Source of the DNA: a virus
IMG/VR virus record: IMGVR_UViG_3300038427_000078
DNA: 64,000 nucleotides
Direction: 5' to 3' (one strand)
The translations under genes were made by a program, and so were the position numbers. Numbering within the stretch: the stretch's first letter is position 1; the number at the start of each line of letters is the position of its first letter. Positions 1 to 64,000 of the stretch are shown here, one piece after another. Under the pieces are notes generated by a model. It saw nothing but the letters and a program-made list of their open reading frames with translations, was not told where the DNA came from and did no database searches.

Positions 1-214
1 GAATATTGCCATTGATATCTGCGTTTGGATGATCCTTGCCAATGTGGATGAATCTAGTACCCTTGGGACCAGGCCATGTATGACCATCCGCTGTACTTCG
101 ATAGCGTCTTAGATCCGATGGACGTTTACGTCGAATACGTTCGTAGTGCATCTGGCAGAATCCACGGGCATGTATCTGACGGTCGCACCCAGGATGTTTA
201 CACGTCTTGCTCAT
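1..214 (-). CDS. HNH homing endonuclease, N-terminal part (runs off window edge)
   Basis: Manual translation from ATG at 214: MSKTCKHPGCDRQIHARGFCQMHYERIRR...RFIHIGKDHPNADINGNI. Same C-x4-C-x9-C-x2-HY N-terminus as the HNH ORFs at 48049 and 56985. Extended -10 TGCTATCCT lies 6 nt upstream. Confidence 0.75.
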   Translation of the reverse strand, partial: MSKTCKHPGCDRQIHARGFCQMHYERIRRKRPSDLRRYRSTADGHTWPGPKGTRFIHIGKDHPNADINGNI

Positions 215-292
215 ATAGATAGGATAGCAGAATAACGTAGATTACAAAGCATCATCTAGTGGTCCGACTACAAAAATCAGGCTTGCTAGCTT

Positions 293-305
293 GTAATGAA
301 CGATG
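293..305 (+). promoter_or_regulatory. Putative late-promoter motif GTAATGAACG-ATG
   Basis: One of 12 copies of NTAA-D-R-R-N-Y-G-ATG that end exactly on a start codon. Confidence 0.55.
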
Positions 306-704
306 AGCACACCTACATTCACCGGAACCTTCGAAGGCTCGTTTCCGGGTCTTTTCGTACGCGAACCATTCCAAGCATTGATCGCATCTACCAGTGCAGC
401 AGAAGCCCTCAGCGTGCAGCAGACTTCTCCGGATGGGGCCGAAGGGGTCATTCTCGCGTTTTACTCCACAGCGCATGCAGGCACCAATAGCTACGATCTA
501 GTCGTAGAAGGATATGACGATGAGGCCGCTGTATATCATCACATCGTTACCAAAGGCTATAGTGGTGCGACCGAAAAATCAGAATTGTGGATCCCCTTCG
601 GTCCGTTAGCTGGGAAAGGCGAACCCTTGTTCTACCATTGGCGATTGAAGTTCCTCAATAGCGAACCTGGCATCACTTTCAACGCCAACTTACAATACGT
701 CTGA
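303..704 (+). CDS. Hypothetical protein, probably virion-associated beta-sandwich
   Basis: 133-aa ORF behind the late motif. TGATG coupling to the next gene. Confidence 0.6.
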   Translation: MSTPTFTGTFEGSFPGLFVREPFQALIASTSAAEALSVQQTSPDGAEGVILAFYSTAHAGTNSYDLVVEGYDDEAAVYHHIVTKGYSGATEKSELWIPFGPLAGKGEPLFYHWRLKFLNSEPGITFNANLQYV

Positions 705-1261
705 TGGCACGCTTCACAACTCTCAACTCGACCAAAGTAGCCGAATCCGCGACTATCTACGGTCGTCCTTCCAACACCGACTTCGCTGAATACATCACGG
801 GTCAAGCCTTCTCCGAAAAGAAAGGAATCGTCCGAGTCGAAGAGTGCTACGACCTCCCGGTCTTCCCTGCCCTTCTCAACAACGATGGCACTCTCGCGAC
901 TCCGCCTGTGGCGGAAAACACAGGCCGATTCGAAGGCCATGGCGCAGGCTTGCCGGTGGCTCCTCCGTCCTCTTCGGAAATCGCAGCGAACCAGAAAACT
1001 CGGAAGGAAGAACGCGAAGCCAAAGAAAACGAACTCTACAAACTCTGGTCAGAAGAAGGCCACTGGTCAGTTTGTACCTTCGCGGAAATCCAGGAACACG
1101 AAAAACCGCAGGGCTTGTGCGAATTCATTGTCAAAGAAGGCGTTGAGCTTTCGTTCAACGCTTACGCCGGTGCCCCGATGTGGCGAGTGTCATTCGAGGC
1201 AACCGCCGAAACAAAATTGGTGCGTATCTTCGCGCGAGCCTTCGAGCGTGGCAAGGTCTGA
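704..1261 (+). CDS. Hypothetical Glu-rich protein, probably structural
   Basis: 185 aa, GAA-rich codon use like the tail genes, with an E/K insert RKEEREAKENELYKLW. Confidence 0.6.
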   Translation: MARFTTLNSTKVAESATIYGRPSNTDFAEYITGQAFSEKKGIVRVEECYDLPVFPALLNNDGTLATPPVAENTGRFEGHGAGLPVAPPSSSEIAANQKTRKEEREAKENELYKLWSEEGHWSVCTFAEIQEHEKPQGLCEFIVKEGVELSFNAYAGAPMWRVSFEATAETKLVRIFARAFERGKV

Positions 1262-1279
1262 TCAGGCCGGGAGTGCCTG

Positions 1280-4200
1280 ATGAAAGACCCTTTCACGATC
1301 AACAACGCCGACCTCTCGCAGTGCCCCGATTGCGGCGCTCACTTTCAAGTAGACCCTCGCGGTGACATCCAGTCGGGTCCGTGCCCGGAATGTGGCGGCA
1401 CGCGCATGTTCATGGACCAGCCATCACCTGTGCAGTCTGACGGCACACTGCGCAACATGGTGGACAGTGACACTCAGAAAGATGCCGGGGGCAACCCGCT
1501 CAAAGAGGGTACGATCATGGGCGAAGATGGCGAACGCTCACTCGACCACCGTGACAACTACATGCACGGTCATGTCATCGCGGCTATCTTCGAGACTCCC
1601 GAGGAGCAGGAACAGCGCGAAGCCGAGGAAGCCGCTGGGCATGTCCACGTCGCTCCGGAGATAGTGAATCTACACGATCATCCTGACACCTGGCGCACAC
1701 CATCTCCGTTCGAGCCTCCTAAGAAGCCAGGTCTTATACAGCGCATGTTCGAAGCCAATTTGGTCATCACATCTGGCGTCTGCCCAGCCTGCGGCAAAAG
1801 CACTACGGTCTACCCGAACGGAGCCTCCGCTTGTAACAGTTACCTCTGCGGCAAGCATTGGGGACCGGACGGTCAAGAGGTAGACCACAAAGTCCCACCT
1901 GCGACCGAACCTCCGGGTCCAGTCAAAGGAGCCACGCCGTACCTCGACATCGACAAGATCAGCGCCGTGGATGTCTACACGCAGCCCAACTCTCAGGAAG
2001 GTGAGGGAGACAGCCAGAAGGCGCGTCTGTGGGACCGCATTGACAAGCTGCGTGACCAGGGCGAAGTGTCGGGCCTCTTGCCGAAGCAGAACTTCGACAA
2101 ACCCGCGTGGGAGCCGACCCTGTTCCAGACGCCGCAGATTCCCCGCTGCCGAGGCTGCAAGAAGCCGATAGCTGATTGGGGTGCGGCTGCCCAGGACGGA
2201 GTATACGAGTGCCCCGGCTGTTCGCAACTCAGCATGGTGACCAAGATAAGGCATCAAGGTGCCTCCAATCCCAGCGTAATAGATAGGAAGATGACTGACT
2301 TCGAGCGCCATAGCCGCAGCATGGAACCGTACGAGTCGCTATGGGAGCGTGAGGGTGGCTTGGTAAACGAAGAAGAGGCTGCTGGCAACCCGCAGCCCGG
2401 AGAGGCGCAGCCTCAGCAACAGCAGGGCGGCGGTGGAGGCGGAGGCTTGCCTGTACCCGGCGTCGGCGGCTTGATGAAGGGCGTCATGGGCGGAGGCGGA
2501 GAGGCCGGAGCCGGGGCCGCAGGCTTGGGCGAGGTCGCAGAGCTTGCTCCTCTCGCACTCCTCGCATTCGTGGACCAGAGCCACTATGAAACTCCTGCGT
2601 CAAACCCGGACGTTGGCACCAAGCATGACGACCCGGAGGAGGTCGATCAGAAGGAGTTCAACGACGGCGACAAATCACCGAAAAACATCAAGAACCCGGA
2701 GACAGGCGAACCGGGTGGTGTCACGCTGGGCGAGAAAGGTCACAACAAGGCCGACGACAGCATGGGGATGGACAACTTCGATGACCACAGCCCTGCGAGC
2801 GAGACTTTCCAGCAACTCCTCCCACTTCTGTTACACTTCTTCAATAGTGAGGAGTCCGGAGCCAACCACCCGGCGATCAAGGGACTACACGAAATGCTAG
2901 AGCAAGAGCACCCAGGATACTTGGACAAGGGTGACCCACATCACGCAGAGATTTTGATCCAGACGCTACAAGCGCCAAAGCATGCCGGTGCGCCTTCCGT
3001 TTGGGAAGAGACAGGCCAGCAAGTTCCATGCTCTACATGCCAGGCTAGCGGCAACCCTAACTGCCCTATGTGTCAAGGTAGAGGCACGATGCCCGAGCGC
3101 CGTTCAATTGTCTCACCTGATGAGATTGATCGTGCTGCTGAAATTCTTCGAGGAGGGGACCGTCGCCAGGCCGTTGTCGAAAATCCAGGAATGGCCGGAG
3201 AAGCACCTGAAATGGTGGGCGGCGGTGCTCCCGAAGCTAAGCCCTTCGCCGGGATGCAACCGGGAGGCATGGCCGAGCCTGGCATCGGAGGAGGTTGCCC
3301 TTCTTGCGGCGGTGCGCTCGATGGTGCTGGCGGATGCCCACAGTGCGGAACAGGTCAAGGCAACACGCAGACACAGCAGATGTCTCCTCTACCCGGAGGA
3401 TCGGCCTTCGCACAGCAAGCATTACAGACACCGCAGAATCCTCAGATGCGAGCCGCCAACCATCAGGGTCCGGTCACACCTGAGCAGATTTCTGTCATTC
3501 AGACATGGCTCATGGAACATGGTCGTCAAGAAGAGGTACCGAATGTACCCCTCGATCCGGGCAATCCCGAGTACGTCAAGATCCTCTCTGAAATCCAGGG
3601 CCGAGCAAACGTAGCTCCGCAGGTACAGCCACAGGAAGTCACTCCTCCGCCTCCACCGCCCTCTCCGGGTGGATCGATGCCGGTACCAGGCATGGGCGCA
3701 GGCGAAGCAGGCGGACAGCCAATGTCACCTGTCTCCTCCGTCAACGAGGACTTCCCTGACGACGCTCTCTTCTTCGACAAGATTTCAGGCAATTGGAGCA
3801 ACGGTTACGAAGCTCCGATGAAGCCGTCGCTCTTCGATGAGAAAGCGGGACTCGGTGCTCCGCCTGCCGAGGAGGAGCGCTACATCACCGCTCCCGATGG
3901 AAGGGTCATCGACACATGGGCGCACAACAACGTGTCCGCTCCGGAGGCTCTGACTCAGGACGACCAGTGGTGGCAGGATCACGATCTGTGGGCAGGCCAC
4001 ACCGCCGCTGACAACGTGGCTGAGCGCTGCCCTCAGTGCGGCTCAGCAACGACCGGCATGGTGGGCGACCAGGATGGCACACAGCACTGCCACTCATGCG
4101 GCAACAACTGGCGGAAATCTGACGAGATTGATGACGCAGGCATCGGTAGCAGCACACTCTCTCACACCGCAGCGCCCACGATCCAGGCTCCGAACCCGGT

Positions 4201-5167
4201 AGACGCTCCTGCCGCAGAGCAGGCATCGCCGCTCGACATCCAGCCGAACGAAGACTCAGGACTCACCTGGAAGGACGAGTCGGGCCAGCCGCTTGAGGCC
4301 GGTCAGACCTACATGATGAAGTCCACACAGTACCCGGTCCCGGACATGGTGAAGATCATGCGCGTGAAGCCGGATGGACTTGAAGTCAACGAGATTGGTA
4401 CCTTCGGCAACGACCCGAACGCTCTTCATCACACCATCCACGTTACACGCGAGGAAATGCAGGCCAACGAGTTGACCTTCCAGGTCGCTCCGCAGGACGC
4501 CGACGACCGCAACAACGAACCTCCGGTTGGTGGACAGGCTCCGGGCATGCCGCCCGTGCAAGAAACCACTGACCAGCGATCAGACGCGGACCAGAGCTTC
4601 CGCGCGAGCGTACAGGAGCAGGATGACAGGTGCCCGAAGTGCGGACACGCCGATGGCGACCTCACCAGCAAGGGACACCGCATCAGCCACTCCTCAACGA
4701 TGGTATCCGAGGATCAGGTCGAACACGAATGCTCGTACTGCGGGGAGAACTGGATCACGAAGGAAGAGATGGTCGAAGGACTTCACGCTACGGCAGGCGA
4801 GAACGGAGAACGCACCTGGGCCAATCCTGCCGCCGACTGGTTGAACGAAGACGAGGACAGTTGGGGCGAGGTTGACCGCCAGCGTATGCTCGCTGCGGCC
4901 TCACACCGAAGCCGCAACATCGGAGACATCCCTCGCGACAGGCACGCCCAGGAGGTCAAGGCGTACCTCGACAGCCAGCCATCCATCGTGAAGGAGGGCG
5001 GTCGCTACTTTAGTCCTATGGAGCAGCGGGGACTAATAGATGAGGATGGTGTGGCGCGTAACAGCGACATGCTCAACCTCGATGGGACGCACTACAAGCA
5101 TTCCAGAGAAGAGACAACAGTAGATCCAGACAGGGTGCCTCTAGAGCACATTCTCTTCGGGTTATAG
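1280..5167 (+). CDS. Large multi-Zn-ribbon head-associated (poly)protein
   Basis: 1295 aa with seven CxxC...CxxC pairs and G/P/Q linkers. The C-terminal GRYFSPMEQRGLIDEDGVARNSDMLNLDGTHY resembles head-region proteins of Bxz1-like phages (from recall). Confidence 0.7.
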   Translation: MKDPFTINNADLSQCPDCGAHFQVDPRGDIQSGPCPECGGTRMFMDQPSPVQSDGTLRNMVDSDTQKDAGGNPLKEGTIMGEDGERSLDHRDNYMHGHVIAAIFETPEEQEQREAEEAAGHVHVAPEIVNLHDHPDTWRTPSPFEPPKKPGLIQRMFEANLVITSGVCPACGKSTTVYPNGASACNSYLCGKHWGPDGQEVDHKVPPATEPPGPVKGATPYLDIDKISAVDVYTQPNSQEGEGDSQKARLWDRIDKLRDQGEVSGLLPKQNFDKPAWEPTLFQTPQIPRCRGCKKPIADWGAAAQDGVYECPGCSQLSMVTKIRHQGASNPSVIDRKMTDFERHSRSMEPYESLWEREGGLVNEEEAAGNPQPGEAQPQQQQGGGGGGGLPVPGVGGLMKGVMGGGGEAGAGAAGLGEVAELAPLALLAFVDQSHYETPASNPDVGTKHDDPEEVDQKEFNDGDKSPKNIKNPETGEPGGVTLGEKGHNKADDSMGMDNFDDHSPASETFQQLLPLLLHFFNSEESGANHPAIKGLHEMLEQEHPGYLDKGDPHHAEILIQTLQAPKHAGAPSVWEETGQQVPCSTCQASGNPNCPMCQGRGTMPERRSIVSPDEIDRAAEILRGGDRRQAVVENPGMAGEAPEMVGGGAPEAKPFAGMQPGGMAEPGIGGGCPSCGGALDGAGGCPQCGTGQGNTQTQQMSPLPGGSAFAQQALQTPQNPQMRAANHQGPVTPEQISVIQTWLMEHGRQEEVPNVPLDPGNPEYVKILSEIQGRANVAPQVQPQEVTPPPPPPSPGGSMPVPGMGAGEAGGQPMSPVSSVNEDFPDDALFFDKISGNWSNGYEAPMKPSLFDEKAGLGAPPAEEERYITAPDGRVIDTWAHNNVSAPEALTQDDQWWQDHDLWAGHTAADNVAERCPQCGSATTGMVGDQDGTQHCHSCGNNWRKSDEIDDAGIGSSTLSHTAAPTIQAPNPVDAPAAEQASPLDIQPNEDSGLTWKDESGQPLEAGQTYMMKSTQYPVPDMVKIMRVKPDGLEVNEIGTFGNDPNALHHTIHVTREEMQANELTFQVAPQDADDRNNEPPVGGQAPGMPPVQETTDQRSDADQSFRASVQEQDDRCPKCGHADGDLTSKGHRISHSSTMVSEDQVEHECSYCGENWITKEEMVEGLHATAGENGERTWANPAADWLNEDEDSWGEVDRQRMLAAASHRSRNIGDIPRDRHAQEVKAYLDSQPSIVKEGGRYFSPMEQRGLIDEDGVARNSDMLNLDGTHYKHSREETTVDPDRVPLEHILFGL

Positions 5168-5205
5168 ATACCAATAAATCATCCTTGTTCGGAACATAAA
5201 GGGTG

Positions 5206-5637
5206 ATGACCCGTTTCAAAGGCGACAAGGACATTGTGCCAACCCGTACGCATAAGGTGTGCGGCAAGTGCAAACTGGATAAGGAGCTAACCGCCTTTGG
5301 TTTGTCTTCGACATCTCGCGATGGACGCCGTAGTCGCTGTACGGAATGTCGAAGTCGGTACGACTGTAAAGACAAGGCACTACGATCACAACGGCAACGA
5401 GAACGCTATGACGAAGGCAAACGATTCGTAGATGACCTCAAGACCAAAGGGTCGTGTATCGATTGCAAACAGAAATTTCATCCAGTTTGCATGCAGTTTC
5501 ATCACCGTGATCCTGCAACCAAGATCAAAGCGGTCGCAGAAATGCTTAGCCATAGCCGTGAGACTCTGGAAGCCGAGATAGCTAAGTGCGATTTGATCTG
5601 CGCTAACTGCCATCTTCTGCGTACCTACGGAGGATAA
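5206..5637 (+). CDS. HNH homing endonuclease
   Basis: CGKC..CTEC N-terminal Zn finger and CIDC..MQFHHRDP..KCDLICANCH HNH core. Preceded by ATAAAGGGTG-ATG. Confidence 0.85.
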   Translation: MTRFKGDKDIVPTRTHKVCGKCKLDKELTAFGLSSTSRDGRRSRCTECRSRYDCKDKALRSQRQRERYDEGKRFVDDLKTKGSCIDCKQKFHPVCMQFHHRDPATKIKAVAEMLSHSRETLEAEIAKCDLICANCHLLRTYGG

Positions 5638-5688
5638 ATAGTAGGAAACCGATGTTCGGTCTGTAACCAACACAAAGGAGAGTAAGTC

Positions 5689-5934
5689 ATGTCAGATGAG
5701 CAAGCAGTACCAGAGGACAACAGAGAGCAGGAAATCGAGTGTTCCATTTGCGGTAGAGCAGGTATCCCGCCGAAGGCATGCACAACCTGCCTCGGCGGAG
5801 CTAAGGTGCAGGAGCGTGCCTACACCTTGAGCGAGCTACGCGGCATGAGCCAAGAGGAGCGGGACCGCATCACACGCGGTAATCGCCCGAGTGGTGCGCC
5901 ACCGAGAATCGTCCACTTGCCGGGTTCGGCGTGA
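5689..5934 (+). CDS. Small Zn-finger protein
   Basis: CSIC..CTTC, with SD AAAGGAG upstream. Confidence 0.65.
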   Translation: MSDEQAVPEDNREQEIECSICGRAGIPPKACTTCLGGAKVQERAYTLSELRGMSQEERDRITRGNRPSGAPPRIVHLPGSA

Positions 5935-5972
5935 GCACGTACAAACCAACGAAAACGGAAAGGTAACAGACG

Positions 5973-6872
5973 ATGGCATTCTTATTCCTACAAGGTCCAG
6001 AGGTCCGCAAGGTCAGCCGCAAGGAAGCCGAGGCAGCAATCCGCGAGCATGAGGACGTTCCCGCTGAGGGAGCAGAGGTCGCGGTCAGCGAGCTAGCAGG
6101 ACATTGGGTCGCAGCCGTCTACGTCGCTGACGCTCCGCCATTCAAGGCGGACGGTCCAGCAGACGCCGACGAGGAGATTCCTGGTCCGAAGAGCGAGTCA
6201 CCGGACGACGCCACACCGTCAGCAGATAACGGCGGCTCAGACGACAGCGATGGCCCGCCTTCTGACGACGGCGGCGACAGCGATGGACCGCCGAAGGACG
6301 ACAAGGGCGAGAAGGGTGGCGAGAAGCATGAGCTTGGAGAGGTACTTCACCTGCTCACCACACTCTTCGAAGGTCTTGGACTCCCGCTTCCAGGTGGACT
6401 TGGCGGATCGCCGGTTCCTGGTGAAGATCCTACCGCTGGTGGCCCTCCGGGTGCCGGTGGACCTCCTGGCGCTGGCGGACCCCCGCCTGGTGCTGGTGGA
6501 CCGCCTCCGGGTGGAGGACAGCCGGGACCGCTTGGTCACGGTGGACACCCCGCTGAACAGAGGATTCAGCATGAGCGTGCTCTCAAGCCGGGAGAAGTTC
6601 CTCCGGGATCAACTCCAATCGGCGCTCCCGCTTTCTCTCACATCCTAGCCAGCCACCCGGTGAAACCTCACCCGTGGGCCAACGTACTTGGCAAGAAGGC
6701 TACGTTCGAGACTGAGCCGGAACGAATCCCTGAGACACACACGGCTGAGGCTGTCACGGCGGAACTCAATTACCTCGCTCAAGGCACCGGCTACAAGGTG
6801 AAGCAGGTTCACATCGAAGTGGACCCGGCAACCGGCCACCGCATCGCACGCGGTCTACTCTCACGACGCTAA
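5973..6872 (+). CDS. Low-complexity head-region protein
   Basis: 299 aa with a D/S/G tract and GGPP(P)GA repeats, just upstream of the protease. Confidence 0.65.
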   Translation: MAFLFLQGPEVRKVSRKEAEAAIREHEDVPAEGAEVAVSELAGHWVAAVYVADAPPFKADGPADADEEIPGPKSESPDDATPSADNGGSDDSDGPPSDDGGDSDGPPKDDKGEKGGEKHELGEVLHLLTTLFEGLGLPLPGGLGGSPVPGEDPTAGGPPGAGGPPGAGGPPPGAGGPPPGGGQPGPLGHGGHPAEQRIQHERALKPGEVPPGSTPIGAPAFSHILASHPVKPHPWANVLGKKATFETEPERIPETHTAEAVTAELNYLAQGTGYKVKQVHIEVDPATGHRIARGLLSRR

Positions 6873-6882
6873 GGAGGTCGGC

Positions 6883-7068
6883 ATGGCCGATCTAGATGAC
6901 GCCATCCGCGATGAGTTCAATCGCATGCGTGGACGCCTCTGTGGATTCATAGAGGCTTGTGGTTTGCCAGAGCGCCAGGAGCGCGGAGCTATCGCCACTC
7001 TCAAGTCACTTTCGTACGACGCCGAGAACGAGATAGTTCGTTTGGTGGATGACCGGGACGAGCAGTAA
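6883..7068 (+). CDS. Hypothetical protein
   Basis: 61 aa with strong SD TAAGGAGG. Confidence 0.65.
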   Translation: MADLDDAIRDEFNRMRGRLCGFIEACGLPERQERGAIATLKSLSYDAENEIVRLVDDRDEQ

Positions 7069-7097
7069 CTAGCGCTCGTCCTGTGACGTAAAGAGCG

Positions 7098-7511
7098 ATG
7101 GCTACTAAAGTCTGCTCACGATGCGAACTTGAGAAGGAGTCGGATGACTTCTACTTCTACGCGGGAAGGTACTTCCCGTACTGCAAGGAATGCGCAGGCA
7201 AGGCCGACAAACGCCGTCGTGCCGAAGATCCTTTGCGCACCAAGCGCTCAGATCGAGCAGCGCATCTACGGCTATATGGTCTGACTTTAGCGGACTACGA
7301 TGCACTGCTTGAAGATCAGGGCGGTGTTTGCGCGATTTGTGGCACGGAAGAGAGTGGGCACGGGCGCACAGAACACTTCTTGGTCGATCATGACCACGAC
7401 ACAGATGAGGTTCGAGGACTTCTATGCCAGGGCTGCAATACTGGCCTGGGAGGATTTCGCGAGAACATAGACTCACTCAAATCGGCAATCGATTACTTGG
7501 AGAGATTCTAA
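7098..7511 (+). CDS. Endonuclease VII-family homing endonuclease
   Basis: YGLT..YD.LL..QGGVCAICG..LVDHDH.T.EVRGLLC..CN.GLG motif. TAATG overlap with the protease start. Confidence 0.9.
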   Translation: MATKVCSRCELEKESDDFYFYAGRYFPYCKECAGKADKRRRAEDPLRTKRSDRAAHLRLYGLTLADYDALLEDQGGVCAICGTEESGHGRTEHFLVDHDHDTDEVRGLLCQGCNTGLGGFRENIDSLKSAIDYLERF

Positions 7512-10039
7512 TGGCATTCACAAAGTATTGCTCCGTGCAGGATGCGCAAGTCCTTGATGTCAAGGGATCTGCAACACGCCTGCACCTAGCCACACTCGAC
7601 AAGGTAGGGGACTACTCCAACTACCGCACGGGCGATGGCTACATGTATGTCCGCTTGCGTGCCATCTCCTCCCGCGTGAACAAGAACCACGACGGGTGGC
7701 CGAGCATCGAGCTTGCCGGTGGACCGAAGGTCTTCGAGCGTGTGTCCAGGCAGTCAAGCACCGGCTATACGCTGGCCGCTAAGGACGGTGACCCGGAGTA
7801 CGGATTCGCCACCTTCCTTGGCAAGCCGAACTTCATCGATCACAACAACAGCGACCCGGAGCGTTCACGCGGTGTCATCGTAGACTCGAAGTGCCGCGTC
7901 CTCCCGATGGAGCACCTAGCGTCCTTCGGTGACGACTACTGGACCAGCGGCACCGCTGACCCGGAGCACCTACCTCCAACCGAGATTGAACTCCTCATCG
8001 AGATTGACGCTCACCAGTTCCCGAAATACGCCAGCGCCGTTCGCAAAGGTGAAATCGATGGCTTCTCGATGGGCTGCGACGTTGACGAGTCCAAGTGCTC
8101 ACACTGCGGACACGTCGCGACCAACCCGACCGAGTATTGCTCGCACATCTTGATGAAGGGTGCCCACCACGACTTCAAGACTGCGGACGGGCAGCGCATC
8201 TCCAAGAAGAGCTACGAGAACTGCTACGGCATCAAGTTCTTCGAGATTAGCGCCGTGTTCGAACCAGCCGACGAGACAGCACTCGCCCGCGAGGTTGTCG
8301 CTGCCATCCAGACCGAGGGTATGCGCAAGGGCGCACCGGATCCTGGTGACGACACCTACTTCGGCGGCGAGGCCGGATCATCCCGCAAGGCTTACGACGC
8401 CATGATCAAAGAGTACGGTCATGAGAAGGGCGAGGAGGTCTACTACGCCACTCGCAACAAGAAGAAAGGCAAACACGCCCACCGCCTAGCCGAACACCCG
8501 GATCCACAGTCCATGGAGACAAAAGCACCCGACGAGGTTGATACCATGAGGCAGGAGAAAGTCTGCCCTCTCTGTGGTGAGACTATGGAGGGTCACTCAT
8601 GCGACGTGTGTGGTTTCGAGGAACCACCGGAGGGCATGGGCAACCCGGACTTGGAGAAGGCGAAAAAGGTCCGCGAGGAGGCCGCTGAACACGACGAACA
8701 GGAGGAGTTGAACCCTGCTCCTGAATCCCCACCCGGATCTGTGCCACAGCCACAGCCCGGTGGAGCGCCCGTAGGACAGGAAGAGAACGGCCCGCAGCAC
8801 CACCAGCACCCGCCAGCCGGGAGTTTCTTGCAGACTAGAAATCGGCAACCTACTGGCGCAGTAATGAGTGAGATGCGTTGGGCACCAAGAATTGACGAGA
8901 AGTTGGCTGGTCGGATCAACAAACAGGAGGTACCGATCAAAGGAACTCCTGCCCCGACCGGACAGCCGACACAAGTGACTGTCGTCAAGAGTCCAACACA
9001 GCCAGTCACAGCAGCGATGCGAAACGCCCAGGAATTGATCCAGGCAACTAACCAAACAGGAGACACCATCATGAGTACACAGCACACAGCCGATGGTGCC
9101 ACCCCACCGAGTGACACAGCCGCCGACACACGGGTTGACGTGACTGGCGTGGGTGGCGTCATCGAGCCAAGCAACGACGCAGCATCTAAGGCCGACGCAC
9201 AGGTCGATGTCACAGGCATCGGTTCAACCGGCGTCACGGACGTAGAGGCTGACGAGACAGACACGCTCCCGACAGCGAGCGAGACATCCGACGACAGCGG
9301 CTTCAACGAGGACAAGATCATCGAGGCCATTCCGACGAAAACCTACGGCGACAGCGACGGCACGGAGAAAGGGTTTACCGACCCCGTGACCGACACCGCG
9401 TACCCGCAGGACGCAGAGGTCTACAAGGGATCCAAGGTATCGTACGACGCTAAGCCGTTCTACGACCAGCCGGGACTCTCTGGTGGATCAGCGAACAAAG
9501 GCACCGAGCCTTCTGACCCGGTGGGCAAAGCAGAGGACCGTGTAGACGTTCTTCAAGCTGCGGCTACCCCGGAGAACAACTCTGGACCGACGAAGACTTG
9601 GAGCGGCACGGACGGCAACGCCATCTACCGCCAGCAGGATCCGGTCACCAACGAGAGCATCGCTCTCGGTGAGTCGAACGGAAACAACGGCGCGAACTGG
9701 ACAAGTCACGTCGTAGCCTGCCTCAAGCTCGCTGATCTAGAGGTTGACCTTGACCTCACTCCGAAAGAGCAGAAGTACGCTAGGATCGCTGAGCTAGACA
9801 AGCAGAGCGATGCCGAGATTGTCGCGCAGTTCAACATGCTATCGCGTGTACGCACTGCGGGACTCGCCAAGCTAGCCTCTAGGCGTCAGGCAGGAGTCAC
9901 CAAGCTCCCGGCTGCGTTCGGAGGATCTACGGCGGCAGGACGACGCTTCGCAAGCGCGGTCGATGGAGAGCTTATCGAGGATGCACAGCAGCCTCAAGAG
10001 CTAGCCGAGGACCAGCTTGACGCCTCGCTGTTCAGCTAA
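7511..10039 (+). CDS. Capsid maturation protease - scaffolding protein fusion
   Basis: FIDHNN, GFSMGC, CSHC..YCSH and FFEISAVFEPAD protease motifs, followed by a long acidic scaffold-like tail. Lies directly upstream of the capsid genes. ATG at 7511 preferred over 7424. Confidence 0.8.
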   Translation: MAFTKYCSVQDAQVLDVKGSATRLHLATLDKVGDYSNYRTGDGYMYVRLRAISSRVNKNHDGWPSIELAGGPKVFERVSRQSSTGYTLAAKDGDPEYGFATFLGKPNFIDHNNSDPERSRGVIVDSKCRVLPMEHLASFGDDYWTSGTADPEHLPPTEIELLIEIDAHQFPKYASAVRKGEIDGFSMGCDVDESKCSHCGHVATNPTEYCSHILMKGAHHDFKTADGQRISKKSYENCYGIKFFEISAVFEPADETALAREVVAAIQTEGMRKGAPDPGDDTYFGGEAGSSRKAYDAMIKEYGHEKGEEVYYATRNKKKGKHAHRLAEHPDPQSMETKAPDEVDTMRQEKVCPLCGETMEGHSCDVCGFEEPPEGMGNPDLEKAKKVREEAAEHDEQEELNPAPESPPGSVPQPQPGGAPVGQEENGPQHHQHPPAGSFLQTRNRQPTGAVMSEMRWAPRIDEKLAGRINKQEVPIKGTPAPTGQPTQVTVVKSPTQPVTAAMRNAQELIQATNQTGDTIMSTQHTADGATPPSDTAADTRVDVTGVGGVIEPSNDAASKADAQVDVTGIGSTGVTDVEADETDTLPTASETSDDSGFNEDKIIEAIPTKTYGDSDGTEKGFTDPVTDTAYPQDAEVYKGSKVSYDAKPFYDQPGLSGGSANKGTEPSDPVGKAEDRVDVLQAAATPENNSGPTKTWSGTDGNAIYRQQDPVTNESIALGESNGNNGANWTSHVVACLKLADLEVDLDLTPKEQKYARIAELDKQSDAEIVAQFNMLSRVRTAGLAKLASRRQAGVTKLPAAFGGSTAAGRRFASAVDGELIEDAQQPQELAEDQLDASLFS
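8861..8875 (+). promoter_or_regulatory. Intragenic late-promoter-like motif GTAATGAGTGAGATG
   Basis: Matches the motif inside the protease-scaffold gene. An in-frame SD (ACAGGAG) and ATG follow at 9071. Confidence 0.45.
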
Positions 10040-10078
10040 TCCATTAGCGGCACTTACTTTTTCTGACCCGCCGTCGCG

Positions 10079-10113
10079 GGAATAGATGAGAAGCATCCAA
10101 TCCCGGACGCTTC
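10079..10113 (+). promoter_or_regulatory. Late-motif variant plus 5' UTR hairpin for the capsid operon
   Basis: GGAATAGATG followed by the imperfect stem GAAGCATCC-aatccc-GGACGCTTC. Confidence 0.45.
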
Positions 10114-10137
10114 GTAGCAACCAAGGATGAAACAAGC

Positions 10138-10764
10138 ATGCAAGTAATTTACGACGATGCGAGTAACGTCAGGTTGACCGCGCAGAAGCGTTTGGTTAGG
10201 GTTGTCTATGGGCAGACGCAGATCACTCCGTATGCCTGTGTTCTAGACCCGTCGCTGCGTAACTCCGAAGGGGCTGTCGAAGTCCCTGGCGAAGCCGCAA
10301 CGAAACCAGTCAAACGCTCGAAAGCCGTCTTCACGTTCAGGAACTCTATCGTACCGGGTACGGTTCTTGTCAAGACGGAAGGCGAGTACGTTGTACCTGC
10401 TGCGGGTAACAAGGCAGATCGTCCCTTCGGCCTCTTGGGTCAATGGGTCGGTGGAACCTTCGACAACCTGAAAGGTACCAACGAGGTTTCAGCATGGCTG
10501 GGACCGGATGGCACCGTGGATCTGTTGAAACCAGCTTTCAACACCACGAACGCCGCAGGCCACTCGATCACTACGACTCTCGCAACGTCGAAGTCGGATC
10601 TAGAAGCCGATACCCGCTACGGAAACGCAGTGGTCGTCGCTGGCGCGAACAGCCTAGTCGAAGTTGTGACTGAGGTCGAAGCGAACAGCGCCGAACAAGT
10701 CGTTATTGGAGATGTAGTCGAACTCCTCAACGCAAATGTCCTACGTCTAAAGCTGAGGATCTGA
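10138..10764 (+). CDS. Capsid decoration / minor capsid protein
   Basis: 208 aa between scaffold and major capsid genes, with IVPGTVL and PFGLL motifs. Confidence 0.65.
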   Translation: MQVIYDDASNVRLTAQKRLVRVVYGQTQITPYACVLDPSLRNSEGAVEVPGEAATKPVKRSKAVFTFRNSIVPGTVLVKTEGEYVVPAAGNKADRPFGLLGQWVGGTFDNLKGTNEVSAWLGPDGTVDLLKPAFNTTNAAGHSITTTLATSKSDLEADTRYGNAVVVAGANSLVEVVTEVEANSAEQVVIGDVVELLNANVLRLKLRI

Positions 10765-10766
10765 TC

Positions 10767-11867
10767 ATGTCTGATTTCGAGAACTACAGCCGACAGGTAG
10801 TCGCTTCTGGTGACTACGAGGAGAGGCTAAAGGGAACTCCGAAGCTCTCCAAGAAGCAAAAGGTGGGACGCCTAGAAGCAATTCTAGCGGACAAGGGTAA
10901 CGCGATGCGTCGTATCGGTCAGGGAATGATCGGTCCGATTCAGATCCGTTTGAGGTACGAGGGAATCGTGCGCAACGTGCTCGTAGAGGACACGTTGGAG
11001 CGCGGACCGCTCATGCCTTACGACATCCTTGACGATCTAGGTCGCGCGTACGTGCTCAACAGCACGGACGATGAGGTCAAGATCACGCCCTTCGAGGGTA
11101 AGCAGGCATTCCCGTACCTATTCAGGGTTGCCACCTTCCCGCGAGTGCGCAAGGAGGATCTGTACTACCTCCGCGTGAACGCCGTCGAATACGCCCAGGA
11201 CGAATCTCGTCAGGCAATCCAGAAGCAGGAGGACGCACGTCTGGTCCTACTTCTAGAGAACGCCATCACGAACCTCGGTGAAGCCGTATCCGAAGTTGTC
11301 GGTCTAGCGCCGACAGGTGGTCGCGCAGTAGGAATCGCGGAAGGCCCGGTCGGGCACACGAACGAGCACACAGTCTTGATCGGAGCTAACGCCCCGCTTG
11401 AGCCTGCGGACTTCTACAGTGCTGTCACTCAGATCGAAATCAACCAGTTGGAGGCTCGTCGCGTGCTGGCACACCCTGCCGACATTCGTGACCTCTACAA
11501 TTGGGATCTGAACGTCACAGGGTTCCGCTTCAAGGACGAGGTATTCTCAGGAGGACGCATCACATCCTTCGGTGAGTTCCAGATCCAGCGTTCGATCATC
11601 ATCCCGCAAGGAGAGGTCTTCCTCTGCGCCGAGCCGGAGTTCATCGGGGTCTTCCCTGTCATGTACTCTCTCGATGTCGAGGAGAACCACCAAGTAGAGC
11701 AGTTCTACAAGGGATGGGTCATGGACGAGCTTATCGGGATGCTTATCTTGAACCCGCGTGGTTTGAGCCGTATCCTCAAGAGCACGTCAACGGCAGCGCC
11801 GGAAAAGCTCAACATCAGCGGCCTCGGCACTGGTGGACCGGCTGGCCCTGGCGAATGGTCACTCTGA
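10767..11867 (+). CDS. Major capsid protein (Bxz1-like HK97 fold)
   Basis: RIGQGMIGPIQIRLRYEGIVRNVLVED, YDILDDLGRAY, ITPFEGK and KEDLYYLR closely resemble the cluster C mycobacteriophage major capsid protein (from recall). Confidence 0.92.
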   Translation: MSDFENYSRQVVASGDYEERLKGTPKLSKKQKVGRLEAILADKGNAMRRIGQGMIGPIQIRLRYEGIVRNVLVEDTLERGPLMPYDILDDLGRAYVLNSTDDEVKITPFEGKQAFPYLFRVATFPRVRKEDLYYLRVNAVEYAQDESRQAIQKQEDARLVLLLENAITNLGEAVSEVVGLAPTGGRAVGIAEGPVGHTNEHTVLIGANAPLEPADFYSAVTQIEINQLEARRVLAHPADIRDLYNWDLNVTGFRFKDEVFSGGRITSFGEFQIQRSIIIPQGEVFLCAEPEFIGVFPVMYSLDVEENHQVEQFYKGWVMDELIGMLILNPRGLSRILKSTSTAAPEKLNISGLGTGGPAGPGEWSL

Positions 11868-11893
11868 TCCAAGTCAACAACATCGCAGCAACA

Positions 11894-11920
11894 AAGAAAG
11901 GCTCCTTCGGGAGCCTTCTT
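11894..11920 (+). terminator. Intrinsic terminator after the major capsid gene
   Basis: AGGCTCC-TTCG-GGAGCCT hairpin followed by TCTTGTT. Confidence 0.85.
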
Positions 11921-11949
11921 GTTCACCAGAAAGAGGCTCCCGAAGAGGC

Positions 11950-12306
11950 ATGTGGCAACATCGACTATCCAATATCAACGAGAGAACACGCACAGCTTTG
12001 TGTGAGGCATGCGGGCCGACAACCATACGCATTCGCAATAGCTCACGTTCCGGTTCCGCCAAGTGGAAGTGCAATGGTACCCGCTCACGCGAAAAGCGGG
12101 AAAGGAAGAACAACTCCTATCGTCGTCATTGCAAGGATCACTGCGAGCGTTGTCCGTACAAGACACGCGATCCCGTGCTCAGGCGAGATTTAGACGTTCA
12201 TCACAAGGACGGCGATCATTACAACGACGATCCAGCCAATCTCGAAACGCTCTGCGCCAACTGCCATAGGCTCGTCGGAGTAAAGGAGGCTCACTCCAAA
12301 GAGTGA
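11950..12306 (+). CDS. HNH endonuclease
   Basis: CERC..LDVHHKDGDHYNDDPANLETLCANCH. The ATG at 11950 follows GAGG. Confidence 0.85.
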   Translation: MWQHRLSNINERTRTALCEACGPTTIRIRNSSRSGSAKWKCNGTRSREKRERKNNSYRRHCKDHCERCPYKTRDPVLRRDLDVHHKDGDHYNDDPANLETLCANCHRLVGVKEAHSKE

Positions 12307-12314
12307 GCCTTCTT
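12283..12314. terminator. Probably bidirectional intrinsic terminator
   Basis: AGGCTCACTC-CAAA-GAGTGAGCCT hairpin between convergent genes. Confidence 0.8.
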
Positions 12315-12352
12315 GCCGTTCCGGTTCGTTTAGTTATGAGTTGGAACGCAAG

Positions 12353-12810
12353 TCAAGTCAGCGGATAAGTGATCGTGTCGATGTGGCAGTCGATGTAGTG
12401 TTCGGCTTTGGCTTCGCCTTTGCCGTTGCCCTGTAGAACGAGTTCGCCATTGGTTTTCAAGATGAACGCTTCTGTCCCGTATTCGTTCGTGCTACCCTCT
12501 TCTCCAACGCGGAGGTTGAGGGCTATGTTGTGTCCTGGCCTAACAGCCTCCGGGACGGTGAGGATCAAGGTGTTCGGTCCCTGCATGTTCGGCGTGGTGA
12601 TCCTGCCCGCAGTCGGACCGACTCGCCCTCGATCCTAGCGCCGAGGGTAGCATAGTCTGCATCGCCCTTCGTAGCGCCATCTTCGTAACCCTCGGCTAGC
12701 ACCACAGGCAGCCATGGACCGGGAGTAGCCAGCGCTAGCGCTTCCTTCGCGATGGCTACGGCGTCGTCGGCTACCGCAGTGGGCACGGTCGAAGTCTCAA
12801 ACGTACCCAC
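12353..12810 (-). pseudogene. Tail-fibre-tip-like protein split by a 1-nt frameshift (possibly sequencing error)
   Basis: Adding one G near 12607-12609 joins the two ORFs as ..GESVRLRGRITTPNMQGPNTLILTVPEAVRP.., the V.LRG.I...I.TLP..RP motif of fibre C-terminal domains. Confidence 0.7.
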
Positions 12811-12818
12811 GATGCTCC

Positions 12819-13565
12819 TTACAGTTTGCTCAGGTCTGCTTGTAGCAGTTCGACGTTGATGCCGAGGGTGTCTTTCTTGGCCTCAACCAACTGCTGTGGA
12901 ATGACTACCCACGCCTCAGTCAAGTAATGGGCGAGGAACGACGGGGTGACGACGGCGATGCCTCCCCAGGTGGCGCAGTGGAGTCCACCGTTCGGGCCGT
13001 AACCGAGAGCCACGATGCAGTGACCGTCTTCGGTCTGTTCACCCTGGAAAGTCCACGGTTCCCCTTTGGCGAACTGTTCCTGGGCGGTATTCGGGCAGGC
13101 GATGCCCAAGTAAACGGCCCCGGTGAATGCGATGGCCTGGTGCCACTGTAGGAGGCTGGTGGTAGACAGAGGAGCAAACCCGGCGATCTTCGTTCCGAAA
13201 ATCTCTTCCTCGTACCATGTTTTGAGGACGAATTCCTCGTTGAGTCCGGTGTCGCCTCCGCCTGTGAGACTGCGGTACTTGGTTTTGATCTGCGTGTCAG
13301 TCGGTGCAGCATAAGGCTCTTTGAAGAGAATGCTGCCTGCCCGGTTGAGATGATCTAGCCCCGCGATGGTACAGTCGCCTTCTTTTTCGTTGTTGTCCAT
13401 GGGGTACACTTCGATCCCTTGGGTGATCTGTTTCTGACCCGGTACTTCCCATGTCGGAGGCGGTGTTGGGAACGGAGTGGTCTGATAGACCTCAAAGTCC
13501 TTGAACTGCTTAGAGCGCGTTGCTTTGAGCGCGCCAGTCTCGTATTTGCGGGTGGATGTAGTCAT
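12819..13565 (-). CDS. Papain-like (C1-type) cysteine peptidase
   Basis: GDCTIAG (catalytic Cys), GHCIVALGY (His) and TWG motifs. Preceded by the late motif. Confidence 0.7.
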   Translation of the reverse strand: MTTSTRKYETGALKATRSKQFKDFEVYQTTPFPTPPPTWEVPGQKQITQGIEVYPMDNNEKEGDCTIAGLDHLNRAGSILFKEPYAAPTDTQIKTKYRSLTGGGDTGLNEEFVLKTWYEEEIFGTKIAGFAPLSTTSLLQWHQAIAFTGAVYLGIACPNTAQEQFAKGEPWTFQGEQTEDGHCIVALGYGPNGGLHCATWGGIAVVTPSFLAHYLTEAWVVIPQQLVEAKKDTLGINVELLQADLSKL

Positions 13566-13575
13566 CACCCCTTAC
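13563..13575 (-). promoter_or_regulatory. Putative late-promoter motif GTAAGGGGTG-ATG
   Basis: Motif copy ending on the start codon. Confidence 0.55.
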
Positions 13576-13673
13576 GTCACCGAGCACCTGTTTATTGGTG
13601 GTCGCCGTGGTAGAATGTATGAGGGTGCCATGGTGGTGCTCTTGGTCAAGTGAAATATAGGAAGGTGGAACCA

Positions 13674-14570
13674 ATGGCGACAGCCAAAACAACCGCGAAG
13701 CGTAAACCAGCGAAAGCACGCGCTCGCAAACCAGCAGCGAAAGCAGCACCGGCCCCGCAGGTAGAGGTCGAGGAGCAGATTGCTCAAGAGTACGATCCCG
13801 CGTGGCACGCGACCGTAGAAGCCTACGTGACGCTCCGTGACGCAGGAGCGCAGATCCCCGACGCCATCCGCATCCCTGTGGAGAAGTGGCTCAAGGATCA
13901 AGAGGCGAAACTCCGTGTCGAGCAGGCTCGACAGGCGGAGGACGCTGCAAAGCGTCAGAAGGCTGACGAGAAAGGTCCGAAATGGATCCGCAGCAACGTC
14001 ACTAGCGAATTCGTTCTACGCCTCGAACGCCAGGAGGACAAGCGCCGCCGCATCGAGCTAAAGCCTCGCGGCCAGCGCGGAGACTTGTTCCCACTCGAAC
14101 CGGGCGACGAGAAGGACCAGGGTGTCGTCACCAGCGTCAACGCTGGCTACATCGAGCTTATCGGGCAGACCGAGGCCGAAGATGTCATTCAGCACCAGAC
14201 GCAGAACATCCAGCGCGTTCACTCACCGATTGCCGTTCTCACCAACGAGAAGGGCGAACGGCCAGAGGGCGGGTTCAACGTCAAGGTCGAGACTGAGCAC
14301 GGCAAGCAGGGCGTCGTGGTCGGTGTGATCAAGCCAGAGGAATCACAGCGTCACGGGTTGGGTACGATCTACCGTCCCGAGCAGACTCAGCGATTCTTTC
14401 CGACCGGAGGCAACCCGGCTATCGTGTCCAGTGGATACGACCAGCCCGCGTTGGGCAAGGACGCGAAGGCATCCATCCTCGATGACCTAGCCCGTCGCAA
14501 GGGCGTGCAGGGTCGTCCCGAGGACGTGCTGAACCTCAGCGTCACCGTTGAGCCTCCGCAGAGGACTTGA
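13674..14570 (+). CDS. Hypothetical protein with basic AKP-rich N-terminus
   Basis: 298 aa with good codon bias. SD GGAAGG and extended -10 TGGTAGAAT at 13608-13616. Confidence 0.7.
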   Translation: MATAKTTAKRKPAKARARKPAAKAAPAPQVEVEEQIAQEYDPAWHATVEAYVTLRDAGAQIPDAIRIPVEKWLKDQEAKLRVEQARQAEDAAKRQKADEKGPKWIRSNVTSEFVLRLERQEDKRRRIELKPRGQRGDLFPLEPGDEKDQGVVTSVNAGYIELIGQTEAEDVIQHQTQNIQRVHSPIAVLTNEKGERPEGGFNVKVETEHGKQGVVVGVIKPEESQRHGLGTIYRPEQTQRFFPTGGNPAIVSSGYDQPALGKDAKASILDDLARRKGVQGRPEDVLNLSVTVEPPQRT

Positions 14571-14872
14571 TCATGCGCGAAGTCAAAGTCAACGGGAAAA
14601 CCCCGAAACGGAGTGGACTCACCCGCAAGGAGCAGCTAAGCGGGATCCTTGGTCGTATCCAGAGTGAGTACCGTCGCCGCAAGCGCAAGTTGCAGTGGCA
14701 GCTACTCATCGCGAAAAACCCGAGGAAGGCTCACTACCCGAACTACAAAGGCCAGGAGTACCAGGGACCAGAGGTAGCAGTGAATACCCTGCGTCACGCC
14801 AAGGAGGTCAACGAGCACTACCAGGCGCTCACGCCTCCTGACTTGTCGTTCAAGCAGGGACGCAAGCCATGA
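14567..14872 (+). CDS. Hypothetical basic protein
   Basis: Translationally coupled ORF with typical codon use. Confidence 0.55.
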   Translation: MIMREVKVNGKTPKRSGLTRKEQLSGILGRIQSEYRRRKRKLQWQLLIAKNPRKAHYPNYKGQEYQGPEVAVNTLRHAKEVNEHYQALTPPDLSFKQGRKP

Positions 14873-15141
14873 ACGTCAACGTTCGTCAGTACCTCAGCAA
14901 CTACCAGAGTTGGGAGCACATGGACCACGACGAACACATGGCATGGCTAGTGCGGCCTCTATCCAGGTGGTCGAAGATCCAGATCAAACTCCGCAAAATG
15001 AAGTGGGCCTTCAACACATGGCGTCAGCTACGCCAGCTTGACTACGAATGCAAGCACGAAGACCCGAAGGGCGGCGCTGACGAAGTGCTGTTCCTGCGGA
15101 GCCGTTGCACCCTAGAGCCTGAGCACAAGACTCAGGCGTAA
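14869..15141 (+). CDS. Hypothetical protein
   Basis: ATGA overlap with the upstream gene. Confidence 0.55.
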   Translation: MNVNVRQYLSNYQSWEHMDHDEHMAWLVRPLSRWSKIQIKLRKMKWAFNTWRQLRQLDYECKHEDPKGGADEVLFLRSRCTLEPEHKTQA

Positions 15142-15575
15142 ACGTCAACCGATGGCTGCGGCTGTTCTTGGCCGTACGCCATCGGATCGACTACCGGCAT
15201 AGGAGCCGGTTCAAGGAACTGCGGGTGTGCGCCCATGTTCGGTACATGCTTGCGATTCGGTACAGTCCACGACTGGACGCCTTTGTCGCCGGTCTTGGAT
15301 GCACCGATGGCCGGGTGATTCGTCATCTCTCCGACGTGGGTGGCAAGCTGCTTGACGAAGCCGTCCACCATCGGATCATCCTCTGCTTGAGTGACTAGGT
15401 GATGGACCGGGCCGTAGCTGTGCTGGTGCGGTCCCTCGATCCAACTCTCATGAAAGAGTCGGGGGTACTGAGCTAGGAGCCACTGGTGCGCTGCCTGCGG
15501 AAATTCCGGGTGCATCGGCTGACCCAGGTGATCCTGCGCCGGGATCTGCACTCGGTAGGTCGCTTGCTGTGCCAT
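15132..15575 (-). CDS. Hypothetical protein, putatively late-expressed
   Basis: 147 aa preceded by GTAATAGACG-ATG (15573-15585). Confidence 0.7.
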   Translation of the reverse strand: MAQQATYRVQIPAQDHLGQPMHPEFPQAAHQWLLAQYPRLFHESWIEGPHQHSYGPVHHLVTQAEDDPMVDGFVKQLATHVGEMTNHPAIGASKTGDKGVQSWTVPNRKHVPNMGAHPQFLEPAPMPVVDPMAYGQEQPQPSVDVYA

Positions 15576-15921
15576 CGTCTATTACAGTACCGTGTTCCTC
15601 GTAATGACAGTTGGCACAGAGGAGAGTACACTTCTCTGCCTCTTCGCGACCTTTCTTAGTATTGAATGTAGTCGCGCTAATGTGGAGGACTTTGGTGCTT
15701 TTGTCTCTATGATGGAAATGAAGCGCTCGCGCACAGCGTTTGTAGTGGCACAATAGACATCCTCGCTCTAGCTTGTACGCATTGAACTCATCCTGACGGC
15801 GCTTGTTATGCTTAGCGACCAAGGCGCGTTCCGCAGGAAGGGTTCGATAGCGAGCGCGTTTCCTGGCGCATTCTCGCTCACGATTTTCGGCGTAATACTT
15901 AGCTCTGTTTGTCGGCATCAT
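15448..15921 (-). CDS. HNH homing endonuclease
   Basis: GCLLC..ALHFHHRD..KCTLLCANCH. Its 3' end overlaps the next gene by 128 nt. Confidence 0.8.
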   Translation of the reverse strand: MMPTNRAKYYAENRERECARKRARYRTLPAERALVAKHNKRRQDEFNAYKLERGCLLCHYKRCARALHFHHRDKSTKVLHISATTFNTKKGREEAEKCTLLCANCHYEEHGTVIDDGTASDLPSADPGAGSPGSADAPGISAGSAPVAPSSVPPTLS

Positions 15922-16111
15922 CGTAGAGGCGAGAACGCCAGCCATGTTCGGGGTCGTAGTATTCATCCAACATTTTCTGTAGGATGGCTTCCTCGCAGTA
16001 GTTGTAGGTGCCGTCCGGACGCTTGGGGTGAGCGCGTGTCTCCTGCACCGTTCGAGCGAGCAGCGAGCGAAGCTCCATTTCACTCCACTCTCGCTTGCGA
16101 GACATGCCCAT
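15899..16111 (-). CDS. Hypothetical protein
   Basis: TGATG-coupled start at 16111 (MGMSRKREWSEMELR..). Confidence 0.55.
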   Translation of the reverse strand: MGMSRKREWSEMELRSLLARTVQETRAHPKRPDGTYNYCEEAILQKMLDEYYDPEHGWRSRLYDDADKQS

Positions 16112-16251
16112 CAGTTCGCCAAGATGACCAGGCCCGCGTTGAGCGTGTGCCACTCAACATCAGGGATGAAGGTGTAGGGCAGGTTGTGTACCTGGCAGTA
16201 CACTTGTGCCGCGAGGCGAAGCTGCTGTCGGCTCAGGAGCATCGGGAACAT
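16111..16251 (-). CDS. Small hypothetical protein (46 aa, not in ORF track)
   Basis: MFPMLLSRQQLRLAAQVYCQVHNLPYTFIPDVEWHTLNAGLVILAN, with TGATG overlaps at both ends. Confidence 0.55.
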   Translation of the reverse strand: MFPMLLSRQQLRLAAQVYCQVHNLPYTFIPDVEWHTLNAGLVILAN

Positions 16252-16421
16252 CAGCGCCTCCCGTGCTTTTCAGCAGCTTCCCGCTGCCGTTGATCTAGGG
16301 TCTTGCCGTGCGCCAAGCGGCGCTGCTCCCACCAGCCCTCGATGTCGAAGTGAAACCAGAGGGCCAGTGAGAGCATGTTGCCGATGAAGGAGGCAACGAC
16401 TGCGAGCAAGAGTGTGATCAC
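16251..16421 (-). CDS. Small membrane protein (56 aa, not in ORF track)
   Basis: MITLLLAVVASFIGNMLSLALWFHFDIEGWW.. has an N-terminal hydrophobic segment. GTGA overlap with the upstream gene. Confidence 0.6.
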   Translation of the reverse strand: MITLLLAVVASFIGNMLSLALWFHFDIEGWWEQRRLAHGKTLDQRQREAAEKHGRR

Positions 16422-16906
16422 TCGCCGTCATCCCCGCCACCACTGAACGAGTCGTCCCCACCGCCATCGTCGCCTGACGAGTCATCACTGCCCGAGTTGT
16501 CGCTTGGAGAGTCAGACTGATCGTCGCTTGGAGGAAGGTCCGAGGGATCATCTGCTTCCTCTGAACTCTTCGTCGCTTCGTCCGACTGGTCGAGTTCGTC
16601 CTTGGACGCACCCTCTTCTGTCGGCGTGGATGATGTGGTCGGGACTTCCGACTTGTACGTCGGAGCCGTCGCGTAGTTGTTGTTGTTGATCACCGTGGAG
16701 TTCTGCTGGCTCAGCAGAAGATACCACCACACGACCGGGATCCACTCGCCTTCGCGTCCACCGCTGCTTGCGGTCTGCTTGCACTTCGCGGCGTGCGGTT
16801 TGCACACAGGAACGCTTGACGTGTTGCTTCCGCCGCAGGCTGTCAGGCCGATGGCGATCACCAACGCTATCGCACAGAGTGCGATCACTGCATAGAGCCG
16901 TTTCAT
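16418..16906 (-). CDS. Lipoprotein with acidic D/S/G tail
   Basis: Signal peptide and lipobox MKRLYAVIALCAIALVIAIGLTA-C, a WWYLL motif, and a low-complexity C-terminus. Confidence 0.75.
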   Translation of the reverse strand: MKRLYAVIALCAIALVIAIGLTACGGSNTSSVPVCKPHAAKCKQTASSGGREGEWIPVVWWYLLLSQQNSTVINNNNYATAPTYKSEVPTTSSTPTEEGASKDELDQSDEATKSSEEADDPSDLPPSDDQSDSPSDNSGSDDSSGDDGGGDDSFSGGGDDGE

Positions 16907-17085
16907 ACTATGAATTTCACCCCCTCGTATAGTCCGATTCCGCCCCAAAGGATGATGTTCCCGAAGACGATGAACTGCGCAAGCAGCGTGATCCACGCTG
17001 ACTGCGAGTAGGTGCAAGTCACCTTGTCACCTGCGGACTGCCGAGTCGTGTAGATAGGCAGCGATTGCCCGATACCCTTGAGCAT
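16903..17085 (-). CDS. Small membrane protein
   Basis: C-terminal hydrophobic segment, coupled to neighbours on both sides. Confidence 0.6.
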   Translation of the reverse strand: MLKGIGQSLPIYTTRQSAGDKVTCTYSQSAWITLLAQFIVFGNIILWGGIGLYEGVKFIV

Positions 17086-17408
17086 CAGCCCACCAACGTC
17101 ACAAGTGCGAGGGTGGACAAGAGCGCAATCCCGATAGCGATGGGCACCTTGTGGTACCAGTGCGAGCAGAACGTCGCCGCATAGAACCCACCGGCGTCAG
17201 CGATGCCGTCGAAGTAGATGTGCTGCGTGTAGAGCCTGAGCGACGGAACTCCGTGGATTTCGTTCAGGTTGAACAGTGGCGAGAAGATCCCCGCCAGCGC
17301 GATCAGCACTAGGACGATGGGGAAGATAGCCCGCTTTGGCACCTGCCAACGTGCGATACGTACATGGCCGTGAAGAAGGGTAGTGGGGATGGACTGTCTG
17401 ATCTGCAT
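17085..17408 (-). CDS. Membrane protein (2-3 transmembrane segments)
   Basis: Hydrophobic stretches IFPIVLVLIALAGIF and VPIAIGIALLSTLALVTLVG. Confidence 0.65.
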   Translation of the reverse strand: MQIRQSIPTTLLHGHVRIARWQVPKRAIFPIVLVLIALAGIFSPLFNLNEIHGVPSLRLYTQHIYFDGIADAGGFYAATFCSHWYHKVPIAIGIALLSTLALVTLVG

Positions 17409-17584
17409 CAGATGCTCCGCTCCACGACGCGCCAACGGCGGAAGGGTCGTGCGGAGCGCTTGACCAAGATGTCGATGCGCTGGTTCCCGCTGCTACGGCC
17501 TGCTTTGAGGTTGGCCTCTGCTTTCGCCGCGTGGTGTTCCGCGATGCGTCGGGTCAGGTGGTATGAGCGGGTGTGCTGTGCCAT
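17408..17584 (-). CDS. Small basic protein, first gene of the accessory operon
   Basis: MAQHTRSYHLTRRIAEHH.. starts 9 nt after a consensus sigA promoter. Confidence 0.6.
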   Translation of the reverse strand: MAQHTRSYHLTRRIAEHHAAKAEANLKAGRSSGNQRIDILVKRSARPFRRWRVVERSI

Positions 17585-17593
17585 GATGTCGGT

Positions 17594-17622
17594 ATCGTAG
17601 CAGCCTGTCAGCAACTTGTCAA
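17594..17622 (-). promoter_or_regulatory. sigma70/SigA promoter TTGACA-17-TACGAT
   Basis: Consensus -35, 17-nt spacer, TG-extended -10. Confidence 0.85.
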
Positions 17623-17867
17623 GGTATCGACGTTGTGGGGCCAGGAGAGTCCGATTTTGTGTCCGTACTGACAGACGATTTGGGATCCCGCTTGTGGTCG
17701 GTGGCATAGAACCCCTTGCCCTTGAAGTGGATGGCGGGAGCGTGGAAAACACGGGCCGCATCGAGGCCACAGTTGGTGCAGGTGATCGACGCCGGAATGT
17801 CCGACATCGGGAAGATTCCCTCACTCAGATGCTTGCACGTCGAGCAGCGATACTCGTAGGCAGGCAT
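17619..17867 (-). CDS. FmdB-family zinc ribbon protein
   Basis: MPAYEYRCSTC..CTNCG..RVFHAPAIHFKGKGFYATD. Confidence 0.9.
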   Translation of the reverse strand: MPAYEYRCSTCKHLSEGIFPMSDIPASITCTNCGLDAARVFHAPAIHFKGKGFYATDHKRDPKSSVSTDTKSDSPGPTTSIP

Positions 17868-18610
17868 CAGGTTTCGACTTCGGCAACCGTTTCTGAGGGG
17901 AGCCATATCCCGGCCAGTTTGCCGTGATCGCCCTTGTCCCCGATGTCAACGCAGTACGACAGAATCTCGTCGCCTCCGTCCTCCGGTACGTGCTTGTACG
18001 TGCGTACCTTGGGCGGATGAGCCGTGTGGCCGAACACCTGCGGAAACTGGAAGCTGAGCGCTTCCTTCGCGTCCCGCCAGAGTACGCCGCCGCAGAAGTG
18101 CGATCCGCCTCGTTCGAAGCTGATGGAGTCCCGCACAGGTACTCGCGTATCGCTTGGCTCTACCTCGTCGTTGAGCCATTTCGCGCATACCGCTGCTGAC
18201 ATCGGCTTCTCGATCAGCTTCGGGTGCAGACCCGCGTGCGTGAGGAGGAAGCCATGCGCCTCGTACGCCAGTTTGAGCTTGCCCGAGGAGCGCAGCGCCA
18301 GCACCTTGTGAATGACGTGCGGCTCAGGACGACGGTAGCCGCCGAAGCCGTGGGTCCGCTCTTCTACGAGCGCCCGGTCATGGTTGCCCCACAGCATCAC
18401 GTCGAGCCATGCCGGGGCCACCGTCACGGTTTCGTCGTCCTCCTGCTCTGTGGCGTATCCCCAATGGCCGAAGTCGCCAAGCTGCACGACCGTCACGTCG
18501 GGACGAAGGCGGTCGCCCTTGTCGTCCAGCAAGCCCTCCTGTTGGAGCAGCTTCGTGAGCCGATCTAGGTGGCCGTGAACGTCGCCTATGACGAACGTGT
18601 CGTCAGTCAT
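17867..18610 (-). CDS. Calcineurin-like metallophosphoesterase
   Basis: GDVHG, LGD, GNHD, THAG and FGHT motifs. Confidence 0.9.
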   Translation of the reverse strand: MTDDTFVIGDVHGHLDRLTKLLQQEGLLDDKGDRLRPDVTVVQLGDFGHWGYATEQEDDETVTVAPAWLDVMLWGNHDRALVEERTHGFGGYRRPEPHVIHKVLALRSSGKLKLAYEAHGFLLTHAGLHPKLIEKPMSAAVCAKWLNDEVEPSDTRVPVRDSISFERGGSHFCGGVLWRDAKEALSFQFPQVFGHTAHPPKVRTYKHVPEDGGDEILSYCVDIGDKGDHGKLAGIWLPSETVAEVET

Positions 18611-18855
18611 GGATCTTCCCCGTGCTGTCGCATGTAGTCTCCGCGTCCACCGTATTTCTCCTTGCAGTCGTCGTGGATGATGCCCTTGAAGTAGGACGAA
18701 ACGCCATCTTCCCCTAGTCTAGCAGACTTGTGGCAGTACATGCACCGGACGTATTCCAGCGCCTTGCTGATGTAGCGCCGCGCGAGGGGAACACACGGAG
18801 GATCCTCGCACAGCGCTGCGTCAGCTTCTTCAAGCTCCCACTGGTTAGAACTCAC
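18607..18855 (-). CDS. Hypothetical Cys/His protein
   Basis: GTG start overlapping the upstream gene, with CMYC..HDDC. Confidence 0.55.
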   Translation of the reverse strand: MSSNQWELEEADAALCEDPPCVPLARRYISKALEYVRCMYCHKSARLGEDGVSSYFKGIIHDDCKEKYGGRGDYMRQHGEDP

Positions 18856-19246
18856 AGGCCCATCCCGTAGATTCCGCCGTGGCGTAGTGATAGCCCGTGT
18901 CGTCCTCGTACGAGAAGGAGTGAGGCGGTCCACAGCATCCGCATCCGCAGCCAGGGTCGGAAGCGCATTCACCCGTGAGCCGTTCCCACTCAGGGATAGC
19001 GTCAGCCGGGTTGTCGAACTCCTTGGCAGCCGACATCGCTTCGCCGCCAAGCCACTCCTCGCCCTTCGTGCGCGGGCACGGGACAAGCGGGTTCTCATAC
19101 GACACGGACGGACGGCTGTAGCCGTACTCGCCCTTGGCGACCCAATGCACGTTCCAGCCAGCCTCCTCTAGCGCCTCCCAATCCTTGCTGTCAAGCCACC
19201 AGGAGCCGCCGCTGTTGTTGCTGTCGTATGTGACTACTACGCCCAT
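18845..19246 (-). CDS. Hypothetical phage protein
   Basis: YDSNNSGGSWWL and GCGCCGPPHSF motifs. Leaderless start after a sigA promoter. Confidence 0.7.
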   Translation of the reverse strand: MGVVVTYDSNNSGGSWWLDSKDWEALEEAGWNVHWVAKGEYGYSRPSVSYENPLVPCPRTKGEEWLGGEAMSAAKEFDNPADAIPEWERLTGECASDPGCGCGCCGPPHSFSYEDDTGYHYATAESTGWACEF

Positions 19247-19252
19247 GCCCTG

Positions 19253-19281
19253 ATAGTAGCAGGCTCTCGCCCGCTCGTCAA
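19253..19281 (-). promoter_or_regulatory. SigA promoter TTGACG-17-TACTAT (leaderless)
   Basis: Consensus spacing, with the ATG 6 nt downstream of the -10. Confidence 0.8.
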
Positions 19282-19745
19282 GCCATTCTGCTGCGGGCTA
19301 CGATTTCCTGGGCCTTGCGAGTGCGCTCACCCACGTCGGACGGGCGCTTGGGAACGACGGCGATCTTGTAGACGATCACGCTGGCGTTCATGTCGATGTC
19401 CGTCCCGTCTACCATGACGCCTGTCTCGTTGCCCCATTCATCAGTCTCAGGCTGCTGGATCCAGACAAGGAAGCTCTCCTCTTCATCGATGACTTGCTGC
19501 TCCTCCATCTCGATTGGCTCGAAGTTGCGGTCGTGGAGGAGCTTCTGGACCTCCGGGTCACGGGTGTCAGGCCATGCGGTCCTCACTTGCTGGCCGTCGT
19601 TGAGTTCGGCTAGCCGCTTGGCTAGCTGCTCTTGCTCCTGCTCCGTATAGACGTTGGTGGTTTGTAGTTTGGGCTTCGAGGGATCACGGATCGTGTACCC
19701 GACGAAGCTCCCTGTCAGGGTATAGATCGCAACGGCTTCAACCAT
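19278..19745 (-). CDS. Hypothetical acidic protein
   Basis: Start MVEAVAIYTL lies 6 nt after the extended -10 TGCTACTAT (19752-19760). Confidence 0.65.
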   Translation of the reverse strand: MVEAVAIYTLTGSFVGYTIRDPSKPKLQTTNVYTEQEQEQLAKRLAELNDGQQVRTAWPDTRDPEVQKLLHDRNFEPIEMEEQQVIDEEESFLVWIQQPETDEWGNETGVMVDGTDIDMNASVIVYKIAVVPKRPSDVGERTRKAQEIVARSRMA

Positions 19746-19782
19746 GACTCCATAGTAGCAGATTCCCGCACAGTAAAGGGTG

Positions 19783-20265
19783 ATGGCCTTCACGAACTGC
19801 ACAATCACCGGAACCTTCAAGGATCCCAGCGGCAATCTTCTGAACGGCACCTTCGAAGCTACTCCTTCCGGTGTCATGCAGAACAGCGGCGTCACGACCT
19901 CGCCCAAGACGATCAAAGCCAAAATCACCGCAGGAGCACTCTCTGTCAAACTCGTTGCCAACAACGACCCCGGTACGCTGCCTCTGACTGGCCCGAGCAG
20001 CCTTGACGGAACGACCACCTTTTACACCATCAAGGTCATGTTGGGCGGAGTGGTGCAGGAACAGTTCACCGTTTTCGTCCTCCATGAAAAAGAAGAATGG
20101 GACATCACCGAACTGCGCGAAAAAGCAGGCCAAGTCGGGATCGCTCCGAGTCAGCGTCAGCCGTTGACCACAAGGGCGACCAATCAGCAGATCGTTGAAC
20201 TTCTCGGCAACCTCGGTTTGTGTGAGGTCATTCAGATCCAGCCTCTACCCGGAGAACTTCCATGA
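19783..20265 (+). CDS. Putative virion structural protein
   Basis: Beta-rich ORF that begins the neck/tail operon, preceded by GTAAAGGGTG-ATG. Confidence 0.6.
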   Translation: MAFTNCTITGTFKDPSGNLLNGTFEATPSGVMQNSGVTTSPKTIKAKITAGALSVKLVANNDPGTLPLTGPSSLDGTTTFYTIKVMLGGVVQEQFTVFVLHEKEEWDITELREKAGQVGIAPSQRQPLTTRATNQQIVELLGNLGLCEVIQIQPLPGELP

Positions 20266-21110
20266 TCGGCACCATCGCAGTCCGCTTCGACATCGGCCAG
20301 ATCAACAAAGGCGACACCGCCGAGTTGAAATCCGCGCTGCGGGTTGCCGATGGCGTGGTGGAAGCCAACGAAATCGCGTCCGTCACCTACACGGTCCAGC
20401 GACCGAACGGCATCCTCGAAGAGCCGGTCGAAGGTCGCATCGAACCAAATGGCGAAGGCTACTTCCAGTGGACCGAAACCGAAGAAGAAGGCAAATACAT
20501 CGCGCAGGCACAGTACCTACTCACCACAGGTGAGATTCGATCTTGCCTCGTCAACTTCACTGTTGAGGATCCCTTCCTCATAGACAACCAGCTTGAACAG
20601 ATTCTCGCAGAGGAGGTCTGGTTCAGGCTCGAAGACTGCTTCGAAGCTGTCGAAGGAGGCCCGTGGCTCCGCGACGAAACGCTGGCGAACTTCGATGAGA
20701 CTAAGATCCGTCGATTCATTCCCGAGGTACTGCTCGACATCAATGTGCAGTCGCCGTTGACCCGAGCCAGCCTTGGCGAATTCGTGTCGCTGGGTTCAAG
20801 CAACCCCAATCTTCCACTACTCGCCAAGGGCGTGCTCTGCAAGACGATTCAACACATGGTCCGTTCATACGCCGAGGTCGCCGTTCCAGTCGGCGGACAG
20901 GTTGTCTACGAAGAACGCGCGAACTACTGGCAGCGTTGGCAGACCATCTACAAGTCGGAGCACGAAGACTACTACACAATGGTCCGCCTCTGGAAGCGTG
21001 GATTCCTCGGATACGGCAAATCCGCTCTGCTCGTCAGCAGCAAGGCGGGTCGCCTCTTCTACGGCTCCGTGCAGCGCACCCGGAACGCAGGAAGGGGTGG
21101 CTATTACTAA
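20262..21110 (+). CDS. Head-to-tail adaptor with N-terminal Ig-like domain
   Basis: Position in the module and helical C-terminal half (VWFRLEDCFE..GGPWL, ..YWQRWQ). Confidence 0.6.
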   Translation: MIGTIAVRFDIGQINKGDTAELKSALRVADGVVEANEIASVTYTVQRPNGILEEPVEGRIEPNGEGYFQWTETEEEGKYIAQAQYLLTTGEIRSCLVNFTVEDPFLIDNQLEQILAEEVWFRLEDCFEAVEGGPWLRDETLANFDETKIRRFIPEVLLDINVQSPLTRASLGEFVSLGSSNPNLPLLAKGVLCKTIQHMVRSYAEVAVPVGGQVVYEERANYWQRWQTIYKSEHEDYYTMVRLWKRGFLGYGKSALLVSSKAGRLFYGSVQRTRNAGRGGYY

Positions 21111-21170
21111 TACCCTTCAACGGTTGTTACTACTGCTGCGTAATGGGTGGAAACTACCAAAGGAGGCTAT

Positions 21171-21590
21171 ATGAGTACCCGTGTCTGTAGCAAGTGCGGC
21201 GAAGTCAAGAACCTTGAGAAAGACTTTCAGAAGGGGAAGCGGTATCGGGGCGGATACTATGCCCAATGTCGCGATTGCCGTAAGAAGCATCCTTCGCAAA
21301 CCCCCGAAGCTAAGCTGTTGAATCTCTACAAGATTCGTCGGCGCAATCTTCAATTCGTTTGGGACTACTACAAGGCCCATCCCTGCGTTGACTGTGGTGA
21401 GCCTGATCCGATTGTATTGCAGCCGGATCATGTACGAGGCAAGAAGCTAGACGGCGTATCCAGGCTCGTACATAACAACCGCTCCTTGAAGGTAATAGCT
21501 GATGAGCTTGCCAAGTGCGAAATCGTGTGTGCCAACTGCCATGAACGGCGAACAGCCGTCACCCAAGGCTGGTACGCCGATGTTGTCTAG
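21171..21590 (+). CDS. HNH homing endonuclease
   Basis: HPCVDCGEPDPIVLQPDHVRG..KCEIVCANCHERRT. SD AAGGAGG, with the late motif at 21140. Confidence 0.88.
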   Translation: MSTRVCSKCGEVKNLEKDFQKGKRYRGGYYAQCRDCRKKHPSQTPEAKLLNLYKIRRRNLQFVWDYYKAHPCVDCGEPDPIVLQPDHVRGKKLDGVSRLVHNNRSLKVIADELAKCEIVCANCHERRTAVTQGWYADVV

Positions 21591-21954
21591 AATCAGATGT
21601 GGACCGACCGGATTCACGGTTCTCTTTCGAGAGGGTCATCCTCCAACGTTTTGTCAGCGCGTTACTGAGACACTTCCCATCTCTGGTCCGGGTAAGCTAG
21701 TTCTCAATCTCTTCGAGGAGTTCGGCACAGATGGTGTAGCCAACAAGGTCTGGAATCGCCTTGGTTACAACCCTCTAGTAGCACGCGGAACAAGGGTCAT
21801 CCGTTACATGCGTTATTTTGGTGGAGAGCCTTACTCGGAAGAGTACATGGATGTGAAGATAGTAGCCGAGAACGGAAGTGTGGAAAACGTAGGTTCCATG
21901 GAGGTCATCAGCCAAATCGAGCTAACGTATGCGGAGAAGAAAGTGGCCGCATGA
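21580..21954 (+). CDS. Truncated tail-tube paralogue (124 aa)
   Basis: Colinear with the tube protein at 25919: GFTV..FCQ.V, LVLNLFE.FG..G.A.KVW.RLG, PY.EEY, VG.ME...QI. Confidence 0.8.
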   Translation: MLSRIRCGPTGFTVLFREGHPPTFCQRVTETLPISGPGKLVLNLFEEFGTDGVANKVWNRLGYNPLVARGTRVIRYMRYFGGEPYSEEYMDVKIVAENGSVENVGSMEVISQIELTYAEKKVAA

Positions 21955-21974
21955 GCGGATACTACTGATAGGCT

Positions 21975-22766
21975 ATGCCGCGTGAACCACTCACTAAGCC
22001 CCTCTACAAAAACGTCATCCGGTTCCTTGGTGACGCTGGTAGCGCGGCTGACATCCGCCGTCGTAGGCGATGGACGGGGCAGACGATGCGCCGCCTTGGT
22101 ACCCCTGTGCTCATCAAGCACATGTATACCATCGATGATGTCAAGAAGAACCCGACCGAAGAGGAAATCCTCAACGGGACTGCTGCTCAACTAAGCACCA
22201 ACTTTGATACCGCCTACGACCAATCGACCCACAACGACCCGTTCTCACATGGGGTGGGTTATGTATCGTGGGCCACAACGGAAGGACTCGAACCGCAGGA
22301 ATGGATCGCTCCTGACCCCAACGGACGCAAGCAGGCCAAACTCGTCCAAGGACCATACGAAGAAGGCTTTGTCCCGGCTCCGCTCTATCGCGGCTATGGT
22401 CCGGGCTACCTGACCTACGTCATCCTGCCTGACGCTCCGGTCGATGTGTTCAAGCTCACAGACGAGGGCGCTCTCATTCGCACACAGCAGGCTCGCGTCA
22501 ACCTCCCGTGGTACCCGGAAGTGGGAGACAACGACATCCTCATCACCGTCGAACTGGACGCCGCTGAGCGCATCATCAAAACGGGCACCCGTTACCAGTT
22601 GAAGAAGGTCAACCCGGTCACCATGAGGGGCCGCGACAGGCTGGGACGACAGGAGCTAGGACAGATGATCGAGGGCGGAGGTAACAGGTACCGAGTGGGT
22701 CAGTTCTGCGAAGCTAACAAGGTGCCCGAGACTGAGCCGATCTATGAAGTGGAGACAGATCGATGA
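21975..22766 (+). CDS. Head-tail connector / stopper protein
   Basis: Synteny, plus beta-rich C-terminus LPWYPEVGDNDILI..RYQL. Confidence 0.55.
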   Translation: MPREPLTKPLYKNVIRFLGDAGSAADIRRRRRWTGQTMRRLGTPVLIKHMYTIDDVKKNPTEEEILNGTAAQLSTNFDTAYDQSTHNDPFSHGVGYVSWATTEGLEPQEWIAPDPNGRKQAKLVQGPYEEGFVPAPLYRGYGPGYLTYVILPDAPVDVFKLTDEGALIRTQQARVNLPWYPEVGDNDILITVELDAAERIIKTGTRYQLKKVNPVTMRGRDRLGRQELGQMIEGGGNRYRVGQFCEANKVPETEPIYEVETDR

Positions 22767-23923
22767 GCGAAGAAATCGACACCAACCAGAAAGACCAGCT
22801 TAGCGAGAAATCCGGCTTGCAGCAAGTCACGCCACAGTATCTCCCGCAGGCCACTCTACAGTACCGCACATTCCTCAAGCGATCCATCACGGAGGGGTTG
22901 CAGAATGCGTTCGTCCAGTACGATGACGAAACACTAGAAGCGTGCAAGATCGGTATCGACTACCAGACCTCGCGCATCAACTTCCCGAACATCGTCGTCA
23001 AGTATTACGAGAAGTCGCTACAGAACGCAGGCGTGGGCCACAAAGAGTGGGGCAACAATGGTCAGCTTACCGAACTCATCGCGGAGGAAGTCACGATCAA
23101 CGCGGCGGAAGCCAAGCTCGAAAAACTCGCCAGCACCGAGCCTCTGGTCGCTGGTGAAACCACTGTGCGCGGACCGGGGATCCCACCGGAGACATTTGTC
23201 CAAGAGATAATCGACGGCACGTCCGTCTTCTTGAGCAACCACCCGGAACGGGACGTAGCCAGCGCTACGGTGCGGTTCAAATCGTACACGTCAGACAAAT
23301 ACACCGAATACCACCATTACCGCTACAACGGTGACATCTCGCTTGAGATATACGGCATGAGTTCCGCCGACCGCGACCGCGTGTCTGACGCCGTGGTGGA
23401 GGTTGTCGCCATGGGCACCGTAGGCGTCGAGGGTCGGAGCTTTCAGGAACGCCTCTACAACACCATCGAACAAGCCAGCTTCCCGTACTCGGCGTGGCAC
23501 TTCATCGTCGTCAATACAGACATCCTCACCAACTATGGCGAGACAGAGGAACTAGCGCCATGGATGCCCGAGGACGTGTGGCTCTACAAGACTGAGTACC
23601 GCTTCCCTGTGCAGGGCGAGTTCTACAGCATCACTCCGCTTGTCCCGGTGGCCGATCTTGCCCTCGTCAAGCAAGTGGATGTCCACCCGTTCCACGAAGA
23701 GCGCGAATCCGGACAGCCCATTGACATCATCCCGGTCGGGGTCGAAGACGATGTGGTCCACATGAAGACTCCGGAGGAATACCCGGATGAGGTCATCGCT
23801 CCCGCAGACTACCTCCACATCAAGAAGAAAGTCCGCAAAGTGGGTCAGGGCAAAGTGAAGTTCGAAGGATTGGAGGCAGGCTGCGGGTTCTCGGCCAGCC
23901 TGGTCCCGAGGTTCATCCCATGA
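22763..23923 (+). CDS. Tail terminator / completion protein with an inserted beta domain
   Basis: FPNIVVKY..LQNAGVGH and EIYGMSSADRDRVSD motifs. Precedes the sheath gene. Confidence 0.6.
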   Translation: MSEEIDTNQKDQLSEKSGLQQVTPQYLPQATLQYRTFLKRSITEGLQNAFVQYDDETLEACKIGIDYQTSRINFPNIVVKYYEKSLQNAGVGHKEWGNNGQLTELIAEEVTINAAEAKLEKLASTEPLVAGETTVRGPGIPPETFVQEIIDGTSVFLSNHPERDVASATVRFKSYTSDKYTEYHHYRYNGDISLEIYGMSSADRDRVSDAVVEVVAMGTVGVEGRSFQERLYNTIEQASFPYSAWHFIVVNTDILTNYGETEELAPWMPEDVWLYKTEYRFPVQGEFYSITPLVPVADLALVKQVDVHPFHEERESGQPIDIIPVGVEDDVVHMKTPEEYPDEVIAPADYLHIKKKVRKVGQGKVKFEGLEAGCGFSASLVPRFIP

Positions 23924-23965
23924 GAGAACTGATTTCTTGGTCGGTACTTGCTGGTAAATGACGAT

Positions 23966-24379
23966 ATGGATAGAGATTTTGGTCATTGGCTTGCTGGTTT
24001 CATTGATGGAGAGGGATGCTTCACCATCGTCAAAAATAGAGGATCCTGGCAATGCAATTTCGCGATATCCGTTCGGTCCGATGACGGTGCAATCTTGATA
24101 CAGGCCCGCGATTGGCTACAGGCCGGTCACATCTATCAGGCTCCTCGTAACCAGGGGCGAAATCCCATGGTCGAGTGGCGTATTGGCAGTTTAGATGATT
24201 GTTTAGCCCTCATCCAGTTGCTAGACGAGTGTCCTCTTCGAGCCAAGAAGGCAGCCGATTATCGAATCTGGCGCGAGGCCATATTTGCCAAACAAGAAAG
24301 CGACAATCGCAAGATAGGATCCCTAGCCCAAGTCCTCAAAGCAGGACGGGCTTACAAACTCGCGTCATCGCCTTGGTAA
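23966..24379 (+). CDS. LAGLIDADG homing endonuclease (single motif)
   Basis: WLAGFIDGEGCF, ..PLRAKKAADYRIW. Confidence 0.9.
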   Translation: MDRDFGHWLAGFIDGEGCFTIVKNRGSWQCNFAISVRSDDGAILIQARDWLQAGHIYQAPRNQGRNPMVEWRIGSLDDCLALIQLLDECPLRAKKAADYRIWREAIFAKQESDNRKIGSLAQVLKAGRAYKLASSPW

Positions 24380-24391
24380 TGGATGAGATTC

Positions 24392-25897
24392 ATGGCTCCT
24401 CACTACATCCCACCTGGCGTTACGATCACTGAGGCAGTACAGCCTCAGATTGTTCCTCTCGTCACATCCACCGCAGAACTCGTCATCGTCGGTCAAGCCG
24501 GAGGCGTCCAGACACGAACGGACCAGATCGTCGTGGGCAAAGCAGGTACGGAACAGGCGCTTCCCTACCTAGCGCAAGTCCCGCATACCAAACTCGTTGG
24601 CGAAAAACCGATCAAAACGGTCATCAACACCTTCCACCCGTCAGAACCGTCCGGTTCCAAAGGCAAAGGCTACAAAGAAGGCGAATCCTGGGAAATCAAA
24701 TCCGAAAAGTTCGTGAACAAGGAAGGGGAACACCCGATCCCGGAGGGCACCGTGGTCAGCATCACCTACACCTTCATCGCGGGCAACTACTACAACCCGA
24801 TCCGGCTCTTCGATGCTTCCGAAGTCCAGTCGCGGTTCGGTGAACCCATCGTCGGCGGCAAAGTCGCCTCTCCGCTATCCCTAGCGGCAACCAAGGCATT
24901 TGAAAACGGAGCACAGACAGTCATCTGTCAGCCGTTGTTCAAGACCTCATCCGGCTCGCTCGAATACAACCAGCTTGGCTACATCGTCAACGGTGAAGCC
25001 CTGACCGAAGAAGAAGCCGAAGAACCGACGCATTGGGCCACGACCCTACAGGCTCTCGGTACCGTCGAAGTCATCGACATCCTCGTTCCGGTCAGCGGCG
25101 TCGAAGAAGTTCTCGACAAGGTGCTCCAACTAGAGCAGGACCGGGCGTACGAACAGCAGTACGTCTTTGGGGTCTACGGGACCGACACAACGGTCACTGC
25201 GAAAACCGCTGCCGAAATCCGCACACTGGCGAAAGCTCTTGCAGGCTACGCGAGCGGTGCGTACTCACAGCAGAACATCCTCATCAATACCAGCAGCTTC
25301 AACGTCCGCGCTTCGCAGAGCGAAGAAATCCAGGTCGGCGGTCAGTACGTGGCCGCAGCCATCGCCGGTAAAATGGCTGGCTCACCGGCCTCACAGTCTC
25401 TCACCCGTCAGCCGATTGGCGGCTTCCGCGCTGTCAACGATCACCGCAACTCGTCTGAAAAGAACCTCGACGCCGAAAACGGCCTCATGGTCGTGGAGGA
25501 AATCAAGGGCGGATCCATCCGCATCCGCCACGGCATCACCATCGACACCGAAGGTGGCGCTGCCCGCTCTGAGGTATCCGTGGTCAGGGCCAAGTTCAAC
25601 GTCATCGAATCAATCCGTGAAACCCTCGAAAATCAGGTCATCGGCAAGATCATCGCTGACTCGAACTCTCCGGTCATCGTGCGCTCAGCCATCAGCGCTG
25701 TGCTAGCGGTGCTCGAAAGGACTCGCCAGATCGTCGGCTACAACATTCCGGAAGTCAAAGTGGCTTCTCTAGAACCGACGACTCTCGTCGCATCGTTCAG
25801 CTACCGTCCAGCCTTCACCGTCAACTACATCGACATCGTGTTCCAGCTTGATCTCTCAAGCCAGAGCGTGACCGTGTTCGAAGAACAAAAAGTCTGA
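24392..25897 (+). CDS. Tail sheath protein
   Basis: YIPPGVTITE N-terminus, SPLSLAA..AFENGA, and RIRHGIT..EVSVVR..SYRPAFTVNYIDIVF sheath C-terminus. Confidence 0.9.
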   Translation: MAPHYIPPGVTITEAVQPQIVPLVTSTAELVIVGQAGGVQTRTDQIVVGKAGTEQALPYLAQVPHTKLVGEKPIKTVINTFHPSEPSGSKGKGYKEGESWEIKSEKFVNKEGEHPIPEGTVVSITYTFIAGNYYNPIRLFDASEVQSRFGEPIVGGKVASPLSLAATKAFENGAQTVICQPLFKTSSGSLEYNQLGYIVNGEALTEEEAEEPTHWATTLQALGTVEVIDILVPVSGVEEVLDKVLQLEQDRAYEQQYVFGVYGTDTTVTAKTAAEIRTLAKALAGYASGAYSQQNILINTSSFNVRASQSEEIQVGGQYVAAAIAGKMAGSPASQSLTRQPIGGFRAVNDHRNSSEKNLDAENGLMVVEEIKGGSIRIRHGITIDTEGGAARSEVSVVRAKFNVIESIRETLENQVIGKIIADSNSPVIVRSAISAVLAVLERTRQIVGYNIPEVKVASLEPTTLVASFSYRPAFTVNYIDIVFQLDLSSQSVTVFEEQKV

Positions 25898-25918
25898 TAC
25901 GCATAGGTAATCTGTGAG

Positions 25919-26620
25919 ATGGCATCAGAATTCTTGAAATCCAGAGGTCGAGTCGGTGGTTCCGGCTTCACCGTATTCACCTTCGGCGGACAGCCAATCG
26001 CGTTCTGCCAGCAGGTGTCCTACACCAGCCCCCAGCCAGTCGGCGGAGGCGCTTCCCCTATTCAGCCGATGGACGAGCCGTACCCGGTTGAGATTATGAC
26101 GCCCGCCGCAGCAGGCATGGGCCAAGTCGTACTCAACTTGTTCGAGCTTTTCGGATCCAACGGCATCGCATCGAAGGTGTGGGACCGTCTAGGTCTATCC
26201 CTCGGTGCCGGGTTCAGCGCAAGCAACCCATTCGGAGCCAACACTCCGGAAAACCAGTCAACGAACTTCACCCTCACAGGCGAAACCGTCAAGAACGAAC
26301 AGAGCGCACCATTTGCGGGCGCTGTGGACATCGTGGACGTGTTCGTCCGTCAGGCACAGACCGAAGCCCACAAGCTACAGATCGTCAAGATCGTTCGCCC
26401 GCTCAACCCGAACGGACCTCCGGGTAACGCCGAAGTCCAGCCGTACACAGAAGAGTACCACGGCTGCGCGATCACGAACATTCAGGATGGCGAGCAGATT
26501 TCTGTCGGCACGATGGAAATCCTCAAGCAGATCACGGTCAACTTCTGCTACGTGACCCGTAACGGACAGACGAGCCTCGCGTTCAAACTCCGTAACGACC
26601 CACTAGCCGCTGCTGGCTGA
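25919..26620 (+). CDS. Tail tube protein
   Basis: Follows the sheath gene. RVGGSGFTVF and YHGCAITNIQDGEQISVGTM motifs. Confidence 0.85.
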   Translation: MASEFLKSRGRVGGSGFTVFTFGGQPIAFCQQVSYTSPQPVGGGASPIQPMDEPYPVEIMTPAAAGMGQVVLNLFELFGSNGIASKVWDRLGLSLGAGFSASNPFGANTPENQSTNFTLTGETVKNEQSAPFAGAVDIVDVFVRQAQTEAHKLQIVKIVRPLNPNGPPGNAEVQPYTEEYHGCAITNIQDGEQISVGTMEILKQITVNFCYVTRNGQTSLAFKLRNDPLAAAG

Positions 26621-26648
26621 TTCAAGTTAGTCTAGAAAGGAGAGTAGT

Positions 26649-26990
26649 ATGGCTTTCGACAAGAAAGCATACATGAGGGAGTATCGACCAAGGTATCGTC
26701 AAGAACATCCTGAGAAGAATCGCGACTATCAGAGGAAGCGCGAACAGGAAAGACGCGATCTATTCGCGGATATCAAGACCAAAGCCGGTTGTGCTCGATG
26801 CGGATACAAAGACAACCCATATGGACTAGAGTTTCATCATCGCGACCCAAGCGAAAAGAGTTTCCCTATCGCTCATGGTTCCAAACGTTCCCTCAAAGCG
26901 ATACTAGCAGAGATTGCAAAGTGTGATGTCCTTTGCGGTACATGTCATTCTATCGTAACTCACGATCCGGAGGTTAGGTCAAATGTCTGA
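26649..26990 (+). CDS. HNH endonuclease
   Basis: GCARCG..LEFHHRDP..KCDVLCGTCH. Confidence 0.85.
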   Translation: MAFDKKAYMREYRPRYRQEHPEKNRDYQRKREQERRDLFADIKTKAGCARCGYKDNPYGLEFHHRDPSEKSFPIAHGSKRSLKAILAEIAKCDVLCGTCHSIVTHDPEVRSNV

Positions 26991-27537
26991 GGAGACTCAG
27001 GAGCAAGGTGAGAAGGGACCAGAGAAGGTCGAACCGTTCAAGCTGTTCTCGCCACGTATTCAGGAGGCGGTACAGGGACTCTTGTTCCTGGGCCATTTGC
27101 AGAAGGATTTCAACTTCTGTGGACACAACTTCACGCTTCGCACCCTCCGCCCTGCGGAGAGAGCCGCTATCGCCGTGGTCATCAAGCCGTGGCGCGAAAC
27201 CATCGCTGAGCCGGAAGTGTGGGCGAACGCTCAGGTGGCCGCAGCCCTTGTCTCCATCGACGGCTACTCTGACTTCTTGCAGCAGGCTGGACCCGACCTA
27301 GAGTCGCACGTTCGCGCACGACTGCGCTACATCACCAACTCAGAGACAGGCTGGTACGGACCGACCATCTCGTTCCTCTACGACTGTCTCCTTGGCATGG
27401 AAGACGAAGCGCTGAAAGCGCTGAACGAGCTACAAAATTTATCACAGAGGGATCTGGACCAATTGCGACCCTCGCCAGATTCCTTAGAGACACCGGGTAC
27501 CTCACCCGACGAGACAACCTTGGACTTCCCCTCCTGA
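26983..27537 (+). CDS. Tail assembly chaperone (G form)
   Basis: Lies between tube and tape measure genes and contains a slippery heptamer. Confidence 0.8.
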   Translation: MSEETQEQGEKGPEKVEPFKLFSPRIQEAVQGLLFLGHLQKDFNFCGHNFTLRTLRPAERAAIAVVIKPWRETIAEPEVWANAQVAAALVSIDGYSDFLQQAGPDLESHVRARLRYITNSETGWYGPTISFLYDCLLGMEDEALKALNELQNLSQRDLDQLRPSPDSLETPGTSPDETTLDFPS

Positions 27538-27782
27538 ACGCGCTCCACCTGGAACTGGTGCAGTACCTCGCCCAGCTAGACGAGGAGGCGAAGGACCGCG
27601 AAGCCGAAGGTGAAATGGAGCGCAACATCTTCGCGACCAACCCGGCTCTATGGAAGCACATGTACGCTCCGAACATGAACGAGGACGGCGAAGTCATCCT
27701 CACACCGGGTAGCCCGGAGGAGTTGAAGGAAATGGCCGCAGAGTGGGGCTTGACACCCGAGGAAATAGCCGAACTCGGATGA
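26983..27782 (+). CDS. Tail assembly chaperone GT form via -1 frameshift
   Basis: The -1 frame is open from the heptamer to 27782 (..ITEGSGPIATLARFLRDTGYL..). Confidence 0.75.
27435..27441 (+). other. -1 ribosomal frameshift heptamer A-AAT-TTA
   Basis: Canonical X XXY YYZ pattern in the correct phase (CAA AAT TTA). Confidence 0.8.
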
Positions 27783-27813
27783 TGAAATAGCGAGGGGCGG
27801 GGCGTAATAGCTG

Positions 27814-29904
27814 ATGGCCGACGAATCTCCACAGCCGATTGATCCGCAGCGCTCGCTCAAACGTTCGCTTGACCAGCTAACACAGGCGGTGCGGTCGATG
27901 AACAAGCACCTGGAATCCCTCGACGCTGAGGGCCAGGGCCAGTACATCGAGGGCCAGAAAGAGTCGAACGCAGCGAAAAAGATCCGCGAAGCATCGTGGT
28001 CTATGCAGGAGGCTAGAAAACCCTCCTCCCAGCTACAGCAGCCGGGTTCACTCAACCCCGACGCCTCTATCTCTGACGCGATTGCGTCGATCAAGTCGGC
28101 CTACGAGAACCAGAATGTGAACGCGGTTCAGCGGGCCGCTGATATGGTCAATAAAGCGGGCACCATGAGGCTACCAGAAGCGGAAGCTCAGGAAGCCAAA
28201 GAAGACGAAGCGAACTACTACCAGGAACTCCAAGACAAGCGCATGACTGGCCTGGGATGGATGACCCCCGACAAGATGGAAAAGCTGCGCGCAGAAACTC
28301 CGCATCTCAAGGGCTACTCCTACGGCAATTGGGAACGCAAAGCAAGGGTCGTTGAAAGCCGAGTCGGTGGAGCGCAAGCCTACGCAACTAAAGCCGCAGC
28401 CAAGATGGGTGAAGAAGGTCACGAAGGACTGGCGAATGCTTTCGGAAGTGTTGCCAAGGGCGCAGGCAAGATAGAAGAAAATGCCATGCCTATCGTCATT
28501 GGCGTAGACATGGCAAAGCGAGCCTGGGCAGGAATGGAAAAGGGACAGAGGAACGTTATCGAAGGTACGGGCCTGGGCTACTCCGGTGAAGGCGTACCTG
28601 GCGGTCAGTTCCTACCAGGAGGTATTCGTAACCCGCTGGCTCTCTTCACCGAAGCTGGTCAGCAAGGGTTCGGCATCAAAGCCGCTGCCATCGAAAACGC
28701 CCTCAAGGGTAACCTTGGGTTCGGTGAATCCGCCAAGCTGTCTGAAAACCTCGCCAGCCTGGGATTCAGCAACCGACACGGCAGCGGTATCCCAGGCTTC
28801 CTCGGCCTGGACAACAGCGGTCGCAACCAAGAACTTGTGGAACTCGGCAGCAAAGCGAAACGAGAGGGCTTGCCGGAAGCCGAGTTCGTGAAAATGGCCG
28901 AAGGCATCAGGTTCGGTGGAGGTTCGATCAAGCAGTTGAACGAAAACATCAACGGGCTAGGCGAAGCTGCCAAGAATGCTGGAACCAGCACGAAGGTACT
29001 GGCCGAAAGCATGAACGAATACGCCGCCCTCACCGAAAAGGAAGGACCGAAAACAGCGCAGGAACGCAAGGGCAGGGAAATCTTCGAAAACACAGGTAGG
29101 CCCGCGAAGCTGACTGCCGAAGTGAACAACACGGCGCTAGGCAAGGCGACGGCTGGTCGCTACGGGATCCTCCCTGGCACCATTGGCAACACCAAAGGTG
29201 ACTTCCAGAACGCCATTGAATTGCAGACCATCGAACAGGCCGCTCACATGACGCGCGGTGGTGTGGTAGCTCACATCACGAACCCGGAAACTGGTGAAAC
29301 GATCACCAGCGGTAACTCGAAGGAAATGCAAGCTGCCGAAATGTCCAAAATCTACGGCATCCCGCCGCAGCTAGCGATGCTGTATCTCAACGACCCGAAG
29401 AAGTTCAAGCAGTCCGAGTTCGCGGGCGGTGAAATCTCCAACCACATCAAGCGTCTACAGGCCGAGCAGAAGTCAGGTCTGCCAGGATACAATCAGGGAG
29501 CCGAATGGGGCAAGCTGTGGGGTGCCACGGACGATCTTATCACCGCAAAGCAGTACCAGGCCGACTACAAGATCGACAAAGGAGGCATCAAGTCACAGCA
29601 GGCGTTGCAGGCGCAGGTTGACGAAGCCAAAGAAAAGCTCAATGAACAGCAGGGCAACGGTCAGGGCGAAATCACACTCAGCAAGGAAGCTCAGCGATTC
29701 TTCAAGCTCAACATGCCGAAACAGTATGCGAAGTTCCAGAAGGAACGTGAAAAGGAAGAAGGCAAGTCGGGAGCGCAAGGAGCTACGAAACCAAGTACGG
29801 GCAAGACCTCGATACCAGGAGAAGCCTTGGGTGCTCTAGGCAACGCGGCTCAGGCGGGGGCCGAAGCTCTGCCTAACCTCGCTCTTCACGCCTTCCTACC
29901 GTAA
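27814..29904 (+). CDS. Tape measure protein (short)
   Basis: Follows the chaperone. Helical, A/G/E/K-rich, 696 aa, with the late motif at 27804. Confidence 0.7.
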   Translation: MADESPQPIDPQRSLKRSLDQLTQAVRSMNKHLESLDAEGQGQYIEGQKESNAAKKIREASWSMQEARKPSSQLQQPGSLNPDASISDAIASIKSAYENQNVNAVQRAADMVNKAGTMRLPEAEAQEAKEDEANYYQELQDKRMTGLGWMTPDKMEKLRAETPHLKGYSYGNWERKARVVESRVGGAQAYATKAAAKMGEEGHEGLANAFGSVAKGAGKIEENAMPIVIGVDMAKRAWAGMEKGQRNVIEGTGLGYSGEGVPGGQFLPGGIRNPLALFTEAGQQGFGIKAAAIENALKGNLGFGESAKLSENLASLGFSNRHGSGIPGFLGLDNSGRNQELVELGSKAKREGLPEAEFVKMAEGIRFGGGSIKQLNENINGLGEAAKNAGTSTKVLAESMNEYAALTEKEGPKTAQERKGREIFENTGRPAKLTAEVNNTALGKATAGRYGILPGTIGNTKGDFQNAIELQTIEQAAHMTRGGVVAHITNPETGETITSGNSKEMQAAEMSKIYGIPPQLAMLYLNDPKKFKQSEFAGGEISNHIKRLQAEQKSGLPGYNQGAEWGKLWGATDDLITAKQYQADYKIDKGGIKSQQALQAQVDEAKEKLNEQQGNGQGEITLSKEAQRFFKLNMPKQYAKFQKEREKEEGKSGAQGATKPSTGKTSIPGEALGALGNAAQAGAEALPNLALHAFLP

Positions 29905-29912
29905 GGGTCACC

Positions 29913-30734
29913 ATGAGTGAAGTCATCTTCAACCATAGCAAGACCGGCAAGCTGGTGATGCCCATCGGCCTGAACGGTGTCTCCTGGGCGTACATGCTCA
30001 ATACCGCAACCTTCAATACCTACGGCGGCGAAGTGGTGCAGATCCTTAGCTGCTATATCGACGCTCTCACCGTCGAGGGAGATGTCAAGCGTTACAAAGA
30101 TGCCGAGGAAGTGTACGAATTCTTCGCCGCGTACTTCACTGCTGCGACACAGGGAGCCACGGCAGAACACAACGGCCAGGAAGGGGTCTTCGAACAGGAG
30201 CCGATGTCTCTTGAATACCCGGACCGAGGGTGGACCTTCTGGATCCAGCCGATGTCCGCACCTGGCTTTCTGTATGGCAAGAACGTAGTGACTCCGAAAT
30301 GGAGAATGCAGGCGTGGATCGTGGACCGAGGATTGAACAACGAAGAGTTGAAACAGTACGTCGGTGAATACGCACAGAAACAGATCGCAGAACTCGGTGG
30401 GCGCTTCAACCTCACCGGAGAACTCTCACCTGTGTCCGGTGACCCAGCCAACAACCCGTTCATCGCTCCTCTTGTTCCGAAGGTGTCGGAACCGAACGCC
30501 AAAGGCGAATACGAATTCGAACCTGTCAAGGCGGAAGAAGTGCAGTCGAACGTGGAACGCCTCGCTGACTTCTACACCAGCCTGATCCCGTCGTACCTCA
30601 AAGGCGACTTCGCAGACGTGACACAGGTGTCAGGATCATCACCCATCTTTAGCCAGCCGGGTTCACCTACGACGGAAGAACGTGCGGCGGAAAAGGGCAA
30701 CGTTGAACAGACGACACAAGGGTCGATCCAATGA
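29913..30734 (+). CDS. Baseplate / tail tube initiator-like protein
   Basis: WAYMLNT..TYGGEVVQILS motif and synteny. Confidence 0.55.
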   Translation: MSEVIFNHSKTGKLVMPIGLNGVSWAYMLNTATFNTYGGEVVQILSCYIDALTVEGDVKRYKDAEEVYEFFAAYFTAATQGATAEHNGQEGVFEQEPMSLEYPDRGWTFWIQPMSAPGFLYGKNVVTPKWRMQAWIVDRGLNNEELKQYVGEYAQKQIAELGGRFNLTGELSPVSGDPANNPFIAPLVPKVSEPNAKGEYEFEPVKAEEVQSNVERLADFYTSLIPSYLKGDFADVTQVSGSSPIFSQPGSPTTEERAAEKGNVEQTTQGSIQ

Positions 30735-31567
30735 TCCTTCCGCCTATCGCATGGGAGAGCCTACCGGACTTCACACTGGCTGACGCCACCAGTGTTAGCG
30801 CCAGCATTGTGCCTGCCGTTGACCAGGGCTATGACATCGAAGGAGTACGACGTACTCCGGCTCGGACAGAGGAAATCCTCTCCGCCTGCAACGGTGTACT
30901 CTGCACCCGTCAGCACCGCATGCGCTTCTTCATCAACTCAGTGGAAGTGGCGACGGGTATCTCGGCTCGCTTCGGACAGGGCCGACGTACCCGTGACATG
31001 TACCCACAGGCGTTTGTTATGCCTCGCTACAAAGTCAACGCGCAGTCGCTCACTCAGGAAGACTATGGCCTCATGTGTGAGTTCGTTCACGCGCACCACC
31101 AGGAAGCGGTCGGCAACGGTAACACTGTGCAGTTGAGCGTGCGGGAGGGATGGAACCCTTACACCAACCACGAAAACCTCGAACCGCAGCTTGAGAGCGC
31201 GGGTATGGCAGGCTACCACAAACCGATTGAGGCAGCCGGGTTCGTGTTGGAGATGCCCCGCACACATGAACGATTCGTATACACGCCCGAGTTCGAATTC
31301 GAATTCAGCGTGATGCAGTCATACATCGGCGTCTTCTCCGGACAAGTCTTCACCTACGACAACGTGCAGGAAAGCATCATGGAAATCCTTGAAGCACAGG
31401 AACGCCCGTTCAGTCAGGCTCCCCAGGCGAAACCTGCGCCCAAGGTCATTACGCCCGAAGAGGAAACTCAGCTACAGAAAGAACGTCACGAAAAGGCGTT
31501 CGGCCCTGGTCCTGGCATCAATAGTGGTCCTCTGTTCACTGACCAACCACCGAAACCGACGCGCTGA
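30731..31567 (+). CDS. Baseplate / minor tail protein
   Basis: Synteny and coupled overlaps. Confidence 0.55.
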   Translation: MILPPIAWESLPDFTLADATSVSASIVPAVDQGYDIEGVRRTPARTEEILSACNGVLCTRQHRMRFFINSVEVATGISARFGQGRRTRDMYPQAFVMPRYKVNAQSLTQEDYGLMCEFVHAHHQEAVGNGNTVQLSVREGWNPYTNHENLEPQLESAGMAGYHKPIEAAGFVLEMPRTHERFVYTPEFEFEFSVMQSYIGVFSGQVFTYDNVQESIMEILEAQERPFSQAPQAKPAPKVITPEEETQLQKERHEKAFGPGPGINSGPLFTDQPPKPTR

Positions 31568-34500
31568 TGGCAGGCAACTCAGACATCCAGAGACTCGTCT
31601 ATCCTCCGAAGGTGTGGGTCTTCGTCAAGACCGCCAACGGTGAAACGCTAGACCTCACGGACTACGTGATCAGCGGGGAAGTCGTTCGTCGCATCGGGGC
31701 TGCGTCCACGGCTAGCCTAGTGCTGCGTAACCCCAACCACTTGTTCACTGCGTTCAGCAAAAAATACGCGACACTGCACCCGATGGATCCGATCACGATC
31801 TACATGGAGCGCTTCCCTGGTCGTCACGTACAGGTGTTCACTGGCTACCTGGACACAACACCATACTTGCAGTTGATCCCTGGCCCGGTCACCATCGAAG
31901 CTACCTGCACACTCAAGCGGCTCGAATTCAACTGGTTCCAGCTAGCCCAGCAGTACACCCTCTCATTCTTCGAACACTTCGGATGGAAGCTCATCGGAGA
32001 AGGGGAAGCGGGAGGCATCATCCCTGTCAACCAGGGTCCGTACGCCAACAAACAGTTCGAAGAAGAGGCCAAAAAGAAGTGGGCACAGGAACTCGCGGAA
32101 GGCAAACGCAGCCAATCCGAAGTCGAACAGAAAGAAAAGTCACTCAAAGAAGAAGAAAAGGAAGCCGAAGACCGCGCGAAGAAGGCTACCGCCGCTCAGG
32201 GTGCCTCGCCCAATACCAACACACCCAACCCATTCTCGAACCCGCTCGAAGCTGGCAACGGCACAGGCGGCAAGCCACAGGTCATCGGTGACGACGGGTC
32301 ATTCAAGAAGCTCCTGTGGGCCATCCTCTACTACATGGCCGACTGGAAAGACGAGAACATCTACATCGAGGAAATCCCACCGGGCGTGCCGGAACTGATC
32401 GCCGCACTGTGGGCTGACTTCAACTCAGGCGAACGCCAGGAAGGACTCAAGGACTTGAAGGCGTTCTGGTCTGCTATCATCGGCGTGGGTGCCAAGGGCA
32501 GCGGTGGCGGGGCAGGCAACCCAGCCAACAAAGGAGGCAGCACCAAAACGGGTGACCTCACCGGCCTCAGTGAAATCATCGAAACGATGTCACAGACGGC
32601 TGAAAAATACGGCCTGCCTGCGAAGTTCGTCATCACCACATCACTGTGTGAGTGCAGCTTCAACCAGGCGGAGATTACCTCCAAGAACTCAGACGGTGCT
32701 ACTGGCTGGTTCCAGTTCACATCGAGCGAACCGTATCCTGGCATCAAAGTGAACTACCCAAGCGATGCCGAAGACACGGGCCTAGCCACGGCTGCCTTCT
32801 GTCAGGCCGCTGTGACCAAGGGTAACGCACTCGCCGGTGGTAAAGGACTGCCGCCTGAAAGCGAGTGGCAGCATTGGGCCGAGGAAACTCAGGTCGCTGG
32901 TAACGGAGCTTACGACCCAAGCTGGTCCCGCTGCGAGGCTCAGGCCGAAGGGTACCTACAGCAGTACAAACCGAAGAAGGCCGAAGGCAAGGAAGGTGGC
33001 TCTACCAGCGAACGAGGCAAGGTGGGTGAAGGTGAAACCAACAAGACAAGCTCATCCAGCAAAACACGCATCAAGGCGATGGAAGAAGAGGCCGACACCA
33101 TTGACTCCTTGAAGTACCCATACTCCTACGGCGGTGGTCACGCTAGCGCGGGTCGCCCAAGCATCGGTCCGGAACATGAGAACGGCGAAGGCCCGATGGT
33201 CCTTGGCTTCGACTGCTCAGGCTCCGTGGGCGCGGTGCTCGCTGCGGGAGGCTTCGTGCCTGAAAACAGTGCGATCCCCGCTTCGGGTGGGTTCAGTGGA
33301 CTCAACATTCCTGGCTGGTCGGCAGGTGAATCCACCAGCAGCCCTAGCGTCAACGTCTTCTTCAACGAAACCCACGCCTGGATGACCATCAACGGTCGGT
33401 ACTTTAGCACAGGTTGGAACGACAACCCGAAGAGCGGGGCAGGATGGGGCACTACCAACCACGCAGAACAGCCAGAACCTCGCGACAGCTACACCGTGAT
33501 GCACCTATCAACTGCGTCACTGGAACAGACATACACGGGTCACAAGCCTCCTACTCTCACAGGTGAACCAGGCAGCCCTGCCGAAAAGCTCGTCGGTGAA
33601 ACCGAATCTTCGAACGTCATGGGCACGGCCACTGCCGCTTCCTTCCTGTCACAGATCGCCGCCCCGAACGCCGAAGAAAGGTTGCTAGCCGACGCCATCG
33701 GTGGACAGCGAGCGCTCATGAACACGACGCCGGTGCTCGACCTAGTGGAACAGGTCTGCCAGTCATCGCTCCGCAGCTTCATGTCACTTCCGAACGGGGA
33801 CTTCTACGCCTTCTACCCGGACTACTTCGGAGAATTCGGTCACCACGAACCGTATTGGGCCATCAAAAACATCGAGGTCCAGTCGGGCACAGTGGAACTC
33901 ACAGACAGCAACCTCATCACCCACTACTTCGCCGTGGGCGATGTGTCATGGCCGGGTACCGTCACCTTCATCAACGACCTGTACGCAGGTGCCATGACTG
34001 TGTATGAAGCCTTCCAGCCTGGGATCCTACTCCACAACGAAAAGCCTGCCACCAAGGGCAACGAACCAGAAAAAGGGAGGGCCAACGGCAACACCAACGC
34101 AGCCATCGCCTTCCTCAAGCGCTATGGTGCGCGTCCTGCGAAACACGAATACAACATGGTGTTCTCCGCGCTGTTCGATCAGTTGCTTGCGTACCAGCAG
34201 TTCCTCCTCGGCTGGTCCCGACAGTTCCAGAGTTCGTTCCACTTCACATTCATGCCTGAGTTGTTCCCTGGCGGCAAGGTCGCTTTCCCGGAGACTGGCA
34301 TCAAGATGTACGTGGAAGAAGTCACGCACGCCTGGGACATCACGGACACCGGGTACGAGACATCTGCCGTCCTCTCCGCTCCGTCCATCTTCCGCAACAC
34401 GGAAAACACAGAGGCCATCAACGAACTGCCTGAAAACATGGTCGAGGCATTGATCGAGCCGCTACGCAACCAGATCGGCAAACCAACCAAACCGACCGAA

Positions 34501-34602
34501 CCTCCTCACACCCCAACCTCCCCCATCATCAAAACGAGGGAAGAAGCCCGCAACAAGGCGTTCGGTCCGGGAATTGGACTAGCGAACACATTGGTCGAAT
34601 GA
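31567..34602 (+). CDS. Baseplate hub with lysozyme-like and NlpC/P60 domains
   Basis: Hub-like N- and C-terminal regions enclosing ECSFN..GATGWFQF (transglycosylase-like) and YPYSYGGGH..FDCSGSV..HAW (NlpC/P60). Confidence 0.8.
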   Translation: MAGNSDIQRLVYPPKVWVFVKTANGETLDLTDYVISGEVVRRIGAASTASLVLRNPNHLFTAFSKKYATLHPMDPITIYMERFPGRHVQVFTGYLDTTPYLQLIPGPVTIEATCTLKRLEFNWFQLAQQYTLSFFEHFGWKLIGEGEAGGIIPVNQGPYANKQFEEEAKKKWAQELAEGKRSQSEVEQKEKSLKEEEKEAEDRAKKATAAQGASPNTNTPNPFSNPLEAGNGTGGKPQVIGDDGSFKKLLWAILYYMADWKDENIYIEEIPPGVPELIAALWADFNSGERQEGLKDLKAFWSAIIGVGAKGSGGGAGNPANKGGSTKTGDLTGLSEIIETMSQTAEKYGLPAKFVITTSLCECSFNQAEITSKNSDGATGWFQFTSSEPYPGIKVNYPSDAEDTGLATAAFCQAAVTKGNALAGGKGLPPESEWQHWAEETQVAGNGAYDPSWSRCEAQAEGYLQQYKPKKAEGKEGGSTSERGKVGEGETNKTSSSSKTRIKAMEEEADTIDSLKYPYSYGGGHASAGRPSIGPEHENGEGPMVLGFDCSGSVGAVLAAGGFVPENSAIPASGGFSGLNIPGWSAGESTSSPSVNVFFNETHAWMTINGRYFSTGWNDNPKSGAGWGTTNHAEQPEPRDSYTVMHLSTASLEQTYTGHKPPTLTGEPGSPAEKLVGETESSNVMGTATAASFLSQIAAPNAEERLLADAIGGQRALMNTTPVLDLVEQVCQSSLRSFMSLPNGDFYAFYPDYFGEFGHHEPYWAIKNIEVQSGTVELTDSNLITHYFAVGDVSWPGTVTFINDLYAGAMTVYEAFQPGILLHNEKPATKGNEPEKGRANGNTNAAIAFLKRYGARPAKHEYNMVFSALFDQLLAYQQFLLGWSRQFQSSFHFTFMPELFPGGKVAFPETGIKMYVEEVTHAWDITDTGYETSAVLSAPSIFRNTENTEAINELPENMVEALIEPLRNQIGKPTKPTEPPHTPTSPIIKTREEARNKAFGPGIGLANTLVE

Positions 34603-34603
34603 C

Positions 34604-35796
34604 ATGGCACCCATCCAGAACATGCACAGAGTGAACAAGAAGGGGGCTAAGATCCTCACGGTGGAACCTGCTACGCAGACCATCCATGCAAGCCTGGGCG
34701 CAGGCCAGGTCGTGCCCGTCAACATGTATACTTACACGCCGGTTGTCCGCTGGCCGAAAGTGGGAGAGACATGGTGGCTACGAGAAGAGAACGGATCGTG
34801 GTTCCTTGACAGCGTTCAGGAGCAGCAGGCAGAAACCTTCCCCGACTATGCACCAGACGGAGCGTATGCGGAAGGCGCTGTGGTAAAATTTGAAGGGAAG
34901 CATTTCTCACTCGGAGAGATAATCGACTGATGCCCAAAGAACTACCTATCCCTGGACCCCCACCCAACGAACCGTGGTCACTGTTCAAAGTAGTCCTAGT
35001 GCGACCCGGAGATGCGGTCATCTCTGCCTCTTCGGGGCGCATCCTACAGAACAAGAACAGCTACCTCACCGAAGTCCCTAATGGGCTGCGCGTGCCATGG
35101 TTTCCTACCGCCTTCGCAGGCAGCTTCGAAAACGTATGGAACAAAGAAACTAGCGAAGAGGTCACGAATAGGCTCGAACAGATTTGCACCATTGTCAATG
35201 ACCTCCGCGCATGTGTCATGGCCTACAACATGGTCGAAAAAAAGGAAGAAGTCGATCCCGAAGCTCACTTCCATGTTCGCACGGGCGAGCACCTGGATGC
35301 CCTACACGGGCCGGGTACCGCTGCGGCATTCGCGGATCGCATGGACCTCACCAAGACCTTTCCTGGTACACAGGCGGCGGTCGCAGAACGCATCCACAAG
35401 AACGGAGCCACCGTGGTCGAAACCGTCTGGACAAAGCAGGGTAAGCGGATCGCTGCTCTTAGGCTCCATCTCACCAAGGAGAGAGCGCATTATGACCGCC
35501 TCGAAGTCGAGCCTGAGTACCGAGGCAAGGGCTTCTACTCAGCGCTGATCCGTAGGCCGTCGTGGTGGAGGGAACTTGGAGTCAAGATCATCACCGCCCA
35601 GCCAGAAAACGAACGTTCTGAGCACGCGCTAGCGCTGGGCGGACTCCACTGGCAGGACTTTGAAGGCGAGCCTGTCTTTGGCGCACGGCTTGACCAGAGA
35701 GACAGAATGGACGACTATCGCGAGTGGCTAGCGACCGGCAAGGATCCCGATCAGGAACCAGAGTGGCGTCGAGAACTGCGCCTTCCAACCATGTAA
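34604..35796 (+). CDS. Baseplate spike-like protein with CBM5/12-like module and C-terminal GNAT-like domain (ORFs 34604-34930 and 34930-35796 probably one gene)
   Basis: OB-like WPKVGETW. The motif YAEGAVVKFEG..PPPNEPW spans both ORFs. LEVEPEYRGKGFYSAL is a GNAT motif A. Confidence 0.6.
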
Positions 35797-35802
35797 TAGA
35801 CG

Positions 35803-36261
35803 ATGAGCTTTTCGTTGAAGATAGAACACGGCGACCTGGCCCTCAACGGCACGGAACTAGCTAAGGTCGAAGGGGCCGACAAGCTACAGCAGGATCTTTC
35901 TGTCGCCATCCTGACGCCGCTGGGCTTCGATGAACTACACCCGCTGTTCGGGTCCATCCTGGTCGAAAACCTCATCGACAACGGCATCGTAGACATCATC
36001 GGGACGCAGAACTTCCGACGTGCAGCCACCCTCGTCAATGCCGAGCTACGCCGCCTCTGCCGCAATTACCAGGAACAGCAGATCAACCGCAACCAGAGCG
36101 ATGTGATCCGCTTCGGTCGCCACACGCTGACCCCGGATGAGATTCTGGTATCCGTCAAGAACGTCGCTTTCAAGCAGGCCGAAGACCATCTCATCTGCGA
36201 ACTCTCCCTCGAAATCGGCACCGAAACGGTGTCAATCCCCGTTCCGATCCCTAATAGCTGA
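35803..36261 (+). CDS. Baseplate wedge subunit (gp25-like)
   Basis: V.G..KL.QDL...ILTPLG...HP.FGS motif. Confidence 0.8.
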   Translation: MSFSLKIEHGDLALNGTELAKVEGADKLQQDLSVAILTPLGFDELHPLFGSILVENLIDNGIVDIIGTQNFRRAATLVNAELRRLCRNYQEQQINRNQSDVIRFGRHTLTPDEILVSVKNVAFKQAEDHLICELSLEIGTETVSIPVPIPNS

Positions 36262-38963
36262 TGCCCGTACGTAGCCAACTCCAAATCGCAGAACAGATGG
36301 TCGCGCAGATCCGTCTGCTTGAACCTTCTGTCTCAGCCGAAGTAGGCACCCCGGAGCGCTTGATCCTCGACACCGTGTCGGGAGCTATCTCCGAAGACTC
36401 CATCGACCTCGTTGGTCTACAGCAAGCCCTCAACGTAGACACCAAGTACGGCGTCAACCTCACCAACTTCCTCAGCATCTTCGGCTTCGCGAGACAGGAA
36501 GCGACCAAGGCCACCGGCTACGTCGAATTCACCGTGAGCAGTCCTGGCACTCGCACCGTTCTGATCCCGGAAGGGACGCTCGTCAAGTCTAGCGAAGCGA
36601 CCGAACTTGAAGGTCTGGTGCCGGAATTCGCGACTCTCGCCTCAGCTTACATCAGACCCGGTGAAACCACCACGGGTCCGGTGCCTGTCGAATGTACCCG
36701 CCCTGGTGCGTTCGGCAACGTAGCGGCGAACAAAATCACGGTGTTCACGACGCCAGAACTCGGTCCGCTCCTCGGCGTCACGGCGGTCACCAACCCAACT
36801 CCGACCACCCACGGCACCGAACAGGAGAACGACAACAGCCTCAAGACCCGATTCAAGAACACGGTGTTCAGGAACATGTCGGGTACCGAAGACCAGTTCC
36901 TCGCCCTCTCGGTAGCTACCTCCTTCACCACCAAGGCCAACGTCGTCGGTCCTGTCTCTACGTACCAAGAGTACGTGCAGGTACCGCAGAACGAAGAACA
37001 CCCGCTTACTGGCGATGACACTACCGCGATCCGCTACGGCGGAGAAGGCAGCGCCGCCTACGTAGGTTTCCCTGCTCCCATCGTAGTCCGAGGCAACACG
37101 GTGGAAGGCTCATTCATCCTGACCATCAAAGACACAACCGGAGTCACACCCGGACAGGCTGTCGTGGTCTACGAAGAAGGCGACAACCCTCGTCCGAGCA
37201 CTACAACCACAGTCGAAGAAGTTGTCTCGACCACCGAAATCAAACTCGCGGCGAAAGCCAAAGCCACAGTGAACGATGGATGGGTTACCATCGGCACGAC
37301 CTCTGACACACCGTACATCAACAGGTGGACCAGCGGCCTCTCCACCAACCCGTACGCCAAGGAAGTATTCCCGGAACTTCCGGTGTTCATCTCTACGGCT
37401 GCGGCTGGACTCGGCAAACGGTTCTTCCGCGAGGGCGCAGACTTCGTGTTCAACTTCCCACCGAAGCTCGCCGGGGATACCTACCGTGCGATGCTCGATG
37501 GCACAGGCAACGACCCTCGCGTGGGCGAAGGATCGAAACAGCCGAACGTGACCTTCATCAATGTGTACGTCGGCAGCGAACCACCGGCAGAAGTGCTAGC
37601 TCCTGGTACCGTGGCGCTGCTCGAATACTCATACACGTCTAGGGCTTCCCGCAACAACCCGGAACACAATGTCACGAACGCGGTCGATGTGTTCATCGAT
37701 GGTCAGAACGTACAGCAGACCTCCACAGTGTTCACTGTCCCACTGTCCCCGACCGAATTCGCGTTTGTCGATGAACCCGTGAGCAAGTTCTACTACGAGA
37801 ACTACCGCCGTGCCGGTGAGCCAGCCACCCGTCCGGTCGAGGGTGACATCCTAACTCAGCTATTCAACCAGCCGGTGCTAGGGATCCCGCCACAGATCAC
37901 CATCGAGGAAGACGTGTTCTACTTGGGCGTTCACTACTGGCTGGTGAAGGATGTCTCGTCACTCTCTGGCACCATCCGAGCACGCGACGGCATCGAGTGG
38001 AGCGCGTACATCAACGGTGACAAAAAAGGCGCACTCGGTCGCCCGAACCCTGGCAAAGAACTTGCCTACAGCGGCAAGAAGTTCGCGGAACTCGAAGCAT
38101 CGAAAGCCGGTGTCCCGCAGCTTATCGACATCGAAACCTACACCTACGACAAGAACATACCTGACTTGCAGGTTGCCCTCGAAGGTGCGAAACAGGTCAC
38201 CACGGATGTCCTCGCCCACAGCGCTCGCAAACGCTACTTCAAGCTCGACATCACGGTGGTCTACTCAGCTACCGCGTCGGTGACAGCCGTCAACGAAAAC
38301 ATCCAGAAAGCCATCTCTCGATTCCTATCCAACCAATACTTCGGAGCAGTCGTCCGCCTCTCGGATCTGTTGCAACAGATCCACGGAGTTGCCGGTGTCG
38401 AAAACGTCCGCTGGTCCAACGATGTTCCTCACACGCGCGACCTTATCCGGGTCTACGAGACTGACATCGAAGGCGCTCCGCTACGCGGCGTGTTCACTGA
38501 CCGGATCCAGTACGGCGGCGGAGGTAGCAAAGCAATCGATACCCTCTACGTCGTCGGCAACCCAACCGAAGGCGAGTTCGCTCTGAAATACGGAGGAGCA
38601 GAACCATCACCAATCGTACACGTTGCATCCTTTACTGCCGCCTCCCTTGAAACCGCGATCAACGGTGGATGGCTGCCGGGTGGATGGACGGCCACAGTCG
38701 AAGAAGACATCCGCTCAACCGTTGGTGTGCTGTCTCCGATCCGTTCCTTCCGCATCACCTACAGCAAAACCGAAAAACTGGCCGAGCCAGTCACGATCTA
38801 CAACCCGGAAAGCCCGTTGCAGGGTGGTGAATATGTCTACGACTTCGACTTCTACCTCCACGACGACGAGCTACCCGCACTACCCACTGGCACACAGAAA
38901 GGCGACACAGTACCCGGATTGATCATCCGTGCCCGCGCACAGAACGTCTTTGAGAAGGCTTGA
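36261..38963 (+). CDS. Baseplate J-like wedge protein
   Basis: FGFARQEATKATGYVEF, VECTRPGAFGNV, VTNP..T.GTEQEND..LKTRF. Confidence 0.88.
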   Translation: MPVRSQLQIAEQMVAQIRLLEPSVSAEVGTPERLILDTVSGAISEDSIDLVGLQQALNVDTKYGVNLTNFLSIFGFARQEATKATGYVEFTVSSPGTRTVLIPEGTLVKSSEATELEGLVPEFATLASAYIRPGETTTGPVPVECTRPGAFGNVAANKITVFTTPELGPLLGVTAVTNPTPTTHGTEQENDNSLKTRFKNTVFRNMSGTEDQFLALSVATSFTTKANVVGPVSTYQEYVQVPQNEEHPLTGDDTTAIRYGGEGSAAYVGFPAPIVVRGNTVEGSFILTIKDTTGVTPGQAVVVYEEGDNPRPSTTTTVEEVVSTTEIKLAAKAKATVNDGWVTIGTTSDTPYINRWTSGLSTNPYAKEVFPELPVFISTAAAGLGKRFFREGADFVFNFPPKLAGDTYRAMLDGTGNDPRVGEGSKQPNVTFINVYVGSEPPAEVLAPGTVALLEYSYTSRASRNNPEHNVTNAVDVFIDGQNVQQTSTVFTVPLSPTEFAFVDEPVSKFYYENYRRAGEPATRPVEGDILTQLFNQPVLGIPPQITIEEDVFYLGVHYWLVKDVSSLSGTIRARDGIEWSAYINGDKKGALGRPNPGKELAYSGKKFAELEASKAGVPQLIDIETYTYDKNIPDLQVALEGAKQVTTDVLAHSARKRYFKLDITVVYSATASVTAVNENIQKAISRFLSNQYFGAVVRLSDLLQQIHGVAGVENVRWSNDVPHTRDLIRVYETDIEGAPLRGVFTDRIQYGGGGSKAIDTLYVVGNPTEGEFALKYGGAEPSPIVHVASFTAASLETAINGGWLPGGWTATVEEDIRSTVGVLSPIRSFRITYSKTEKLAEPVTIYNPESPLQGGEYVYDFDFYLHDDELPALPTGTQKGDTVPGLIIRARAQNVFEKA

Positions 38964-38969
38964 TCTGCC

Positions 38970-39386
38970 ATGAGCGAACGAGCTATTCTAACGGCATACC
39001 GACGAGGAGAGACTGTCGCCTCTATGGTCAATCGACTTGGCACAAGTCGGTACGCAATATACAAGGCGATCAATCGTCATGATGTATCAAAACGCAAAGC
39101 AGCAAAGCAACCCGATTGGCCGGAGTCTGGTCACGGAAAATGGGTTGATAAACAAGGCTATGTCACAGTTTGGTATCGGGGTAAGCCAAGACGAGAGCAC
39201 CGTTGCGTCATGGAAGTAGCCCTCGGTAGGAGACTTCTCAAGTCAGAGACAGTGCATCATGTCAATGGGGATCGATCAGACAATCGCATCGAGAACCTAC
39301 AACTACGACAAGGACATCATGGCCCTGGCGTGGTAATGTGCTGTGCAGAGTGCGGTTCGCATAACCTTCGTCCAACGGAGGCGTGA
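38970..39386 (+). CDS. HNH endonuclease with N-terminal HTH
   Basis: EHRCVME..LGRRL...ETVHHVNGDRSDNRIENLQL. Confidence 0.88.
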   Translation: MSERAILTAYRRGETVASMVNRLGTSRYAIYKAINRHDVSKRKAAKQPDWPESGHGKWVDKQGYVTVWYRGKPRREHRCVMEVALGRRLLKSETVHHVNGDRSDNRIENLQLRQGHHGPGVVMCCAECGSHNLRPTEA

Positions 39387-41383
39387 TCATGACCGTACCC
39401 GCTAACGCAGTCACCACACCGGACGTTACCAACGAAATCGTCCAGCAGTTCTTCATCGAGGGACAGAGCACGGGCAAGTCCCCGCTCAACTACCTTGATC
39501 ACTTCCCGGAAACGGTGTGGAACAAGGGCATCCACACGCGACTCGTCGCGCTCATGTATACTCTCCTTGGTCCTTCGGGAGTAGGGTACCTCCGCCAGAA
39601 CTACCTAGAAGCCCGCATCGCCATCGAAAACAACGGGCTGAAAACGACCGAACTAGATGAACTCTACAACAACATCTTCTCATTCGCTCGCTTCGCCACC
39701 GAGGTCTACGAACAGGACACGGAGGGACTGCTCACCCAGGCGCAGTTCGAACAGGTACAGGAATCCGACAAAGCCTACCAGAACCGTGCGAAATCCTTCC
39801 TCGCCGCCACCCGCGCAGGAGGTACCATCCTCGGCATTGAACTCGCAGCCAAGTCAGGACTGCTCACTGCTGTAGAGGTCATCGAGAACTACAAGGCTCT
39901 CTACGACGAACACTCCGATGACCGGCTAGGCATCCAGTGGCAGGGCGTCACACGTTCAACCGAGGAGGTCATTCTCCTGCCTCGACAGGAACTCCCAACC
40001 AATGCGTTGCAGATACTCGACTTCACAGGTGAACTCCCGCCACTCACGGGTAGTTTCACACTGGCCTTCCCGCTAGCGGCTACGGAAACCGTCGAAAACG
40101 TGAGCCAGAACAACCCATCTACCGCAGAGCTTTCGTTCGAATCCGGGGCACACGAAATCCAGGAGGCGCTAGAAGCCCTTCCTGGTGTGGGCAATCTGAA
40201 CATCCATGTCACCGGAGGACCGCTGCCGAGCAAACCCATCGAAATCGAATTCACCAACGAGCTAGCCGACCGTGTGATCCCGCCGTTGCTGGTGACCAAA
40301 AACACCTGCGCGAACGCCGAAGAACTACAGGTCGTGCTAGAGATTGAACAGAAGATCGTGGGTGCATCCGCTGACGGTGGTGTCTCTACCATCCCTCCGG
40401 AAAACTGGCAGTACGCGGAGGTCGCGCTCAGGCAGATCAAGCCGGTCACCACCATCATCAGCCCCGGCAAAGCTCCGAGCGTTACCAAACGACAGGTGCC
40501 GAACAGCGTTGCCTCCGACTCTGAGTACGCCGAAGTGCTGCGATACGTCACAGGTTCACGCACGATCACCTGGCCTCCTCTCGACTCGACCCACTGGATT
40601 GAGGGTGGCGTGGAGAAGGAGGCACCACAGACCGTCAACGGTGGCTCGCAGCACTACCTCAACTTCCACAACATCAGCACCATCAAAGCATACACAGGAG
40701 AGGCGCTGCTAGACCCGGACTATGAAGAAGGCACCTACGCACCCTACCCGGATGAACACCACGGCATCTTCTCCGCAGAACAGCGAGCGCTCTACCCGTT
40801 CCTCAACGCCTTCAACGACCCGACGCATGTATTCGAAGCCAATGAAGCCGCTCCATCACCGTCACTGCCAGTGTTCAAAGAAGGCCCGTACATCGAAGGC
40901 GTCTATCCTCTGGACTACACCACTGCGCCCGGAGCCAAACCAGACTTCGTGGTAGCAAGCACCCGCATGTGGTCATCCGAAGAACACAATGAAGGATCAG
41001 ACATCTTGGAGATTGACTTCGGCACTGTGCAGGCGTGCAACTTCATCACGTTCGAAGCGTCGAACAAGCCGTACGAAATCAATGTAGCCTATGACCTACT
41101 CGATGCTTCGCCGGAACGCCACTTCGTTCCCGTCACCTTCTCAGAACCGCATGTTGCTCAGTCTGTGCTCAGCATCGGACATGAAACGAAAACCCCGAAC
41201 CCGTGGGTCGTCATCCCTCTCAACTTCGGCAACACCGCTGGCGGGATGATCTACACGCGCTTCATCCGCCTAGAGTTCACGAAGCGCACCACCGAAGGGT
41301 CGCCGTTCACCGGCCCGAACGGGGAACTCAAACCGTTCAGTATCGAGGTCCGTAGCCTAAGAATTGGAAGGAACGTGTCATGA
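39383..41383 (+). CDS. Baseplate wedge / tail protein
   Basis: GGTILGIELAAKS motif. Follows the J-like gene. Confidence 0.65.
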   Translation: MIMTVPANAVTTPDVTNEIVQQFFIEGQSTGKSPLNYLDHFPETVWNKGIHTRLVALMYTLLGPSGVGYLRQNYLEARIAIENNGLKTTELDELYNNIFSFARFATEVYEQDTEGLLTQAQFEQVQESDKAYQNRAKSFLAATRAGGTILGIELAAKSGLLTAVEVIENYKALYDEHSDDRLGIQWQGVTRSTEEVILLPRQELPTNALQILDFTGELPPLTGSFTLAFPLAATETVENVSQNNPSTAELSFESGAHEIQEALEALPGVGNLNIHVTGGPLPSKPIEIEFTNELADRVIPPLLVTKNTCANAEELQVVLEIEQKIVGASADGGVSTIPPENWQYAEVALRQIKPVTTIISPGKAPSVTKRQVPNSVASDSEYAEVLRYVTGSRTITWPPLDSTHWIEGGVEKEAPQTVNGGSQHYLNFHNISTIKAYTGEALLDPDYEEGTYAPYPDEHHGIFSAEQRALYPFLNAFNDPTHVFEANEAAPSPSLPVFKEGPYIEGVYPLDYTTAPGAKPDFVVASTRMWSSEEHNEGSDILEIDFGTVQACNFITFEASNKPYEINVAYDLLDASPERHFVPVTFSEPHVAQSVLSIGHETKTPNPWVVIPLNFGNTAGGMIYTRFIRLEFTKRTTEGSPFTGPNGELKPFSIEVRSLRIGRNVS

Positions 41384-44292
41384 GCGCGCCTACAATCTCA
41401 CAGAACTACAGCGGGGTCATCCTCGATCTGAACAAGTCTCCGCGCTTAGGGATAAGCATTGAACCTGGACAGACCTACTACCAGACGTTCCTCCTACCGG
41501 AAGAACTACAGCGAGGAGTGTTCCCCAAGGAACAGCGCCTCCCGGCTCTGTCGGGCTTTCAGATCCTCATCGGCGTCAAGCAAAACCTAAGCGAAATCTA
41601 CGAGGCAAGCGCCGTCGAAGTCAACTACGTGCTCGAACAGTACGAGTTCGGATCTGGCTGGTCGCCGGTCACCAAGGGCACCCTCAAAGGCGTACCGTAC
41701 GGCAACTCACGGGTCTGGATCGATGTGCTGTTTGACAACCCCATCGAACTTAGCGAGAGTCAGGTGCCTAGCGAAAACCGCAACGAGGCTCCGACCGAGT
41801 TCCGGCTCGCGCTTAGCTTCCCCGCTGCGGTCGAAGTTCTATCCTACGTGACACCGAATCCGTATTCGCACGGCGAAGGGTACCATTCAGTCCCCAAGAT
41901 CACGAAAGCCGCGAAGGAAGCGAAAGTAGCTACTCAGAAATCGGGCCGCGAAGTACGCGAAACCGAAGAACTACACGAACGCGAAGCGTGGACAAAAGAA
42001 GAAGGCGAAAGCCTGATCACCAAACAAGAACGCGAAGCCAAAGAACGGGTCCAGAAGGAACTACGCAGGGTGGACGAGACTCACGAAGCCGAAGCGCGAG
42101 AAGAATGGCAGGAAGAAGTCGAAGGCATCATGCGGATCCACGGGTCGTTCAACTTCCGTCTGCTAGCATTGGTGGCGGACAGTGGCACCGACTTCCTCGG
42201 GGATCCCTATCGATCTGTCGCCATCGTGTCCGAAGCGCAGTCCGGAGGAGCTAACCCGAACACCGGCTACTGGCTGTCGTCACCGCAGCCGACACAGTTC
42301 GCTGTCGTCAGCCACTACTCAGATGTACGCCCGCTTCCAACCACGCCGACGTACGGCATCACCAACCTCATCGAGAACCCCAGCTTCGAGTACGACCTCG
42401 TAGGAGGTCTGCCTGCTCTATGGGTGGGAGCAGAAGGTCGAGAACTTCCAGAAGAGGAGGCTCTGCCTGCCGAAGAAATCGCAGCGGGTGAATGGCGTCA
42501 GCCGTTGCACGCGGTCCTCTTCTTCTCTGACTCCTCTGCTACCTTGAGAGTGAACCGCTTCCGGGGTGAATGGGAGGAACTGGAAGTCTACTCCAAGGGC
42601 GAAGGCATCAGCATCATCGAAACCCTTGAAGCGAAAATCCAGAAACAGAAAGAAGCTCGCGAAAAACGCGAAAAAGAGGAACGCGAAGCGCGTGAAAAAT
42701 GGGTGAAAGAAGAAGAAGCAACCGAAATCACCAAAAAAGAACGCGAAGAAAAAGAAACGAAACAGAAAGAAGAACGCGAACACGACGAGAAAGTCGAAGC
42801 CGAAGAACTCGAAGCCTTCGAACGGGAAGGTACCATTACCCGTACGTTTATCTCGAAGATCAACGAAAACCGTGCGCAGAACCCTCTCGGGTTTGAAGGT
42901 GAAACGTTTTGGGAAGAACGCGAAGGTCAGTTCTCCGCTATCAAGGGATTCCAGTACCTTGAAGTTGTCTCCAAAGGCGGCGGGGGTGTCGAACTCGATG
43001 AAGCAAGCGAAGTCCCGGTCAAGATCGGCGTGCCCATCACCTTGTCCTTCTGGATCCGCACGCAGAGCACGTCGTTGCCTATCGAAGTCCTCTTCGGTAA
43101 CGACATCGTGGGCGAAGTCACCGAAGAACTTGAGGCTACGGACGAATGGGTTCGTCACGAAGTCACTCTCCCCCCAACCGAAACGGGCACAGCCAACGTT
43201 GTGATCAGAGTACCATGGCTTCACGGCACCCAAGTCTTCTTCCTCGATGGGGTCATGGTGAACAACGGCAACAGCGCAGCTAAGTACATCGACGGCGACG
43301 TGATCAGTTGCCTCTGGAACGGCATCAAGGGTCGCTCATCGTCTGTTGAACTACAGGAACTCGAATCGGAAGAAAACTCCGTCGTGATCGACTCGATGCT
43401 CATCGACCCGATGACCTCGGGCGTTGGGATGAACGTCTACTACACCAACGACCTCACCGGCAGCGAGGGAGAAGGCGAACCGTCCATCGAAGATTGGGAA
43501 CAGAAGCTCTGGACGCGCGTGCCGCAGACCTACACCACATCAGGCAAGACCACCATCGTCCTCCCCGCTCCCATCGTGGCGAAGTTCGTCAAGCTAGAGT
43601 TCACCAACCTACAACCGAAACCGTACACGCCGGGTGACTACCAGCGTCCCACGCAGTACAAGCTCTTCCCGAATTGGGTGAGCGAAGTGTTCCTCAAGCT
43701 GCTCTCTAGCCCGAACTTCGTCGTCGGCAACGTGGGCGTGGTCTTCGACAAGCTCGAACTGATGTACCAATACTACAAGAAGGACTTGGAACAGCAGCCA
43801 AACAGCCCGATGATCAAGGCTGCCGAATCTGGCGAAGCTCAGGATCTTGCTGATCCGCAGACCCTCTCGCTCATCAATCAGGTCATCAACACCTACACCC
43901 AGCCACCGGCTGCGCAGGCTCCGCAGACCCTCATGGGCGAGGCGCAGAAGTCAGCGTCCCTCAAAGAAACCAACTACCCGGTCGAGCCGAACGCCGCCTT
44001 CAATGGCCCAGCGAACTTCCCGGTGTCTTCGCTCGACCGCACCAACATCGTCATCGACCAGGGCACGCCAGTCATGTTCTTCTACGTCACCTGCCGCCAC
44101 GCTTACAAGGAACAGACCGGCCTCTTCGCGGAAAACAAAGCGTACTACGCGGGCATCAAGCAACTAGCCTTCCTCCGCGAAAGCTACACCACCGTCGCGG
44201 ACGGCAACCTTTACATCGAGACAGGTGCCGATGACGTAAATACTGACAGGAACGATTTCGTCGTGGAAGACGGGATCTGGTACACAGACTGA
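41380..44292 (+). CDS. Minor tail protein with CBM-like domain and E/K helical inserts
   Basis: NLIENPSFEYD..YIDGD module and two E/K/R-rich inserts. Confidence 0.65.
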   Translation: MSAPTISQNYSGVILDLNKSPRLGISIEPGQTYYQTFLLPEELQRGVFPKEQRLPALSGFQILIGVKQNLSEIYEASAVEVNYVLEQYEFGSGWSPVTKGTLKGVPYGNSRVWIDVLFDNPIELSESQVPSENRNEAPTEFRLALSFPAAVEVLSYVTPNPYSHGEGYHSVPKITKAAKEAKVATQKSGREVRETEELHEREAWTKEEGESLITKQEREAKERVQKELRRVDETHEAEAREEWQEEVEGIMRIHGSFNFRLLALVADSGTDFLGDPYRSVAIVSEAQSGGANPNTGYWLSSPQPTQFAVVSHYSDVRPLPTTPTYGITNLIENPSFEYDLVGGLPALWVGAEGRELPEEEALPAEEIAAGEWRQPLHAVLFFSDSSATLRVNRFRGEWEELEVYSKGEGISIIETLEAKIQKQKEAREKREKEEREAREKWVKEEEATEITKKEREEKETKQKEEREHDEKVEAEELEAFEREGTITRTFISKINENRAQNPLGFEGETFWEEREGQFSAIKGFQYLEVVSKGGGGVELDEASEVPVKIGVPITLSFWIRTQSTSLPIEVLFGNDIVGEVTEELEATDEWVRHEVTLPPTETGTANVVIRVPWLHGTQVFFLDGVMVNNGNSAAKYIDGDVISCLWNGIKGRSSSVELQELESEENSVVIDSMLIDPMTSGVGMNVYYTNDLTGSEGEGEPSIEDWEQKLWTRVPQTYTTSGKTTIVLPAPIVAKFVKLEFTNLQPKPYTPGDYQRPTQYKLFPNWVSEVFLKLLSSPNFVVGNVGVVFDKLELMYQYYKKDLEQQPNSPMIKAAESGEAQDLADPQTLSLINQVINTYTQPPAAQAPQTLMGEAQKSASLKETNYPVEPNAAFNGPANFPVSSLDRTNIVIDQGTPVMFFYVTCRHAYKEQTGLFAENKAYYAGIKQLAFLRESYTTVADGNLYIETGADDVNTDRNDFVVEDGIWYTD

Positions 44293-47200
44293 TGCCGGTA
44301 CAGCCGAACATACCCCTTGGAGATGAGTTCACCAACCTAGTGTGGACCAACTACACGTCGTTCGATGAAACGACGCGGGACCGTCTGCCTACTCAGAAGC
44401 ACTTGGACATCCGCCCGTTCACGGAAACCCCGATCCTCGCCAGCGGCGGAGACTTCCTTGCTCCGGAAGATTGGGAGCTACCTCCGAATAGCTCGACCGG
44501 ATCCGAAGCTGGCACCAAAGGCTTCCCCGTACTCAACCTCCGCACTATCGAAAACGGTACCGTCGAAGCCACATCCATTGTCAAGAGCCACCCGCTAGAC
44601 TTCACTCAGTTCGCCCCCACCGATCTGATCGTCTTCACGCTACCGTTCTATTCAGAAGCCGTGGTCGAGGCTACCTCAAGCTACATCGAATTCATCGACG
44701 CGCAGGGTCGCTCCGTCGCCATCAAATTCAGCGCAAGCGAAGTCGCACTCACTGGCGAAAATCCGTACTTCCAGGTCAAGCTCGAACGCCTTGAAGAAGC
44801 CGAACTCAGCCTCAATGAAATCGTCGGGGTACGGTTCAAGGTCGCGGCCACGGAAAGCATTATCGTCTACATCATGGGCCTTCGGCTCATCAAGGCTACG
44901 CTCTCCGAAGCACAGCCAGGTTGGGTCCAGGCACCGGCTGACTTCGACAACTGGAATGGTCGCTACCACAAGACAGTGCCGCTTGGCAGCCTCGAACGTG
45001 CTCCGGACTACCAGCAGAGCATCATCTGGAAGTCCGCTCCTCTTGCGGGACCGCTTGATCCTCGCGCCGTTGACACTGAGTTCGGCGTGGTGTTCAACGT
45101 TGGTGAACTCGCAAACTCGAACGAGTTCACTATGTACTTCCGCCAGGAATCCAAGATTTTCACGACCATGCTCGACCTCATCGGGGTCACCATGGCGGAA
45201 CTCGACGGTCGTCCGATGCCTGACCTTGGCACACGTCAGTTCAATCCACGCACCGTGGGCGAATTCGATGAGACAGAGATGGAAGAACTCGACCGCTTTG
45301 ACATGGAAGAACTTGAGCGTCAGGCAGTGCCTAACCCGGTGCTTGAGAGTTGGGTGTACTTCACCTTCGCGTGGGACAAAACGGAACCAAGCATCTCTAT
45401 GGGCAATAGCTCGGGCCTCTCGTACAACTTCCCCGACCTCGAAGGACTCGTCACCCTAGAACCGAAACACAACTACTTCGTTGTGTTCACTCTAGAAGGA
45501 TCCACTGCCCGCGCTCGCCTGTACGATCTAGAGCAAGTGCTTGAAGACGGCGGACTCGAAGAACTTGGGGCGGGTATCTACGAGCCGACCGGAGACTACT
45601 TCTCTGTCAAACAGACTCCTCTCTTTGACACGACCATCGTGGACGACGATAACGTGTTCCGTCGCCGTAAGGGACGCATTGGATGGAGCACGAACTTCCA
45701 AGATGGCGACGTGTTCCTCCGCTCGATCCGCCCACGCGGTGTGACCTTCGCGGAATATGAATCGGCTCCGCTCGAAAGCCACACACCTGTCGCTGGGGCC
45801 AGCCTGTTCGCCAGCGTACTACCGGAAGACACTTCTCTGTGGGGAGGAGGGCTTGCCCTCTACCCGGAAGGCACCACTCACTCCTTCCTAGAGCTTGACA
45901 AATCTCGCACGACTGTCAAGAACGGATTCAGCTACCGTGTCACCAACAAGGGTGTCGCCAAGCAGGGTGAATACCAGGGCTTGACCACCGAATTTATGAA
46001 CTTCACTGACTTCGAACAGATGCAGATCGAGTTCAATCTGTGGTACGCTGGCCCTGCTCGCGAACGCGAAAAGATCGAAAAGCTCTACCGTGGGTTCTAC
46101 CCTGGCAACAGGTCATTCCCTGGCCCGGAGCGTTACCCTGGTGCCAAAGTCATCGTCACCACCGAACCGACTGTCGCTAGCATCATCGCGGAGTTGGTCA
46201 GCACGGACGGTACTGTCATCCCTCTCGTCATGCCAGAACTCGAAACGAACCAGTGGCAGCATATCACACTGCGCGTTCCACTGTCGGAAGTCATCCAGAC
46301 AGGCTACTACCAGCTACGGATCCTACAGCAGACACGCCTCGCTACGAACTGGTGGCTCGATAGCCTCAAGGTCTTGCAGCGGGCCGTCGCATGGAGCGCT
46401 CGCTCAGTCACCCAGGATCCGTGGGGAGGTACCTACGCTCCGTGGACTGACTTCATGGACGTGGTGAATGACCGGGAACACAATAGCGGCATCTCGCTTG
46501 AGCCTCGCGGCAAGGAGCTACAGCTACGTGGACGTGCCCGCAGGCAAGACGTGACTATCCAGAAGCCACAGATCATACCTCGCTACGCAGAGCTAGGTCG
46601 TCTGGTGTGGCCGGAGGAAGCGTACCCTACCCTGCCTCAGCAGCTTGAAAACCTCATCCTCAACCCCAGCTTCGAGTATGACACACTCGCAACCTCTACG
46701 CCTAAAAGCTGGGCGTTCCCTACTCCTGGTATGACGCTCCATGTGTCAAACGAATGGGCCGCTGTCGGCACCAAGTCCTTCAAGGTCAAAACACCGAACA
46801 ACGCCACAGAATATGGTATGTTCATGGAACACTTCGCGACCGGCACGCCTGTCGAAGCTGGCTCCGTCTACAACTTCCAAGCAACGTTCAACGTTCTAGA
46901 ACTCACGAACGAACGCCACATCTTCGCCATCATCAAATTCTACAACGCCAAAGAAGAACACGTTGGCACGGAACACTTCACCAAACACATCACGACTACC
47001 GGAGTTCACACTATCAAGGCAAGCGTGACCGCCCCGGAAGAGGCCGTGACTGCCGAAGTCACACCGTTCTACATCCAGGGCGACGGCGTGGCCGAGTTCT
47101 ACATCGACAAGATTTACTTCGGAGAGGGTCCAGCCTACTTCGACGGAGACACCGCAGGCTACCATTGGACGGGTACGCACGGAGACAGCCGATCAATCAC

Positions 47201-47465
47201 GACGCCTCGTCCGGGCACGCCACCCAAGGCGAAGTTCAAGGTGGAAAACAAAGGCGAAGTGATCAAGTTCACAGACGAGTCCATCAATGGCGTTGGCGCT
47301 ATCGTCAATCGGGAATGGACGTTCGGTGACGGCGACCGCATCATCACCAACGATGAAGTAGTGGAACATACCTACACCAAGGCAGGCGTTTACAGCGTCA
47401 CCTTGCAGGTAGTAGACCGCCACGGCAGGCTCAACTCCAAGGTGGAGGAAGTGGAAGCGACATGA
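44292..47465 (+). CDS. Minor tail protein with CBM-like and PKD domains
   Basis: NLILNPSFEYD..YFDGD module and WTFGDG..HTYTKAGVYSVTLQV PKD motif. Confidence 0.7.
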   Translation: MPVQPNIPLGDEFTNLVWTNYTSFDETTRDRLPTQKHLDIRPFTETPILASGGDFLAPEDWELPPNSSTGSEAGTKGFPVLNLRTIENGTVEATSIVKSHPLDFTQFAPTDLIVFTLPFYSEAVVEATSSYIEFIDAQGRSVAIKFSASEVALTGENPYFQVKLERLEEAELSLNEIVGVRFKVAATESIIVYIMGLRLIKATLSEAQPGWVQAPADFDNWNGRYHKTVPLGSLERAPDYQQSIIWKSAPLAGPLDPRAVDTEFGVVFNVGELANSNEFTMYFRQESKIFTTMLDLIGVTMAELDGRPMPDLGTRQFNPRTVGEFDETEMEELDRFDMEELERQAVPNPVLESWVYFTFAWDKTEPSISMGNSSGLSYNFPDLEGLVTLEPKHNYFVVFTLEGSTARARLYDLEQVLEDGGLEELGAGIYEPTGDYFSVKQTPLFDTTIVDDDNVFRRRKGRIGWSTNFQDGDVFLRSIRPRGVTFAEYESAPLESHTPVAGASLFASVLPEDTSLWGGGLALYPEGTTHSFLELDKSRTTVKNGFSYRVTNKGVAKQGEYQGLTTEFMNFTDFEQMQIEFNLWYAGPAREREKIEKLYRGFYPGNRSFPGPERYPGAKVIVTTEPTVASIIAELVSTDGTVIPLVMPELETNQWQHITLRVPLSEVIQTGYYQLRILQQTRLATNWWLDSLKVLQRAVAWSARSVTQDPWGGTYAPWTDFMDVVNDREHNSGISLEPRGKELQLRGRARRQDVTIQKPQIIPRYAELGRLVWPEEAYPTLPQQLENLILNPSFEYDTLATSTPKSWAFPTPGMTLHVSNEWAAVGTKSFKVKTPNNATEYGMFMEHFATGTPVEAGSVYNFQATFNVLELTNERHIFAIIKFYNAKEEHVGTEHFTKHITTTGVHTIKASVTAPEEAVTAEVTPFYIQGDGVAEFYIDKIYFGEGPAYFDGDTAGYHWTGTHGDSRSITTPRPGTPPKAKFKVENKGEVIKFTDESINGVGAIVNREWTFGDGDRIITNDEVVEHTYTKAGVYSVTLQVVDRHGRLNSKVEEVEAT

Positions 47466-47953
47466 CCGAAGGCCCATACGGAATCAAACTCAACCCTCCG
47501 ACCGTCAACGACTTCTCTCCTCCGGAACTTGCGGTCGAGGTCAACTTCTGGTGGGACGAAAACGGTCCTGTCGAATCGTACACCTTCGACGGCGACAGCT
47601 ACCCGTACATATCTCCGGAACCTGCGTCGAGGTACATCATGCACACGACGTACATTCAGGAACCCGTCCACTTCTACGCCATCCTGGATCCGAAACAGGC
47701 AGAAGAAGAACTCAAACACCCTCGGGTAGTTACACCTGCCGGGGTGGGCATCGTCCAGTACCTATGGGACTTCGGTGATGGTACCACGGGTGACGGTCCC
47801 TTCGCCACTCACGAATACAAGGTGCTTGAGCCAGGGATCGAGGTCAAACTCACCGTGGTTGACACGCGCGGACTAACATGGTCGGCAGCCAAGCCCATGA
47901 ACCTAGCGGCCCACGCCTACGGGTACATCAGTCGGCGTATCGTTCCCCTGTGA
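47462..47953 (+). CDS. PKD-domain protein
   Basis: YLWDFGDGTTG..HEY..VKLTVVD. Confidence 0.8.
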   Translation: MTEGPYGIKLNPPTVNDFSPPELAVEVNFWWDENGPVESYTFDGDSYPYISPEPASRYIMHTTYIQEPVHFYAILDPKQAEEELKHPRVVTPAGVGIVQYLWDFGDGTTGDGPFATHEYKVLEPGIEVKLTVVDTRGLTWSAAKPMNLAAHAYGYISRRIVPL

Positions 47954-48048
47954 GGATGAACATCAGAAATGACGCGGACGAACACCTTTGGTGAGCTTCC
48001 GTCTATCGGTGAACAAGCGAAGAAGCTTACAGCACAGCGCGACGTTTG

Positions 48049-48507
48049 TCAAGCGTATAGCTCAAGCACGTAGTGGGCGAACTCCACCAGATCCGCGACC
48101 CGTGCGCCGGTAGGATGGATCGCAGCCCATAACTCAAGGTTCTCGGGGCGGTTGTCATCGCGGATGAGGTTCTTGTGATGGACTGTCTCATGCGGCAGAA
48201 GCTCGCGCCCTAGCCGTTCCTCCATGATGCGACGATGAGCGAGGAATCGTTCTCCGTCAACTTCGTGGACGATGTATCCGTCCGATGTGATCGATCCTTC
48301 GCCCTTCAAACGACGCATCTGTATCGGTTTGCCCGCCAAGGGATCACCGAACTTGAGTTGTCGTTGATAGTGGGCATTACAGAGTTCATCCCGCAAAGCC
48401 CATTTGTCGCACCCCTCAACACGACAAGGTAGGTTCTTGTCCTTCTGGCGATAGTAGTAGGCTAGGGACTTCGCCGCGTCCCGTTCTTTCTGTGCCTGGG
48501 TTCTCAT
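48049..48507 (-). CDS. HNH endonuclease
   Basis: AHRRIME..LGREL...ETVHHKN..RDDNRPENLELW. Late motif at 48505-48517. Confidence 0.88.
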   Translation of the reverse strand: MRTQAQKERDAAKSLAYYYRQKDKNLPCRVEGCDKWALRDELCNAHYQRQLKFGDPLAGKPIQMRRLKGEGSITSDGYIVHEVDGERFLAHRRIMEERLGRELLPHETVHHKNLIRDDNRPENLELWAAIHPTGARVADLVEFAHYVLELYA

Positions 48508-48513
48508 CACCCA

Positions 48514-50472
48514 TTACGGGTGAGGACCAACCAATATATATAGTAGCTCCTCCCGGCTGAGTTTCGTACTCACCGAGTCATCGTGGGCCATGCCGTCGAA
48601 TATCTGAGTGTGGTAGCCCTCCTTGGTGCTGATGATGTCGCGCTTGCGCATCTCCACGGAGTCTGCCATCAGCAGATCGTACCACCAGTTCGTCGTCAGG
48701 CTAGAATCCACTCGGTTGTTGCGCCCTTGACGCTGGCGCTTACGGGTCCACGTCCAGGGAAGATTGTAGTTGACTCCAACGGCTGCCTCGGGTAGATCGA
48801 TAGAATCACTCCCCTTGTCCGAGGACAGGAATACTTGGATCGTAGGATCACTACGGAAGGCATCTTTAGCCCTCTGACGCGCCTGGTCTGTTCCACTGTA
48901 AGCCACATAGCTGACTCCCCATTCGTTGAGCTTCTGTTCCACGGGTGCGTACCCGTATCCGGCCCACGTCATGTAGACCAGTGCTTTCTCCCCCGGATGC
49001 TTCTCCGTAAGGATTTCCCTCAGTGTATCAAACTTCGTGTGGTGGTCATCCACTAGATCGTGCCCAACCTGGGCGAGCAGCATGGTAGCGATGTCAGATC
49101 CTTTGATCACGTTGGCCTTGAGCCACGCTTCGTCCTCCTCGATCAGTGCCTCCCACGCCTGTCGGTTCTTGGCCGACTCGTTGATCATCGACGGCGCATC
49201 GCAAAGCATCTGCAACACCTGGATCAGCGCGAGGATGTTCACTTCATCGTCTTCCTTCGCGAGCTTGGCGGCTTTCTTCACCAGGCCATCGTAGATGCTA
49301 CGGTCGCGCGAGTCCCAATCGATGATGAGCAGGTCTTCCATGACCTCCGGGAACATCTTGGCAATCTCAGGGTCTTTGCGGCTAGCCCGGTGAGTCATGT
49401 GCTCGATGGTGGCGTCGAGCTTGTCGAGGTTCATCCACTTCTCGGGCGAGCGGGAGATAGGGTTGCGGTAGGACACGTAGGCATCGTGGAAGTCTTTCGC
49501 TAGGCCGAGGACCGGAGGGTTCATCATGCGGATGCAGGAGAACAACCCGTCCGGACTGTTCTCGATGGGAGTGGCGCTAAGCTCCCACTGTCGCATCCAC
49601 TTGGCACGCGGCACGGCACCGTGTAGTCCCTCCTTGCGCGAGCGGAATTTGTCCCACACCATGTGCTGCACCGATTCGTAGAGCTTGGTGGTACGGTTGC
49701 TCAAGCGGGTCGGCATCTCGTCCCAAAAGAAGAGGCAGTCCCGGTCTTCGATGAGAGCCTTGAACATCGGTTCGTCCTGGCGGAAGCTCTCGTAGTTGGC
49801 GACGACCACCTGCGACTGACCGTCCTCTAGATTCTCAAGCACCTGTTCGTACACTCGATCCCGCTGGGAGGGTGGCCCCTGCACGACGTGTGATACAATC
49901 CCTCCTAGCTGCTCTAGCTTGCGCTGTGTGTCCACCTTGTTGTTCTTCTTGACTACGACAAGGCCCAGGTCATACGGGTGCCCGTGCCCTTCGTGCCACT
50001 TGAGAGCCGACGCGATGAACGCAGTCTTGCCGGTGCCCGTATCCCACACCACCAGGCCAGCCTTGAGAGCTTCGTTGCGGACCAGCTTGTTGAAGCCTTG
50101 CACCTGCCAGTGCAGCATGCCATTGACCGTGTTCTCAAGGGTCGAGTTCAACTCGAACGGCGGTGGGTCGGACAGGCTCTCAAACTCCGCCAGGATGTCC
50201 TCCGGTGGATCCGAGAACACGACATGGTAGGCCGCGTCTTCGGCATACGTCAGGAACTCATCCAGCTTGGCCGGTGATACCGTTCGGTAACGCCCTACGA
50301 TGTCCTCGAAGTCGAGGAACCAGTCAGGCCACAGTGACGTGACCTCCCAGCGGCCACGGAAGTCCTCGCTCGGAACGAGAAAGAGGTACTGAGCCTGGTC
50401 CTCTCGGGACTGCTCCTCTACCTCATCTAGTAGCTCGTCACTCAGTAGGCTGTATCTCATCAGGCTCCTCAA
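48514..50472 (-). CDS. SNF2-family helicase
   Basis: DTGTGKT, WDEMP, LSATPIEN, YNLPW and QRQGRNNR motifs. Confidence 0.88.
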   Translation of the reverse strand: MRSLMRYSLLSDELLDEVEEQSREDQAQYLFLVPSEDFRGRWEVTSLWPDWFLDFEDIVGRYRTVSPAKLDEFLTYAEDAAYHVVFSDPPEDILAEFESLSDPPPFELNSTLENTVNGMLHWQVQGFNKLVRNEALKAGLVVWDTGTGKTAFIASALKWHEGHGHPYDLGLVVVKKNNKVDTQRKLEQLGGIVSHVVQGPPSQRDRVYEQVLENLEDGQSQVVVANYESFRQDEPMFKALIEDRDCLFFWDEMPTRLSNRTTKLYESVQHMVWDKFRSRKEGLHGAVPRAKWMRQWELSATPIENSPDGLFSCIRMMNPPVLGLAKDFHDAYVSYRNPISRSPEKWMNLDKLDATIEHMTHRASRKDPEIAKMFPEVMEDLLIIDWDSRDRSIYDGLVKKAAKLAKEDDEVNILALIQVLQMLCDAPSMINESAKNRQAWEALIEEDEAWLKANVIKGSDIATMLLAQVGHDLVDDHHTKFDTLREILTEKHPGEKALVYMTWAGYGYAPVEQKLNEWGVSYVAYSGTDQARQRAKDAFRSDPTIQVFLSSDKGSDSIDLPEAAVGVNYNLPWTWTRKRQRQGRNNRVDSSLTTNWWYDLLMADSVEMRKRDIISTKEGYHTQIFDGMAHDDSVSTKLSREELLYILVGPHP

Positions 50473-51226
50473 CGATCACGGCATCCACAACCTCGACGGG
50501 TAGCTGTAGCAGCGCCGCCTCGACCTCTGTCTCTACATCATCATAGCTGCGGAGTCGCTTGACCTCGGCAGAGATGAGGCGCTGTGTGTTCTCGTCACAG
50601 ACGTTGCGGATGGCTTGGAGGAAGAGTCCGAAGTCGCGCTCGTACTCGTCCGCCCTGCCGGTGGACGCCTTTACGTCCATGTCGTTGAGTAGCTTGATCA
50701 TCTGGATCACATCACGCATCTCAATCGCGATGGATCCTGCCTGTGCCAACTCGTACGCTTTACGTACCAGCACCTTGAGCATGCCACGGTCTGTTACTGC
50801 ACCGCGAGCACCGTCCTCTACGTTCTGCTGTAGGAGCGCGGCCTCCTCGTCCAGTGTCTTGCGGATCGTCTGTAGCTCAAGCGGCATGTGTTTCGCAAGG
50901 TGCTTGCCGATAGAGCGACGGTCTGGTTTCGGCACTCCCTCTATCTCGGGGATAGCGTCCGCGATCTTGGTGTGACCGTAGCCATTGACGAGACTCTGCT
51001 CAATGAACAGACGGTTCGGGTGTGTGCAGACGTGGCAGCGAGTCTCTATCACCTGTGACGGTGCGATGGCTGCCTTCTGTGCCTCGATGACTGCGTGGTC
51101 CTTCTGTGCGTTCGCTGTCTTGAACGCCTGACCGCTCTGTTTGTCAAGCACGCGACGACGCTTGGCACGCTCCTCTGCGTCGATGCCAAGTTCGTCAGCG
51201 GTCAGGCTGTCAAGGACTTCGCCCAC
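50438..51226 (-). CDS. Hypothetical DNA-binding protein (possibly small terminase-like)
   Basis: CHVC.HP.R..IE..SIGKHLAKH Zn/HTH-like motif followed by a helical region. Confidence 0.45.
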   Translation of the reverse strand: MGEVLDSLTADELGIDAEERAKRRRVLDKQSGQAFKTANAQKDHAVIEAQKAAIAPSQVIETRCHVCTHPNRLFIEQSLVNGYGHTKIADAIPEIEGVPKPDRRSIGKHLAKHMPLELQTIRKTLDEEAALLQQNVEDGARGAVTDRGMLKVLVRKAYELAQAGSIAIEMRDVIQMIKLLNDMDVKASTGRADEYERDFGLFLQAIRNVCDENTQRLISAEVKRLRSYDDVETEVEAALLQLPVEVVDAVIVEEPDEIQPTE

Positions 51227-51227
51227 G

Positions 51228-51731
51228 TTACCAGATCCATTGGCGGGCTATCTCACACAGGTTGTAGAACACAATGTCCTTGTCCTGCTCGCGCTGCTCT
51301 AGCTGCTCGAACTCCACCATGTCCGGATGAGTTTTCGCCTCATGGCTGCGCACGGGTCCGTACTCCCAACCGAGTCGGACGTAGGCGTCCCACCAGTCGT
51401 TGTGCAACTCCTTGGGAGAGGACAGGCGGTCGGGGCCACACTGTTTCTCGATGACTTCGCGGAACTGTGCCTTGAACGGCTCCTTCTCCACCAGGGTACG
51501 GTTGATGCCGAACTCGCGCTCGATGGCTAGCCAGTCCTCGCCCATTGGAGGCTCTGCTCCGGGTGGCATGAAGATCACGAACTGCTCGCCTCCGGGCGGC
51601 ATGACACACGGCCCTGAGATGTGCGCCATGATGACCTTTTCGGTGTGGTTTTCGTTGGTCGGCTCAAGGTCGGCACGGGTGATGCCCGCTGCCTTGAATA
51701 GATCGACCCACTGCTTCGTTATTAGCTTCAT
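51228..51731 (-). CDS. RyR-domain protein
   Basis: LHNDW......GWEYGPVRS..KTHPDMVEFEQL...EQDKD. SD GAGGAG before the ATG at 51731. Confidence 0.85.
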   Translation of the reverse strand: MKLITKQWVDLFKAAGITRADLEPTNENHTEKVIMAHISGPCVMPPGGEQFVIFMPPGAEPPMGEDWLAIEREFGINRTLVEKEPFKAQFREVIEKQCGPDRLSSPKELHNDWWDAYVRLGWEYGPVRSHEAKTHPDMVEFEQLEQREQDKDIVFYNLCEIARQWIW

Positions 51732-51741
51732 CGGTAGTAAC

Positions 51742-52263
51742 TCACTCCTCTTGTCGTTTGTAATGGCTTTCTCGTTGCTCAGGCGTTTCAGCTTGTAGCT
51801 CCTGTACCCGCTCCGAGGTAAGTATGGCGTGATGTAAAAAATGGCAGTTCGCACACAGCAGATCGCACTTGTCTAGCTCGGGCACGATAACCGTATCCCA
51901 CGGATACTTCTTGGGAGCAGAAAGTATCTTGGTCGTAATTGCGAAGAGCTTGGTCGAGGGATCCCGATGATGGAACTGCAAGGCTGAGGGATGATCCTGC
52001 GAACAATGGATGCACTTGCCTCCAAGATATTCGCAAGCCTTGATCTTCTGACGCACTTGATATTCGTGGATGTACTGCTGCTTCTCCTCTCTGTTTGCCC
52101 AATAGTGAGCTTTAGCCCTAGCACGAATGATCTCGGCGTTCTTGCCACCGTAGGCTCGGTCCCGCTTACGCTTCGCTTTACGCCTCTCAGGATCAGCGTT
52201 GTACTCTCGCATGTATGCAGCCCTCTCTGCTTTCGCCTCTACAGAATGTGATGTCGTAGCCAT
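51742..52263 (-). CDS. HNH endonuclease
   Basis: LGGKCIHC..ALQFHHRDP..ELDKCDLLCANCH. Extended -10 TGCTATACT 6 nt upstream. Confidence 0.88.
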   Translation of the reverse strand: MATTSHSVEAKAERAAYMREYNADPERRKAKRKRDRAYGGKNAEIIRARAKAHYWANREEKQQYIHEYQVRQKIKACEYLGGKCIHCSQDHPSALQFHHRDPSTKLFAITTKILSAPKKYPWDTVIVPELDKCDLLCANCHFLHHAILTSERVQELQAETPEQRESHYKRQEE

Positions 52264-52868
52264 ACTTCTAGTATAGCAAAGATTATCGGTAGAACGCTGG
52301 CCCTGTAATAACTGGCCCCGTTCTTTTCGCGTTGTGCCTTCGTGTTGATCTTGCGTCCTCCCGGATGGCTCCTGTTGTAGATGCCCTCGGTCGGTTTCCC
52401 GAACCGATCCAGCGTGAAGGCAGGATCCGGTACACCAGACTCTACCAGAATCTCACGCCGTTTCCGGTTGTAGAGATGAGACTCGAAGAGGATAGGGTTG
52501 GGGCCACGGATGTCGCGGCGTTGTCCCTCGCCCTTGAACCAGCGGTGCCCACGCTCGCATTCGAACTCCGGGAACTCGACGTAGAGTTGTTCCTCGTCTG
52601 CGTCCAGCACCGGCTTGCCTTTGTCGTACTGAGCCTTGGCCTCGATGTTGCCTGTCTCCTCGCCGTAGGGTAGACAGTCCGGGCCTAGCTCCTCGCGACA
52701 CTTGCGGCATAGCTCGCGGTTGCTGTCGTCTTTGAGGAGCGCGTCAGCGAAGCCCGCCAACTGTTCCGGGGTGTACCTCGCGTTAGGATCGAAGACTAAC
52801 TCCGCATCGTCGTCCTCAAGTTCGTCCTCGTCGGCGTCCTCGATGACCTCATCGTCAATGTCTAGCAT
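52239..52868 (-). CDS. Hypothetical Zn-binding protein with acidic N-terminus
   Basis: CRKC..CERGH, with SD AAAGGAGGAG. Confidence 0.65.
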   Translation of the reverse strand: MLDIDDEVIEDADEDELEDDDAELVFDPNARYTPEQLAGFADALLKDDSNRELCRKCREELGPDCLPYGEETGNIEAKAQYDKGKPVLDADEEQLYVEFPEFECERGHRWFKGEGQRRDIRGPNPILFESHLYNRKRREILVESGVPDPAFTLDRFGKPTEGIYNRSHPGGRKINTKAQREKNGASYYRASVLPIIFAILEVWLRHHIL

Positions 52869-53271
52869 GCTCCTCCTTTGAGAAATACTTCGCGGCGAGT
52901 TGTTTGGTGCCTGCCTCCACGTACTGCCCGACAGTCACCGTGGTAATGCCCATGAGCTTCGCCACGTCAGCTTGCTTTTTGTCAAGTATTACGTTGTAGA
53001 AGATGGCTTCTCTCTTACGTGGGGCCAACTCTGTTAGCCTATTGTGCAAGTCCCAAAAGCTGATGGTGAGTTCGACCTTGCGCTTGCGCCGACCGCGTTT
53101 GTCGTAGATCCAGTACGCATACTCGATCATGTCGTGGCGTCCGTCAGAGTTGACGAGCGCACGGTACTCAGGGTAGTGACGCAGTACCTCTCGCAGCACG
53201 CGGTGAAGGGGCAGCGGCGCGGTGGGTTTCTTGTCTTTGGTGCTTTTCTTCTTGACGGGTTTAGTCGGCAT
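52855..53271 (-). CDS. Sigma-70 region 4-like HTH protein
   Basis: LTELAPRKREAIFYNVILDKKQADVAKLMGITTVTVGQYVEAG. ATG at 53271. Confidence 0.75.
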   Translation of the reverse strand: MPTKPVKKKSTKDKKPTAPLPLHRVLREVLRHYPEYRALVNSDGRHDMIEYAYWIYDKRGRRKRKVELTISFWDLHNRLTELAPRKREAIFYNVILDKKQADVAKLMGITTVTVGQYVEAGTKQLAAKYFSKEEHARH

Positions 53272-53773
53272 CTTTGATCGCCACTTCCAGAGGTCGTAGC
53301 TCCTCGTCCTTGAGAGGCTGGCGCTTGAACTCACCAGCGATGAACCCGTACGATCCCATGTGAGTGAGCGGCGGGGAGTAAGCATGGATGGTGATAGCAG
53401 TGGACTCACCGTGATGTCTCACGCGGTGGATGTCCCACGGTCCGAAGTTGAAGGTCTGTCCTTCTCGGTAGATCAGGCCGTGCTCTTTGATCACTCCCTC
53501 GTTGGACTCGCAGTACCCGGAGCGAAGCCGACTCTCACGTACTTGACCGTGAACGCAGATGACTCCGCCAGCGGAGCCATCGTGGTCGTGCAGGCCGGTG
53601 TCGTGGCCGGTGTTCCAGGTGATCACCCAGCAGTTGAAGGTGGGTGTACTAGCAAGCTCCTTGTACCCGCGCCTCTCTCCGTGCTCTACCAGATGCTTCC
53701 AAAGTTTCGGTTGGCCTGCTACTCGCGTTACGTAATCGACTAGCTCGTCAGGCGTCAGGTATTTTTGTGCCAT
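53261..53773 (-). CDS. Cysteine dioxygenase-family (thiol dioxygenase) cupin
   Basis: WVITW..GHDTGLHDH, DIHRV (3-His site) and TIHAYSPPL..M..Y. Confidence 0.85.
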   Translation of the reverse strand: MAQKYLTPDELVDYVTRVAGQPKLWKHLVEHGERRGYKELASTPTFNCWVITWNTGHDTGLHDHDGSAGGVICVHGQVRESRLRSGYCESNEGVIKEHGLIYREGQTFNFGPWDIHRVRHHGESTAITIHAYSPPLTHMGSYGFIAGEFKRQPLKDEELRPLEVAIKDAD

Positions 53774-53778
53774 CACCT

Positions 53779-53807
53779 ATAGTATAGCGCAACTGGTTAC
53801 TTTTCAA
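53779..53807 (-). promoter_or_regulatory. SigA promoter TTGAAA-17-TACTAT (leaderless dioxygenase gene)
   Basis: The -10 lies 5 nt before the ATG. Confidence 0.65.
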
Positions 53808-54306
53808 GGTAGTGCAGTCCAATTGCTAGCGCATCCGACTCCTCGAAGACTTTGGTGAACTCGCTGAACCGGGGTTGCAACTCTGGCAGGCGGGCGAACA
53901 CACCGTTCCTCACCTGTGGCTTAGTGATCTTCTTACCCTTACCTCGAATGGCTATCTCAGCTTGCACCGTGCGGGCACTCACCTGCTCCACCGGGACGCC
54001 TTTGAGCACAGCGATGGCATGTACCACCGTGATCTGCACGTTGGCTAGGTAGAGTTGGGTGCCGTTGTTGGCACCGAGGGCCGGGACAGTCTCGGTCACG
54101 ATCACGTCCGGGTGGTAGTCGTACAGCAACTCAAGCGTGAGGCCCACCCACTTGTCCGTAAGCCTCATCCTATACGTCTGGAACGCCTCGTTAGCGCCGC
54201 GTGGCGTGTGGACTACACCGGAGTCGATGTATTCTGGCGGTCTGTTAGCTAGGACAGACCAACCCGCTCTCGCGGCCCCTGAGTCAAGCGCGAGAACCGT
54301 CGTCAT
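53797..54306 (-). CDS. ruvC: RuvC-like Holliday junction resolvase
   Basis: VLALDSG...GWSV, PDVIVTE, TKPQVRNGV and ESDALAIG motifs. Confidence 0.85.
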   Translation of the reverse strand: MTTVLALDSGAARAGWSVLANRPPEYIDSGVVHTPRGANEAFQTYRMRLTDKWVGLTLELLYDYHPDVIVTETVPALGANNGTQLYLANVQITVVHAIAVLKGVPVEQVSARTVQAEIAIRGKGKKITKPQVRNGVFARLPELQPRFSEFTKVFEESDALAIGLHYLEK

Positions 54307-54601
54307 CCGAACCCTCGATGGGCTGGATGATGAACCCCAGCGCCCGCAGGCGGGAGATGTCTTTCTGCTGGGCCGCTACGTTGTCGCGCTTCTCGGGGCT
54401 TGCCGTGCCCTCCGCGAAGTAGATACCCTCCGGGTCGTCCCGGTAGTCCCATACCTGGCCGAAGCCAGTGGCCTTGCCGTCCTCATCCGTGACAACGGAG
54501 AGGGCCAAGCCGAGAGGGTGGAAGAACTTCCGGTTCGCCTCTTGGAGAAAGCCTCCGTCCAAGAACTCCTGCATGTCCATGTACTGAATCTCGTCAGCCA
54601 T
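54284..54601 (-). CDS. Hypothetical phage protein
   Basis: EFLDGGFLQEANRKFFHPLGLAL..VWDYRDDPEG. Extended -10 TGCTATAGT upstream. Confidence 0.7.
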   Translation of the reverse strand: MADEIQYMDMQEFLDGGFLQEANRKFFHPLGLALSVVTDEDGKATGFGQVWDYRDDPEGIYFAEGTASPEKRDNVAAQQKDISRLRALGFIIQPIEGSDDDGSRA

Positions 54602-54608
54602 AGTTACA

Positions 54609-55391
54609 CTATAGCACAGGGCCGGTCAGCGGAGGCTCAGGCCAGTGGTCATCGTCCAGTGTGGTTACTGGTGTGCCGGATGCGATGGCCTCGTTGACGA
54701 ACAGGAACTTGTCGTGGATCCAGTCGATGAGCGGCTGGTTGCGGTGGTAGACAAGCTCGGTGAAGGCGTGCGGTCCTTCCTTCTGCACGCCGAGAAGCAT
54801 CCACCACTCTTTGTCGAACAGGTCCATGTAGAGGTTGAACTGGCACTCGTATTTGGCCTCAAGCCACTCGCTCAGCACGCGGTTCTGCTCGACCTCTTTG
54901 AAGTCCCTGGCGTTCATGGTCTTGTAGTCCACGCCACCCTCCCAATCGCCAAGAGTCAGGGTGCTCACGTCGGCGGATCCCGCCACGCCCACATAGGGCA
55001 GGTAGATCGCTTCGCGGTCCGTGTAGCGCTCGCCTGTGCGCAGCGCCTTGACCGCGTACTGCTCGACCGTGCTCTGATCGCAGAGGCCGTCCGCCACCAT
55101 GAGATACTGCAACCACTGGTGCCAGAAGTGACCGACCTGGAATATCTTGAGCAACGAGTTCGGGTGCGGCTCGAACACTGCGTGCTCCGGGTCGAGCGTG
55201 GCTATCTCGTACAGCGTGCTCACCGGCAGGATCGGATGGCTCGACGGGTGCCAGTGGTGGTCAGGCGTCTTGTCCTGGTATTTGTAGACCCACTGGTCGT
55301 CAGTATGGTTGGCGATGGCCTTTTCGAGAAGCGGCACCAGTTTGTACCGGCGTCCCATTTTGAAGTTGAGCTTACTCTTGTCGATCTTCAT
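54609..55391 (-). CDS. PD-(D/E)XK (Cas4/RecB-like) exonuclease
   Basis: HPSS, GHFWH, GSAD, VDYKT and QFNLYM motifs. Confidence 0.75.
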   Translation of the reverse strand: MKIDKSKLNFKMGRRYKLVPLLEKAIANHTDDQWVYKYQDKTPDHHWHPSSHPILPVSTLYEIATLDPEHAVFEPHPNSLLKIFQVGHFWHQWLQYLMVADGLCDQSTVEQYAVKALRTGERYTDREAIYLPYVGVAGSADVSTLTLGDWEGGVDYKTMNARDFKEVEQNRVLSEWLEAKYECQFNLYMDLFDKEWWMLLGVQKEGPHAFTELVYHRNQPLIDWIHDKFLFVNEAIASGTPVTTLDDDHWPEPPLTGPVL

Positions 55392-55737
55392 GTTCTCCAC
55401 GCTCCACATCATCGCACATGCGTCGGACGGCAAGATCGATGTTGCCATCCATGTCCGCCAACACGCTGCCCTCGCAGCCCTCGAAGCGTAGCACAAGGAC
55501 GGGTTCCCGACCCTCTGCCCATGCCTCTCGCGCGATCTTCTCTAGCTCCTGCACGAACCGGGGCGCTTTGCTGCCGCCCGTGACCTTGCACTCGATCAGT
55601 TCGGTGTCGGTCCGCACGTCGCCGTAATCGTGGGCGGCTGCGCCTGATGAGGCAGACCGCTTCCCGCCGTACTTGCGCGCGACGTATTCCTCCTGGTCCA
55701 CTGACCGGCGCTTACTCGTCCCCCGCTTCGCCATCAT
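55372..55737 (-). CDS. Hjc-like PD-(D/E)XK nuclease / resolvase
   Basis: QEEYVARKYGG...SGA....GDVR....IECK. Confidence 0.75.
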   Translation of the reverse strand: MMAKRGTSKRRSVDQEEYVARKYGGKRSASSGAAAHDYGDVRTDTELIECKVTGGSKAPRFVQELEKIAREAWAEGREPVLVLRFEGCEGSVLADMDGNIDLAVRRMCDDVERGEHEDRQE

Positions 55738-56836
55738 CCGCCTCCTCTACCGGAGCCTTCTTCGCGCGCTTCTGCTTCGCAAGCTCTTCCTGGGTGTGGA
55801 TCATGCTCTTCATCACGTCATCACGAATCACACCGTAGGCGTCCGGGTTCTCGGTGAAGAACTTCTTGGCCTTGGCGACACCCTGTACCTGTCCTTTCGG
55901 AAACACAGGGTGCTGTAGCCATGAGCCGGATGACTGGATCACGCCGCTGAGCTTGCCAGTATTCACCACGTCTGACACCTTGTCGATGCCCAGGCCGTAC
56001 TCCTCCGTGTCGATGTTGAAGAAGGTGAACTCGGCGCTCTTGCCTACTGCTTGCGCCATCTTGTTCTTCTTGAAGGTACACTTTATCTCGCGACCGACGA
56101 GGACTTTCTCGCCGTCCACCATGGAGTAGTATTTCTCACCACCGGGCTTGACCTGGATGCGAACGAGCGCGTGGTGCTTCAACGCCTCACCACCCGGCGA
56201 CTCGTAGAAGGTGTTGCCGTTGGCCGCACCCGCCTGTCGCTGCTGGTTGAGGATCATCAGCCCCTTGTTGGCCTTGAACAGCCGGGGCATGACCGCGTTG
56301 AGTCCCGCCGTGACCTGGCTGCTGACACCGTACGCCTTCTGCTTGCCACTCTCCTGTGTGGAGGCAGCACCCATCGCGCCGATAGAGTCGAGCACGATGT
56401 AGTCGATGTCGTAGTCGAACACCAAGTCGTAGAGCATTTCGAACGCTTCCTCTACGTTGTCCGGGTACTCGATGAGTAGGAGGTCCGGGTCGAGGCCGTG
56501 GAGTTTCACTGCCCACTCGACAGTCTCTTCGTGACCGGCGTGCGGCTCCATGGCGATCAGCGCCGGGAGCTTGCCTTCCTTCTGCACGTTGGCGAGGGTG
56601 CCGTAAGCCAGCACCGTAGTCTTGCCGAGTCCGTTGCTTCCGAAAATCTCGACCATGGCTCCGTAGGGGAAGCCTCCCTTGCCCAGCTTGTAGTCGAGCA
56701 TGAGCGATGGTGACGGCACCACGTTCATCTCGTATCTCTCGTTGCCCAAGATTGCGCTCCTTGCTCCGTAGCTTTTCACTGTCTTGGCGTGTATTCCCTC
56801 TAGCCTTCGCTTCAATGCGTCTTTGTTGTCACTCAT
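55712..56836 (-). CDS. recA: RecA-like recombinase
   Basis: GGFPYG..VEIFGSNGLGKTT, VLDSIGAM, ILNQQR and SPGGEALKH motifs. Confidence 0.92.
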   Translation of the reverse strand: MSDNKDALKRRLEGIHAKTVKSYGARSAILGNERYEMNVVPSPSLMLDYKLGKGGFPYGAMVEIFGSNGLGKTTVLAYGTLANVQKEGKLPALIAMEPHAGHEETVEWAVKLHGLDPDLLLIEYPDNVEEAFEMLYDLVFDYDIDYIVLDSIGAMGAASTQESGKQKAYGVSSQVTAGLNAVMPRLFKANKGLMILNQQRQAGAANGNTFYESPGGEALKHHALVRIQVKPGGEKYYSMVDGEKVLVGREIKCTFKKNKMAQAVGKSAEFTFFNIDTEEYGLGIDKVSDVVNTGKLSGVIQSSGSWLQHPVFPKGQVQGVAKAKKFFTENPDAYGVIRDDVMKSMIHTQEELAKQKRAKKAPVEEADDGEAGDE

Positions 56837-56988
56837 ACCTGTAATCTCCCATTAGCATCAACAGGTACCCACTTTGTCTCGCCTTCGGCAATAACTAGAA
56901 GCTCCTTGTATCCGCACAGGCACTCGCGATATGTGTGCCCTTTTCGTTTGACGAGGATCACATGGTCCCCATGACAAGTGTAGCTCAT
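56833..56988 (-). CDS. Small Zn-ribbon-like hypothetical protein
   Basis: MSYTCHGDH..RECLCG. ATGA overlap with the HNH stop codon. Confidence 0.5.
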   Translation of the reverse strand: MSYTCHGDHVILVKRKGHTYRECLCGYKELLVIAEGETKWVPVDANGRLQV

Positions 56989-57392
56989 CTCAACCTTTCT
57001 GGCGCGTATTGCTGTAGTAGTTCTTCTGCCCACTCTATCAGATCAGATACGCGCTGTCCGGTCGGGTGGGAACTGCTCCAAAGCTCAAGATTCTTGATGT
57101 CGTTTTCTGCCTTTCCTCGCTTGTGATGGACTGTCTCGCTCTTGAGCAAAGGCCGACCAAGATGTTCTTCCATGATGACGCGATGCTCTGCACGTTGCTT
57201 ACCATCGACGTAAATGAAACGATAACCACTCTTGCGAAGCGTTCCTCCGGTAGAAGGTCTGCCCTTCTTGCGAATAGGGAACAGCTTACCGTATCTACGT
57301 CGTTGATCGTAGTGAGGTTCACATAGGCTGGACTTGTAGGACGGACGATCACAGTCTGGTCCTTGGCATGTTGGGGATTGTCGATATCTCAT
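56985..57392 (-). CDS. HNH endonuclease
   Basis: AEHRVIMEEHLGRPL...ETVHHK....ENDIKNLELW. Late motif at 57390-57402. Confidence 0.88.
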   Translation of the reverse strand: MRYRQSPTCQGPDCDRPSYKSSLCEPHYDQRRRYGKLFPIRKKGRPSTGGTLRKSGYRFIYVDGKQRAEHRVIMEEHLGRPLLKSETVHHKRGKAENDIKNLELWSSSHPTGQRVSDLIEWAEELLQQYAPERLR

Positions 57393-57412
57393 CATCTATT
57401 AGGGTTCGCAAT

Positions 57413-60400
57413 TCAAACATTGAGCAAGCGTCCTGACTCAAAGTGCCACCCCTCAGCCCTCTTGCTAGTGGGCGGACTGTGAGTGATGTTGAAGATTCCC
57501 ACCTGATGCAGTTTGAAGATCGCTTTGTTTTTGCCCCACTTGTTTGAGAAGCACGCGAACGACAGTTCATGCCTACCGAACTCGACGGTCACGATGCCCA
57601 TCGATGCGCCGGTAGCTTTGACCTTGGTCGGTCGTACTCCTGTAATGATACCAGCTATGCGGAAGTCAACTGCCTCATCGTCGGGGCCGAGAGAGGCGAG
57701 CACATCGTTGTAGTCGTCGCAGTTGTCGATGATGTCCTGGTTGGCTGCGATGACTTCTTCCGTATTGTCGGTGAGCACCACGCTCAGGTACTCTTGCTCC
57801 GCAGCCTGCTTGTCCTTGAGGGACCAGCCGCCCATGAGGTCATCCCATGCGCCGACCTCGGCTACGAGCGCAACCTTGCCTTCGTTGAGGATCTGTTTCG
57901 GAGATTTCCAGCCGACCGGAAGGTCGCCCGTCAGAGCCAGCGCTTTCTTTTCCTTCAACGCCTCGTCGTTGATTTCTTCCAGGTGTGTCAGCAACTCGTC
58001 CGGTGTCTCCACGCGGAGGCCACGGGCGTCCCTCAGTTCAGCGAGGAACGCGCCCGCACTAGACACACCCTTGATGTCCCCGAAGCCGAAGTAGATGTTG
58101 TCCTCGTACACATCGCATTCCGCCTGCGAGTAGAGGATGTGCGGCGGGAGCACCTTGATGCCTTTGCGCCGTGCCTCTTTGATGTACTGCGGAGTCAGTG
58201 TGCCTCGTTTGTCGTGCTCGACGGTGCGGATGCACGCGATGTAGAACTCCTGTGGCGCTACCCACTTGGCGTAGAGGCAGCGGAAGGTGATGATGGCGTA
58301 ACTGATGGCGTGGCTCTTGTTGAACGAGTAGCTGGCGAAGTCTTCGATTTCTGTCCACAGCTTCTTGGCAGCCTCTTCCTCGAAGCCTTTGTCGAGGGCG
58401 GTGTTCAGCCATCCCTTACCCTCCCATTCACCTGTGCCCTCGTAGAGAGCGGCCAGCTTCTCCGGTTGCTTCTTGCCCAGGATCTTACGCATGGCGTCGG
58501 CATCCCCGGCAGAGTAGCCGAGGTCAGCCATGAACCGGATGATCTGCTCCTGGTACACGAACAGACCTTGCGTGTGGCCGAGGATGGGTTCCATCATCGG
58601 GTGCGCGAACGTGACCTCGCTGCGCCCTTCCATCCTGTGAATGTACTCCCACTCGTCCGGGCCAGGACGCACGATGGCTCCAAGCACGCCAAGATCCTCT
58701 ACGCTGCGCGGGTGCATGCGCTCGCATAGCTGTTTACCTGCCGGTGTCTCGATCTGGAAGATTCCTGACACGAATCCATCCTCAAGCAGATCCCACATCT
58801 CATCCGGGTACTCCTCGCGGTCCATTCCGCTCCACTCCACGGGTTCACCTTTCTCCTCCATCAGTTTCTCCCACTCGTCAAGAGTGTCAAGGGTCTTGAG
58901 GCCCAGGACATCCTCCTTCACCAGTCGAAGATCATCGATGGTCTTCATCGGGAACTGCGTGGCAGGGATGCCCTCCTTTTTACCTCCGCCACGGAGGTAC
59001 GCGGGAGCGTAGTCGCTCAGGTCGATGTCAGCGATGACGATACCCGATGGGTGAATGCCGTAGCTCTCGTTGCGGGAGTTGGTGTGTTCACACATCTCGA
59101 TGAAGCGCTCCCGTTTGGTGCTGTTACCGATCCACTCTTGGATTTCGTCACCGACATCCACGTTGACGTAGATCACCTTCCCCGGCTCGATGTCCGGGTT
59201 CCATCCGATCTGCTCGGTGCCGTGGATGGCGAGTTTGTGTACGCCCTCCTCCACGATCTTCTTCACTTCTTTGAGTTCACCCATTCCAATCTCGCACGCG
59301 GAGGCGAGCTTGTTCATCACGGCGATGGGCTTGAAGCGTTTGATGGTGCCGATGGAGCACACCTTGTCTGCTCCCAGGCGGTCGATGAGGTACTGGCGGA
59401 TGTCTCCGCGCTTGGAGCGAGCGAAGTCGGAGTCGATGTCCGGGAAGCCGTCCGCACGACCGGCGTTCCAGAAGCGCTCGAAGTACAGTTCGTAGTGGAG
59501 TGGGTCTACGTCGGTGATACCTAGCGCATACGCCACTATGCTACCGGCAGAACTACCCCTACCCGGTCCGGTACGGATCCCGGTCACGTCGCAGAACTGG
59601 AAGATGTCCCAAGCCCACAGGAAGTAGTGGTCGAGTCCAGCCTCCACCAGAATCTCGCACTCATGCGCAGCTTTGGCCCACGCCTCAGCTTCGTTCTTGC
59701 TATCGGTCGGGTAGCGCTTGGCTATGCCTTCCTCCACCAAGTCGATGAACAACTCGGTGGCGCTACGCTCGTCATCCGGCTCGATCCACGGGCAGTCGGT
59801 CGGTACGAACACCGGCAGGTGCGGGCGATCAGCCTCGGGCAGATGAGCGGAGGATTTCGTACCCACATCATGAGTGTTGAGTATGATTTCCTCCACCTTG
59901 TCATCGCCCAGGTAGGCCAGAGCCTCGCGCACGTCATCCTCGCTCTTGATGCACAGCGCTCCCTCCGGGTGCCACATGCTGCGGGCCTCGGGCGGGTCGT
60001 AGATGGAGCTACGTGTCTGCGCAGCCAGGTACATGTCGTGGTACTGCCACTGCTCCGGGAAGGCGTAGTGTCCGTCGTCCCCATACGTCACTGCTACGCC
60101 GCGTTCTTCGGCTGCGTCCACCAGTAGTTCATTGAACACACGCGGAGTCAGTCTCTCACCACTCGCGTCGAAATCGTTCCACGGTGCGTCACCGGGATAG
60201 GTGGTGACCTCGATGCGGAACTGGTCGCCCAGGTTGTCTAGGTACCAGTCGAGCATCGTGTTGTCACCCTTGGCGAGTCCCTGCGGTACGTGACCGATGG
60301 GGCAGGCGGACGTGAAGATGATGCCCTCCTTGTACTTCACAATGTCCTCGTTGCTCACCCTTCCGACGTGGTGATATTTCTCACGGCTGGCCGTGCAGTT

Positions 60401-60700
60401 CACCAGTCGCCACAAGTTGCGCAGACCTTCGTCGGTCATGGCAAGGGCGATAAGGTGAGCCTGATCGCGGGCACCTTTCTTGAGCGTGCCGAAGTCGAGG
60501 CCGTGGTATAGCTCGCAGCCGAACACCGGGTTGATGTCCCGGCTGCGCATGGCCTTGTCGAACTTGATGTGACCAGCGACTACGCCGTGGTCTGTGAGTC
60601 CGCAGTACGGGCAGCCGAGTTCCTGAATGCGGTCGCCAATCTCATCAACTGTTGACCAGCCGTCGAGTGAACTGTACTCACTGTGAACGTGGAGGCTCAC
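57413..60700 (-). CDS. dnaE: DNA polymerase III alpha subunit (family C)
   Basis: LHVHSEYSSLDG, TDHG, GPGRGSSAGS, PDIDSDF, HPSGIV and YSFNKSHA motifs. Confidence 0.96.
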   Translation of the reverse strand: MSLHVHSEYSSLDGWSTVDEIGDRIQELGCPYCGLTDHGVVAGHIKFDKAMRSRDINPVFGCELYHGLDFGTLKKGARDQAHLIALAMTDEGLRNLWRLVNCTASREKYHHVGRVSNEDIVKYKEGIIFTSACPIGHVPQGLAKGDNTMLDWYLDNLGDQFRIEVTTYPGDAPWNDFDASGERLTPRVFNELLVDAAEERGVAVTYGDDGHYAFPEQWQYHDMYLAAQTRSSIYDPPEARSMWHPEGALCIKSEDDVREALAYLGDDKVEEIILNTHDVGTKSSAHLPEADRPHLPVFVPTDCPWIEPDDERSATELFIDLVEEGIAKRYPTDSKNEAEAWAKAAHECEILVEAGLDHYFLWAWDIFQFCDVTGIRTGPGRGSSAGSIVAYALGITDVDPLHYELYFERFWNAGRADGFPDIDSDFARSKRGDIRQYLIDRLGADKVCSIGTIKRFKPIAVMNKLASACEIGMGELKEVKKIVEEGVHKLAIHGTEQIGWNPDIEPGKVIYVNVDVGDEIQEWIGNSTKRERFIEMCEHTNSRNESYGIHPSGIVIADIDLSDYAPAYLRGGGKKEGIPATQFPMKTIDDLRLVKEDVLGLKTLDTLDEWEKLMEEKGEPVEWSGMDREEYPDEMWDLLEDGFVSGIFQIETPAGKQLCERMHPRSVEDLGVLGAIVRPGPDEWEYIHRMEGRSEVTFAHPMMEPILGHTQGLFVYQEQIIRFMADLGYSAGDADAMRKILGKKQPEKLAALYEGTGEWEGKGWLNTALDKGFEEEAAKKLWTEIEDFASYSFNKSHAISYAIITFRCLYAKWVAPQEFYIACIRTVEHDKRGTLTPQYIKEARRKGIKVLPPHILYSQAECDVYEDNIYFGFGDIKGVSSAGAFLAELRDARGLRVETPDELLTHLEEINDEALKEKKALALTGDLPVGWKSPKQILNEGKVALVAEVGAWDDLMGGWSLKDKQAAEQEYLSVVLTDNTEEVIAANQDIIDNCDDYNDVLASLGPDDEAVDFRIAGIITGVRPTKVKATGASMGIVTVEFGRHELSFACFSNKWGKNKAIFKLHQVGIFNITHSPPTSKRAEGWHFESGRLLNV

Positions 60701-61073
60701 TCGTCACCCTCGTAGATCAGAGATTCCCATACGTGTGCGTCGGACATGTTACCCGTCATCCACGGTTGCGGCTTGTTTTTCACACTCTCGGTTGTTCTTT
60801 TGATCCAGCCCAAGTTGCGAGCCTTGATCATCAAGCCTCCCATTCCCTGATTGACACCCCGATCAGGTTCGCCAACGATGTCCCAAATCTCATTGGTCGA
60901 TAGCTTCGGCAGGCGGCGAGCAAGATCATGGATCGTTTCCAAAACGAACGCGATGAACTCCTCAGACCATCCGCCTTCGGCTCTCTGAATATCTTCAATG
61001 GTGGCCTCGCTACGCGGGTCGCGTTCACGCCTGCGCTTACGTTCATGGCCTGCGTTTTGTGGACTATTGACAT
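60697..61073 (-). CDS. Hypothetical protein, probably frameshifted near its 5' end
   Basis: SD AAGGAAGG and ATG at 61073 join the 60697-60942 frame if one A is added at 61055-61058. Confidence 0.55.
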
Positions 61074-61501
61074 GCCAACCCTTCCTTCCTTGCTGATTTC
61101 GATAGCTCGTCTGCGAGGTTGTTCCAAAGGCTGTCGTCGTGGCCTCGCACCCAATTCGGCTCGACGTAGGGATGGCGCTCAGCGGCGCTCTCTAGATCGA
61201 ACCACAAGTCTTGGTTGAGGTTGCGTGCTCGGCTTGGATCTTCCAGTCCTAGTACAACGTACTCGCTGTCTGAGTACAGTAGCACATCGCAGGGTCCGTG
61301 CCGCTCGTATACCGTTTCCAGACCTTCAATCGCAGCCGTCAACTCCATGCGATTGTTCGTGGTGTCGGACGCATGTCCGCTCCCGACTTCGGATTGTCCG
61401 AAGGCGTCGAGCAAGACATACGCCCAACCTCCACTACGGTCCTTGCAGTAGGAGCTACCATCCGTGAAGATGGCGATCCCTTTGCTCGGATCGAGCATCA
61501 C
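61064..61501 (-). CDS. rnhA: Ribonuclease HI
   Basis: IFTDGS, TTNNRMELTAAIEGL, SDSEYV, NQDLW and WVRGH..N..ADEL motifs. Confidence 0.95.
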   Translation of the reverse strand: MMLDPSKGIAIFTDGSSYCKDRSGGWAYVLLDAFGQSEVGSGHASDTTNNRMELTAAIEGLETVYERHGPCDVLLYSDSEYVVLGLEDPSRARNLNQDLWFDLESAAERHPYVEPNWVRGHDDSLWNNLADELSKSARKEGLACQ

Positions 61502-62598
61502 TTAGCCCTGCGGCCCGACTGCTTCTCTGCTGACAGTTGGCGAAGCTCGCTCATCCGACCCTTGCCCTCGGCCTCGTCGCCCTTGGCGGCTTTGCTGCGA
61601 GTGCGGCGAGTCTTCGGCTTCTCCTCGGCCTCAGTCTCGTTGGTCGGCTCTGCCTCTGGCTCGCTGTCCTCTGCCTGAGCAGATGCTTTGCGAGAGGCAC
61701 GACGCTCCGCCACGCGGTTGCGTGTGCGGTCGCCTTTGCTTGAGCTTTTCGCCTTCTTTTTCTTGTTGCCGAACTTGTCCAGCGAGTCACCGCGCTCGAC
61801 AATTGTCTCAAGGAGGGCGTCGTAACGATCCTCGTCCAACAGTTCCTCGATCTTCTTGTCAAGCAACACCTGACCGATGAGAGCGGCAGCCTCCTCGTCC
61901 GTGGCCTTCTCGATCTTGTCTTCCAGACCGGGTAGCTCGTCACGAATGTAGCTGACGCCATCGATGTACTCGATGAGGTTGGTGAGGTCTATCGGCTGGT
62001 CGTCATAGCCCTGTAGAGCGTAGGACGTGTGCTTGTCCTTGCCCAACCGGGTGATCTTGACGGCAGCCTCAGTGATAGGTGCCTCGTTCGCGTCGTAGTT
62101 CTCGACGTGGTTGAAGAAGTTGTTCGGGGACTGGACTACGTACCCCACGACCGGAGCCGTGACCTCTTCCTCCTCATCGGTGACCTCGCCCTTGTCGTCA
62201 AGGACTTTGCGTGTGTAGTTGGTGGTCTTGACCTCGAAGCCAGTCGGCTTTTTACGGCCTTTGACTACCTCGACCACCGGCTCAAGCTCGACCGCGATTG
62301 CGAGCGTACGCTTGACTACCGTGGCGTCCCAATCCTCGACAAAAGCATCGCTCTTGTCTCCGAAGAACTGGTCCGTCTTGGCGACTACTTCCTGGTAGTG
62401 CCCGTTCTCATCCTCCAAGAACTGCACCATGTCGAACGAAGGCATCTCGTCTATCTCGTTCAGGAATACGAGGTAGTGCTCTTCTTTGTCGTCCTTCCAG
62501 TAGGTGCTCGGAAGGTACGGCGCGAATGTGCCTCCGCCCTTGGAAGCATCCTGTGCTGCGTGGATGGCCTCGCGGCCTCTGGCGATTTCACCAGGCAT
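61498..62598 (-). CDS. Putative single-stranded DNA-binding protein
   Basis: Acidic, with KITRLG..TSY motif, located in the replication module. Confidence 0.5.
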   Translation of the reverse strand: MPGEIARGREAIHAAQDASKGGGTFAPYLPSTYWKDDKEEHYLVFLNEIDEMPSFDMVQFLEDENGHYQEVVAKTDQFFGDKSDAFVEDWDATVVKRTLAIAVELEPVVEVVKGRKKPTGFEVKTTNYTRKVLDDKGEVTDEEEEVTAPVVGYVVQSPNNFFNHVENYDANEAPITEAAVKITRLGKDKHTSYALQGYDDQPIDLTNLIEYIDGVSYIRDELPGLEDKIEKATDEEAAALIGQVLLDKKIEELLDEDRYDALLETIVERGDSLDKFGNKKKKAKSSSKGDRTRNRVAERRASRKASAQAEDSEPEAEPTNETEAEEKPKTRRTRSKAAKGDEAEGKGRMSELRQLSAEKQSGRRAK

Positions 62599-62665
62599 GT
62601 CTATGTCTCCTTCTGGCTGACCCTCTAAGGTCTAGTGCCGTTGTGTTTTCTTGACAACCGCTACA

Positions 62666-62842
62666 TTAGCAGCTAGATGGCTGACCTTGAACCCCTTGCG
62701 GAAGAACTTTCGCTCGCTCGTCATCCGTAAGGTCACGCGCAGAAGTCTTGCCCAAGCCGTGCAGCTTGGACTCGATCTGGTTGTGCTCCTTCGGGGACAG
62801 AACTTGAGCGCCCTCCGCGTCGGCGTACTTGGTGATAGCCAT
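62666..62842 (-). CDS. 58-aa putative late protein (not in ORF track)
   Basis: MAITKYADAEGAQVLSPKEHNQIESKLHGLGKTSARDLTDDERAKVLPQGVQGQPSSC, behind GTAATAGATG-ATG. Confidence 0.7.
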   Translation of the reverse strand: MAITKYADAEGAQVLSPKEHNQIESKLHGLGKTSARDLTDDERAKVLPQGVQGQPSSC

Positions 62843-62877
62843 CATCTATTACCCGTCGCCCCTGCTATCCTTGAAGG

Positions 62878-63273
62878 GTGGTGCAATACCCACGATCCAC
62901 AAAGCCGAAGCGTTGTGCTCGATGCCGTCGTAAGAAGCCTGCCTCGGCCTTCGACACCTTCCGTAGATCACCGGATGGCCTTCAAAGCTACTGCAAAGTG
63001 TGCGTGAAAGAGTACCGCGAAGCGATCCCGAAAGAGGTCCAGCGCCGCTACTGGCGTCAGAAGAAGTACAACTTGAGCGAGGAGGAATATGACGCCCTGG
63101 TCATTCGGTATCAGGGTCGCTGCCCTATTTGCCAGGAAGCGGCTTCGTTGGTTGTCGATCATGATCACGCCACCGACCTTGTTCGCGGCTTACTTTGCGA
63201 GGCTTGCAACTTTGGCTTGGGATTCTTCAAGGATGATCCGAATAATCTCCGACGCGCTATCGAGTACCTTTAG
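62878..63273 (+). CDS. Endonuclease VII-family homing endonuclease
   Basis: KYNLSEEEYD..QGRCPIC..LVVDHDH.T..VRGLLC..CN.GLG.FKD. Inserted antisense to the replication operon. Confidence 0.9.
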   Translation: MVQYPRSTKPKRCARCRRKKPASAFDTFRRSPDGLQSYCKVCVKEYREAIPKEVQRRYWRQKKYNLSEEEYDALVIRYQGRCPICQEAASLVVDHDHATDLVRGLLCEACNFGLGFFKDDPNNLRRAIEYL

Positions 63274-64000
63274 CCCAGGCCCAAAAGATCGGGTGCCTCG
63301 GCCCCTTCTACATACGGCCTTGGATCCTTGCAGTCGCTCAGATCGGAGTGCTCTCCGGGCACGTACGGGCACAGCCAAGCGCTCTTGATGTACTCGCAGA
63401 TTTTCGCGTTCATCTGGTAGCCAACCTTGTCGTTGTCCCCCGCCGCGATGACCTGATCGAAGGCTCGCAACTGCCGTAGCTGCTCGGGCTTGATGCCTCC
63501 GCCGAACGGACTGATGGCCGAGAGGCCGTAGCTCTCAAGCACGATGACGGTCGGCACCGACTCGACCACGATCACCGGCTGCGCCCGCTTGATGGCGTTG
63601 TCGTAGTTGTAGAACGTCGTGTGTTTCGGGAAGTCAGCGGTGTTCGTGTACTTGCCTAGCCACTTCGGAACGATGGTGTGCTTCTCGTCCCACTCCATCC
63701 ACCGATGCTGCCAACCGACCAGCGTTTTCTGCCAGTAGTGAGGGAACACGATGCACGGACCGTAGTAGTCGGGACCAATCTTCTCGGTATCCTTGAGCGG
63801 GGCTGGCTTCTTGTGGTGTGAGGAGTAGCCGATGTCGAATCGGTCCACCGCAGTCAGATCGAGGCCGCGTTCGTCCAGCCACTCAAGCAACATGACCTGG
63901 CCCTCTTCGTCGTCGGGCTTCGAGAACTGGCTCAGGACGTGTGGGGAGAAGTGCGGCATGCGCTCAGCTTTGCGCTCCTGCTCCTTCTCCAACTCCTTGA
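63270..64000 (-). CDS. DNA primase (TOPRIM), 5' part outside window
   Basis: IVFPHY, VGWQHR, KYTN, VVES and AGDNDKVG motifs. The frame is open to the window edge. Confidence 0.85.
   Translation of the reverse strand, partial: KELEKEQERKAERMPHFSPHVLSQFSKPDDEEGQVMLLEWLDERGLDLTAVDRFDIGYSSHHKKPAPLKDTEKIGPDYYGPCIVFPHYWQKTLVGWQHRWMEWDEKHTIVPKWLGKYTNTADFPKHTTFYNYDNAIKRAQPVIVVESVPTVIVLESYGLSAISPFGGGIKPEQLRQLRAFDQVIAAGDNDKVGYQMNAKICEYIKSAWLCPYVPGEHSDLSDCKDPRPYVEGAEAPDLLGLG

Follow-up and report, generated by a model that had tools for sequence, protein, structure and literature searches.

The window analysed here is the whole 64,000-nt stretch of the viral record IMGVR_UViG_3300038427_000078. In its tail module, two genes that are conserved neighbours in related phages, gB and gC, are separated by a homing endonuclease gene (HNH1) and by a short open reading frame, which we call the mini-tube. 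The features at and around this junction are the following:

20262–21110, plus strand: gB, conserved upstream neighbour, from gene order in relatives
21140–21149, plus strand: GTAATGGGTG, variant of an upstream motif, shared with the sheath start and with the beginning of an HNH gene at 48507 (minus strand)
21171–21590, plus strand: HNH1, homing endonuclease (phrog_2255, E 1.5e-30)
21493–21504, plus strand: TAATAGCTGATG, exact copy of the motif TAA-N4-YG-ATG, fused to ATG 21502, the first in-frame ATG of the mini-tube
21580–21954, plus strand: mini-tube ORF in its 124-aa form (P0001), with ATG at 21580 and TGA at 21952–21954
21975–22766, plus strand: gC, conserved downstream neighbour, from gene order in relatives
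25919–26620, plus strand: tail tube gene (P0002, 233 aa), full-length paralogue of the mini-tube, from gene order and homology to Catera gp124

A strong AAGGAGG precedes the ATG of HNH1 at 21171, and an in-frame GTG is present at 21147. The mini-tube frame is also open from ATG 21502 (150 aa) and from ATG 21541 (137 aa), the latter form (P0004) being the choice of public gene callers. The TAG of HNH1 occupies positions 21588–21590 and creates an 11-nt overlap with the mini-tube ORF. The third-position GC content (GC3) of the mini-tube is 0.52, compared with 0.68–0.75 in the six flanking core genes (gB, gC, gD, sheath, tube, and gE) and 0.43–0.63 in the homing endonucleases of the window. An earlier reading made from the sequence only had given the same coordinates and frame for the 124-aa ORF, the same overlap with the HNH stop, and a codon usage richer in A/T-ending codons than that of the core tail genes, all of which we confirm. 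A GC3 this low is compatible with recent arrival from a genome or region of lower GC3; values of 0.50–0.52 are found in the mini-tubes of two other loci (L011 and L012).

The 12-mer TAATAGCTGATG lies within the 3′ end of HNH1, in frame with the mini-tube. Its general form, TAA-N4-YG-ATG, is present in 14 copies in the window (1.6 expected), each with an ORF of 58–900 aa behind it. The 12-mer itself is also found at 27805 and 36252, before the genes at 27814 and 36261, and the general form is present at the tube gene start in the relatives L003, L004, and L006. This arrangement suggests a 150-aa form of the mini-tube, the first 26 codons of which would overlap HNH1. HNH1 orthologues that are not followed by a mini-tube carry GTAATAGAAGATG at the same place, one base off, so that 11 of the 12 motif positions derive from conserved HNH coding sequence. 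Furthermore, several of the genes that bear the motif are HNH genes, and the motif is therefore not specific to structural genes.

The late motif that had been proposed at 21140 is retained in part. The decamer GTAATGGRTG recurs in the window: 0.1 copies are expected and three are observed, at 21140, at 24376 (sheath start), and at 48508 (minus strand), but the 18-mer around it (21137–21154) does not recur in the window at up to three mismatches. A scan for sigma-70-type promoters returned nothing at the HNH1/mini-tube cassette. We also considered, and rejected, a fusion of the two proteins by frameshifting: the mini-tube frame is +1 relative to HNH1, and no slippery site is seen by eye between 21502 and 21590.

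Paralogy with the tail tube protein

P0002 is preceded by a sheath gene (PHROG tail sheath, E 1e-43) and followed by a chaperone-like gene and then by a 696-aa gene in the tape-measure position. This order of sheath, tube, chaperone, and tape measure matches gp123–gp128 of phage Catera, where the sheath gp123 is followed by gp124 and then by a frameshifted chaperone and the tape measure. The sole relatives of P0002 in cultured phages are 155-aa proteins located behind the sheath in Bxz1-like mycobacteriophages, with 28% identity. P0002 is orthologous to Catera gp124, and its orthologue in phage Spud is named 'tail tube protein' in UniProt.

BLASTP aligns P0001 with P0002 in two collinear segments. 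The first has 34/87 identities (E 2e-16) and a single gap of 25 residues, which falls exactly at the QPVGGG...TPA stretch of the tube protein; the second has 13/36 identities (E 8e-6). A multiple alignment that also includes six tubes from related phages covers the mini-tube from end to end and leaves four gaps, all of them in frame:

Gap 1: about 25 aa, at the β2–β3 hairpin
Gap 2: about 58 aa, directly after the conserved helix
Gap 3: about 6 aa, before PY(S/T)EEY
Gap 4: about 14 aa, at the C-terminus

The gaps affect loops or arms and spare the strands. The similarity is far beyond chance, and these alignments confirm the mini-tube as a true paralogue of the tube gene. The sequence-only reading had aligned the two proteins by eye along the whole length of the mini-tube and had estimated the in-frame losses at about 25 residues and about 55 central residues.

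Predicted fold and missing stacking elements

The AF2 model of P0001, computed from a seven-row alignment, has a pLDDT of 79 and a pTM of 0.73. It contains strands at residues 10–17, 20–31, and 38–47, a helix at residues 53–61, and five further strands. The core of a canonical tube subunit is composed of eight antiparallel strands and one flanking helix, with an extended β2–β3 hairpin (PMC9022992); the model has the eight strands and the helix of this core, as in tube, gp19, and Hcp proteins.

In a Foldseek search of the PDB, the top ranks are all Hcp or tube proteins, with a best E of 2.7e-3. VIA, a search independent of Foldseek, places phage tubes first (Z 6.6–6.0), with PilZ and split-barrel proteins also among the matches. 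The AFP and PVC caps and the T4 neck–tail complex are among the fold matches of the model as well. In BFVD, the model is matched best by the tube of phage Spud, which is of the Bxz1 type (E 2e-4); a shape search of the Atlas gave TM values of 0.52–0.63 to tube clusters, and a language-model feature look-up also retrieved tube clusters (score 0.92). Sequence searches of the PDB with mini-tube and tube profiles gave no match. The structural scores are moderate (Z below 8, TM about 0.5), are consistent with one another and agree with the sequence homology, supporting a predicted tube/Hcp fold for the mini-tube.

Taken together, the alignment and the mini-tube model place gap 1 exactly at the β2–β3 turn and gap 2 immediately after the helix. 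The long β2–β3 loop is the main contact between rings, and most siphophage tubes are predicted not to be stably assembled without it; in contractile tubes, the hairpin and the post-helix segment are both named as inter-ring contacts (PMC9022992). The role of the long hairpin as the ring-stacking interface is also described in two further reports (PMC11850899, PMC12803255). Among the 116 tubes of the clade, residues P50, D52, E53, and P54 at the hairpin tip (PMDEP) and residues D137, I138, Q145, and A146 after the helix (a D-I...Q-A motif) are invariant. P0002 carries both motifs and the mini-tubes, of which seven are known (see below), carry neither. A gap of 22–30 residues at β2–β3 is found in 7/7 mini-tubes, and all seven also lack the post-helix segment, so that the stacking hairpin and the post-helix segment of a polymerising tube are both missing. 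The 155-aa tube of Catera keeps both stacking elements, and only a variable loop rich in Gly, Ser, and Asn and the C-terminal extension are gone. Three mini-tubes (P0007, P0008, and P0010 if read from an internal Met) begin at strand β1 and have no N-terminal arm, the element into which, in siphophage tubes, the long loop of the adjacent ring fits (PMC9022992); the window copy retains this arm.

The most conserved segment of the tube, VLNLFE-FG-x-G-A-KVW-RLG, is kept by the mini-tubes. The full-length tube gave an AF2 model with a pLDDT of 38 (9 sequences), and the role assigned to the deleted parts is therefore based on the alignment together with the mini-tube model and published work. A complex prediction for the tube (116-row alignment) with the mini-tube (7 rows) reached 0.06, with the mark set at 0.32, and carries no weight either way on binding.

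These data support a description of the mini-tubes as tube subunits that are probably stripped of their axial contacts and retain their core. The hairpin and post-helix contacts are missing and the core is kept, and the earlier proposal of a core unable to stack, which presupposed a tube fold and the loss of the stacking hairpin, is therefore sound; it can be sharpened by adding the post-helix segment to the parts lost. The natural deletions in the mini-tubes also point to the parts that a contractile-tail tube subunit can lose and still fold.

The mini-tube family and its genomic context

An exhaustive HMMER search of 1.84 billion representatives retrieved further hairpin-less proteins of 130–167 aa with 41–56% identity (P0007, P0008, P0010, P0006, and P0013), and a profile search added P0016. 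Word-based searches with the mini-tube found the same phage only. When a maximum-likelihood tree is built with 19 tubes, the mini-tubes, seven in all, group as a single clade (support 100/99); most of their terminal branches measure about 0.7–1.6 changes per site, compared with a median of about 0.3 over all rows.

All seven reading frames are intact; the chance of an open frame of 124 codons in random sequence is about 1%. Decay by stop codons in relatives, which would have spoken against a functional protein, is thus not seen in seven divergent lineages. The expectation of a dN/dS below 1 is borne out over long range, where the ratio among mini-tubes is at most 0.24–0.28 with dS saturated, but not in the sole close pair (L014/L024), where 3 synonymous and 24 non-synonymous changes give a ratio of 2.4 that is not significant (p about 0.07–0.11). 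This last ratio is compatible with an arms race or with relaxed constraint and proves neither, and we rejected positive selection as a conclusion from one such pair. The GC3 of the mini-tubes in their own genomes is that of their neighbours, from 0.50 to 0.86. We also discarded isoelectric point and charge as a means of telling mini-tubes from tubes, since the pI values (5.0–8.7) are similar to those of tubes and give no separation.

The distribution of the family is sporadic. At 90% identity, there are at least 521 tube clusters in the clade against 7 mini-tube clusters. Near-complete genomes of relatives carry the following:

G003, 170 kb, complete: tube at 31.6 kb (minus strand) and mini-tube at 88.1 kb (plus strand)
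G001, 168 kb: tube only
G002, 160 kb: tube only
G004, 144 kb, 90% complete: tube only

In G003, the two genes are 56 kb apart and on opposite strands. The mini-tube is absent from the other three of these four relatives and from Catera, which also has the tube only; conservation in all Bxz1-like phages, which would have pointed to an ordinary neck protein, is not found. In five loci of other lineages (L010–L014), the mini-tube is part of long same-strand arrays of genes of 55–250 aa, with neighbours that include ThyX, an RF-1-domain protein, DUF4326, NADAR, and a metallophosphatase. Neither a tail gene nor an HNH gene is present near the mini-tube in these five loci, which have the look of an early or accessory region to judge from their gene content. 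For the L024 member, the contig covers 2.1 kb and its small genes are unannotated.

A public phage genome collection matched neither the region at the DNA level nor P0001 or P0008 by tblastn, an IMG/VR search for mini-tubes returned the G003 contig only, and a scan of GTDB species genomes with the mini-tube profile found no relative. A tblastn match on the minus strand of L004 (17741–17887) was dismissed as a spurious frame inside another gene. The mini-tube is thus an accessory gene in uncultured relatives, of about 145–170 kb, of Bxz1-like myophages. The family is not matched by any Pfam, PHROG, NCBIfam, or PADLOC model, and text searches of the literature found nothing on a conserved accessory tube core unable to stack. 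These observations show a family that is maintained, of single origin, fast-evolving, and sporadic. It is small and previously unnamed; structural paralogues of the tube were already known.

At the junction itself, gB is directly followed by gC in L003, L005, L006, and L008. An HNH1 orthologue with 58–59% identity and no mini-tube is inserted there in L004 and L031, a different HNH gene in L032, and two unrelated small ORFs in L001, L007, and L033. The junction is therefore an insertion hot spot of the tail module. The window's own lineage, recovered at 99.9–100% identity from other samples (L022, L023, and L030), is the only one in which HNH1 and the mini-tube are found together. Samples that contain this phage, such as JGI 3300009518 and 3300009519, come from peat and soil. 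In a DNA alignment, the HNH homology runs to the HNH stop codon and ends there, so that the mini-tube must have joined within a few bases of this stop.

Homing endonuclease genes are abundant in the window, with at least 8 among about 65 genes:

5206–5637
7098–7511
21171–21590 (HNH1)
23948–24379 (LAGLIDADG)
26649–26990
38970–39386
48049–48507, minus strand
56985–57392, minus strand

Their presence varies between close relatives. One phage, the tube of which is 98% identical, has neither HNH2 nor the LAGLIDADG gene, and strain L030 has an extra HNH gene between gC and gD that brings with it a duplicate of the final 10 gC codons. With at least 8 endonucleases among about 65 genes, an endonuclease neighbour is expected for about one gene in four. 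HNH1 occurs without a mini-tube (L004, L031), and mini-tubes occur without an HNH gene (L010–L014); gain and loss of the two are therefore not coupled. The proposal that the mini-tube spreads with HNH1 as a selfish cassette is not supported by these data. The adjacency of the two genes needs no special explanation and looks accidental.

Possible roles of the mini-tube

The account that best explains these observations, and towards which we lean slightly when it is taken as a whole, is that the mini-tubes are a family of core-only accessory genes that act by mimicry of the tube subunit. Its descriptive part alone, comprising paralogy, family, fold, missing elements, distribution, and independence from HNH genes, we hold with high confidence. 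The mini-tubes would derive from the tube by loss of the β2–β3 hairpin and the post-helix segment and, in several cases, also of the N- or C-terminal arms. The parts lost would be those that join rings along the tube axis, and the eight strands and helix that are kept would build the subunit and its lateral ring contacts. The family would normally reside among small non-structural genes; one copy would have landed between gB and gC, behind an unrelated HNH gene, and may have gained a start motif of the structural-gene type. Such a protein would mimic the unassembled tube subunit and compete for the binders of this subunit. The mini-tube would not be a standard part of the virion.

Tail tube proteins are known triggers of bacterial immunity, as for DSR2 and Avs16. 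Made early, a core unable to stack would soak up DSR2- or Avs-like sensors of unassembled tube protein, and we regard this function, an immune decoy or sponge for tube-sensing host defences, as possible rather than probable. The entire tube core is enclosed by DSR2, the long hairpin is threaded through a hole, and activation falls by half when a small deletion is made on this hairpin (PMC11850899). Avs16 reads the conserved hairpin of the tube protein (PMC12803255). A core-only mimic could fill a pocket of the DSR2 type and would not serve as a decoy for a hairpin reader; an Avs16-type decoy would need the hairpin, and its absence from the mini-tube counts against such a decoy. Text searches of the literature found no tube-derived decoy.

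Alternatively, the core would act as a poison of tube rings in competing relatives. Stacking would be halted if the protein entered rings laterally or bound free subunits. Interference with tube assembly, with relatives and the phage's own tail counted together as targets, can be put forward only tentatively, and interference with the phage's own tail assembly is most improbable. Placing the mini-tubes in a counter-defence or phage-versus-phage class, as a virion protein stripped to its recognisable core, can likewise be put forward only tentatively.

In its narrower form, this second function corresponds to a dominant-negative blocker aimed at co-infecting relatives, which would join hexamers laterally and, having no stacking elements, stop tube growth. 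Retention of the core with its most conserved segment and loss of all stacking elements are what such a blocker would be expected to show, and the sporadic occurrence and fast evolution of the family are those of conflict genes, in a genome full of homing endonucleases, another tool of competition between phages. However, the window copy is located in the phage's own tail module and perhaps carries a tail-gene start motif, and it would therefore be made together with the phage's own tube. A blocker would also need self-immunity, of which none is evident, and no member is known from a satellite or, in the GTDB species-genome scan, from a host genome. We consider this form of interference unlikely.

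Somewhat further from the data is a neofunctionalised, Hcp-like hexamer that does not stack and has taken on some unrelated early duty; it might transport or chaperone a small protein, for instance, or bind nucleic acid. T6SS Hcp, which forms free rings, heads the Foldseek matches, and the family is placed among early-type small genes, but its charge is not distinctive and no conserved neighbour suggests a client. A ring of this kind seems distinctly unlikely.

The window copy in particular might be a functionless remnant, that is, a tube fragment or a decaying mini-tube dragged along by endonuclease-driven recombination and open by chance. It is the shortest member of the family, has DV at a site where the other mini-tubes have GC, and lacks the C-terminal V-x-R motif, on account of which it could be decaying. 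Its GC3 is low, the sole difference between strains in 1394 nt is a non-synonymous change inside the mini-tube, and endonuclease insertions can duplicate pieces of neighbouring genes, as seen with gC in L030. Nevertheless, the family as a whole is clearly maintained, and the window copy is confidently folded by AF2, has its four gaps in frame and in loops or arms, and is identical or nearly so in four samples, all of which makes a remnant very unlikely.

The weakest alternative, also raised in the sequence-only reading, is a dedicated tube cap or length modulator, in which a mini-tube ring would accept the hairpins of the last tube ring and end growth: although caps and terminators of contractile systems share the tube fold, the AFP and PVC caps and the T4 neck–tail complex were matched by the model, and the window copy retains the N-terminal arm, into which the long loop fits in siphophage tubes, the gene is missing from G001, G002, G004, and Catera, all of them with this tail module, lies far from the tail genes and on the other strand in G003, encodes no N-terminal arm in three members, and finds the usual terminator positions filled by the conserved gC and gD, so that a cap is highly improbable.

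Mimicry of the tube subunit is the reading we retain. Tube proteins trigger immunity, and a mimic unable to stack is therefore a ready-made probe for two questions, namely how sensors tell free from assembled tube protein, and whether a phage turns mimics of its own virion proteins into decoys or into weapons against related phages.

The mini-tube is homologous to the tubes of myophages (T4 gp19 and the Bxz1-type gp124, including those of Catera and Spud), at 39–42% to the tube of its own phage, and has in common with them the eight-strand β-sandwich with its helix and the conserved segment from β3 to the helix. In contrast to the mini-tube, these tubes have the PMDEP hairpin, the post-helix segment, and the C-terminal arm, and their genes follow the sheath gene; the mini-tube is located elsewhere, is sporadic, and evolves several times faster. 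With T6SS Hcp, which provided the best Foldseek matches, the mini-tube shares a minimal tube fold and a similar size, and Hcp exists as free rings. No sequence relation links the two, however, and Hcp stacks inside a sheath and has an extended loop of its own, whereas the mini-tube is encoded by a phage.

Paralogues of the tube fold with structural jobs, such as initiators, terminators, and caps, are textbook knowledge. Lambda gpU, T4 gp3, and the AFP and PVC caps form one ring and do not propagate the tube. Like the mini-tube, terminators and caps are small and related to the tube fold, and caps are among its fold matches. Terminators are conserved and essential, and every member of a phage group has one in its neck/tail module; the mini-tube, instead, is absent from most relatives and usually far from the tail genes.

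The mini-tube is also reminiscent of the capsid-protein homologues of satellites, which redirect the assembly of the helper capsid. In both cases, a diverged copy of a virion protein could co-assemble with the original and change the outcome; the satellite proteins act on capsids and are satellite-carried, whereas the mini-tube concerns the tail tube and is carried by the phage itself. Among anti-defence systems (DSR2/DSAD1, Avs16), the DSR2 inhibitor DSAD1 is not known to be a tube homologue, and the mini-tube, as an early-type, sporadic, fast-evolving mimic of the tube, fits the profile of a counter-defence gene. It differs from the textbook paralogues of the tube in being a conserved family that is fast-evolving and sporadic, has lost the stacking elements, and is usually placed among early-type genes.

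Homing endonuclease genes in the window and in a near-identical strain

At least eight genes encoding homing endonucleases are present in the 64-kb window: seven of the HNH/EndoVII type and one LAGLIDADG. GC3 is low (0.43–0.63) across all of them.

Homing endonuclease genes of the window
5206-5637, homing endonuclease gene
7098-7511, homing endonuclease gene
21171-21590, homing endonuclease gene (HNH1)
23948-24379, homing endonuclease gene (LAGLIDADG)
26649-26990, homing endonuclease gene
38970-39386, homing endonuclease gene
48049-48507 (-), homing endonuclease gene
56985-57392 (-), homing endonuclease gene

Several of these genes are missing from close relatives; contigs L026–L029, for example, lack HNH2 and the LAGLIDADG gene. 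The near-identical strain L030 (Ga0116107_1011250) carries an additional 206-aa HNH gene (2159-2812, matching window position ~22738) in the interval between the conserved genes gC and gD. The last ~10 codons of gC are repeated, as EPIYEVETDR, at the 3' end of this extra gene, while the end of gC itself reads EPLYSVETDR. This arrangement is the trace left when a homing endonuclease gene inserted and its target was recoded.

A gene-start motif

The motif TAA-N4-YG-ATG occurs 14 times in the window, against 1.6 expected. Every copy is fused to an ORF start, and the ORFs are 58–900 aa long.

Copies of TAA-N4-YG-ATG
294, 5197, 5964, 7089, 19774, 21493, 27805, 35794, 36252
13574, 15584, 48516, 57401, 62851; (-)

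It precedes genes of the tail module as well as HNH genes, at least four of them. The start of the tube gene in the related contigs L003, L004, and L006 also bears the motif.

An insertion and interrupted matches in tail genes of relatives

The tube gene of L004 (IMGVR_UViG_3300009518_000015, 9980-11599) contains an in-frame insertion of ~316 aa at tube residue 183 (HG|C). The insertion includes LAGLIDADG-like motifs and ends in ...YTGN|C, and looks like an intein with an internal homing endonuclease. In L002 (336-2078) and L004 (8210-9943), a stretch of ~215–230 nt breaks the match to the sheath gene; in the window's sheath, the break falls between residues 57 and 60. It could reflect an insertion specific to the lineage or else a small intervening element.

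Metabolic cargo and a hairpin tip outside a tube

The mini-tube-bearing phage contig L012 has, at 16365-20052, genes for the Lys-AminoMut_A and OAM_dimer/B12-binding subunits of lysine aminomutase and for a class II aminoacyl-tRNA synthetase, an unusual metabolic cargo for a phage; the B12-binding subunit is also found in L010.

Adjoining a major head protein gene, L009 (IMGVR_UViG_3300046816_000419, 8575-9315) encodes a protein of 246 aa that has hydrophobic segments at both termini. It contains IQPMDEPYPIEI, the invariant hairpin tip of the tube, and matches tube residues 24–63 (BLASTP, 9e-8); the rest of its sequence is unrelated. This protein is the reciprocal of the mini-tube, the shrunken tube paralogue: a hairpin without the core.
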